From contig JAFGKR010000208.1 in NCBI GenBank assembly GCA_016928515.1, positions 1 to 40,872 of the forward strand: a stretch of 40,872 bases of DNA, in the 5' to 3' direction. Below are positions 1-40,872 of this stretch, in pieces. A program made the position numbers and the translations under genes. Origin of the DNA: Bacteroidota bacterium. GTDB taxonomy: Bacteria > Bacteroidota > Ignavibacteria > SZUA-365. Below the pieces are notes generated by a model. It was given only the letters and a program-made list of their open reading frames with translations. It searched no databases and was not told the DNA's origin. How positions within the stretch are numbered: the stretch's first letter is position 1; each line of letters opens with the position of its first letter.

Positions 1-799
1 ATGCGTGAATTCTCGTGCCACACATCTCTCCGATAGACGCCTGGCGCAGCTGTGCGGGCTTCCGGCCGTTGAGAATGCTGGCTTCCCTCGCTCCGGCTTC
101 GAGAGCGATCCGGCAGGACTCCAGCTTCGGAATCATTCCACCGGTGATGACCGTGTCCAGCATGCATTGCAGTTCATCGATGGTCATGTCGGTAATCAGA
201 CTCCCGGGATCATCGAGATCCCGCAAAACACCGTCCACATCCGTCAGCACCAGATAGTGATCCGCGCGCAATGCGCCGGCGAGATGGCCGGCGAACATGT
301 CGGCGTTGATATTATAGTCTTCCCCCTGTTCATCCGCGGCGATGCAGGTCACGACGGGGAGATAGTCCTCCTCGAGCAACATGCTCAACAGACGCGTATC
401 GATCGATGCCACATCCCCCACCTGTCCAATATCGATGGGGCGTCGTATCCCGTCCACATCTTCCGTATGCACACGCCGCACGGCGGTGACCATGCGACCG
501 TCCTTCCCGGAAAGACCGACCGCGCGCGCTCCCGCGGAATTGAACAATCCGACAAGCTCTCCGTTCACGCGTCCCTTCAATGCCATCTCCACGTAGCGCA
601 GCGCCTCTGGCGTCGTACGGCGGTGTCCTGCAATGAATTCCGACTCCACACCGGCCATATCGAGTGTCTCCTGAATGAAAGGGCCACCCCCGTGCACAAC
701 CACGACCCGCATGCCGCGTCTCCGCATCGCGATGATTTCCGCGACAATTGATCGGGTGAGCGCAGCATTGCGCATGGCATTGCCGCCGTACTTGAGCAA
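1..799 (-). CDS. argB: Acetylglutamate kinase (stop codon cut by window edge; start uncertain)
   Basis: Manual minus-strand translation, absent from the ORF track: LLLKYGGNAM...VVVHGGGP...GHRRTT...GLSGKDG...GQVG...NINAD...LTDVDG...ITGGMIPKL...LNGRKP...GTRIHA. Frame open to position 2. The nearest start codon before KYGG is TTG at 799. Confidence 0.93.
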   Translation of the reverse strand, partial: MLKYGGNAMRNAALTRSIVAEIIAMRRRGMRVVVVHGGGPFIQETLDMAGVESEFIAGHRRTTPEALRYVEMALKGRVNGELVGLFNSAGARAVGLSGKDGRMVTAVRRVHTEDVDGIRRPIDIGQVGDVASIDTRLLSMLLEEDYLPVVTCIAADEQGEDYNINADMFAGHLAGALRADHYLVLTDVDGVLRDLDDPGSLITDMTIDELQCMLDTVITGGMIPKLESCRIALEAGAREASILNGRKPAQLRQASIGEMCGTRIHA

Positions 800-919
800 A
801 AGAAGCCTGGAAGGATCGGATGTGCCGGAATATGTGGTGAGTTCAGTGATAACGGTGCAATATACAAAAAATCCCTGAAAGAGAAAATATGATGGTATTC
901 AATACATATTCCTATTGTA

Positions 920-3340
920 TTATCCTGTTTTATTCTTTCGTGGGAAGCGCAGCAGCAATGCGGCTGCGGCCGCGCCGGCATACAGAATCGACGCAGCGAG
1001 CAGCACGACGGAAAAGCCGAATTCCAGTGCGAGCAATGTGGCCAGACCGGTGCTGATAACGGAGAAGCAGCCGTTGACCGCCCAGGCCCAGGGGATGATA
1101 CCGGGCGACATGTCTCCGAGGATTCTGATACCGAGCGGAAACGGCATGCCCATGAGAAGTCCGGCGGGAAGTATCAGGAGTAGTCCGATCAGGACTTTCA
1201 TCATCGGGGAAGCGGCCACGGTGCTGGCGAGAAGAGCCTGCCATATGAATGCGCCGCTGCCGATCAGCAGGGCAATGGCGGTACACGTCAACACGAGCGC
1301 CCGCCACCCCGGCTGCAGGCGTTCGGAAAGCCGACTGCCAAATCCTGCAGAGAGCAGTAACGCGGTAATGACACCTGCGGCGGCATATACGGGATTCCCG
1401 AAATACAGGACGAAAGCATGCAACAACAGAATCTCGACGAAGAAAAATCCCGTCCCGATCGTCGCGAAATGCAGAAATGCCCAACCACGCCTCTTTCCAC
1501 GCATGCGACGCGGGAGGAGCGGGACGATAATGAACACGATCGAGAGCAGAATGACCGTCGCCACTGTCGCAAGCACGGTGACCGAACCGAGCTCCATTGC
1601 GGGGATCCCCGCCCGGCCGGCATCCTCTCCGATCACTCGCAGGGAAGCAGGGGTCAGGAACTGCGAAAAAAACGGACGATCATCCGTAGCCGGTGCGATG
1701 CGGAACGGGTACGATTCGATATATGCGTCCCGACCGGATCCGAGCAGGGTCTCCAGTGTGCGAAAGAATCCCTTTTCTCCCATCCCGTGATAACGAGCGG
1801 TTTCCTCCGGACGGAGGTCGGGCAGAAGAGCCGGATCGAACTGCAACCGCTCGCAGAATTCGCGCGTGCGAACCGCATGTTCTCCGGTCACGGGGAATCG
1901 AGTCACCACAAACGTCAGCATACCCCAGCCGCGCACAGCGATCAGATGGTGACGCGGGGAAAAACCGACGCGTTCGAGCATTGTCGCGAGAGTGGCGCAA
2001 AGCCGCAGGGGACTGCGCCAGGGATAATCCATCCATACGGTGACTTCGATCCGTCCCCGGGGAGAGAGACGCTGCCACATCGCTTCGAACGCCTCGACGG
2101 TGAGCGTATATTCCTCCTGCAATGCGTGCAGGCCCGCACTGCCGCCCATGGACTCAACCACCGGGTGGACAATCAGATCATATCTCCCTTCCGATGCCAG
2201 AACACTGCGTGCATCGCGTGGGAGCATGCGCACCCCTGGATGGTGAAATAGCGAGTCCGTCATTCGTGCCAGTGATCCGTATAAAAGCGACCGCAGTCGT
2301 GCGTCCGGCTGCAGCGCCGTGACCAGGGCTGCTCCCCTGTCCACTGCCTGTGCCACCTCCTCACCGGCGCCGGCTTCCAGCACGAGCACGCGCTCCGCTC
2401 GACCGAGCGCGTAGGGAAGGGCTCGGGTGGTCCAATCCAGAAGAACCGACGCTCCTTCTTCAGGATGCTTCTCCGATGATTTCCCCGTCAGGACCCCGAG
2501 CATGTTGCCGTCGCGAAACAGGGCATCCCGCGCAGGGATACTTCCCCTGTATGTCAGACTGAGGCCAGGGGCGTGCCGAAGTGCAGGGGCGCGCACGACG
2601 TGCAGCATCCCTGCGGGACTGTTCGCCTCCAGCAGAACTTCCGCGTCCGGAAGATCCAGCGTCCGCGAAAGACTTTTATATTCGGAGATTTTTGCATCCG
2701 GTTGCAGCACAATGGAGAGCAGGCAGAGCAGCAGAGCCATCGCGGGAATCAGCACGCTCCCGCGTGGTGAGGAGGGAAGCAGAAATGCAGACGCAAGCAC
2801 GGCAAGCAGAGCAACACCGGAGGGGATGTGCTCGGGAGAGAGAAGCCACGGCAGCAGCAGGGCAAGGATTCCGCCTGCGGCGGAACCGGCGAGATTGCTC
2901 CGGTACAGACTGCCGATGTGTTGCGGCCAAGTGGCGAAGGCCAACACGAGCACCAGTGCTCCCGGAACGAACGGGAGAAACAGCAGGATACAGGTGCCGA
3001 GGAGGCGCCCGACGTGCCGGGTATCCGTAAACAGGAGAAATGGATCGAATCCGGAGGACGTCAGCAGTGCCGCGCCGGTCGTGAGAATCATCAGCACGGC
3101 ACACAGGGATGCCAGCGCAGGGAACAGCGACGTACGGGCGGCGAGCATGCGATCCCGCAACAATGCGAAGATGCTTCCCGATGCGCCAAAGCCCATCAGT
3201 GCTATGGAGATGACCAGATACGCGTAATGATGCCACTGCACCAGGCCGAACAGCTGCATCAGTGCCAGCTGAAAGGCGAGCAATGAAGCGGAGAGAGCCG
3301 CAATCGCGACATGGGTACGCAGGGTCGGACTGGCATCCAT
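920..3340 (-). CDS. Membrane-embedded spermidine-synthase-like / class I SAM-dependent methyltransferase (fused MFS-like type)
   Basis: About 7 N-terminal TM segments, a central domain with VLVLEAGAGEEV and YDLIV motifs plus PATDDRPFF, and about 7 C-terminal TMs with GMPFPLG and WAWAVNG. ATG at 3340 lies 16 nt after the pcm stop (ORF track starts at 3382). Confidence 0.75.
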   Translation of the reverse strand: MDASPTLRTHVAIAALSASLLAFQLALMQLFGLVQWHHYAYLVISIALMGFGASGSIFALLRDRMLAARTSLFPALASLCAVLMILTTGAALLTSSGFDPFLLFTDTRHVGRLLGTCILLFLPFVPGALVLVLAFATWPQHIGSLYRSNLAGSAAGGILALLLPWLLSPEHIPSGVALLAVLASAFLLPSSPRGSVLIPAMALLLCLLSIVLQPDAKISEYKSLSRTLDLPDAEVLLEANSPAGMLHVVRAPALRHAPGLSLTYRGSIPARDALFRDGNMLGVLTGKSSEKHPEEGASVLLDWTTRALPYALGRAERVLVLEAGAGEEVAQAVDRGAALVTALQPDARLRSLLYGSLARMTDSLFHHPGVRMLPRDARSVLASEGRYDLIVHPVVESMGGSAGLHALQEEYTLTVEAFEAMWQRLSPRGRIEVTVWMDYPWRSPLRLCATLATMLERVGFSPRHHLIAVRGWGMLTFVVTRFPVTGEHAVRTREFCERLQFDPALLPDLRPEETARYHGMGEKGFFRTLETLLGSGRDAYIESYPFRIAPATDDRPFFSQFLTPASLRVIGEDAGRAGIPAMELGSVTVLATVATVILLSIVFIIVPLLPRRMRGKRRGWAFLHFATIGTGFFFVEILLLHAFVLYFGNPVYAAAGVITALLLSAGFGSRLSERLQPGWRALVLTCTAIALLIGSGAFIWQALLASTVAASPMMKVLIGLLLILPAGLLMGMPFPLGIRILGDMSPGIIPWAWAVNGCFSVISTGLATLLALEFGFSVVLLAASILYAGAAAAALLLRFPRKNKTG

Positions 3341-3356
3341 ATGTTCCGCCACCCGC

Positions 3357-4106
3357 TCAGTTGTCACGTGTAAAGGGGACAAAGCGCACGGGCATGAGCG
3401 TCCGGGTTCGTACCTCTCCGTTCCGTTTCTCGACGAGCATCAGGTACTGCGTCCGGAACGGCGATCCGACGGGGATGATCATGCTTCCGCCCTCCTTGAG
3501 TTGCTCCACGAGGGGTGGCGGGATATGCTCAGAAGCGGCGGTCACCACGATGGCATCGTACGGGCCGTGCTCCTTCCACCCATGATATCCGTCACCGTGC
3601 CGCACCGTGACGTTGCGATATCCAAGCGTCGAGAGTCGTTTTCTGGCGCGTTCCGCAAGCTCGCTGATGATTTCCACCGTGTACACGTGCTCGACCAGGG
3701 GAGACAGTACTGCTGCCTGGTAGCCGGTGCCGGTGCCGATTTCCAGGACTACATCATCTTTTTTCGGATCGATCACCTGCGTCATGTACGCGACGATGTA
3801 GGGCTGCGATATCGTCTGGCCGTGTCCGATCGGCAACGGCTGGTCGGCGTACGCCATCGCACGCATATCCTCGGGAACGAAGCGATGCCGCGGTACCGTG
3901 CGCATTGCCCGCAGCACTCCGGGATGATCCACACCGCGCGCAGCGAGCTGTCGTTTGACCATCAGCCGTCGCGCCTGTTGCATTGCATCATCATTCTGTG
4001 CGATCAATGGTGACCAAAACGCAAGGGAGAACAACAGGAGAGCTGCCGGCAGCAGCATGGACGACAGGATGGAAGCACCGCGCCTCCGGTCAGAGCTTGT
4101 CATCAT
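3357..4106 (-). CDS. pcm: Protein-L-isoaspartate(D-aspartate) O-methyltransferase with N-terminal signal-like segment
   Basis: VPRHRFVP, AYADQPLPIGHGQTISQPYIVA, VLEIGTGTGYQAA, GDGYHGW, PYDAIVVTAA, VRFVP. Start is uncertain (ATG at 4133, 4106, 4103 or 4058). The ORF-track start at 4238 abuts the tRNA promoter. Confidence 0.93.
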   Translation of the reverse strand: MMTSSDRRRGASILSSMLLPAALLLFSLAFWSPLIAQNDDAMQQARRLMVKRQLAARGVDHPGVLRAMRTVPRHRFVPEDMRAMAYADQPLPIGHGQTISQPYIVAYMTQVIDPKKDDVVLEIGTGTGYQAAVLSPLVEHVYTVEIISELAERARKRLSTLGYRNVTVRHGDGYHGWKEHGPYDAIVVTAASEHIPPPLVEQLKEGGSMIIPVGSPFRTQYLMLVEKRNGEVRTRTLMPVRFVPFTRDN

Positions 4107-4237
4107 CTTCAAGACATAGCGTCCGTGTTTCATGTCATACACCTGGCATCGTGTCCATATATCCTCGAAAAAATTGCGGTAAAAGGCAAGAGGAGCGCCG
4201 GATGACTCCCCATGGCAGCCGATGCACCCAAAATCCA

Positions 4238-4266
4238 TTGCATTTTGCCTGCATCGTTGCTATCTT
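4238..4266 (+). promoter_or_regulatory. sigma70-type promoter of tRNA-Cys
   Basis: TTGCAT (4238-4243), 17-nt spacer, TATCTT (4261-4266) preceded by TGn, 12 nt upstream of the tRNA. Confidence 0.7.
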
Positions 4267-4278
4267 GGATATCCCAAT

Positions 4279-4354
4279 GGCGACGTACCCAAGTGGCTAA
4301 GGGGACGCTCTGCAAAAGCGTTATTCATCGGTTCGAATCCGATCGTCGCCTCCA
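4279..4354 (+). tRNA. tRNA-Cys (GCA)
   Basis: Acceptor stem GGCGACG/CGTCGCC, anticodon arm ACGCT-CTGCAAA-AGCGT, T-loop GTTCGAATC, discriminator T plus encoded CCA. Confidence 0.97.
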
Positions 4355-4355
4355 G

Positions 4356-4385
4356 GCCGGGACTTCTCCTCCCGGCACTTTTTTT
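4356..4385 (+). terminator. Intrinsic terminator after tRNA-Cys
   Basis: GCCGGGA-7 nt loop-TCCCGGC followed by ACTTTTTTT. Confidence 0.8.
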
Positions 4386-4472
4386 CCCACGCTTCCACGC
4401 TTCCACCCTTCCACCCTTCCACGCTTCCACGCTTCCGCGCTTCCACGCTTCCACCCTTCCACGCTTCCACGC
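4385..4472. repeat. 8-bp tandem repeat, 11 units, consensus TTCCACGC (variants TTCCACCC, TTCCGCGC, TCCCACGC)
   Basis: Units read directly from the sequence, in register from 4385 to 4472. Confidence 0.95.
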
Positions 4473-4529
4473 ATTTCCCTCATTCCCCCCATTCCTGTAT
4501 TTTTAAGCTTTCATCATCACACGCCAGGC

Positions 4530-5231
4530 ATGCCCAAAACCCTCTCCATTATCATCCCCTGCTACAACGAAGAAGACACCATCCTCGAGCTGATCCGGCG
4601 TGTGGAGCGTGCGGACGTGGGGGAGGTGCGCAAGCAGCTTGTCATCGTTGATGACGGTTCGACGGACAGCACGGCGGAGCTCCTGCGAACGAAAGCCGCG
4701 CAGCACACTCTTCTCATCGGGGAAAAAAATCAGGGGAAGGGTGCAGCCATCCGTCGTGGACTCGAAGCGGTGACAGGCGACATCGTTATCATTCAGGATG
4801 CCGATCTGGAGTACAATCCCGATAATTATGCTGCACTGATCGCCCCGATTCTGGCAGGGAAGACACCGGTCGTCTACGGCTCGCGGGAGCGAAACGCACA
4901 GAACCGCCTGCATTCGGGAATGACGTACTACGCCGGGGGAAAATTCCTCTCGGCCGTGACGAACCTGCTCTACGGGTCCGAAATCACGGACGAACCGACC
5001 TGCTACAAAGTGTTCGATGCAGCACTGCTGAAAAGCCTTCCGCTGCAGTGCACCGGCTTCGAATTCTGTCCTGAAGTCACCGCCCGCGTGCTGCGTCGCG
5101 ACATCGTCATCGAGGAGGTACCGATCGACTATTTCCCCCGAAAGAAAAACGAGGGAAAGAAAATCCGCTGGCGAGACGGCATCGAGGCGGTCTGGACACT
5201 CATCCGCTACCGTTTCGCCCGGGAGGTCTGA
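4530..5231 (+). CDS. Glycosyltransferase family 2, DPM1-like (polyprenol-phosphate glycosyltransferase)
   Basis: LSIIIPCYNEE, IVDDGSTD, NQGKGAA, IQDADLEY, VYGSR, TCYK, FEFCPE, GKKIRWRDG. Real start is MPKTL at 4530; the ORF-track extension runs through the tRNA and the repeat. Confidence 0.9.
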   Translation: MPKTLSIIIPCYNEEDTILELIRRVERADVGEVRKQLVIVDDGSTDSTAELLRTKAAQHTLLIGEKNQGKGAAIRRGLEAVTGDIVIIQDADLEYNPDNYAALIAPILAGKTPVVYGSRERNAQNRLHSGMTYYAGGKFLSAVTNLLYGSEITDEPTCYKVFDAALLKSLPLQCTGFEFCPEVTARVLRRDIVIEEVPIDYFPRKKNEGKKIRWRDGIEAVWTLIRYRFAREV

Positions 5232-6529
5232 TGCCGAGCGAAGAGATGAATCTCCGACGAGGTCTGCGGCACGTCCTTGACCACCTGCATCCCACACGAA
5301 TCATTTTCGCCGCGATCGTCGTACGGCTGCTGTTCGGCCTGATCTGGATGCTGACCGTCAACATGCCGCCGGAGAATGTTCCGGTCTCCGGAGACACCTG
5401 GTTTCAGGCCGGAGCCGACGGATATCTGCAGATCGCGAGGACACTGATCGAGAGCGGCGAATATGCATTCATGCCAGGCGGTCCGCCGGTGCACAATCGT
5501 CCCCCGGTACAGGTGCTTCTTCTTCTCGTCTTCGGCGCCTGGTGGCCGGAGTACTGGTATCTTATCTGGATGGTCGGAAGCACGCTGCTCTCCCTGCTGA
5601 TGCTTTCCGGTCTGCACAGACTCACGAGAGAATTCTCCCTCTCCCCTCGACTCCGAAACGCCGTGCTCCTCTTCGCGGGATTTCACCCGTACCTGATTTT
5701 CATCAGCAAGACCACGACGTTCATCAATGCGGCCACACTGCTGCTGGTACTCGTGACGCTGTTCGTACTCCGGATCAGACACAGACCGCTTGTGGCTGCT
5801 CCATTCGCGGGACTGTTCATGGGCATCGGCGCGCTGACGCATGGGACATTCCTGTTGATGCCCCTGCTCGCCGCACCATACATCCTGACGCGTCAGAGGA
5901 TTTTGGCGATACGCCGTGTCGCCGCGACTGGATTGCTGATCATCTGTGCAGCGGCTGTGGTCGCGCCCTGGACGATGCGCAATATCCGGACCTTCGATCG
6001 TGCGATTCCCGTGGTGACCGGAAACGGCTATCATTACTGGAAGGGGGATGCCGTGTACTTCGGGGGGCACTATCCCATGGCGCGGCTGTATGAAGCGGAA
6101 ACCGGAAAGCCGTTTGAGGAAATGTATTATGGCGCGGTGGATCCGGATGCCGATGACGTGCTGTGGCGACTGGCGAAGGAGGATATGACAGTGCGTCCGG
6201 AACGCATTCCGCTGCGTCTGCTTATCGGGACCGGTGCATTTTTCGCACCATGGGACGGCGGACCGAAGAAGGCTGTTGTATCAGCCGTTCTCAATGTTCC
6301 TCTTCTGCTCCTGCTGTCCTATGGTTTCCTGCGAGCGCTGCGACGGAGACAGATCACAACCGAGCAGATTGCACTCACTGTTCTCCTCATCTACATCGTC
6401 GAAGCATTCGCCTTCTTCGTCTCCTGGGGATCGTATTTCACCATGCTCCTCCCACTGGCAATCCTGTTAGCGGCATCTCTCTTTGAAAACACGAAGACAC
6501 CGGGACCCGAAGACACGAAGGAAGTCTGA
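5231..6529 (+). CDS. Polytopic membrane glycosyltransferase, GT-C fold (ArnT/PMT-like)
   Basis: TGATG overlap with the GT2 gene. First loop DGYLQIARTL..G...RPP, multiple TMs, and a PWTMRN...GNGY motif typical of ArnT-like proteins. Confidence 0.65.
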   Translation: MPSEEMNLRRGLRHVLDHLHPTRIIFAAIVVRLLFGLIWMLTVNMPPENVPVSGDTWFQAGADGYLQIARTLIESGEYAFMPGGPPVHNRPPVQVLLLLVFGAWWPEYWYLIWMVGSTLLSLLMLSGLHRLTREFSLSPRLRNAVLLFAGFHPYLIFISKTTTFINAATLLLVLVTLFVLRIRHRPLVAAPFAGLFMGIGALTHGTFLLMPLLAAPYILTRQRILAIRRVAATGLLIICAAAVVAPWTMRNIRTFDRAIPVVTGNGYHYWKGDAVYFGGHYPMARLYEAETGKPFEEMYYGAVDPDADDVLWRLAKEDMTVRPERIPLRLLIGTGAFFAPWDGGPKKAVVSAVLNVPLLLLLSYGFLRALRRRQITTEQIALTVLLIYIVEAFAFFVSWGSYFTMLLPLAILLAASLFENTKTPGPEDTKEV

Positions 6530-6599
6530 GCACCATCCACCTTCGCTTCCCTCACGCACTTCAGCGTTCCTGTTCTGTTCGTGGCTCGTGTCGTTGTGC
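6490..6599. repeat. Degenerate 8-nt-periodic CACGAAGA repeat with a partial complementary arm between convergent genes
   Basis: CACGAAGA-CACCGGGA-CCCGAAGA-CACGAAGG at 6490-6521, and TTCGTGGCTCGTGTCGTTGTG at about 6578-6598. Confidence 0.4.
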
Positions 6600-6601
6600 C
6601 G

Positions 6602-7540
6602 TTACGATCCAAGTCTGTCTTTGAAATACGCCGCCGTGCGCCGGAGACCTTCTTGGCGGGCGATCTGCGGTTCCCACCCGAGAAGTGAGCGGGCGAGACT
6701 GATGTCCGGTTGCCGAACCTTGGGATCGTCTTCGGGCAGGTCCCGGTGGACAATACGGCTGTCACTTCCGAGGATGGAAATAATTTCCTCCGCCAATCCC
6801 AGCATGGTGATTTCGTTCGGATTGCCGATGTTGACCGGATCGCTGTAATCCGACATGAGGAGACGGTAAATGCCGTCCACAAGGTCAGATACATAGCAGA
6901 CGCTGCGGGTTTGCAGCCCGTCGCCGAACACGGTTACATCCTCCCCGCGGATGCCCTGTGACATGAATGCCGGTATTGCCCGTCCGTCATCGACACGCAT
7001 GCGCTCCCCGTAGGTGTTGAAGATGCGTACAATGCGTGTCTCGACGCTGTGATAGCGATGATACGCCATTGTCATGGCTTCCGCAAAGCGCTTCGCCTCG
7101 TCGTACACCCCGCGTGGTCCCACGGGATTGACATTTCCCCAGTAGCTCTCCACTTGTGGATGGATCTCCGGATCCCCGTAGACCTCGGATGTCGACGCAA
7201 GGAGGAAGCGTGCATTCTTCGCCTTCGCAAGTCCCAGAGTCTTGTGGGTTCCCAGTGAACCGACTTTCAACGTCTGTATCGGCAGTTTGAGATAATCGAT
7301 CGGACTCGCCGGCGAGGCGAAGTGCAGGATGTAATCGAGCCCGCCTTCGACATGGACGAACTCCGTGACATCATACTTGATGAAGCGGAAACCGGGGTGA
7401 CCGAACAGATGATCGATGTTGGCGAGATCGCCGGTGATGAGGTTATCCATGCACAGGACCTCATGGCCTTCGTGCAGGAGACGGTCGCAGAGATGGCTCC
7501 CGAGGAAGCCGGCTCCGCCGGTGATAAGGGTACGTGGCAT
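6602..7540 (-). CDS. UDP-glucuronate decarboxylase (UXS-like, extended SDR)
   Basis: [66 protein letters not shown] at 7540 has AGGAG upstream; the alternative GTG at 7552 overlaps the upstream stop. Confidence 0.9.
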
Positions 7541-7548
7541 GTCAGCAA

Positions 7549-10362
7549 TCACTCCTGTGCGGCAACAGTGTCCGGAACCGCAGCGGGAGCCTCGCCTCGT
7601 TGCTTCAGCATTTCGTACAGACGAATCTGATCCTGCAGACCGGGATCCTGCGGATAATATGCGCGCAACTGCTCGAGCAGATCGATGGCCTTCTGGTATT
7701 CTCCGCCGCGTTCGTAATATCGCATCAGGAAGAAATAGCCTGACCGTGCGGTGGCATCCACGGTGGGATCCGCGTCGGCAAGCTTCGGGAGAAACCAGGC
7801 TTCGAGATCCTTCGCCAGCTCCATATAGGTCGTTGTGTCGCCGGCCATCAGGTAGAAATTGGCGAGATCCGTGCGCAGAGAGTTGTCGAAACGATGGTAC
7901 TCGGAAGGTATGACCTCTTCCATTTTCTTCAGCAGTGCTGTGGCACGTTCGGAATCGCCACGCTCCTCTGCGATATACTGCGAGAGTCCCATGTACAGCG
8001 CCCGGAAACTGAAGATCATCTTTGTGCTCGCTTCATCAAGATTGATTTCCGGATTGTTCAGTTCGCGGAACATGAAACCGAAAGCACGGTTGCTGTCAGG
8101 TTCCTGCCGCAGATTCATCAAATGCTTATAAGTGGATTCGATGTTCATGGCCTCGTAGTAACGCCCGCCTTGCCGCGGCAGTGATATCGGGGTCACCCGG
8201 GATGCGAGTCCCTCGACAATCATATGATCGTCGAGACCGATGCGGTCTTCCTGCGCGGTACTCAGCGCAAAGTAGATCGGCCGTGTGTTGAAATTCTTGG
8301 TCAGGATGTCCAGGATCAGCAGATCCTGAATGCGGATGCCCTTGTTGCCCGCAGGATCCGTGTACGACGCCTGCACGGTGAAGTCGAGGGAAGACGGCAG
8401 CGTGGCGCGGTTCTGCAGTTCGGGTACATCGGCAAGAGATGCCAGGTTGAATGACTCCCGATCGATGGGGATGCTGATCTTGCGTGGCTCCCACAGGATG
8501 GGCCGCAGGTCCTCGAGCTCCGCATCACTGTATGAAAGCGGGACTGTCTTTGCGCCATAGGGCTGTTCATTTTTCAGCTGCTTGCTGTACCATGGGGTAT
8601 TGAGCAGACTGAGGTTGACGACGCGAACGTCGCGGCGGATACCCGCGGAGTACTGCAGATACCACACCGGGAAGGTGTCGTTGTCGCCTCCCGTGAACAG
8701 GATCGCATCCTGATCGCAGCTTTGCAGCAGATTGTAGGCGTAATCGAACGCAACATAGTTGTAATGACGGTCGTGGGTGCGGTAATTCTGTGAGAGCATG
8801 TTGATCGGTGCAAGGACGAAGAGCAGCCCGGCAAGCGCCAGACCGACGGCTTCGTTCCTGCCGGTTTTGGTCAGGAGCCACTCGACAATCCCGTAGACAC
8901 CGAGGCCGGCCCAGAGCGCAAAGACATAAAACGAACCGACAAAAAAGTAGTCTCGCTCACGGACCTGGGGTTCCGCCATATTGAAATAGACCACCAATCC
9001 GAATCCCATGATGAAGAACAGCGCAGCCATCGCCGTGCCCGTCCGATAATCCTTGCGGAAGTGGTAGAACATGCCGATGAGTCCGAGCAGCAAGGGAATG
9101 GCATAATAGCGATTGGGATACCCCGGACTTTCCGACCAGTCTCCCACCTCCTGGAAATGGGCGACCGGTGCCCCCTGGATATCACCGGCACGTCCGACGA
9201 AGTTCCAGAGGAAATAGCGAAGATATATCTCCCCCATCTGGAACTTGAGAAAATATTCCATGTCCGATGAATACTTGGCGTACGAATTCAGATGTATCTG
9301 ATCCGGACTCCAGCGACGCGGAAAATACTGCACGTTCCTATCCATCTGCACGGTACGCGTGCGCTCGTCGAAGTTCGGTCCCTTCAGCAGCGGATACGTT
9401 CCGTACTGATCGCGGTTCAGATAGCTGTACAGACCTTCGAGTGTCGTCGGCGCGTTCTCATTCAGCGCCGGTTGCTGATTCGCGCGGATGGGGACGATGG
9501 CGTACGTGCTGTATCCGAGTGTGACAAGCAGAATCGCAAGTGATACCATGCGAAAATGCGGATGCAGATCCTTTTTTGCCACCACGGCGATCAATGCGGC
9601 GAGGACGAGGACGATCACATACCGCCCAACGTCACCGCTCAGCGTCTGCGGGATGTACTTCACAATACCCGGATAGATGACGGCGAAACCCAGGACCATG
9701 AGCAGCAACGCGATACTGAAACTCTTGAGTGTCATATCCTCGCGATGACGGTCACGGAAATAGATCAGGAAAAACACGAAGAAGATGGCGAGCAGTGACA
9801 AAAGATGTACACCAATGCTCAATCCGATGAGATACGCGATGAGGAGAAGAGAGCGTTCGGAATCGAACACACCGATATGGAAATACCACTCGATGGCAAT
9901 CCACACGACGATGGAGACGAAGAACATCCCGATGCCGTACACTTCCGCCTCGGAGGCGTTGAACCAGAACGTATCACTGAAGGAGAGAATGAGGGCACCG
10001 CTCGCGCTGGCCAGGATCATGCTCAGTGCAGCGATCGGGGACTGCGGATCGCCCTTCCACTGCCGCAGCAGACGCATGGATACGAGATAGACGAACAGAA
10101 CGGTCAGCGAACTCGAGAAGGTGGACATCAGATTCACGCGGAATCCCAGATCATCCGAGAAAGGGATCAGAGAAAGAACACGCCCGACCAGCTGGAAGAA
10201 CGGAGCGCCCGGGGGATGGGGCACCCCCATGGTGACCGCGGATGTGATGAATTCCCCCGCATCCCAGAACGAAATCGTGGGAGCGACCGTCATGAGGAAA
10301 ACGATCGTGGAAAAGAGAAAGACGGCTACAGCAGAAATACGATGCCAGAGATTGAAATTCAT
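7549..10362 (-). CDS. DUF2723 membrane protein (TMEM260-like GT-C glycosyltransferase) with C-terminal TPR-like helices
   Basis: [55 protein letters not shown] motifs; many TMs followed by a large soluble C-terminal region. Confidence 0.88.
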
Positions 10363-10458
10363 GATTGTGTCTATCCTGATGATACGTGTCTGTCGTGGGA
10401 ATTCATCCGCCCCCGCAGCGCCGGCTGACGCAACACGGCGGAATATCGACGGGGCCTC

Positions 10459-10725
10459 CTATCCGGCAGCCTGCCCGGATTTCTTCGGCTTCATGATGAT
10501 GCCGACAGGTATGACCACGCAATAGCCGATAAAAAGGATGATCGGAGCAACGGTAACGGACAGTGGACTGACCGCGTCTCCCATGCTCATGACCAGGATG
10601 CCGAGAAAAACCACGGCGATACCGGCAACCAGGATGATGTAATTCAATCGCTGCGGGAGCTCGGCCTCAGGGACGGCCTGCAGCTTCTTTCTTGCTCCCT
10701 TTCGTCTTTTCTGCACCTTCGCCAT
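10459..10725 (-). CDS. Small 2-TM protein, DUF3098-like
   Basis: Basic N-terminus, NYIILVAG..., SVTVAPIILFIGY, GIIMKP; GGAG upstream of the ATG. Confidence 0.75.
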   Translation of the reverse strand: MAKVQKRRKGARKKLQAVPEAELPQRLNYIILVAGIAVVFLGILVMSMGDAVSPLSVTVAPIILFIGYCVVIPVGIIMKPKKSGQAAG

Positions 10726-10798
10726 GCTATGACTCCGTTCGTGAAATTGGTATATCGTTGATCAAACACGAAAAATACGAAACTTGCAGGGAAAATCG

Positions 10799-11482
10799 CT
10801 ACGCTTCCGGGAGAAGTTTTCCCTCGTGGAGACGCCATGTGGCATTCGCCCGGGCGGCCAGTTCTGCATCATGTGTGACGATAACAAAGGTCTGCCCGTG
10901 ATCCTTCGCGAGCCCCCAGAGAAGCTCGTGCAACCGGGCGGCATTCTCTTCATCGAGATTTCCCGATGGTTCGTCCGCCAGCACAATGCGGGGATGGTTT
11001 ACCAGGGCACGCGCAACAGCGACACGCTGCTGCTCTCCACCGGACAGTTCGGATGGACGGGCATCAGCACGATGCATCACGTGCACGGTTTCGAGCAGCT
11101 CGTCCGCGCGTCGCTGCGCCTCGACGAGTGAGAGACCGGCAATCATCGCTGGAATGGCGACGTTCTCCCGCGCGGTGAACTCCGGCAGGAGATGATGAAA
11201 CTGGAACACAAAACCCATTCTGCTGTTGCGGAAGCCCGCCAGTGCATGATCGTCCATACCAAACAGATCCTGCCCGTCAAGAAGCACGCTTCCGCTGTCC
11301 GGACGATCCAGCGCTCCGATGATATGCAGCAGGGTGCTCTTTCCCGTGCCTGAGGCACCGATGATGGCAACCACCTGACCTTCCTCGACATCCATGGATG
11401 CCCCGCGCAGCACGGTGAGCGTGCGGTCTGCGCCGGTGGGATAGGATTTCGTGATATCGCGGATCTGTACGACGTTCTTCAT
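10799..11482 (-). CDS. lolD: Lipoprotein-releasing ABC transporter ATPase
   Basis: Walker A GASGTGKST, LolD motif GFVFQFHHLLPEFTA, LSGGEQQR, ADEPSGNLD; downstream of two LolC/E-type genes. Confidence 0.88.
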   Translation of the reverse strand: MKNVVQIRDITKSYPTGADRTLTVLRGASMDVEEGQVVAIIGASGTGKSTLLHIIGALDRPDSGSVLLDGQDLFGMDDHALAGFRNSRMGFVFQFHHLLPEFTARENVAIPAMIAGLSLVEAQRRADELLETVHVMHRADARPSELSGGEQQRVAVARALVNHPRIVLADEPSGNLDEENAARLHELLWGLAKDHGQTFVIVTHDAELAARANATWRLHEGKLLPEA

Positions 11483-11631
11483 GGAATTCTACTATTTCGT
11501 GATGTACCGCAAGGATGGGTAGCTGTTTGGAGCAACGTATTTGTTGATGTGCGGATTCGGGAATCCACGGGCGGATTCATGAATCAACCGTACAGGCATG
11601 TGTTTGACGTATGGGAATGTGTTTTGATCCG

Positions 11632-12849
11632 TCATTCCCATCGTACCGCGTCGATTATTTCTACATTCCGTGCGCGGCGGGCCGGGAACCATGCTGCGAG
11701 CAGGCAGAGTCCGAACGTCCCGGCAACGATGAGTGCGATGTCCGGCAAGCGGATTTCCACCGGTATGGCGGGAATGATGAACATCGCATCGAGACGGAAC
11801 AATCCGAATTCCGCCTGCAGCCAGGTGATCAGCAGACCGATCACGAGACCGGCCGCGACACCGATGGCTCCGATCCAGACGCCCTCGATGAGGAAAAGAC
11901 GCTGAATCCTCCGCGACGGCATGCCGACCGTACGGAGAATGCCGATATCCCGTCGCTTCTCGAGCACGAGCATGGTCAGGGATGCCAGGATGTTGAAAAC
12001 CGCGACCGCAATAATGATTCCCAGTAAAATGAAGGCGCTCCAGCGCTCGATCGCCATGACGGAATACAGATCTCCGTGCAGATCATACCACGTCAGGACG
12101 TTCCACCCCGGTCCGATGGCCTCCTGCAGCGTGCGCTGCATCTGTTTGCTGTCGTCGATGTCCTCCAGCCGCAGCTCGAAACCGGTGATATGTCCCCTCA
12201 TGCGGAACAGCGTTTGAGCATCTTCGAGGGAAAGAAAGGCATACGCGCCGTCATAGACCTTGTTCTGGGACCGGTAGATCCCCGTGACCGGACAGCGCAG
12301 TACGGTCGGGGCTACGTACTGAGTGAGCATGTTCTCCATGCCGGCAGGACTGTACAGCAGCAGCGTGTCGCCAACCAGCACGCGGAGCTCATCCGCGAGG
12401 CCTTCCCCCAGCACGATGCCATTGTCCTGTGAGAAGCGGAAATCTCCGAGCACGATTTTTTCGCCGACACGCGATACCTCGGCCAGGCTGTCGGGAGGGA
12501 CGCCCTTGATCCAGACGAACTGCGAATTCCCGTTGACCATCGCCATGGCCTTGCGCTGGATGAAGGGAGACAGCCCTGTAATGCCATCCTTCTCGCGGAG
12601 CAGCGTACGCACCGCTTCCGCGTCCTTCCCCTCGCTGCGCGGAATGCGTTCCACCTTGAGATGCGGATCGAAATCCTGCAGGATGGACGTCACCAGTCCG
12701 TTGAATCCGTTGAACACCGACATCACGACGATCAATGCGGCAACACCGAACATGATCCCGAGCGTCGCGAGCAGCGAGATGATGTTGATGAAACTGAAGC
12801 GCTTTTTTCCGTACAGGTATCGGCGCGCGATGAAGGATTCTACGGTCAT
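11632..12849 (-). CDS. LolC/E-family lipoprotein-releasing permease
   Basis: FIARRYL, GVAALIVVMSVFNGF, MacB-type periplasmic domain, FNILASLTMLVLEKRRDIGILRTVGM, C-terminal AAWFPARRA. Confidence 0.88.
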   Translation of the reverse strand: MTVESFIARRYLYGKKRFSFINIISLLATLGIMFGVAALIVVMSVFNGFNGLVTSILQDFDPHLKVERIPRSEGKDAEAVRTLLREKDGITGLSPFIQRKAMAMVNGNSQFVWIKGVPPDSLAEVSRVGEKIVLGDFRFSQDNGIVLGEGLADELRVLVGDTLLLYSPAGMENMLTQYVAPTVLRCPVTGIYRSQNKVYDGAYAFLSLEDAQTLFRMRGHITGFELRLEDIDDSKQMQRTLQEAIGPGWNVLTWYDLHGDLYSVMAIERWSAFILLGIIIAVAVFNILASLTMLVLEKRRDIGILRTVGMPSRRIQRLFLIEGVWIGAIGVAAGLVIGLLITWLQAEFGLFRLDAMFIIPAIPVEIRLPDIALIVAGTFGLCLLAAWFPARRARNVEIIDAVRWE

Positions 12850-12852
12850 GCG

Positions 12853-14067
12853 TCAGTGATAACGGATGGAACGGATAGGATCGAGCCGTGCGGCAAGCGC
12901 TGCGGGGATGAGGGATGACAACAGCGCGAGCAGCACACCCGCGGCGGAGACCCCTGCGAACACAGTCAGGGTCATGTGAATGGGCACGGTCGTCATGAAG
13001 TAAACATCCTGCGGCAGGCTGAAAAACTGTAATTCCTGCTGAGCCAAGCTGAACCCGAACGCGAGCGCCGCACCGATCAGTACTCCGGCCGTGCCGATGA
13101 AAACACCCTGCATCAGGAAAATGCGTCGGATATGCCGGCGCGATGCTCCCATGGCCAGCAGGATACCGATGTACGACGTTTTTTCGATGACGAAGAGCAG
13201 CAGCGTGGCGATCACGTTGAAGACGGAAATGACGATCAAGGAACCGACGACGATCGGGATCAGTTCCTGCTGCAGGTCGATCCAGACGAAAAGATGCCGG
13301 TAGAGCGAAAACACCGACCGTGGATCGTACGGGTAACCGATTTCTGTCTGTATGCGGTCGACCGTTTCCTCCACCGTCGCGACGTCCCGGCAAAGCACAT
13401 CATACCCGTTGATGCTACCGGGCAACCCGAAGGTCCGTTGTGCCGTTCCCAGCGAAGTGAAGACATAAATGTCATCGAGATACTCCGCCATACCGGTTTC
13501 ATAAATCCCACGGATCGTGCACTGCACTTTGGGAGCGTGATAGATGTCGGTGAAATCGGTGACGCCGAGCAACAGCATGCGGTCGCCGACGCGCAGGTTG
13601 AGCTTGTCGGCGAGGCGCTTCCCGATAACGATGGAGTGGCGATCATCCACGGGTCCCAGTGTATAGGATCCTGCGACAAGCTTGTCGGCGATGCGGGAGA
13701 GGTCCCGCGCGGAATCGAGTCCCTTTACCCGTACTCCTTCGATGTCGTCGCGAGTGACGACGAGCGCTTCGCGTTCGAGAAAGGGTCCTGCCTGCGCGAC
13801 GTTCTGCACGGCCCGGAGTTTCTTCAGCGTTGCGGGTTCGGCGGTCACGACACCGTTGCGAAACACGTTGACCTGGATATGCGCCGAAAAGCCGATGAGA
13901 TTGGAACGCAGCTCCCGCTCGAAGCCATCGAGGATGGTGAAGGCGATGATGAGTGCGGCGGTGCCGATGGCGACGCTGCCGATGGCGACAGCGGTCATGA
14001 AGGAAAGGAAACGGCTCAGATTCCGTTTCCGCAGGTAGCGCAGCGCTATGAAAGATGCAAAAGACAT
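12853..14067 (-). CDS. LolC/E-family lipoprotein-releasing permease (second paralog)
   Basis: FIALRYL, AALIIAFTILDGFE, FNVIATL..VIEK..IGIL.AMGA, YFMTTVP, IPA..AARLDP. Confidence 0.88.
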   Translation of the reverse strand: MSFASFIALRYLRKRNLSRFLSFMTAVAIGSVAIGTAALIIAFTILDGFERELRSNLIGFSAHIQVNVFRNGVVTAEPATLKKLRAVQNVAQAGPFLEREALVVTRDDIEGVRVKGLDSARDLSRIADKLVAGSYTLGPVDDRHSIVIGKRLADKLNLRVGDRMLLLGVTDFTDIYHAPKVQCTIRGIYETGMAEYLDDIYVFTSLGTAQRTFGLPGSINGYDVLCRDVATVEETVDRIQTEIGYPYDPRSVFSLYRHLFVWIDLQQELIPIVVGSLIVISVFNVIATLLLFVIEKTSYIGILLAMGASRRHIRRIFLMQGVFIGTAGVLIGAALAFGFSLAQQELQFFSLPQDVYFMTTVPIHMTLTVFAGVSAAGVLLALLSSLIPAALAARLDPIRSIRYH

Positions 14068-14088
14068 GCAGAGGATGTGTGCCCCGCC

Positions 14089-15211
14089 CTATGTCGGCAT
14101 GGAAGCCACGGCGTTGCCGAACTGCAGCAGGTAGGCCTGGGCAAACGCTTCGAGATCTCCGTCCATGACGGACTGCACGTTGCTTGTTTCCGCCCCGGTG
14201 CGGTGATCCTTGACCATGTTGTAGGGATGAAACACATACGAGCGGATCTGACTTCCCCACTCGATTTTCTTCTTGCTGTCTTCGATCGACGCCAGGCGGT
14301 TTGCCTCTTTCTCACGCTCGAGCTGATACAGACGCGATTGCAGCAACTTCATCGCAGTGGCACGGTTCTGATGCTGCGAGCGTTCCTGCTGGCAGGCGAC
14401 CACGATACCGGTCGGCACATGTGTGATGCGGACCGCCGTCTCGACCTTGTTGACATTCTGTCCACCCTTCCCACCGCTGCGGAAGGTGTCGACTTTCAGA
14501 TCCGAGGAATTGATTTCGATCTCGATTTCATCGTCGATCTCCGGATATACGAAAACGGAGGCGAAGCTGGTATGCCTCCGTTTTGCCGAGTCGAAAGGCG
14601 ATATGCGCACGAGACGGTGCACGCCGATTTCCGATTTGAGATAGCCGTACGCGTATGGTCCTTTCACTTCGAACGTCGCGCTCTTGATCCCCGCTCCCTC
14701 GCCTTCGAGTTCGTCGACGAGCAGCACCTCATAGCCACGGCGTTCGCAGTAGCGCAGGTACATGCGGTAGAGCATTTCCGCCCAGTCCTGCGATTCGGTG
14801 CCGCCGGCACCGGAGTGAATGGTGACGATGGCGTTGCGCCGGTCATCCTCACCCGAGAGCATGTTCTTGAACTCGAGTTCCCCGAGCAGGCGTTCGAGAT
14901 CCTTGAGTTCAGAAGCGATTTCCTCCCCGAGGGCTTCGTCCTTTGACTCCTCGGCGAGCTCCACGAGCGCATTGAAGTCCCCGGTTTTCCGATCCACTTC
15001 GTCCCAGAGTTCCACCCACTCCTTGCGCACGGAGATTTCCTGCATCACCTTCTGCGCCTGTATGTTGTCATCCCAGAAACCCGGGGCGTGGGTTTTCCCC
15101 TCGTAATCCGCTATCTCCGATTTCTTGGTGTCGATGTCAAAGATACCCCCGGAGATCGTGGACGCGTTTACGGATTTCGTTTCCCTTGCTTTGGAATTCT
15201 TCGAACATCAT
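14089..15211 (-). CDS. prfB: Peptide chain release factor 2, with programmed +1 frameshift
   Basis: First segment MMFEEF...LRGYL ends at CTT-TGA-C (15142-15136). The +1 frame continues DIDTKK...PGFWDD into the ORF-track 14089-15048 frame. SPF and GGQ motifs present; about 373 aa joined. Confidence 0.96.
15136..15151 (-). promoter_or_regulatory. prfB autoregulatory frameshift cassette
   Basis: CGGGGG-TAT-CTT-TGA-C on the minus strand: internal SD-like run 3 nt before the slippery CTT-T. Confidence 0.93.
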
Positions 15212-15215
15212 CGGT

Positions 15216-15455
15216 TTATCCTTCAAGACAGTACAATGATTCAATGGATGAAAAACGGTGTGACCGGGGAAAACGCCGGCGACGCAGACGGCGTCGTCGG
15301 ACGGGCATGACGTACTCGACTGCTGTGCGATCAACGCGCACGGACGAGGTGTTGACCCCCGGATCGAATGACAGCATGAAGACCAGGAAAAGCACCAGAA
15401 GGAGCTTCCGCAGACGGAACTCACCGCCGATATTGTCAAACTGCCCTGTCGCCAT
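15216..15455 (-). CDS. Possible small membrane/secreted protein (about 79 aa) between phoH and prfB
   Basis: MATGQ...RLRKLLLVLFLVFMLSF...RRRRLRRRRFPR...EG*. Fills the intergenic gap, and its stop overlaps the prfB SD (AAGGATAA). Confidence 0.3.
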   Translation of the reverse strand: MATGQFDNIGGEFRLRKLLLVLFLVFMLSFDPGVNTSSVRVDRTAVEYVMPVRRRRLRRRRFPRSHRFSSIESLYCLEG

Positions 15456-16398
15456 GGTAGCGTTCGTATGCATCGATAATATCCATGACCAGGCGGTGCC
15501 GCACCACGTCGGTCTTGTCGAGATATACGAATCCCACGCCTTCGACGCCGCTGAGAACGTCCCGGATTTCGACCAGTCCGCTGGCGGTTTTCGCCGGCAG
15601 GTCGATCTGGGTGATATCTCCCGTGATGATTGCACGGGAGTTCGCACCTATGCGTGTGAGAAACATTTTCATCTGTATGGAGGTTGCGTTCTGTGCCTCG
15701 TCGAGAATGATGAACGCGTTGTTGAGCGTCCGCCCACGCATATAAGCCAACGGCACGATCTCGATGGTACGACGCTCGATCGAGGCTTTGAGCTTTTCCG
15801 CCGGAATCATGTCATCCAGCGCGTCATAGAGCGGTCGCAGGTAGGGATCGATTTTCTCGCGAAAATCTCCGGGCAGGAAGCCCAGGCTTTCCCCCGCCTC
15901 CACTGCCGGCCGCGCCAGGACAATTTTCAGCACCTCGTGCTTGCGCAGCGACGCAACGGCCGCAGCCACGGCGAGATAGGTTTTTCCCGTCCCTGCCGGT
16001 CCGATGGCGAACACGATATCATTTGCTTTGATTGACCTCAGATAATTGATCTGTCCCGGCGTCCGCGCCTTGATATAGTCCTTCTTTGCATAGAGGATGA
16101 CATTATCCAATTCTTCGGGACTGAGTTCGGGCGTCGCGCCGCCGGTCATGATGTCGATGACGGTGTGCACGTCGCGCTCGGAAAGTGAATCGGTCTTGTT
16201 GACAATGAAGACCAGTTCCCTCAGTACTTTCTCGATCTGGTCGACGATCGCATCCTCGCCGCGGATCATGATACTTTCACCGCGGGCGACGATCACCGCC
16301 TCGAAGCGTTCTTCGAGGATGCGCAGGTGCGCGTCGTTGAAACCGTAGAGAACGACCGGGTTCGTCCCGTCGATCCGAATGCGCTTTTCTATTTCCAA
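15436..16398 (-). CDS. phoH: PhoH-family ATPase (PhoH/YbeZ-like, N-terminal KH-like domain)
   Basis: GPAGTGKTYLA, RPAVEAGESLGFLPGD, PYLRPLYDAL, YMRGRTL, DEAQN, GDITQIDLP, DVVRH. TTG at 16398 has GGAG upstream. Confidence 0.92.
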   Translation of the reverse strand: MEIEKRIRIDGTNPVVLYGFNDAHLRILEERFEAVIVARGESIMIRGEDAIVDQIEKVLRELVFIVNKTDSLSERDVHTVIDIMTGGATPELSPEELDNVILYAKKDYIKARTPGQINYLRSIKANDIVFAIGPAGTGKTYLAVAAAVASLRKHEVLKIVLARPAVEAGESLGFLPGDFREKIDPYLRPLYDALDDMIPAEKLKASIERRTIEIVPLAYMRGRTLNNAFIILDEAQNATSIQMKMFLTRIGANSRAIITGDITQIDLPAKTASGLVEIRDVLSGVEGVGFVYLDKTDVVRHRLVMDIIDAYERYHGDRAV

Positions 16399-16462
16399 AC
16401 ACACTCCACTGCCTGTGACACCGTCGTCGATCCGATTTCCGCGTCCCGTCATCACAAAGGAA

Positions 16463-16505
16463 ACGGAAAAACCCTTACATCATATTAATGTAAGGGTTTT
16501 TCCGT
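16463..16505 (-). terminator. Perfect 18-bp hairpin, probable terminator of the lipoprotein-LysM operon
   Basis: ACGGAAAAACCCTTACAT-7 nt loop-ATGTAAGGGTTTTTCCGT. Confidence 0.75.
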
Positions 16506-16584
16506 AAAAACGTGGTGTTCAAAGCCGGTAGCATCGGAAACGGATGCTCTTCGTCTTTGTTCTGTCGATACCGGAACGCGCCGA

Positions 16585-17379
16585 TTATTTGTTCACGTTC
16601 TCCGGAGATACTCCGGTGTCGGTTGTGCCGCCCATTTCCGCTTCGCGTTTCTGGCGATAGTAACGGCGGGCTGCACTTTCCTCTTCCGGCGTCAACGGCG
16701 CCGGTGCGGGGATCTTCAGAACCTGACCCGGATAAATCAGATCCGGATTCTTGATCTGCTCGCGATTCTTCTGCCAGATTTTTGGCCACTTGAATGCGTC
16801 GCCGTAGATGTCCGGCTTTTTCGCGATGTTCCACAGGCAGTCGCGGTCACGCGACCAGGTACCGACGACGTAGGTCTTCTCGGCACGGCTCAGCGTTTCG
16901 CGCAGCGTGCGGATATTCTCACCCATGCGCTGGATGCGATCATAGAACGCCGGTAGCAGGCTGATTTTGTTTCCGGAAAGATTCTTGAATTCCTCCTCGG
17001 CCTCGTCGACCTCAGCCTTGCGGGCGAGCAGGTCCATCGGGGACAGCCGAAGCAGTTCGGCGATCTTGTTCTCGTTGCGCTTCAGGCGCGCTTCGAACGC
17101 ATCGACATCCTGACGGGTGGCGCCGACGAGCGCATACAGCTCATCGATGCATTTCTCGTAATCATCCTGTTTCTGCTTGAGAACCTTGTTCTTCTCTTCG
17201 AGCTGTTTGTCCAGCGCATCCTGCTGCCGCTTCAATTCGGTGGAGCGCTTCTCGAGCTGCTGGATCTTTTGTACTGCCTGCTCCTCGGTCATTTCCTCCT
17301 GCTGGGCGAACGCGGCACTGCCCGCCATCAGGAACAATCCGAGTGCGATGGTCAGCACGGAAATGCGATTCCATTTCAT
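16585..17379 (-). CDS. Secreted coiled-coil protein with C-terminal LysM peptidoglycan-binding domain
   Basis: GAGGAG SD before ATG 17379. Sec signal ending AFA|Q, long heptad region, LysM TYVV...DCLWNIAKKPDIYGDAFKWPKIW..N...IKNPDLIYPGQVLKIP. Confidence 0.9.
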   Translation of the reverse strand: MKWNRISVLTIALGLFLMAGSAAFAQQEEMTEEQAVQKIQQLEKRSTELKRQQDALDKQLEEKNKVLKQKQDDYEKCIDELYALVGATRQDVDAFEARLKRNENKIAELLRLSPMDLLARKAEVDEAEEEFKNLSGNKISLLPAFYDRIQRMGENIRTLRETLSRAEKTYVVGTWSRDRDCLWNIAKKPDIYGDAFKWPKIWQKNREQIKNPDLIYPGQVLKIPAPAPLTPEEESAARRYYRQKREAEMGGTTDTGVSPENVNK

Positions 17380-17429
17380 AATATTTCTCCTCGCTTGTAC
17401 GATTGTTTCTAGAGACGTGACGGTGGACA

Positions 17430-17711
17430 CTAGTTGCCCTTCCAGTTGGCGAGACGCTGTTTGACCAGCTCCTTGTCCTTGGCGCACTGTTCCAGCTTGG
17501 CTTCCTGGGCTGAGATCTGACGGTCCAGGGTACCGATCTGGGACTGCTTCGTTTGGATCGCTGACTCGAGGGCCGTGATTTCACGCTCCAGCTCAGCAAT
17601 GCGTGCAAGCTGCTCGGGTGTTGCATACGAGGTGCAGCCCGAAAGGACAGCTCCGGCACCCATGATAGCCGCAGCACAAACGAGCACCACAGATTTGCGG
17701 AGTTTTTTCAT
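17430..17711 (-). CDS. Small coiled-coil lipoprotein (93 aa)
   Basis: AAGGAG SD; basic N-region, hydrophobic core, lipobox LSG|C26; the mature 68 aa are almost entirely heptad repeat. Confidence 0.88.
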   Translation of the reverse strand: MKKLRKSVVLVCAAAIMGAGAVLSGCTSYATPEQLARIAELEREITALESAIQTKQSQIGTLDRQISAQEAKLEQCAKDKELVKQRLANWKGN

Positions 17712-17779
17712 AATAGTCTCCTTTGCGGTGATGAGTTAAAGTAACAGGTTAGACTCAGGAATTATCTGCATATATGTCA

Positions 17780-17808
17780 ATAATAACAAGAATACTACAC
17801 GTTGTCAA
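17780..17808 (-). promoter_or_regulatory. Near-consensus sigma70 promoter of the lipoprotein-LysM operon
   Basis: TTGACA (17808-17803), 17-nt spacer, TATTAT (17785-17780), in an AT-rich intergenic region. Confidence 0.75.
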
Positions 17809-17895
17809 GAAACGAACGCTATAAGTCTCGAAAATAGCCGCCTTTCGCAAGCGGGGAATGGAAAAAACACGAGAAATCCGTAAAACACCGTACGA

Positions 17896-18909
17896 TCAGG
17901 CTGCCTGCAATTCCGGTTCATGCCGCGCATCGCCGGCATAATACTGGAGACTGTGCAGAACGTCTTCCGCCTCGGCGAGCGTTTCCGGCTTCATCAGAAT
18001 ATTGCGCATCTGCCGGCTGTTGGGAACGTACTTCAGATACGCGATGTAATGCTTGCGCATCTCCAGTACCGCACGCCGTTCTCCTTTGATTTCTACGGCC
18101 AGACGAAGATGCCGCAGAGCGGTGTCGATGCGCTCCTGAAAATCCGGCGGCACCGGCATATCGCCTGTACGCAGATATTCCTTCGCTTCGCGGAAGATCC
18201 AGGGATTCGCGATCGCACCGCGTGCGATCATCACCGCGTCGCACCCGGTCACGGAAAAGGCGCGCTTCACGTCTTCCGGCGTCATGATGCCGCCATTGAG
18301 AATGATTGGTATCGAAACCGCTGCGCGGATTTTCGGGATCCACGACCAGTCGGGATCCCCACTGTGCCCCTGCTGACGCGTACGGCAATGCACGGTGAGA
18401 GCACGAACACCGACATCCTCAAGCATCCGTGCCAGTTCCACAATACGGATTTCCGAATCGTCCCACCCGAGGCGTGTCTTGACTGTCACCGGAAGGCGTA
18501 CCTGCTCGACGATGGTTTTCGCCATGCGCACCATGGCGGGCAGATCACGAAGCAGGCCGGCACCGGCACCGCGGGTGGCGACTTTCTTCACCCAACATCC
18601 GGCATTGATATCCAGGATGTCCGGCTTCTGAGTCTCGACGATGGACGCCGCTTCCTGCATGGTGTCAAGATTTCCACCATAAATCTGTATGCCGACAGGC
18701 CGTTCTTCCTCACGGATCAGCATTTTCTGCCGCGTTTTCGTGGGCTTCCTGCTGCGGACGAGCCCGTCGGCATTGACGAATTCAGTGAACACAATATCCG
18801 CACCGAATTCCTTGCAGATCTGACGGAAGGAAAGATCGGTCACATCCTCCATTGGAGCGAGAAGCAATCCGTTCTGAACACCGAGAAGATGAAGAAGATT
18901 CGTTTGCAT
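17896..18909 (-). CDS. dusB: tRNA-dihydrouridine synthase DusB
   Basis: LAPMEDVTD, FTEFV, GIQIYG, DINAGC, PVTVKTRLGWD, VHCRT, NGGI, MIARGAI.NPWIF, EMRKH. Confidence 0.9.
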   Translation of the reverse strand: MQTNLLHLLGVQNGLLLAPMEDVTDLSFRQICKEFGADIVFTEFVNADGLVRSRKPTKTRQKMLIREEERPVGIQIYGGNLDTMQEAASIVETQKPDILDINAGCWVKKVATRGAGAGLLRDLPAMVRMAKTIVEQVRLPVTVKTRLGWDDSEIRIVELARMLEDVGVRALTVHCRTRQQGHSGDPDWSWIPKIRAAVSIPIILNGGIMTPEDVKRAFSVTGCDAVMIARGAIANPWIFREAKEYLRTGDMPVPPDFQERIDTALRHLRLAVEIKGERRAVLEMRKHYIAYLKYVPNSRQMRNILMKPETLAEAEDVLHSLQYYAGDARHEPELQAA

Positions 18910-20057
18910 TAGGAATGTGTTTGGTCTATTGCACGCATATAAGAGTTAACAGTCGCTTCTGCAACACGGTTCCACGAGAACTGCTGAACACGCTGTCGGC
19001 CTTTTTCAATGAGAGTCTCTCTCAACGTACTATTTTCGACAAAACTTTTCAACGTACGCGCAAAGTGATCGGTCTGTTCCGGATCGATGTACAGCACCGC
19101 GTCGCCACCGACTTCCGGAAGGGAGGCACGATCGGAACTCACAACGGGAGTGCCGTGAGCCATGGCATCGAGCAGCGGCAGTCCGAAACCCTCGTAGAGG
19201 GACGGGAAAACCAGGCCCAGTGCATGCGTGTACAGCACGGAAAGATCGTCGCGGCTGATGTAGTCGAGCAGCACGACCCGATCCTGCAATCCCAGCTCCC
19301 GGGCCGTTTCCTCGAAGGGATATCGCGCATCACGCTTGCCGGCCACCGCGAGCTGAATTTCATCGGACAGACCGTCCTGCACGGCCCGCGCGAAAGCTTG
19401 CATCAACAGACCGAGCCCCTTGTATGGATCATGCCGACCGACGTACAGCAGGTACTTGCCAGGAATAAGCCGGTGGTCAGGAACTGCGGTCGCAGGATCA
19501 CCGTTCGGTTGCAGCGTGTTCGCGGCGAAGACGAGATCCACTGTTTCGGGACGCGCACCCAGCAGACGGAGAATGTCCGCGCGACTGCATTCGGAGATCG
19601 TGATCACCCGTGCACTTCTTCGCGCCGCGGTTCGTACCAGAAAACGGTACAGCGGCAGGATACGCACCTTCAGCGCCTTCACCAGATACTCTGGGTGCAC
19701 GAGGGGAATCAAATCGTAGATCGTGCTGACAACCGGCAACGGACAGAGAAAGGGATACATGAAATCGGGACTGTGAAACAGATCGTACTCCCCTTTCCGC
19801 AGCAGACGCGGGAGCCTCCACTGATGACGCAGCCGATAGAAATCACCATCCTGCACCTTCTGCGTCAGACGCACGATGTCGCCTTCACTCTCGACGGCAA
19901 CGATCCCCGACGGGACGTAGAGGTACAGCCTGACCCGATCGGAGCAGTGATCCACCATGGCGCGGAGGAGATGCCAGTTGAATTCTCCGATACCCGACCG
20001 ATGAGGAGTCAGCACATGAGCGTCGAAGACGACACGTATGGGACGCGTTTCAGCCAC
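18909..20057 (-). CDS. Glycosyltransferase family 4
   Basis: SGIG, TIYDLIP, ITISE, LYVGR..PYKG, FPSLYEGFGLPLLDAMA.G.PV, FSW. Overlaps the wecB stop and the dusB start. Confidence 0.9.
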   Translation of the reverse strand: MAETRPIRVVFDAHVLTPHRSGIGEFNWHLLRAMVDHCSDRVRLYLYVPSGIVAVESEGDIVRLTQKVQDGDFYRLRHQWRLPRLLRKGEYDLFHSPDFMYPFLCPLPVVSTIYDLIPLVHPEYLVKALKVRILPLYRFLVRTAARRSARVITISECSRADILRLLGARPETVDLVFAANTLQPNGDPATAVPDHRLIPGKYLLYVGRHDPYKGLGLLMQAFARAVQDGLSDEIQLAVAGKRDARYPFEETARELGLQDRVVLLDYISRDDLSVLYTHALGLVFPSLYEGFGLPLLDAMAHGTPVVSSDRASLPEVGGDAVLYIDPEQTDHFARTLKSFVENSTLRETLIEKGRQRVQQFSWNRVAEATVNSYMRAIDQTHS

Positions 20058-21210
20058 GAAGCCGGTCGCTCAGTATGTCGGCGATCTGTGCACTGGCGGT
20101 TCCGTCACCGTAGGGATTCAATCCGGTCGCCATGGCGGCATATGCCTCCGCATCATCGAGCAACTGACTGACCGTCGCGACGATCCGCTCGCGGTCCGTA
20201 CCGACAAGACGCGCGACACCTGCGGCGATCCCTTCCGGACGTTCGGTGACCTCTCGCATTACCAGGACAGGTTTTCGCAGCGACGGTCCCTCTTCCTGAA
20301 TACCACCGGAATCCGTCAGCAGCAGCACGCTGTTGTCCATGAGCGAAAGCAGCTGCTCGTACCGCACCGGTTCGATCAGGTGGATTCGCGGCTTTCCCTC
20401 CAATAAGCGCTTCACGGCTTCGCGGACGTTTGGATTCGGATGCACGGGATACACGATCTCCACGTCCGGATATCGCAACGTGATATCGTGCAGCGCCTGC
20501 AGCATGGCATCGAACGGTTTGCCGAAACTCTCCCTCCGGTGGGCGGTGACCGTGATGAAACGTCCCTCTCCGTGAAGCAACCGGTCGACAACATCGGATG
20601 CAAGGCCACTTTCTTCGAGCAGAGCCACCCGCTGTGCCTTCTCCCATCGACCCAGCATGTCACGTCCCAGAAGAAGTGCATCGACGACGGTATTGCCCGT
20701 GACGAAAATACTCTCTTCGCTTCGCCCTTCGTGGCGCAGGTTTGCGGCCGCCGTTTCCGTAGGTGCGAAATGGAAGTCGGCCAGGGAAGCGGTGAGAGTG
20801 CGATTCATTTCCTCGGGGAAGGGACTGAAACGGTTGAAGGTCCGTAGCCCGGCCTCCACATGTCCCACGCGGACCTTCTGATAGAAAGCAGCCAGGGATG
20901 ACGCGAACACCGTCGTTGTATCACCCTGCACGAGCAGTACATCGGGCTGCATGTCGGCGAGTACCTGCCGCATCTTCATGAGCACTCCCGCAGTCACATG
21001 CTCCAGCGTCTGGTTGTGTACCATTATGTCGAGATCCACATCCTCCCGGATGCCGAAAAAGTCCGTCACCTGCCGCAGCAGTTCCCTGTGCTGCGAGGTG
21101 AGACAGACGGAAACACGAAAACGATCCGGCAGGGACTGCAGATGCTTGATGACGGGGGCAAGCTTGATGGCTTCGGGACGTGTCCCGAAGGAAAACAATA
21201 CATGGGTCAT
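20050..21210 (-). CDS. wecB: UDP-N-acetylglucosamine 2-epimerase (non-hydrolysing)
   Basis: FGTRPEAIKLAP, QHRE, VQGDTTT, GHVEAGLRT, PFPEE, TGNTVVD, TAHRRES, TDSGGIQEE, TERPEG, NPYGDG. Confidence 0.95.
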   Translation of the reverse strand: MTHVLFSFGTRPEAIKLAPVIKHLQSLPDRFRVSVCLTSQHRELLRQVTDFFGIREDVDLDIMVHNQTLEHVTAGVLMKMRQVLADMQPDVLLVQGDTTTVFASSLAAFYQKVRVGHVEAGLRTFNRFSPFPEEMNRTLTASLADFHFAPTETAAANLRHEGRSEESIFVTGNTVVDALLLGRDMLGRWEKAQRVALLEESGLASDVVDRLLHGEGRFITVTAHRRESFGKPFDAMLQALHDITLRYPDVEIVYPVHPNPNVREAVKRLLEGKPRIHLIEPVRYEQLLSLMDNSVLLLTDSGGIQEEGPSLRKPVLVMREVTERPEGIAAGVARLVGTDRERIVATVSQLLDDAEAYAAMATGLNPYGDGTASAQIADILSDRLRG

Positions 21211-21245
21211 GGGATTCGATCCGGATTCATGGAGCTACAATGAAA

Positions 21246-21390
21246 AGACTGTCCGAAAAGCCCGGAATGATCGTCACCCTGATCCATCGAAGGCGGCAAA
21301 GGTGACGTTGGCCAAACAGTCGTCATGCTTCATCCACCCGAGGCGCAGCAGCATGACCGTGACGAATCGGCGGGACTTATTGGACAGCCT
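21246..21390. repeat. About 145-bp non-coding element with imperfect terminal inverted repeats and two internal palindromes (MITE/REP-like)
   Basis: AGACTGTCCGAAAAGCCC pairs with GGACTTATTGGACAGCCT (14/18). Inner arms: CGTCACC...GGTGACG and GTCATGCT...AGCATGAC. Confidence 0.55.
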
Positions 21391-21402
21391 CTCACACAAG
21401 GC

Positions 21403-21431
21403 AAAGTAGCACTGTGCGCAGTGCGGAGCAA
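21403..21431 (-). promoter_or_regulatory. Possible promoter of wecB-GT4-dusB with a palindromic spacer (or weak terminator of the PrsW-family gene)
   Basis: TTGCTC-17 nt-TACTTT. The spacer contains GCACTG-N4-CAGTGC. Confidence 0.4.
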
Positions 21432-21433
21432 GG

Positions 21434-22393
21434 TCAGTGCAACTGTGCAGCATCGGACTCGCGCTCGTCACGCAGCACATCGTCGATGTCCGCCCGGAGC
21501 TGTTCGATCTCTTCGAGGTAGAATGCACGGTCGACCGGACGGCAGTTCCTGCTCTGGAATTTCCGGAAAGCGAGCCGCGTACTGAGCTGGATGTAACGCT
21601 TGCGATCCACCACCGGTGAAATCCAGCCCAGCAGCTTGCGCTTACTGGTATAGGGGAGATACTGCATGTGTGTGGCCGGGATGAGCCCCAGCTCGGCCTC
21701 CTCGGTAAGCTCGCGGATGATCAGACGGTTTTCGGCCAGCAACGCGAGCTGCATGACACCCATGATCACGATGAGACCGAGAAAAATGAAGACCATGCCC
21801 AGTCCCGCCGCCGCGGGATTGTTGATGCTGACAGAGAAATTCCAGAAGAAGTGGATGAAGATTGCCAGGACAAGACCCAGCAGGCGCAGCGGCCAGCGGG
21901 TAGAGGGTGATCCGAATTTTGTCAGTCCGAAGAAGGCACCGAGAATGCCTGTGGCCATGGCGTGCATGATCACCGTGTAAATCGTGCGCACGACGACAAG
22001 AAATACCCATTCCTCGGGTGTGGTCGCGCCGAGAAAATAGAGGAAGTTTTCCGTCATGCCGAAACCCAGACCGATCGCCATGCCGTAGACCACTCCGTCG
22101 GTGATGTTGTCGAAACGGCGGTCGCGGACTGTCCACAGGAGAAAGACACCTTTCATGATCTCCTCGCTCACCGGCGCGATGAGGATAACATCGAGCGTTT
22201 CCGAAACACCCAGGGAAAGGGACAGAAAAACACTGAACAGGATACCGAAAAAGATGGCACCGAGAGCTCCCCAGGCGAAATTGGCGAGGAGCAGGCTGAT
22301 AGGTTCGCGGTCGTAGCGATCCATCAGCCAGATGCTCCACAAATACAGCAGGACGGGAACGATCGCGAAAACCAGGGACGCAATGGCGAGCAT
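21434..22393 (-). CDS. PrsW-family intramembrane glutamic/metallo-protease
   Basis: DRYDREP, APVSEEIMKG, DGVVYG...GFGMTEN, MHAMATG, IHFFWN; GGAGG SD before ATG 22393. Confidence 0.88.
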   Translation of the reverse strand: MLAIASLVFAIVPVLLYLWSIWLMDRYDREPISLLLANFAWGALGAIFFGILFSVFLSLSLGVSETLDVILIAPVSEEIMKGVFLLWTVRDRRFDNITDGVVYGMAIGLGFGMTENFLYFLGATTPEEWVFLVVVRTIYTVIMHAMATGILGAFFGLTKFGSPSTRWPLRLLGLVLAIFIHFFWNFSVSINNPAAAGLGMVFIFLGLIVIMGVMQLALLAENRLIIRELTEEAELGLIPATHMQYLPYTSKRKLLGWISPVVDRKRYIQLSTRLAFRKFQSRNCRPVDRAFYLEEIEQLRADIDDVLRDERESDAAQLH

Positions 22394-22466
22394 CGGCACC
22401 TCCAGAACGGACCGGGTGCAACCGGTCAGAATGGGACAGTATTATCGCACGGGAATAAGATACGGA

Positions 22467-23795
22467 TCAGGCGCCATTTTTACGACCGTTCCCCTTGTCC
22501 TCGCGGGTGATGCGCACACGCGTCACCCGGCGCTCTTCCGCCTCCAGGACTTCGATGGTCATCTGATCGTGGGAAATACGGTCGCCGGTTTCAGGGATAC
22601 GCCCGAAGAGCGTTGTCACAAAGCCGCCGACCGTATCGTAGTCGTCGCTCTCGGGGATGCTCATATCGGAGAAAGAATTGAAGTCCGAGATGTTCACCAT
22701 CGCCTCGACCTCGATCCCGCCGTCGGGAAGCAGTTCGTAGGGGATATCCTCTTCGTCATATTCATCGCGGATCTCTCCGACGATTTCCTCGAGGATATCT
22801 TCCATGGTGATCAGGCCCTCCGTGCCGCCGAACTCGTCGACGACGATGGCCATGTGCAGCCGTTTCAGCTGGAATTCACGCAGCAGTTCCGAAATGGGCT
22901 TGGTCTCGGGAACGATGAATGCGGGGCGGATGATATCCTGCAGCACAATGAGATTCGGATGCTGGATCAGGCTGATGACATCCTTCGCGTAGATGATGCC
23001 TACGATGCGATCCATCGACTCCTCGAACACCGGCATGCGGGTGAAGCCTTCTTCGAGGAACATCTCGAGAATCTGGTTCGGAGGCATCCCCAGATCCACG
23101 CCGATCATGTCCGTGCGAGGGATCATCACCTCGCGCGCTGTGGTCTCGGTAAACTGGAAAATGCTCTCGATCAGCTCATGCTCGGTTCGGTCAAGCAACC
23201 CGGTTTTGGCACCGTCTTCGAGGATGTCCATCAGATTCTCTTCCGTCGTCACGGCCTCCCGGAAACGTGCCTCTCCCCGCAGCGGATGCAACATGATGTT
23301 CGCCAGAAACGTCAACACTCTGCGCGGGAGTCGCAGCAGACGTATCAGACGGCTGAGACCGGAGGCAACACGCAGGGCGAGTGCATCCGCGAACATTGCT
23401 CCAACGGAGCGTGCGACAAGGTTGACCAGGACCAGGGCGGTTGCCGTCAGTGCGAGTGCGATCAGCACGGAACCAAGAATGCGCAGAATCGGCTCGAGCC
23501 ACGGCTGCACATCCGGACGCAGCAGATGCTCGATCCAGTGCAAAACGTACGGTGTGAGCAGAAAGGCGGGAAAGATGATGAAAAAAAGTACGGCGATCTG
23601 CGTGGCGCCCTGCACGTCCTCGTCCAGATCCTTGAGGGAAAGCGCACGCTGCGCATCGGGATCATCGTGCTCGGCGAGTTGCTCGATTCTGCTGCGGGAA
23701 GCAGAGGCGATGGCGGATTCCGCGAGGGTGACGAAAACCGCCGCCAGGAGGGAGGCAAGAAAAAGGATGCTGTCAAGCACCGGTGACCCGGTCAT
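22467..23795 (-). CDS. CNNM(DUF21)-CBS-CorC/HlyC membrane protein (hemolysin-family Mg/Co transport)
   Basis: AE.A..S N-terminal TM region, AREVMIPRTD, GFTRMPV, HMAIVVDEFGGTEGLITMEDILEEIVGEIRDEYD, YDTVGG. Confidence 0.9.
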   Translation of the reverse strand: MTGSPVLDSILFLASLLAAVFVTLAESAIASASRSRIEQLAEHDDPDAQRALSLKDLDEDVQGATQIAVLFFIIFPAFLLTPYVLHWIEHLLRPDVQPWLEPILRILGSVLIALALTATALVLVNLVARSVGAMFADALALRVASGLSRLIRLLRLPRRVLTFLANIMLHPLRGEARFREAVTTEENLMDILEDGAKTGLLDRTEHELIESIFQFTETTAREVMIPRTDMIGVDLGMPPNQILEMFLEEGFTRMPVFEESMDRIVGIIYAKDVISLIQHPNLIVLQDIIRPAFIVPETKPISELLREFQLKRLHMAIVVDEFGGTEGLITMEDILEEIVGEIRDEYDEEDIPYELLPDGGIEVEAMVNISDFNSFSDMSIPESDDYDTVGGFVTTLFGRIPETGDRISHDQMTIEVLEAEERRVTRVRITREDKGNGRKNGA

Positions 23796-23950
23796 GATGG
23801 TTCGACTCCATCATGTCGTTTGATACACGCCTGACTGCTGCTACTCGGAGGTTCCATATCGATGTTGTACAGGACAATACCGGGCATGGTAACCATGCCT
23901 GCGTGCGCCGTGACCCTGTGTGTCGGACCAGCGGCGCTGTGCCTACACTG

Positions 23951-24205
23951 CTATCCCAGGCTCTGAACGAATTTGGCCAGCTGGGATTTCCTGTGCGCCG
24001 CGTTGTTCAGGTGAATAATGCCCTTGCCCGCGAGACGATCAAGGATTTTCGTTACCTCACGGTACTTCTGCTCTGCGACAGTCTTGTCCTGCGTGTTGCG
24101 CAAATCCTTGATCACGGTTTTCATGCGGGATTTGTTCGCCCGGTTGTACGCGCGCTTCTTCTCCGAAGTGCGCATGCGTTTCTTTGCTGACTTATGCTGA
24201 GGCAT
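23951..24205 (-). CDS. rpsT: 30S ribosomal protein S20
   Basis: MPQHKSAKKRMR...N...KSRMKT.IK...KGIIH.NNAAHRKSQL; AAGGAG SD. Confidence 0.97.
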   Translation of the reverse strand: MPQHKSAKKRMRTSEKKRAYNRANKSRMKTVIKDLRNTQDKTVAEQKYREVTKILDRLAGKGIIHLNNAAHRKSQLAKFVQSLG

Positions 24206-24234
24206 GTTGCTCCTTTCAATAAAATACGAACTTA

Positions 24235-24263
24235 AATATACGCAGGGTTGGAAATGAATGCAA
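24235..24263 (-). promoter_or_regulatory. sigma70-type promoter of rpsT
   Basis: TTGCAT (24263-24258), 17-nt spacer, TATATT (24240-24235). Confidence 0.7.
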
Positions 24264-24277
24264 GAAATCGCTGAATA

Positions 24278-27200
24278 TCAACGCAAAACGGTGATTCGCT
24301 GCAGCATGTGATCACTTTCACTGCGCAGGAGAACGAAATAGCTCCCCACATCCAGGGCTCCTGCATCGAAAATATATTCGTGCCTGCCTGCCGGGAGAAC
24401 GGCATGCAGCAGCACGGTGACTTCCCTCCCCTGCATGTCGGTGACGGAGAGCCGTACCGGGCGTTGCCGGTCCAGTGTGAATGCGAGCGTTGCCCTGCTG
24501 TGGACCGGATTCGGTACGGACGGAGCGAGTGTTATCCCTCCGTCACTGCGGATCAGTCGTCTCCCGTCCGCAAGGCAGTATCCCTCGAGCAAAAAGCGCC
24601 CGGCCTGCATTTCACGCACACGCACGGCAGGATGATCAAAGATGAATGCATCCGGTGTCAGTGCGGTGGCCGTGTCGTTCCCGACGAGAACCAGCAGATC
24701 GACGAACAACAACTCCCGGCCCTCCGCAAGCATCCCGCTGTCCGCGAGCACATGAACTGTTCCCGATGCCTGGTCATAGTCCCAGATCACACGCATTTGC
24801 GCGGAGGCCGATCCGACAGTCGCTGTCCCGAGCGGATACAGCATGCTCGGATTGAAACGCAGCTCTCCGGACCAACGGCGGATACCGAACCCGGACAGAT
24901 CCCGTGACAGCCGCAACGGTACGCGAATAGTGTCGTCCACCGTGCCACGCAATACCGCCGTACTCAGATCGAGGGCCTGCAGATCGCCATCGCCATGAAA
25001 GGAGACCGGGAGGGGCGAACGTACCACACAGGGTGCCGTCGCGTCCAGAAACAGGCTGTCGGTGATTGCGCCCTGGCGGTCAGGCGTGAAGGTCAGCCGC
25101 ACACGCAGACTGTCTCCCGGCGCTATCGCTGCCGGCAGTGGTGGAAGTGTTCCGATGACACGCAGGCGTGTGCCGCCGGGTACCACCTGTTCAACATGAA
25201 CCGCATACTGCGCGCGATTGAAGCCGCTGAATTCCGCCACGGGACTTTCATCACCGACCGGCATGCCCCCGAGAAAGACGGGATCGGGAAATTCGAGTCC
25301 ACCATCTCGCACGAATGCCCGAATCATGGAAGTGAAATCATATGTCTGCCCGTCCACGTGCACACGCACCGAGAGCGTAGCGGTCACCTCTCCCCGGTCT
25401 CCGGGTGCCGGCGTGAAATGCACCGGCAGCGTAACAGTCTCGCTCCAGAGCATCGGGAACGGCAGCGGCGCGTGATCGACGATGAAACGGTCGGCGAAGG
25501 GTCCGAGAAGAGAAATGCTTTCGATCAGAAGATCGGGGTCGGCATACGCCTGCATCGTCACGATGCCGCTGCGGGTTTCGCAGAACGGCAGTTCGCCAAG
25601 ATCGAGATCTGTCTGCGTGAAGAGTCGGACCGCCGTCCCCCGCACGATGATGCGCATGCTGTCGAGACAGGGTTCGAACACCATGTACAGCGTATCCTCG
25701 AAGGGGCCTTCGACCGTCGGACGGAAACTGATGCGGTACGTTTCCGGATGGCGCGGAAGCATGTCCTTCGGAACAGTGGGTCGAAGCAGGGAGTACTCCG
25801 GCGGGGCATGCAGCGCAACGAGTCGAAGGTGGGAGGTACCACTTTGCGAAAGCTGGCCGGTTATGAACACTTCATCACCGACCACCACCGGCCCTGTACC
25901 GCCCTGTTGGTCCGGCGGCGTCACCTGTGTTACGCGAACCCCACGCAGCGGCAGTTCGAGTACCGGCTGTTTCGGCACAGTCGTACTGACAAAGAACGAT
26001 GCCACGATGGGACCGTCGGTTTCAGCTGCCGGTGCAAAACGAACACGGAAACGGCGCTGCTGCCCTCCCTGAAGGGTCTCCACGCCGGTGACCGGATCAA
26101 GCATCGAAAAGGCCGCCGCGCCTGCGCCGCTGATCGTGCTCGACTGCAGTTCGATTGCCGAGTTGCCGGAATTCACAAGGCTCGCGAAAAGAACCTGATC
26201 CTGGCACTGCGCAAGAGAGTCGAAGCGCAGGTCCGGCTCTGCAAAAATGAGATCGCCGTCCACCCCCTGTCCTTCGAGAGCGATGCATATGGTGTCGGAA
26301 CACGGCTGATCGAAATACAGGCAGAGTGCGCCGAACACGCTCCCCACCGAATCGGGAAGGAAGCGGACGTCGATGTCCAGTACATCTCCGGTGTCGAGAG
26401 AAACCGGTTGTGCGAGTTCCGCGAAGAACGGTGGAGCGGGATCGATACCGACGGCAGCCAGATGTAATCCGTGCATGTCACGGTTCCGCACACGCAGGGT
26501 TCGTGTCTGACTCGTGCCGGCGACGACATTCGCGAAGAGCAGCGATGAAGGGGTCATGTCGAGATATGGCTCTGCAGATCGTCCGGTGAGCACGATATCA
26601 GTGATACGCTCACAGTGCCCGATGCGACTGCGCAGCGTCAGCACCGTGCTGTGCATACCGGGAGAGGAGGGCGCGTACAGAAGACGGAGCGCACCCATCC
26701 CTTGTGCGGGTACCTCCACGGGCAGACCGGTCAGAAGCGTGAATGCGGGATCGCCGATCAATACATCGGATATCGTGACCGGTATATCCGCGGTATTGAC
26801 GAGATCCCGGCTGAAAATGATTTCCGTCTTGCAGACGGGAATGTTCCCCGCGTCGATCGTATCGGGAAGCTGAAGCCCGCCGTCGTCTCTGAGCGCATGC
26901 AGCTGGACGACGGTCAGCGCGCCGCTGCTGCCGCGAAGCAACATCTCTCCACGTGTCTCCGTGCCTGCAGGCTTGCGGCTGCAGATGCGGAACAGGGCCG
27001 TGCCGCCCACATCGGTCGACGTGGCCGTATCCGGTGTCACAGAGAAAAATACGGGATTGTTGAGCACGGGCTCGATCGACTCGACTTCGCTGAGCATGTT
27101 TTTCACCAGCAGGGTGTCGCAGATCAGCGTATCGCAGAACAGATGCAGGAAAGACAGGGTATCCGCGTCGACGGCCAAAGCGCGGTCTTCGATCCGCATC

Positions 27201-30200
27201 CGCAGCGGGAAGCAGAGCGTATCCGGACACGGGGAAGACAGAACCACACACAGGTTTCCGGCCACCGTACCGGTATCCTTGAGTAGGCGGAAGCGAAATC
27301 CGGCCGGAACTATCGAATCCGGCGCGAGAGAGGCCGGCAGGGATGGGAGAGCGTCCATCTGCAACACCGAGGCAACGCCGGAGAGAAAGACGGTCTCGAC
27401 CTCCACTGCCAGTGTGTCGCTGTTCATCACGTAAACGACGATGTGTGACGTATCGGCTGTCGAGCGGATACCAAGATCCAGCGGATCCGGGAACACCGTC
27501 AACGCGGGATGAAAAACTCCCGCCGAAAACCGAAGGAGATACTGTACACTGCAGGGTTCGGTATTCACGCGCAGAACGATCGGCAGAACAGTATCGACCG
27601 GAACCGTCACCGATACATCGATCGGAAATTCTCCAGCCGGTGGCACCTCCGCAGCAACAGCGGCATGCCGCACAGACGTGAACGGCGCCCCCGCTTCGAG
27701 ACTGATGTCCGTTATCCGAAGAGGGGTGTCGTGGGGATTGCGGAAGACGAAGCGCCGGGTACCTTCCTCCCCGAGGCAGAGGGGGAGCGACGTCACCGTA
27801 TCACCGTCCAGCACCAGGGAACGCACATTCCGTCTCCCGATCAGACGAACCCGCGACTCCCCGAACACACTGGAATCGTCGTGGCTGAGCAGTAGGACCG
27901 CGCGACTGTCCTGGTTGGCGGGTGCGTCATAGAGCAGGACGAACTGCACCGCGGAATCCGGCGGCAAGGTCAGCGGCAGGCGGGGACGCAACAGCTGGAA
28001 ATGCGTCGGATGAAGACCGATCACTTCCGTGCGGCGCAGATGCAGTGGTTGCTGCCCGGCGTTGCGTACCTCTATGCTGTCGATGACCGGCGCTTCACAG
28101 ATCTGGTCGTCGAAACGCAGAGAATCGGGGATGAGGGCAAACGGCAATTCGGCGCTGAAGAGGAACACAGGCAGACGAAGCGTGTCAGGGCAGGGTGACG
28201 ACCAGGTGACATGCAGCCATGTCATGCTGCTGTCGGAACGCGGCGCCCGGTAGGCAACGACGACTTCGAGTTCGTCGCCGATGTCGCACTGCCGGGGGAA
28301 GCCGGTGGGTGAAAGTATCGTCAATCCATCGACCGGGGGATCGGTCCAGATCATCTCCACCGTCACATCATCATAGCCGCGATTCCGGAGAAACACACTC
28401 CTGCGCACCTCGATGTTCAACGGCACGGGCCCGATGACCAGCGCGGAATCGGGATCGGTTTGCAGAACGGCATCCTTCCCTCGACCGGTGCAGACGAAGT
28501 CGAGCGTATCGGGGCAGGGGCCGAGCACCAGTCGAAACAATGCCGCATGTGATATGGAATCCGCGCGAGTCGGTACGAAACGAACGGGGATCTTCAGCGT
28601 CCCGTCAGGTCCGATCCGCCTGGCAGTGTCGACGAGAACCGCAAAATCCGTCCTCCCCTCGGTCTGCAGCACTGTCGTTACCCGGCCGTCTGTATTTCCG
28701 GTATTGCGTAGCTCGACATATTCGATCCGGGCATCCCCGACGCAGACATCACCGAAAGCGATGTCGGGCGGAGCGATTTGCATGCGATTACTCTCGATGA
28801 ATCCCTCATAGGGGATCTGAATGAGCTCGGGGCAGTCCTCATGCCCCGCGAGCAGATGGATGCTCCCGAGAATGGGACCATCGAGACTGCTGGTCAATGA
28901 TACGCGAAGGGAATCGACGGCCGTGACACTGTCCCCGAGCAGGTGGGAGAGCAGTGTGACCGTACCCCGTGACCCGAGATCATCGATCCCCAGGATGCGC
29001 GGTGCCCTGTTGCCGTAAGTGGAAACCGGTAACACGAAAACGGCGGTATCCTTTCGGCAGACGGTGGGAAAGACGATGCGCGCCGCGCCGGGACGCAGTT
29101 CGTTGATGACGCGCATTCCCTCCAACGAGACGGTCCATGGCGTATGATCCGGATCGTTCGAGACGATATGCATCCGGCTGCCCACGGGGACCGGTCCGAA
29201 ATACGCGGCGTCCGGTTCCCAGCGGACGGTTACGAAACGGGTTTCTCCCGGGGGGATGACCAGAGGCCAGGTCGCCCCGCGCAATTCGAAATCCGCATTA
29301 CTGAACGTCACATCGCCCCGCTGAATCGTCAGATTTCCCGATCCCTTGTTCACAATGGAAAAAGAGCGATCCTTCCAGTCACCGCAGGCGAGCGTATCGA
29401 AAGAGAGAACGGATGACGTCGCAGAGATGTCGGGACGCTGTGTTCCGTTCCACTTATAGATCCAACCCTCCGAGACGCTGGGATAGCCCGACGTGCGTTG
29501 AATGCCGCCGACTGCCCAGCCCACGGCTTCGTTGAGAAAGATCATCTTGTTGAAGGGCTGATACGTCTTGTTGCCGAACACATTCGGATAGTAGCGATGC
29601 CAGCTCGATCCACCGTCAAAGGTGTAGGCAATTTCATTGTACGCACTGGCCACCCATCCCTTGAGGGAATCGAAGAAAAAGAGAGCTCGATGCGCACCGG
29701 GCGTTGAATTGAAAGTCGGTTGTGAAGGACTCGGAAACCAATCGACACCTCCATTCGTGGTGGTGATCAGATGGTTGCCGGTTCCCTGGTTGTACCCGTA
29801 GAGGAAGCCGCGGGTGTCGTCGACGAAGCTGATCTTCATATGGCTGCCGTACATCTCGATGGAGCCATTGAAGGAAAGATTGATCCACTTCTGATTCGAA
29901 GGATTGTAGCGGAAGAAAGCATTGTCCCCGCCCGCCACGATCCAGACCGATCCTGTGTACTTGACATCCGTCAACGCGGCGGTGACCGGGAGAGTGTAGT
30001 TGGTCCATGATACTCCCCCGTCCAGCGTGTGATGGACACGCCCGGGGCCCTCACCAACGATCATCCCTTCACGAACATCCTTGAAGGTCACTGCATAGCG
30101 GGTACCGTAGAGAATGGGATTCTGCGGAGAGACGCTGAACCAGGTGGAACCGTAATCCACCGTTTTATAGACAAGGCTGCGATAGTCGTCGCGCCACGAG

Positions 30201-30526
30201 ACAAAGGCGATGCCGGTATTCGGTACGGCGAAGACGTCCTGCGCCCACGATGTGAGCGCGATGTTCAGCGCGGGAGTAAAAGCCGACTGCGGCACCGGCT
30301 GCCATGTCGGATTCCCCGTCCGTTTCACGAGAACGCCCGTCTGTCCGAGCAGCACGTCCACATCCCCCACCGCGTACCCGTTCCCCGTATCGGCCATGGA
30401 AATTCCCATCAATCCGCGTACCGGAACGGCAATCGGTTGCTCCTTCCACGTTCCCACCGGCTGGGCCGGCAACACCGCGGACAGCAATGCGAGCAGGACA
30501 CAGATGAACAGAAGTTGTCGATGCAA
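24278..30526 (-). CDS. Giant secreted protein: YCF48/BNR-type beta-propeller, tandem choice-of-anchor D (ASH/Hydin Ig-like) repeats, cohesin-like domain, T9SS type A CTD
   Basis: Signal-like HRQLLFICVLLALLSAVLPA|Q after TTG 30526 (or TTG 30541). Asp-box repeats TxDGGxSW; about a dozen F-x-x-x-C...N.G...V.F.P repeats; C-terminal PSVPNP...DMQGREV...G.YFVLL...QRITVLR. The ORF-track start at 30730 is probably too long. Confidence 0.8.
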   Translation of the reverse strand: MHRQLLFICVLLALLSAVLPAQPVGTWKEQPIAVPVRGLMGISMADTGNGYAVGDVDVLLGQTGVLVKRTGNPTWQPVPQSAFTPALNIALTSWAQDVFAVPNTGIAFVSWRDDYRSLVYKTVDYGSTWFSVSPQNPILYGTRYAVTFKDVREGMIVGEGPGRVHHTLDGGVSWTNYTLPVTAALTDVKYTGSVWIVAGGDNAFFRYNPSNQKWINLSFNGSIEMYGSHMKISFVDDTRGFLYGYNQGTGNHLITTTNGGVDWFPSPSQPTFNSTPGAHRALFFFDSLKGWVASAYNEIAYTFDGGSSWHRYYPNVFGNKTYQPFNKMIFLNEAVGWAVGGIQRTSGYPSVSEGWIYKWNGTQRPDISATSSVLSFDTLACGDWKDRSFSIVNKGSGNLTIQRGDVTFSNADFELRGATWPLVIPPGETRFVTVRWEPDAAYFGPVPVGSRMHIVSNDPDHTPWTVSLEGMRVINELRPGAARIVFPTVCRKDTAVFVLPVSTYGNRAPRILGIDDLGSRGTVTLLSHLLGDSVTAVDSLRVSLTSSLDGPILGSIHLLAGHEDCPELIQIPYEGFIESNRMQIAPPDIAFGDVCVGDARIEYVELRNTGNTDGRVTTVLQTEGRTDFAVLVDTARRIGPDGTLKIPVRFVPTRADSISHAALFRLVLGPCPDTLDFVCTGRGKDAVLQTDPDSALVIGPVPLNIEVRRSVFLRNRGYDDVTVEMIWTDPPVDGLTILSPTGFPRQCDIGDELEVVVAYRAPRSDSSMTWLHVTWSSPCPDTLRLPVFLFSAELPFALIPDSLRFDDQICEAPVIDSIEVRNAGQQPLHLRRTEVIGLHPTHFQLLRPRLPLTLPPDSAVQFVLLYDAPANQDSRAVLLLSHDDSSVFGESRVRLIGRRNVRSLVLDGDTVTSLPLCLGEEGTRRFVFRNPHDTPLRITDISLEAGAPFTSVRHAAVAAEVPPAGEFPIDVSVTVPVDTVLPIVLRVNTEPCSVQYLLRFSAGVFHPALTVFPDPLDLGIRSTADTSHIVVYVMNSDTLAVEVETVFLSGVASVLQMDALPSLPASLAPDSIVPAGFRFRLLKDTGTVAGNLCVVLSSPCPDTLCFPLRMRIEDRALAVDADTLSFLHLFCDTLICDTLLVKNMLSEVESIEPVLNNPVFFSVTPDTATSTDVGGTALFRICSRKPAGTETRGEMLLRGSSGALTVVQLHALRDDGGLQLPDTIDAGNIPVCKTEIIFSRDLVNTADIPVTISDVLIGDPAFTLLTGLPVEVPAQGMGALRLLYAPSSPGMHSTVLTLRSRIGHCERITDIVLTGRSAEPYLDMTPSSLLFANVVAGTSQTRTLRVRNRDMHGLHLAAVGIDPAPPFFAELAQPVSLDTGDVLDIDVRFLPDSVGSVFGALCLYFDQPCSDTICIALEGQGVDGDLIFAEPDLRFDSLAQCQDQVLFASLVNSGNSAIELQSSTISGAGAAAFSMLDPVTGVETLQGGQQRRFRVRFAPAAETDGPIVASFFVSTTVPKQPVLELPLRGVRVTQVTPPDQQGGTGPVVVGDEVFITGQLSQSGTSHLRLVALHAPPEYSLLRPTVPKDMLPRHPETYRISFRPTVEGPFEDTLYMVFEPCLDSMRIIVRGTAVRLFTQTDLDLGELPFCETRSGIVTMQAYADPDLLIESISLLGPFADRFIVDHAPLPFPMLWSETVTLPVHFTPAPGDRGEVTATLSVRVHVDGQTYDFTSMIRAFVRDGGLEFPDPVFLGGMPVGDESPVAEFSGFNRAQYAVHVEQVVPGGTRLRVIGTLPPLPAAIAPGDSLRVRLTFTPDRQGAITDSLFLDATAPCVVRSPLPVSFHGDGDLQALDLSTAVLRGTVDDTIRVPLRLSRDLSGFGIRRWSGELRFNPSMLYPLGTATVGSASAQMRVIWDYDQASGTVHVLADSGMLAEGRELLFVDLLVLVGNDTATALTPDAFIFDHPAVRVREMQAGRFLLEGYCLADGRRLIRSDGGITLAPSVPNPVHSRATLAFTLDRQRPVRLSVTDMQGREVTVLLHAVLPAGRHEYIFDAGALDVGSYFVLLRSESDHMLQRITVLR

Positions 30527-30991
30527 GGAGCGATCACGCAAGTGAATGAGAATGCCGGGAATCCGGACATTTCCTGCCCGGAAACACGAATGGAAATATT
30601 CGTTATGATACCGTAAAGACGCGTGAAAGACAAGAGTGGCTCTTTTCCGAAATCCACCCGGTACATCACCTCCGCCCTGCCCCACCAGTAGCCGTCGGCG
30701 GTGGACGAATTCGAAGCATCCGCGTACCACATGCGCTCAAGCAGTACGTGTCCTGAAAGCGGTCCTTCCGGAAGGAACTTCACCTCGGCGATGACCAAGC
30801 GTGCCCACGACGCGCGAATCCCCTTTCGGGATCACGCTCATGTGCGCGTTGCAAATATGCTGCAGCATCCCGCGAAGCACCATTTCCTTCACTAGCCGCC
30901 ATCAGAGCTGAAGATACGGTGCGAGGAGATTACTCCACTGCGCGATTCCTCCCCGCAACTGCATGAATATGCAGGTTCTGCAAGTCCGGTC

Positions 30992-33823
30992 TTACTCCCG
31001 CGGCGGCGGGGGCGGAAGCGGACGGACGTACGCGGCGGGGAGACGCAGCAGGGCATCCACTTCGGGGAGCTCACCGGGAGCGAAGGACTGCACGATCATC
31101 CGCAGAAGGGCCTCGGTGTTCACCTTGGCGAAATAGCCGCGGCCGGGACGAAGAACGCCGCCCTCCGGTTCGATGTACCCCAGCTCCGGATGATAATCGT
31201 AGATCGCGATGAGCGCTCCGGCGGGATCGGTCTGCACGGCGGCAAGTGGCACGGGACCGCTCGGTGCACCGATCAGGTTCCAGCCGCCGAATTCGTCCTC
31301 CATCATGACCTCCATCGCGGTGGTGTAGCTCCCGCTGACGACGATGGAATCCTCCCGTGAGAACTTGATCCAGTATCCCTTTCCGTATTCCAGTTCCTCC
31401 GCCTCGACATATCCCTTCTCAGGTACGTATTCATAGGCCTTTCCCTCCGCCGCAGGGAACAGATCCTCCACGCCGGAAGGAGACAACGGTAGCGGCAGCG
31501 AAATCAGGTTCCATCCTTGCGCGAAGCGGATGACGATATCGCCCTTCGCACGTTCGCTGATGAAATCCCAGTCCGTCTGATTGCCGGACAGACCACTGAC
31601 AGTGCGCGATGCCGGCGTAAAACTGAAGTACGGACTCGCCGGTGCGACGCTGTAGTCCCCCGGAACGAGCCCCGTTACGACATACTCACCGTTTTCGTCG
31701 GTAAAGGCCTCCGTCGACATCGTTCCGACGACGACCATGCGCACACCCTCCGCGGGGTTACCGGCCGTGCTCTTCACCTTTCCGGAGATTTCGTACGAGA
31801 CGGCCGGAACGACGTTGCAGACGACGTTGACCAGGATACCCGCATTCGCCGCGTTGCCGCCGATTGTGACGTTGTCACTGTATGTCCCGATCGATAACTG
31901 TGTATCCGTGATCTCGACGCGCACGGAGTCTTCATTGGATGTGCCGGATCCGGGTGTCAGATCGTACCACTGTGCGGAGGTTTTGGATGCAGTCCAGGAA
32001 AGAGTCTTTCCCCCCGTATTTCGCAGATGAATGTATTGCGCCTGAGGAGCCGGACCGTTCTGGTACACGGTGAACACGAGCTGACGCGGACGCACGTCAA
32101 GCACTGGCACCGGATCTTCGATGCTGAACGGCGCGCTCGCATCCTCGAGCATGATGGTAGACGGCGGCCGAATACGTACAACCGCATCATTGCTGACCGG
32201 GGGACCGGTGACCGTCCACTGGAAACCGCCGGCGTTCGCCGCAACAGACGGCGCGAGCACCTCAGAGAATGTTTTCCCTCCGTCACGTGACAGCTCGACG
32301 CGCAGATTCACGAGACCGGTGGCATTCCACTTGACGGTTTCGCTGTCGCCGATGTCCCAGCGCTCTCCGCCGGTGGGATGCAGCAGTGTGAGAGACGGAA
32401 GTGACGGAAGCGAGGATGCGTCGGCAAAATATGCTTGTGAGGATGTCCGGAAGCTGCCCGTGCCGTGCAGGCCGCTGCCCGAGCGGTCGAGGTCGTCGCC
32501 CTGGAAGCGGTAGACCGCGACGAGCCCGGCGGTCGGCCCTTCGAATTCCATCCGGTGATGATCTGCGATCTGGTCGTCGGTGCGTGCCGTGTTCCAGATG
32601 CGCACCTCGTCGATGGCACCGCTGTACCCGTAGGCCGTGGTGCCGGTGGACTGAACATCCGCTGAGCCAATCAGGAGTTCATCCTTGTTGCCACTGCCTG
32701 TCGTCGTGTAGGTCTGGGTCTGATCCGGAATACCATTGATGAAAATCGTGGCGATGGAGCCGTTACCGCTTCGTTCGAAGCGCGCGGCGACATGCGTCCA
32801 TGTGTTCAGGGACAGGGTGGCTTTACTTTCCAGGGGAAGCTGCCAGTTGCCGGTCGGCAGAAAGCGAACCCGCCCGTTGCTCTTGTTCAACCCGAGCCAG
32901 TAATTCCAGCGGTTCGCCGAATGCGAACCCTTGGTGAGGAAGGTCTGGAACTGTGCATGTCCGCCCGTGGCCGGTCGCACCCAACACTCCAGGGTAAAAT
33001 TCTGTGTCAACGTGAGTGCCGGATCATTCGGGATGGTGACATGGTCACCGCGATCGGGACCGTTTGTCACGATGAGGCTGATCCGCTGGTAATGCGGAGG
33101 ATCCGGTGTCTGTGCGTACGATACACTCCCGACGTTGCTGCCGTTGTGTCCTCCGACGGCGGCCAGTGCGTTGCCGTTCAGGCGCCAGGCCCCCTGCAGG
33201 AAGCGGCCGTGCAACCCGCCCGCCATCGCCCAGGGGATGCGGTACAGCAGACCGGCGGCGTTCGAGAAATCCACCACGGACCGCCAGATGCGCACTTCGT
33301 CGATTCCACCGGTCCAGTAATCCGCAGGACCGGCATTATCACGATCGGCCCCGATGCGGAGATCGAAATATCCGTAGCCGAGGTAGCTCTGTCCGGTTTT
33401 GATCTGCCGGTCGAGCGCGCCGTTGATGTAAAACTTCATTTCATTGCCGCTGGCGTCGAAGCTCACGCCGACATGCGTCCATGTATTCAGCGGAATCGTA
33501 CTGCTGCTCTCCTCGTGATACGCCGGATTCGGATAGAAACGAAGGCGGCGCTGTGGGGAAAGTCCGAACCAGTATGAGGACACGTTCCGGTCGTTTCCCA
33601 CAATGCACATGAGCTGTCCCGACTGCGTGGGTCGCACCCAGGCGTCGATGCTGATGGCGGCTGCCCGTGCGATATCGACGTTGAATGCGTCGTCGTAGGC
33701 AATGGACAGATAAGACGATCCGCCGAGCTGAAGCGATGCGTTTTCCGATTCGTACGGCTGTGCAGCGGTCGTGGATGCTGCCAGCAGACACAGGATGATC
33801 AGGAGGGAGCGTGTGCGTGTCAT
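30992..33823 (-). CDS. Secreted modular protein: 2x LamG-like jellyroll, Ig-like, BACON-like, carboxypeptidase-regulatory-like, GWNL module; no T9SS CTD
   Basis: Signal peptide. Two (D/C)xWVRP...LNTWTHV...(Y/F)ING...IG...G.IDEVRIW units; P.GGE.W..G Ig-like unit; GWNLISLP/GKGYW/GWNLIG/GRGYF; ends RPLPPPPPRE. Confidence 0.8.
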   Translation of the reverse strand: MTRTRSLLIILCLLAASTTAAQPYESENASLQLGGSSYLSIAYDDAFNVDIARAAAISIDAWVRPTQSGQLMCIVGNDRNVSSYWFGLSPQRRLRFYPNPAYHEESSSTIPLNTWTHVGVSFDASGNEMKFYINGALDRQIKTGQSYLGYGYFDLRIGADRDNAGPADYWTGGIDEVRIWRSVVDFSNAAGLLYRIPWAMAGGLHGRFLQGAWRLNGNALAAVGGHNGSNVGSVSYAQTPDPPHYQRISLIVTNGPDRGDHVTIPNDPALTLTQNFTLECWVRPATGGHAQFQTFLTKGSHSANRWNYWLGLNKSNGRVRFLPTGNWQLPLESKATLSLNTWTHVAARFERSGNGSIATIFINGIPDQTQTYTTTGSGNKDELLIGSADVQSTGTTAYGYSGAIDEVRIWNTARTDDQIADHHRMEFEGPTAGLVAVYRFQGDDLDRSGSGLHGTGSFRTSSQAYFADASSLPSLPSLTLLHPTGGERWDIGDSETVKWNATGLVNLRVELSRDGGKTFSEVLAPSVAANAGGFQWTVTGPPVSNDAVVRIRPPSTIMLEDASAPFSIEDPVPVLDVRPRQLVFTVYQNGPAPQAQYIHLRNTGGKTLSWTASKTSAQWYDLTPGSGTSNEDSVRVEITDTQLSIGTYSDNVTIGGNAANAGILVNVVCNVVPAVSYEISGKVKSTAGNPAEGVRMVVVGTMSTEAFTDENGEYVVTGLVPGDYSVAPASPYFSFTPASRTVSGLSGNQTDWDFISERAKGDIVIRFAQGWNLISLPLPLSPSGVEDLFPAAEGKAYEYVPEKGYVEAEELEYGKGYWIKFSREDSIVVSGSYTTAMEVMMEDEFGGWNLIGAPSGPVPLAAVQTDPAGALIAIYDYHPELGYIEPEGGVLRPGRGYFAKVNTEALLRMIVQSFAPGELPEVDALLRLPAAYVRPLPPPPPRE

Positions 33824-33854
33824 GATGTCCGTCTCGTATGGTGCGACAGGAAGC

Positions 33855-33886
33855 GCACATCCGCGGGAAAAGCCCCGCGGATGTGC
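33855..33886. terminator. Perfect 13-bp GC-rich intergenic hairpin (no clear U-tract on the coding strand)
   Basis: GCACATCCGCGGG-AAAAGC-CCCGCGGATGTGC between the 362-aa and 943-aa genes. Confidence 0.55.
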
Positions 33887-33909
33887 TCGAAAGAAATCAG
33901 TGCTCTCAT

Positions 33910-34998
33910 TTACTTGACCAAAAGCATGCTGCGGCTGCGTTGGATGCCGCCGGATCGCAGGGTGTACATGTACACACCGCCCGAGAGCGGTCCCGCATCG
34001 ACACGAATGCTCTGCGGACCATCACGCTGTTGCAGCGCGTGCGTCAAATCCATCACCTCGACACCCAGCATATTATGCAGCGTGAGGGTAGCATCCCCGC
34101 GGAGAGCACCGCGGCCAAGATCCAGTTCGATGACGGTGGACGGGTTGAACGGATTCGGGTAGTTCTGTCCGATCCACATACCGTTGGCTGCCGGAACATC
34201 TGCAACACCCACCGTCATTTCCATGCGCACCGGAATATCCAGTTCAACATTGTACAGTTCGGAACGCATGATGATCATGGTCTCGTACGTTCCCGCCGGA
34301 AGACGTTGCGTGTTGACCGACACGACAACGGTCTGTTCTCCCTCGCCCGAGGCAGGCACGATATCCAGCCAGTCGGCCTCGGTGGAGAGCACCCAGGACG
34401 CATGCGTGTCGCCTTTCGGCGATACGACCAGATCCCGGGTGGGGAGAGGATCGCGGTTGTTCACCGCGAAGATGATGGGATTCGGTGTCGCTTCGAAGCT
34501 CAGTGGTGCCGGATTGAAGGTCGCTTCAACGACGAACTGGCCGGTGATGAACTGCGCCTCGATGCTCGACTTCCCGCTGACATCCTCCCCGTCGATCATC
34601 AGTTTCGTGATGCGTCCCGGGAGCGGATCCGGCCAACTGAGCGTCACGCCGGCGGCATTGAGACCGGCCTGATAGGAAACCGTATAGGTTTCCGTGTTGC
34701 TTGCCGTGGGATAGGCCCGGTAGTCGGAGAGAGACCCGAGTCCGAGCTGCGATTTTCCCGGCGTGCTGATCACGCGGGCGTCGAAGATTTCGTTGGGCGG
34801 CTGCGGAGGCAGCTCCGATTCGTCGAGGGTCGGATCGATCGCCGACGTGGCTCCTTCTCGTATACCGACGGCGAGGCGTTCCTTCCTCCCCTGTCCGTTA
34901 TCGACCATCAATTCAAGCGTGACGCCACGGTATTCCTGCGCGGCCGCGGATGCGGCCAGCAGCAGGAAACCGATGAAAAGGATACGTGTGTATTTCAT
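33910..34998 (-). CDS. T9SS type A sorting-domain protein: LPPxPP module, BACON-like domain, CTD
   Basis: GAGGAG SD; signal peptide; ELPPQPPNEIFDAR; W..S.EADWL.I.P.SG.G; GQNYPNPFNPST...GGVYMYTL...RSMLLVK. Confidence 0.82.
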   Translation of the reverse strand: MKYTRILFIGFLLLAASAAAQEYRGVTLELMVDNGQGRKERLAVGIREGATSAIDPTLDESELPPQPPNEIFDARVISTPGKSQLGLGSLSDYRAYPTASNTETYTVSYQAGLNAAGVTLSWPDPLPGRITKLMIDGEDVSGKSSIEAQFITGQFVVEATFNPAPLSFEATPNPIIFAVNNRDPLPTRDLVVSPKGDTHASWVLSTEADWLDIVPASGEGEQTVVVSVNTQRLPAGTYETMIIMRSELYNVELDIPVRMEMTVGVADVPAANGMWIGQNYPNPFNPSTVIELDLGRGALRGDATLTLHNMLGVEVMDLTHALQQRDGPQSIRVDAGPLSGGVYMYTLRSGGIQRSRSMLLVK

Positions 34999-35010
34999 GA
35001 GTGTGCTCCT

Positions 35011-38000
35011 CTACTTGACTATCGTAAGTGTGCGCGAAACGACACCGGTCGCCGTCTCGAGACGGTATGTGTACATCCCGGCGGGAACCGCCGCGCCCGT
35101 GTCATCCATTCCGTCCCAGGTCACATACTTGCTGCCCTGAGACTGGCTACCACGCACCAACGCGCGGACCTGGCGGCCGAGCATATCGTATATCGTCAGG
35201 TGAACGGCACCCTCCTCTGACAGTGTGTACGGAATGACAGTGGACGACGTTGTCTGGAAGGGATTCGGATAATTGCTTCCCAGAACGACCTTCGCATCGG
35301 CAGGACGCACACGGGTATTCAGCTTCAGGACGCTGGTCCCGGTGACGTCGAGGATGAGATGGTCCCCTGCGGAGCCGTCGAACGTATGCAGGAGACGACC
35401 GTCTTCGTCGCGCACCTCGATCAGGATGCGATCGGATGAGACCGGCGTCGAGAGGACGCAGCGTCCCTGCCCGCCGACATGGACCGTCGTTTCTCCGGGA
35501 AAGACGAACTGCGTTCCCTCCGCGGTGCGCACATCGAGGATGTCCGCAGGCGGAGCGGCCGGCAGTGCCAGCACGTTGCGCAGTTCATCGGTCGCCCGGT
35601 CGCCGGCGACGTAGAGCCTTCGAGTGTGACCCTCGGCGTTCTCCAGCGTCAGCAGACCAGCCAGATCCATACCGGCAACCGCCTTGCTGTATGCCGTCGC
35701 ACCAGCACCGCTTCCGGTGAAACCGCTGGTGCTGATGCGGAGATTTGTTCCCGCATCGACACGTACCCAGTAGCCCTTGCCGGGTTCCATCTGCGTCGGC
35801 ACGATGTATCCCTGACCGGGATCCCACCCGAAGATGGACTTGAGTCCGCCGGCGGGATTCTGCTGGATGGACGCGACGGGTACCGGCTTGAGAAGGGCGC
35901 CGACCATGTTCCACCCGTAGCCGTACGGCTCACCGATGCCATTGAGCTCGGTCCATTCGAAGGTGGATTTCGAGAGTCCGATCAGTACCTCCTCCAGGGG
36001 ACCGGCTTTGATCCAGTAACCACGGCCGAGTACCATATCGCTTGCGGCGTCATATTGTCCCGCGTCGGTGTCGAACAGGTACATTTTCATATCCGGCTCC
36101 TGTGCCAGGGCGGCGAAGTCAGGATTCTGCAGCTCGAGCGGCGTGGAAACCATTTCCCAGTCTCCACTGGTACGGAAGACGAAGCGCTCGGGATCGCCCG
36201 TACCATCGGGGATGGGAGGATCGATCGGCACCCGTGTGGTGTCATCGACCTGGTCGTCGTCCTCGTTGTCGTTGATGACGACAATTTCGCGATCACGTTG
36301 TGGATCGTCCGGGTCACCGCAAAGTCGGAAGACCAGAATTGAGTCGCGCTGCACGATGTCGGTGATCTGTGTCGGTTTCATCGCACCGGTCGGCATGCGC
36401 TCCATCAGCTTGATGTTGAAGGGATTGTAGTACGGACGGGGATCGCCGGTCTGGCGGTCGCGCACTTTGAGTTTCAGGTCCACGCACGGCCAGTTCTTTG
36501 TATCCACGTCCTCGGTCGTGATGACGACTTCGTTTTCCTTGGTAGGTTCGGGACAGATCGGCTCCTTCACCTCAATGGTGAAGATATACCGTCCGTCGTT
36601 CGCGAAGGTGTAACTCGATGCCGATCGCATGTCGATGCTGCCGGGTTCACCCTGTATTTTCAAGGTAAAACTTGCGCTTGGAGAGGCCGGAAGCGCACCC
36701 CAGGTCATGGTCACCGGATTGGTCGGCCCGGTCTGCACCTGTCCCTGGAAGGTATGGGACGCCTTGATCGCGCGGATGTCGGTCAAGCTGCCCTGCGACC
36801 CGGGAATATTCAACCAGCGGATGTCGAACGCCGTCGGGGGCGGTGTCGGGGGCAGATCGGTCTGTCCCGCTTCGAGTCCGTCTCCGGCTCCTTCCTGCAT
36901 GCCGTACTCGAGTGTGATCTCATTCTGGCGTGCATTGCGGAAGAGAATCGCATGTTGCCATTTGCTCATCGGCTCGGGGACGCACGGCTTCTGCCGGTAA
37001 TACGCGATGAGCTTCTTGCTCTGCCACATCGTGACGGTCAGCGGATTAGTTGTCGTCGTCGTGTCACCGCCCCAGCCCACGAATTCAAATCCCGACGGCG
37101 CCGTGGCGGTTGCGGTCAGGGTCGAACCGACGGGGCCGGACTGACGATCGTCGAACGGACCGCCCGGTCCTTCCGGATTGATGACGACCAGTTCGGCCAG
37201 AGCGCTGCTGATGGGCTCGATGATCGGGAACACTTCGTACTCGCGTGCTTCGGTGTTCGGACCGATGTTCACCGCGGCCGGATTATCCCGCAGATTTCCG
37301 AAATCTCCTCCGAATCCCTGGAAGGAATAGCCCGGCGGCACCTGGTAATACATGTTGAACAGTAACGGGGTCGACTTGTCCACGCCCTTCGTGAACAGGT
37401 CGAACTTGGGATGCGGTCGCATGATGACCTGTCCCGGGAACGGTTGGACGAGGTGGAACTTCACGCAGTTCAGGCAGAGGTCCGGCAATTTGAAGCCGGG
37501 TTCGATCTGCTCACGCATGACTTCGATTTCGTATTCCCCGAAGGAGAAAAAGCCACCGTAGCGATTCACCAGATCGTTCCATGCACCGCCGGACACCTGC
37601 GATTCCACCTTGATGATGTACTCACCATCTGAGGTCAGGCGCAATGTATGCACGCCACCCAGAACGGTGGAGCTGGTATGCGTGGAGGTACCGGCACGCT
37701 GCGCGCGGAATTTCGGCTCGAAATCGGAGCCGTCCTTGACGCGCAGTTTCAGCACCAGTCGTTCACCGAACACATTCGGTGTGACGTTGATGACGGTCAC
37801 ACGGAAGTAATCCCACTGTGGTACGTTGAAGGAGAATTCTCCGACCAGCGGCTGCAGAGGGATCGCACCTTCAATGACATACGGATCCATTCCCGGACCG
37901 GAGGATGGCAGCAACTTCGGATTCGCGAGCGTCGCCGGTTCATTGGCGTCCACGCAGTACACGGTATCCACCGGGGTCGACGGACGCGTGGTAATGGATG

Positions 38001-40077
38001 CACTCTGCGAGGGTGTGCCGCGATTCGTATTGAACTCGCCCACGATACGGAACCTGTATGTGCGGTTGGACTGAATATCCGTCGATCCGCTACCCGTTGC
38101 GTTGGGTACTTTCAGGATCAGCACGCCGGTCCACTGCCCGATATTGACGCGGGTCGGCTTCCCGAGATGGTGATTCCCGTCGAGCTGCTTCCAGTTGCCC
38201 GGAGATGCCTCGTATTCGACGTATGTCTCCGCGGCATCCATGTCGAACTTGTTGCGCCACCGGAGTGCGACAGCCGGGGGCGGCGTGGCACTGCCACTGG
38301 CAGTGGCGAGATGCGCGGTAAGCGTGGTGTTGGCGGCAAAGATATCCGGAGGATTGCTGGTGTACACCGCCTTGACGTCGGTCACCGGATTGGAAAATGA
38401 GGACGGAAGCGAATACGATGGGAGTTCGTTCGCGTAATAATCGATTTCGGAAGTCGCTCCGCTTTTTCGTTTGATCTCCCAGTACGAAAAATACCACTTG
38501 GTGCCACTGCGTGTGAAATTCGACGGGGCGACGACACGGTGACAGTAGTCGAAGTCCACGGGTATGCCGATCGGTGTCGCGCGGTTCACCGTCTGAATGT
38601 TGTCGCAGTTGCGGAATTCCAGCGTGACATTCGTCGGCTGACTGGCGAACATACGCACCGGCACCGCCTGGCCTGCATTGATCACGCCCGTGTGCACTGG
38701 CGTAGCAAGGCTGTTACCGCTGATGTAATTCGTTTTCATGATGCCGTCCCAGCCACGCATGCTGCCGGACCGTCCATATGCCGGCTGCGTTGCCTGGCAA
38801 TTCACGTTCGGCATGCCGCGGTAGGACCATCCGCAGTTGTCATTCTTATACTCGTCTGGTGCTCCCCAGATATGCCCGATTTCATGCGCAATAACGTTGC
38901 GACGCGGTGCGGAAAATGGATCGAGCTCCGCCTGCCAGTACTGCGTATCCATGGCGAAATACACACCCTCCCGGTCGCCGTTGCCCCAGCGGATCACTGC
39001 CGCATGCGGCCAGATGCCTTCGTCGCCGGACGGTTTGTAGGCGATGAAACCGCAGATGGCCTCGTCGGAATTGAAGGCATCCCGTACCTGATTGTTGTAG
39101 AACCAGCACCATTCATAACCGGGACCCGCCCAGCTCCATGAGGGCGGCAGATTGAAGATGTTGATGGTCGCCAGCTTGGAGACGATCTGGGGAATGAAGG
39201 AATCCTCCCCGATGGCGACCGGTTCACCGGAAACCTGTGACGCCGTGTGGTACGGGGAATAGAGCCGCCAGTGATGCGTGATGGATTTGCCGTAGCGGGC
39301 GACGAAGGAAGACCAGTAGTTCATTGCCGCGATGTAGAAATTGCGGTAGCGGCTGTAGACCGTGGGATCCCAGTTCCATGTCCCGGTCCCGGATTTGCTC
39401 TCGACAAAAAAGCTGGAATGGACGATATAGCCGCGGACTTTCGTCCGCCGCAGCAATGCGTTCTCCGACGGATCGTGCGTCGGAATGCCCTGGATCACCG
39501 CACGCGGCGAGTGCTCGTCGGTCTCCACGAGACCGACACAGTCCATTTCGGGACGAATCTTGAGCTGCTCCTCGATTTCCTTTTCCCGCTCCCGGATGCG
39601 AAGCATATCTTCCTCGGTCAGCGGCCGCTTGATGAAGTCGAGATACTCGACAATCGCTTCATCGGCCTCGCTGACGTCGGCCATGATCCGGTACTGCTGT
39701 TGATCCAGATCGCGCTGGAATTCCGCACTGGAATAGGAAACGGACAGGACGCCGACCGGCTCACCGTTTGCCATCTGCAGTTGCGTGCCCATGATGGCGT
39801 CCTTGCTCTCTGGGGGCACCCATGCCAGCATGCGCTGCGGTGAGGTGATGATAGAGACCAGTGCTCCGTTCCGGACCAGTGCGTCGCGAAGGTCGATGGC
39901 CTGGTCCACGGACGTGCAGTTCGTCTGCAGCACGGCGAGATGCTGGTTGTGCGCCGCAAGTCCGACCTCGGCGGCGTCGGGTGGAACGTATCCCGGCTGC
40001 GGCGCCTGCGCGGAAGCAGTCACAGCGAGGACGAAACAGGCGAGCAGCGTCAACTGCAGGCGTATCCAGTGTTTCAT
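35011..40077 (-). CDS. Large secreted metzincin-like zinc metalloprotease with multiple accessory modules and FlgD-Ig/T9SS CTD
   Basis: Signal peptide; HEIGHIWGAPDEY (38886-38848) and a candidate Met-turn DGIMK; FN3-like region; B-repeat-like GFEFVGWGGD; GWNMVG/GKGYW module; SNYPNPF...IYDMLGRQVR...WDG.D..G..VPAGMYTYRL...RTLTIVK. Confidence 0.82.
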   Translation of the reverse strand: MKHWIRLQLTLLACFVLAVTASAQAPQPGYVPPDAAEVGLAAHNQHLAVLQTNCTSVDQAIDLRDALVRNGALVSIITSPQRMLAWVPPESKDAIMGTQLQMANGEPVGVLSVSYSSAEFQRDLDQQQYRIMADVSEADEAIVEYLDFIKRPLTEEDMLRIREREKEIEEQLKIRPEMDCVGLVETDEHSPRAVIQGIPTHDPSENALLRRTKVRGYIVHSSFFVESKSGTGTWNWDPTVYSRYRNFYIAAMNYWSSFVARYGKSITHHWRLYSPYHTASQVSGEPVAIGEDSFIPQIVSKLATINIFNLPPSWSWAGPGYEWCWFYNNQVRDAFNSDEAICGFIAYKPSGDEGIWPHAAVIRWGNGDREGVYFAMDTQYWQAELDPFSAPRRNVIAHEIGHIWGAPDEYKNDNCGWSYRGMPNVNCQATQPAYGRSGSMRGWDGIMKTNYISGNSLATPVHTGVINAGQAVPVRMFASQPTNVTLEFRNCDNIQTVNRATPIGIPVDFDYCHRVVAPSNFTRSGTKWYFSYWEIKRKSGATSEIDYYANELPSYSLPSSFSNPVTDVKAVYTSNPPDIFAANTTLTAHLATASGSATPPPAVALRWRNKFDMDAAETYVEYEASPGNWKQLDGNHHLGKPTRVNIGQWTGVLILKVPNATGSGSTDIQSNRTYRFRIVGEFNTNRGTPSQSASITTRPSTPVDTVYCVDANEPATLANPKLLPSSGPGMDPYVIEGAIPLQPLVGEFSFNVPQWDYFRVTVINVTPNVFGERLVLKLRVKDGSDFEPKFRAQRAGTSTHTSSTVLGGVHTLRLTSDGEYIIKVESQVSGGAWNDLVNRYGGFFSFGEYEIEVMREQIEPGFKLPDLCLNCVKFHLVQPFPGQVIMRPHPKFDLFTKGVDKSTPLLFNMYYQVPPGYSFQGFGGDFGNLRDNPAAVNIGPNTEAREYEVFPIIEPISSALAELVVINPEGPGGPFDDRQSGPVGSTLTATATAPSGFEFVGWGGDTTTTTNPLTVTMWQSKKLIAYYRQKPCVPEPMSKWQHAILFRNARQNEITLEYGMQEGAGDGLEAGQTDLPPTPPPTAFDIRWLNIPGSQGSLTDIRAIKASHTFQGQVQTGPTNPVTMTWGALPASPSASFTLKIQGEPGSIDMRSASSYTFANDGRYIFTIEVKEPICPEPTKENEVVITTEDVDTKNWPCVDLKLKVRDRQTGDPRPYYNPFNIKLMERMPTGAMKPTQITDIVQRDSILVFRLCGDPDDPQRDREIVVINDNEDDDQVDDTTRVPIDPPIPDGTGDPERFVFRTSGDWEMVSTPLELQNPDFAALAQEPDMKMYLFDTDAGQYDAASDMVLGRGYWIKAGPLEEVLIGLSKSTFEWTELNGIGEPYGYGWNMVGALLKPVPVASIQQNPAGGLKSIFGWDPGQGYIVPTQMEPGKGYWVRVDAGTNLRISTSGFTGSGAGATAYSKAVAGMDLAGLLTLENAEGHTRRLYVAGDRATDELRNVLALPAAPPADILDVRTAEGTQFVFPGETTVHVGGQGRCVLSTPVSSDRILIEVRDEDGRLLHTFDGSAGDHLILDVTGTSVLKLNTRVRPADAKVVLGSNYPNPFQTTSSTVIPYTLSEEGAVHLTIYDMLGRQVRALVRGSQSQGSKYVTWDGMDDTGAAVPAGMYTYRLETATGVVSRTLTIVK

Positions 40078-40235
40078 GTTCTATCCTTCATTGATGAAAA
40101 AATGTCGAAATGATGCATTGCAGTCTGGCTCTCATCCGCAAGCCGCTACCATGTATTGGTGTGCACTTGCTGCGCCGTCCCATCGGAGAAACATGCGCCG
40201 GATATTCTTCAGCAAAACGGATTATCGTCGGGCAA

Positions 40236-40264
40236 AGTATACTAATTCAGATCAACATTGTCAA
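40236..40264 (-). promoter_or_regulatory. Near-consensus sigma70 promoter of the secreted-protease cluster
   Basis: TTGACA (40264-40259), 17-nt spacer, TATACT (40241-40236); implies a leader of about 150 nt before ATG 40077. Confidence 0.72.
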
Positions 40265-40356
40265 GTATTCATTTTTTCGCGGGCCTCCGGCGCAGTTCGC
40301 TTCAATCCGGTGTTTTTCTATTTTACCGTCAGCCGAAAATCAGCTGTCGGAGCCGT

Positions 40357-40872
40357 ATGGAATTGATCACAGACCTCGCCGCATTCTGCAGCCTGCATCA
40401 TGAGAAGGACATCCGGATCATCGGGTCGTCCCGTTCTGTCGGGAAACAGCTGATTGCGCGCCTGCAGCGTGACGGCGTGCAGACGGATGCCGTCCGTGAA
40501 GCGACGGTAGCAGAGGTCGCGTGCCACCTGATGGGTGAAACACATGCTGCCGTGCAGGGCATGTTGTCCCCTGCCAGTGCACAGTGCGTGCTGGAAGCGG
40601 TTTGCCGCGACGCGGGGGATGCGGCGGCATTCTTCGCTGCAGAACGGGAGGATGCTGCATTCCATGCCGCCCTCCTCACAAGCTTTGACGATTGCATCCA
40701 TGCAGGACTGGATCCTGCCGCTCTCCCTGATCAGGTCTTCTCCTCTCCCGAAAAGGGAACGGCATTCCGCTTCCTCGCGGAGGAATTCTCCCGCACATGC
40801 CGCGTCCGGGGAAGCATAACGGAGGCGATGATGCTGCGCGAGGCTGCGACGATATCGCGTCCACCGAACACC
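40357..40872 (+). CDS. 5' part of a gene running off the window; resembles the N-terminus of AddB/RexB-like PD-(D/E)XK nuclease-family proteins
   Basis: GGAG SD plus ATG 40357, then 172 codons with no stop (MELITDLAAFC...IIGSSRSVGKQLIARL...TVAEVA...FHAALLTSFDDCIHAGLDP). Not in the ORF track. The product call is from recollection only and the nuclease domain is not visible. Confidence 0.55.
   Translation, partial: MELITDLAAFCSLHHEKDIRIIGSSRSVGKQLIARLQRDGVQTDAVREATVAEVACHLMGETHAAVQGMLSPASAQCVLEAVCRDAGDAAAFFAAEREDAAFHAALLTSFDDCIHAGLDPAALPDQVFSSPEKGTAFRFLAEEFSRTCRVRGSITEAMMLREAATISRPPNT

Follow-up and report, generated by a model that had tools for sequence, protein, structure and literature searches.

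The locus described here raises the question of whether a small lipoprotein and a secreted coiled-coil/LysM protein, encoded side by side, are two halves of a single rod that links the outer membrane with peptidoglycan, as a sequence-only reading of the same DNA had proposed. In the window (the whole stretch of 40,872 nucleotides that was analyzed), the lipoprotein gene (positions 17430–17711) is followed by the coiled-coil/LysM gene (16585–17379) after a spacer of 50 nt. Both genes lie on the minus strand, which is our one addition to the earlier statements on the sequence; those statements held. The description of a unit with its own promoter, Shine-Dalgarno sequences and terminator also stood, except for the length of the terminator stem. 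A promoter-like site (17780–17808, minus strand) consists of TTGACA and TATTAT with a 17-nt spacing and a TG before the second hexamer, giving 11 of 12 matches; a scan of the region returned 4 promoter-like sites against 0.9 expected from shuffles. The Shine-Dalgarno sequences, both read from the minus strand, are AAGGAG at 17718–17723, 6 nt before the ATG of the lipoprotein gene, and GAGGAG at 17387–17392 within the intergenic spacer, 7 nt before the ATG of the LysM-protein gene. Between the stop codon of the latter and a PhoH-like gene lies a terminator-like hairpin (16463–16505, minus strand) with a loop of 3 and a T-rich tail, the stem of which was given as 18 bp but comprises 20 pairs when G-T pairs are allowed. 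RNA-library contigs of a relative (approximately 87–90% identical) span both genes and the spacer in three runs (X17, 17078–17728; X19, 16627–17709; X21, 17037–17728), while run X22 yielded short pieces only; this evidence is weak, as such libraries can contain DNA and a contig across two genes does not show a single transcript.

The genes neighboring the pair are those for PhoH, RF2, DusB, a glycosyltransferase and WecB. Lol genes had been placed about 2.5 kb downstream, where we found two LolC/E-like copies and a LolD-like gene, all of which scored below the curated cut-offs of NCBIfam. The Lol neighborhood was kept in one genome of the same family (G015) and in none of four genomes of other families. 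Conserved linkage to Lol genes was rejected, the nearest LolC/E-like genes being 17 kb to approximately 1 Mb away in G071, G075, G093 and G103.

The lipoprotein comprises 93 amino acids and, past a 25-residue signal with the lipobox LSGC, is built as one long helix. Cys26, the +1 Cys of the lipobox (codon at 17634–17636, minus strand; placed by sequence and alignment), is predicted to be lipidated and to anchor the mature protein of 68 residues in a membrane. The coiled-coil segment covers residues 32–90 (17442–17618, minus strand), as judged from the core pattern and the interface of the complex model described below (residues 27–92). Within this segment, Cys76 (codon at 17484–17486, minus strand) belongs to the most conserved motif, KLxQCAKDK, and both Cys26 and Cys76 were invariant across 64 aligned homologues. 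The translation agrees with the sequence-only reading on the signal, on Cys76 and on the C-terminus, which is WKGN with no terminal Lys; 53 of 133 homologues end in Lys.

The product of the second gene (264 amino acids, coordinates including the stop codon) likewise bears the 25-residue signal that had been assigned to it. Judged by sequence, this signal ends with AFA before Q26 and is devoid of a lipobox Cys, the lipobox being located on the separate upstream gene. In the AF2 model, the mature protein begins with a long helix of residues 32–85 (17125–17286, minus strand; residues 29–85 in the interface of the complex model), which includes Cys77 (codon at 17149–17151, minus strand) and pairs with the helix of the lipoprotein. 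This helix is followed by an antiparallel three-helix bundle (residues 89–166; 16882–17115, minus strand), in which, according to the complex model, the lipoprotein helix docks with its C-terminal end on the loop of residues 136–146 (NKISLLP). The last part is a LysM domain (residues 168–225; 16705–16878, minus strand), which contains Cys181 in the motif DCLW (codon at 16837–16839, minus strand). Pfam, NCBIfam, a PDB profile search and a structure match assigned this domain to the Kbp/YgaU/LipL71 subtype. The match to Pfam LysM (PF01476) over residues 180–224 scored 25.1 bits against a cut-off of 20.9, and the beta-alpha-alpha-beta fold was present in the AF2 model (strands 168–171 and 220–223, helices 182–187 and 195–204). 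The closest solved LysM in the PDB profile search was that of Kbp (E = 6.3e-10), with a structure match (VIA) of Z 8.4 and an rmsd of 1.5 Å over 57 aligned residues at 44% identity. Kbp is a cytoplasmic K+-binding protein, a point against the tether proposed below. From its family membership, the LysM domain presumably binds peptidoglycan. For the whole fold of the LysM protein, a Foldseek search against PDB gave partial LysM hits only, with E-values of at least 0.04. Residues 88–167, around the bundle, had only generic three-helix-bundle matches (VIA), of which the best (Z 10.1) stayed under the level of about 13 at which caution is advised for helical bundles.

The LysM protein was found in 40 and the lipoprotein in 39 of 41 genomes comprising the own genome and its relatives. 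At the level of the class, the LysM-protein profile A1 matched 281 of 301 genomes, leaving 20 without a match, and in a sample of the phylum the LysM protein was seen outside the class in one further lineage only (5 of 152 genomes). The linkage expected in relatives was recovered: of 142 LysM-family ORFs (139 loci), 137 have the lipoprotein gene directly upstream in the same orientation. Judged by these searches, the gene pair is class-wide. No third conserved gene was detected, and a promoter and a terminator of its own delimit the pair. A literature search, with supplements outside its scope, found no paper on this family of pairs. A protein-atlas search yielded only Bacteroidota clusters named 'hypothetical protein', and several lipoprotein homologues carry the automatic JGI name 'outer membrane murein-binding lipoprotein Lpp'.

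Residues 37–76 of the lipoprotein and 38–77 of the LysM protein align gap-free over 40 residues, as had been noticed, and the reciprocal Lys/Leu positions (K55 facing L56 and L62 facing K63) can be read from the translations. Modeling of the 1:1 hetero complex, which the sequence-only reading had suggested, returned a parallel, in-register pair with an ipSAE of 0.74 in three of three runs against 0.12 for the best of three unrelated-partner controls, with the caveat that structure models pair coiled coils easily. Of 80 solved complexes, 58 attained the mark of 0.74, as did 2 of 110 mismatched pairs; this calibration is rough, since custom alignments were used. The runs shared at least 98% of contacts, and the partner pLDDT was at least 91. 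In the model, residue n of the LysM protein stands against residue n-1 of the lipoprotein, from 39-38 to 84-83, and the contacts listed (LysM protein first) are 77-76, 56-55, 141-83 and 141-86. Cys77 of the LysM protein touches Cys76 of the lipoprotein in the same core layer with an expected error of 0.4 Å.

We then counted core layers with polar residues on both sides, taking one representative per family (28 families with 14 layers each, 392 layers in total). The hetero pair in register had 12 such layers, whereas a homo pair of the LysM protein had 70 and that of the lipoprotein approximately 100. The count was minimal at shift 0 (12, with every other shift giving 16 to 54), and permuted partners gave a mean of 16.7 (sd 1.9), with 142 of 10000 permutations at 12 or fewer. 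Where one chain has Lys or Gln, its partner presents a hydrophobic residue, and thus the hetero pair is favored over the homo pairs. Furthermore, of the 14 core positions in the lipoprotein, 2 to 6 lack a hydrophobic residue (alignment gaps enter into two of these counts), which by the core pattern argues against a homo-oligomer of the lipoprotein. The complex model and the minimum of polar/polar layers at shift 0 together indicate that the in-register pairing goes beyond chance. PDB profile searches found no complex of this kind, and the lipoprotein profile retrieved no Lpp among its hits with E-values up to 0.1. Altogether, the lipoprotein and the LysM protein very probably form a heterodimer.

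The cysteines of the two chains were tabulated for 133 non-redundant gene pairs of 28 families, in which related genomes are not independent. Co-conservation of Cys76 and Cys77, as anticipated, was complete: both were present in 105 pairs and both absent in 28, with no discordant pair. Three further sites behaved in a similar manner. Cys at lipoprotein 55 and LysM-protein 56 co-occurred in 5 pairs (all of family f32) and at lipoprotein 27–29 and LysM-protein 31–33 in 7 pairs (all of f21), neither with a discordant case, while a C-terminal Cys of the lipoprotein (86/87) and Cys at LysM-protein 141 co-occurred in 10 pairs (8 of f19 and 2 of f8) with a single discordant case. All of the four sites fall within the modeled interface. 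Independent contrasts on the tree agreed in 4 of 4, 1 of 1, 1 of 1 and 1 of 2 cases for the four sites, the remaining case showing no difference, whereas no contrast agreed in the control comparison of Cys77 with Cys181. The 7 of 7 agreement gave p = 0.016 in a sign test pooled across four traits; single-site tests are underpowered (p = 0.125 for 76/77). No matched Cys pair was found in 15 of the 133 gene pairs, and thus the clamp appears to be dispensable in some lineages. An intramolecular disulfide between Cys77 and Cys181 of the DCLW motif, against which the sequence-only reading had cautioned, was rejected, as the two vary independently: both were present in 93 pairs, only Cys181 in 28 and only Cys77 in 12, so that Cys181 occurred in every pair devoid of Cys77. 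Based on the model and the alignments, the in silico support for a disulfide-clamped heterodimer is good, and the interchain disulfide between Cys76 and Cys77 probably forms.

We consider it somewhat probable that the two genes encode the halves of one disulfide-locked rod between membrane and wall, a functional analogue of Lpp. In this proposal, lipidated Cys26 would hold the single-helix lipoprotein in the membrane, taken here as the outer membrane, and the LysM protein, after cleavage of its signal, would lay its helix of residues 32–85 parallel and in register beside that of the lipoprotein. Within one core layer, the chains would be joined covalently by the Cys76–Cys77 disulfide, the C-terminal end of the lipoprotein would dock on the loop of residues 136–146, and the bundle would carry the LysM domain at its membrane-distal part, where peptidoglycan would be bound non-covalently. 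A rod of approximately 55 helical residues (roughly 8 nm) would thereby tie the membrane to the wall. The gene linkage, the geometry of the heterodimer and the coupled gain and loss of Cys are supported in silico by sequence and model. For service as an outer membrane-peptidoglycan tether, in which wall binding, location in the outer membrane and load-bearing are all presumptive, we see the chances as evenly balanced. More tentatively, the pair could be the main strut between outer membrane and wall of the whole class (the Ignavibacteria-like Bacteroidota), with the disulfide between the anchor and the wall-binding chain as the covalent step in place of a peptide bond to peptidoglycan, and with a coupling switchable by the periplasmic redox state, the clamp having shifted among four coil layers and been dropped in some lineages; this wider version is possible rather than likely.

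Of the alternatives, the one that survives best accepts the heterodimer and regards it as a wall-anchored scaffold or regulator (acting, for instance, on a division factor, an outer-membrane protein or a peptidoglycan hydrolase) or places it at the inner membrane, with the bundle binding a third partner. In favor of this reading, the nearly invariant residues of the bundle (L109, L112, S113, L117, R120, E123, K138, S140, L141, P143, F145, D147 and R148) exceed the needs of a spacer, the modeled interface accounting for 136–146 only. In addition, LysM is common in regulators of division and hydrolases, such as NlpD and DipM, in the available portions of the literature, and no sorting rule for lipoproteins of the phylum was applicable here. 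With 24 OmpA_C matches in the own genome, other tethers exist in it. On the other hand, neither Pfam nor NCBIfam matched an enzymatic or LytM domain in the LysM protein, no third gene is conserved within the bounds set by promoter and terminator, the Lol neighborhood is not kept outside the family, and the length of the rod and the strong expression signals suit a structural protein. We thus regard a scaffold or regulator as unlikely, albeit worth serious consideration.

A second alternative keeps the heterodimer but takes the paired Cys as reduced core residues or as a shared site for a metal or ligand. Recognised disulfide oxidases are indeed patchy in the class: of 101 class genomes, 16 had a VKOR match, and of 5 genomes, none had a match to DsbB and 3 had one to DSBA. 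No match to VKOR, DsbB or Thioredoxin_4 was found in the own genome (92.6% complete), neither DsbB nor DSBA was matched in G071 (near-complete and with the Cys pair), and VKOR was found in neither of the 2 f23 genomes sampled, a sample that may or may not include G071. Anaerobic life is common among members of the phylum, which would also suit reduced thiols. The idea that the presence of an oxidase tracks the Cys pair was rejected, as VKOR was found in 0 of 8 genomes of f18, in which the pair is kept, and in 0 of 6 of f12, in which it is lost. Against reduced Cys, an ordinary small core residue does not need joint gain and loss in both chains at four layers, and the close relatives G002 and G015 carry ORFs of VKOR-DsbA fusions; for a metal site, two thiols are few. 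We consider this alternative improbable and the paired Cys presumably oxidised.

The least probable reading, in which no hetero complex exists and the lipoprotein forms an Lpp-trimer-like homo-oligomer and the LysM protein a homodimer, each with homo-disulfides and being neighbors through a shared compartment only, could draw on complex modeling having covered the hetero pair only, on the ease of pairing coiled coils in structure models and on the homo- and hetero-trimers with disulfide-linked dimers in the accessible part of the report on Lpp/LppB (10.1101/2025.11.13.688167), but homo-disulfides predict no coupled loss, gain or relocation of Cys, for which a single discordant row was seen at four sites in 133 gene pairs, the self-facing polar residues (mostly Lys in the lipoprotein) outnumber those of the hetero pair, and the unrelated-partner controls did not exceed 0.12.

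The disulfide-locked rod was compared with known envelope systems. It resembles Lpp, Braun's lipoprotein of Enterobacteria, in that a small lipobox lipoprotein of similar length is nearly entirely one coiled-coil helix and is proposed to form a rod between outer membrane and peptidoglycan. Lpp forms homotrimers and is attached covalently to peptidoglycan via its C-terminal Lys, whereas the chain studied here ends in Asn and leaves wall binding to a second, disulfide-linked LysM chain. No match to the Lpp family was found: PF04728 had 0 matches in the own genome, with a positive E. coli control, and PRK15396 scored 17.7 bits against a cut-off of 108. BB0323 of Borrelia burgdorferi and LipL71/LruA of Leptospira are lipoproteins with the anchor and the LysM on one chain, in contrast to the split over two genes here. 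The full-length match to LipL71/LruA (NF033163) failed (60.3 bits against a cut-off of 600), residues 160–225 corresponding to 396–460 of the 471 profile positions, and thus the likeness at the family level is confined to the LysM domain and its subtype. BB0323 is likened by description: the available part of its report (PMC5462797) presents an envelope protein in which the N-terminal part is helical and one LysM, at the C-terminus, binds peptidoglycan, the protein being required for outer-membrane stability. In the same portion of that report, deletion of the LysM motif left the organization of the outer membrane in Borrelia unaffected (PMC5462797), which by analogy would count against a tether role of LysM.

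LppB, a redox-active paralogue of Lpp in Salmonella, is described in the accessible sections of its report as forming intermolecular disulfides through its Cys and mixed oligomers with a second coiled-coil protein (10.1101/2025.11.13.688167; PMC12681736), and to that extent it is alike as a coiled-coil tether lipoprotein. It differs in being an Lpp homologue with a C-terminal Cys, self-pairing and a terminal Lys for the wall, whereas the present system has two unrelated chains and the disulfide inside the core of the coil. A survey of tethers counts four principal systems, namely Lpp, Pal, OmpA and OmpM, and in the text available of it, LysM and Ignavibacteria have 0 occurrences (10.1101/2021.05.31.446380). 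Pal, OmpA and OmpM share the principle of an outer-membrane-anchored protein that binds peptidoglycan non-covalently, but do so with OmpA_C or SLH domains instead of LysM. The phage spanins Rz/Rz1 pair an outer-membrane lipoprotein with a coiled-coil partner encoded by the adjacent gene and have intermolecular disulfides, in so far as the excerpts at hand describe them. Spanins are lysis proteins, the partner of which is anchored in the inner membrane and the disulfides of which lie within homodimers. The present pair, in contrast, is chromosomal and class-wide with both N-termini at the same end; the spanin family models failed (LysB, TIGR03495, 17.6 bits against 92.75; LysC, NF038368, 13.4 against 27), and no neighbors belonging to a phage lysis cassette were found.

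To our knowledge, Lpp-type rods have been thought confined to some Gammaproteobacteria. If the proposal is true, a non-homologous two-chain rod of Lpp-like length that is nearly class-wide would be a fifth solution to tethering, and the rod design would have arisen more than once. The moving, always-paired Cys are a natural record of touching residues, and this record of contacts makes the model unusually easy to test. With a disulfide as the covalent step, envelope coupling and the release of vesicles would be tunable by the redox state.

The lipoprotein gene (positions 17430-17711, minus strand; 93 residues) is the upstream member of the pair and is separated by 50 nt from the gene encoding the LysM protein (16585-17379, minus strand; 264 residues). 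The lipoprotein bears a signal of 25 residues and an LSGC lipobox with Cys26, followed by a long helical segment and a further Cys at position 76, and ends with WKGN in the window. The LysM protein bears a signal terminated by AFA before Q26 and a Cys at position 77. Its LysM domain, which holds Cys181 in a DCLW motif, passes the Pfam cut-off (25.1 bits against 20.9), belongs to the Kbp/YgaU/LipL71 subtype and has the Kbp LysM as its nearest solved structure. A promoter-like site of the pair, TTGACA-17-TATTAT, showed 11/12 matches with TG preceding the second hexamer, Shine-Dalgarno sequences were found ahead of the lipoprotein gene (AAGGAG) and the LysM-protein gene (GAGGAG), and a terminator hairpin of 20 pairs stands between the pair and the following gene. 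All that the sequence-only reading had stated on the sequence of this gene pair held.

The pair is a real, class-wide two-gene unit. Close homologues came from sources named Bacteroidota, Ignavibacteria, Ignavibacteriales and Melioribacteraceae, and, among the window's own genome and 40 relatives, the LysM protein was found in 40/41 and the lipoprotein in 39/41. A profile built from 88 LysM-protein homologues (A1; threshold E up to 1e-10) matched 281 of the 301 genomes of the class Ignavibacteria (248/264 when restricted to good-quality genomes), and no match was found in one genus (0/7) and part of family f25 in this class-wide search. Across 201 sampled genomes of the phylum, A1 matched 45/49 class members and 5/152 genomes outside the class, all five belonging to family f32. 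The LysM protein is automatically named 'LysM peptidoglycan-binding domain-containing protein', 'nucleoid-associated protein YgaU' or 'hypothetical protein', and the small protein is named 'Lpp' in some homologues. Linkage was assessed with HMMs from both alignments against the six-frame ORFs of 139 loci (145 fetched, six duplicates, L120-L125, dropped), after L118, whose LysM match was partial and in a 1058-aa frame, and L131, a contig-end fragment, were set aside. The lipoprotein gene lay directly upstream on the same strand in 137 of the 142 ORFs matching most of the LysM-protein profile. Among the 5 unlinked ORFs, a contig end accounts for one (L010), a second sits at the border of a fetched stretch and is paired in the overlapping locus (L111, L114), and the remaining three rows (L030, L113, L116) are a second LysM paralogue of family f8. 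In f8 (L030, L113/L116), the additional LysM-family gene is on the opposite side of the lipoprotein gene; family f19 (L111/L114, L110/L115, L112/L117) possesses two complete pairs, which are either in tandem or separated by a few kb, with up to 10 Cys in its LysM copies.

Downstream of the pair lie a PhoH-like gene, RF2, two LolC/E-like genes and one LolD-like gene, and upstream lie DusB, a GT4 glycosyltransferase, WecB and PrsW. The Lol-like genes match under curated cut-offs, and their arrangement with the pair is kept in one same-family genome. In four genomes from other families, 17 kb to about 1 Mb separates the pair from the closest LolC/E-like genes, and the Lol genes were therefore rejected as a conserved neighbour. 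The RF2 (prfB) frame (14089-15048, minus strand) begins at profile position 47 of 353, so that its N-terminal part must be in another frame, and this break looks like the programmed +1 frameshift typical of prfB. Very long open frames, all on the minus strand, were found at 24278-30730 (2150 aa), 35011-40077 (1688 aa), 30992-33823 (943 aa) and 7549-10362 (937 aa).

As modelled by AF2 (mean pLDDT 85.8), the LysM protein has a long helix (32-85) and three further ones (89-110, 114-136 and 143-166) ahead of its LysM domain (168-225), with a basic helix at 231-250. For residues 88-167, structural matches were to generic antiparallel three-helix bundles only (best Z 10.1). When the mature lipoprotein (27-93) and LysM-protein residues 27-250 were modelled together, both as alignments, the hetero complex scored 0.74 in 3/3 runs against 0.12 for the best of three controls, to be read with the caveat that coiled coils in general pair easily. 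The runs had at least 98% of contacts in common and a partner pLDDT of at least 91. The 0.74 mark was reached by 58/80 solved complexes and 2/110 mismatched pairs, a rough benchmark since own alignments were supplied. PDB profile searches found no similar complex, and the model is thus not the memory of a solved homologue. The two helices are predicted to run parallel and in register as a coiled coil, LysM residue n facing lipoprotein residue n-1 (for example contacts 42-41, 49-48, 56-55, 67-66 and 77-76; expected error 0.4 Å each), which bears out the proposal that Cys77 and Cys76 share a core layer. The lipoprotein end (82-92) additionally contacts loop 136-146 of the LysM protein. Two LysM-protein motifs, RLSPMDLLARKAEVD (residues 110-124; window 17010-17052, minus strand) and ISLLPAFYDR (139-150; 16930-16965, minus strand), are nearly invariant class-wide. 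The modelled interface accounts for the latter but not for the former, and the bundle residues 110-124 may bind a third partner.

Pairing of each chain with itself was weighed from 14 core layers read in one representative of each of 28 families (392 layers). Polar residues faced each other in 12 of these layers in the in-register hetero pair, against 70 if the LysM helix paired with itself and about 100 (mostly Lys, Arg or Gln) if the lipoprotein did so. Register shifts gave 16 to 54 such layers, and permuting partners between families gave a mean of 16.7 (sd 1.9), with 12 or fewer in 142 of 10000 permutations. The layers in the window (lipoprotein-LysM) are I38-I39, L41-L42, I45-S46, L48-L49, I52-Q53, K55-L56, I59-L60, L62-K63, I66-L67, Q69-K70, L73-Y74, C76-C77, K80-L81 and V83-L84. 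The reciprocal K/L and L/K pairs pointed out earlier are present within this conserved complementary core (K55-L56 and L62-K63), and, as judged from the aligned cores, they contribute to a conserved negative design that disfavours homo pairing.

The strongest evidence is the Cys record, tabulated for 133 non-redundant gene pairs of 28 families. Lipoprotein Cys76 and LysM Cys77 were both present in 105 pairs and both absent in 28, with no discordant pair. The lineages without them often have a different Cys pair matched in both chains. In f32, outside the class, lipoprotein Cys55 and LysM Cys56 (5/5) keep the same n-1/n register and lie upstream by exactly three heptads; at the end nearest the membrane, f21 has additional Cys27/28 and Cys32 (7/7); and f8 and f19 combine LysM Cys141 with a lipoprotein Cys at 86 or about 87 (10 pairs), the sole discordant row being L117, in which the lipoprotein ORF stops early. 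In the complex model, the listed contacts include 56-55, 141-83 and 141-86, and 29-36 and 27-31 are placed in the interface. At least one matched Cys pair was found in 118/133 gene pairs, and the putative clamp is dispensable in the other 15 (nine of f12, three of f25, one each of f26 and f28, and one f19 row). In f12 (L026, L078-L085), which lost the 76/77 pair, the LysM protein has two extra Cys, at about 118 and 165, inside the three-helix bundle, and the lipoprotein has none; an intramolecular disulfide may stand there in place of the interchain one.

That Cys77 instead pairs within its own chain with the DCLW Cys, an outcome the sequence-only reading had named as fatal to its proposal, was ruled out, since Cys181 occurs independently of Cys77: all 28 pairs without Cys77 have Cys181, and 12 that retain Cys77 lack it. 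With the trait columns masked, a tree built from both proteins concatenated showed six changes each for positions 76 and 77, whose independent contrasts on supported branches agree in 4/4 cases (p=0.125, in a test that needs at least six to reach 0.05). The other three Cys sites gave three agreeing contrasts and one without difference, and no contrast agreed in the Cys77-Cys181 control. Pooling seven contrasts gives p=0.016, which is our own arithmetic across four traits and indicative only.

Several observations weigh against a disulfide-clamped tether. No VKOR, DsbB or Thioredoxin_4 match was found in the window's own genome (92.6% complete), and VKOR was found in 16/101 class genomes, including two of the three in the same genus as the window. 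A disulfide-forming enzyme fusing VKOR and DSBA in single frames occurs in close relatives (G002:C6:70515-71648, 442 aa; G015:C1:529474-530601, 451 aa), but the window's own genome, which is incomplete, yielded none. G071, a near-complete genome with the Cys pair, gave no DsbB or DSBA match, and VKOR was found in 0/2 sampled genomes of family f23 (G071 is not established as one of the two); oxidation there would thus need a spontaneous or unrecognised route. Furthermore, OmpA_C (PF00691) has 24 matches in the window's own genome, several in 500-800 aa frames, and the pair is therefore not its sole possible tether; these 24 places make up a sizeable pool of candidates for wall-binding envelope proteins. 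Also on this side is Kbp as the source of the nearest solved LysM.

The pair would resemble Braun's lipoprotein (Lpp) in its way of working, but the window lipoprotein is not a member of that family, as it has no family match and no C-terminal Lys. The terminal Lys is the means by which Lpp is covalently attached to the wall. Lipoprotein homologues ending in Lys amount to 53/133 (loci L021-L145), and in several families (f9, f11, f15, f21, f24 and f32) the coil leads into a Pro-rich stretch and a Lys-rich tail. Salmonella LppB provides a case of tether lipoproteins linked through Cys (10.1101/2025.11.13.688167). The spirochaetal BB0323 and LipL71 are helical-plus-LysM envelope proteins. As a point against the tether, outer-membrane organisation in Borrelia is described as unchanged after deletion of the BB0323 LysM motif (PMC5462797). 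Spanins combine a lipoprotein and a coiled-coil partner with disulfides, but in a phage setting. A tether survey lists four systems and mentions neither LysM nor an Ignavibacteria-type class (10.1101/2021.05.31.446380). Our literature search, with supplements outside its scope, found no description of the lipoprotein-LysM family.

We propose that the lipoprotein would supply the lipid anchor and one strand of a rod, and the LysM protein the second strand, a three-helix bundle capping the lipoprotein C-terminal end, and the LysM domain. Through the interchain disulfide, the wall-binding chain would become covalently continuous with the anchor. The N-termini of both chains are at the membrane end, and the secreted chain could thus not be anchored in the opposite membrane. 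The rod would comprise about 55 helical residues, roughly 8 nm, near the length of Lpp. Gene linkage, the modelled heterodimer geometry and the coupled Cys are supported in silico, whereas Cys oxidation, peptidoglycan binding, outer-membrane location and a load-bearing role are inferred. Three independent kinds of in-silico evidence back the structural reading first made from sequence. The predicted physiological role as a tether is plausible, and the pair would be of the membrane-to-wall tether type, built in a previously undescribed way.
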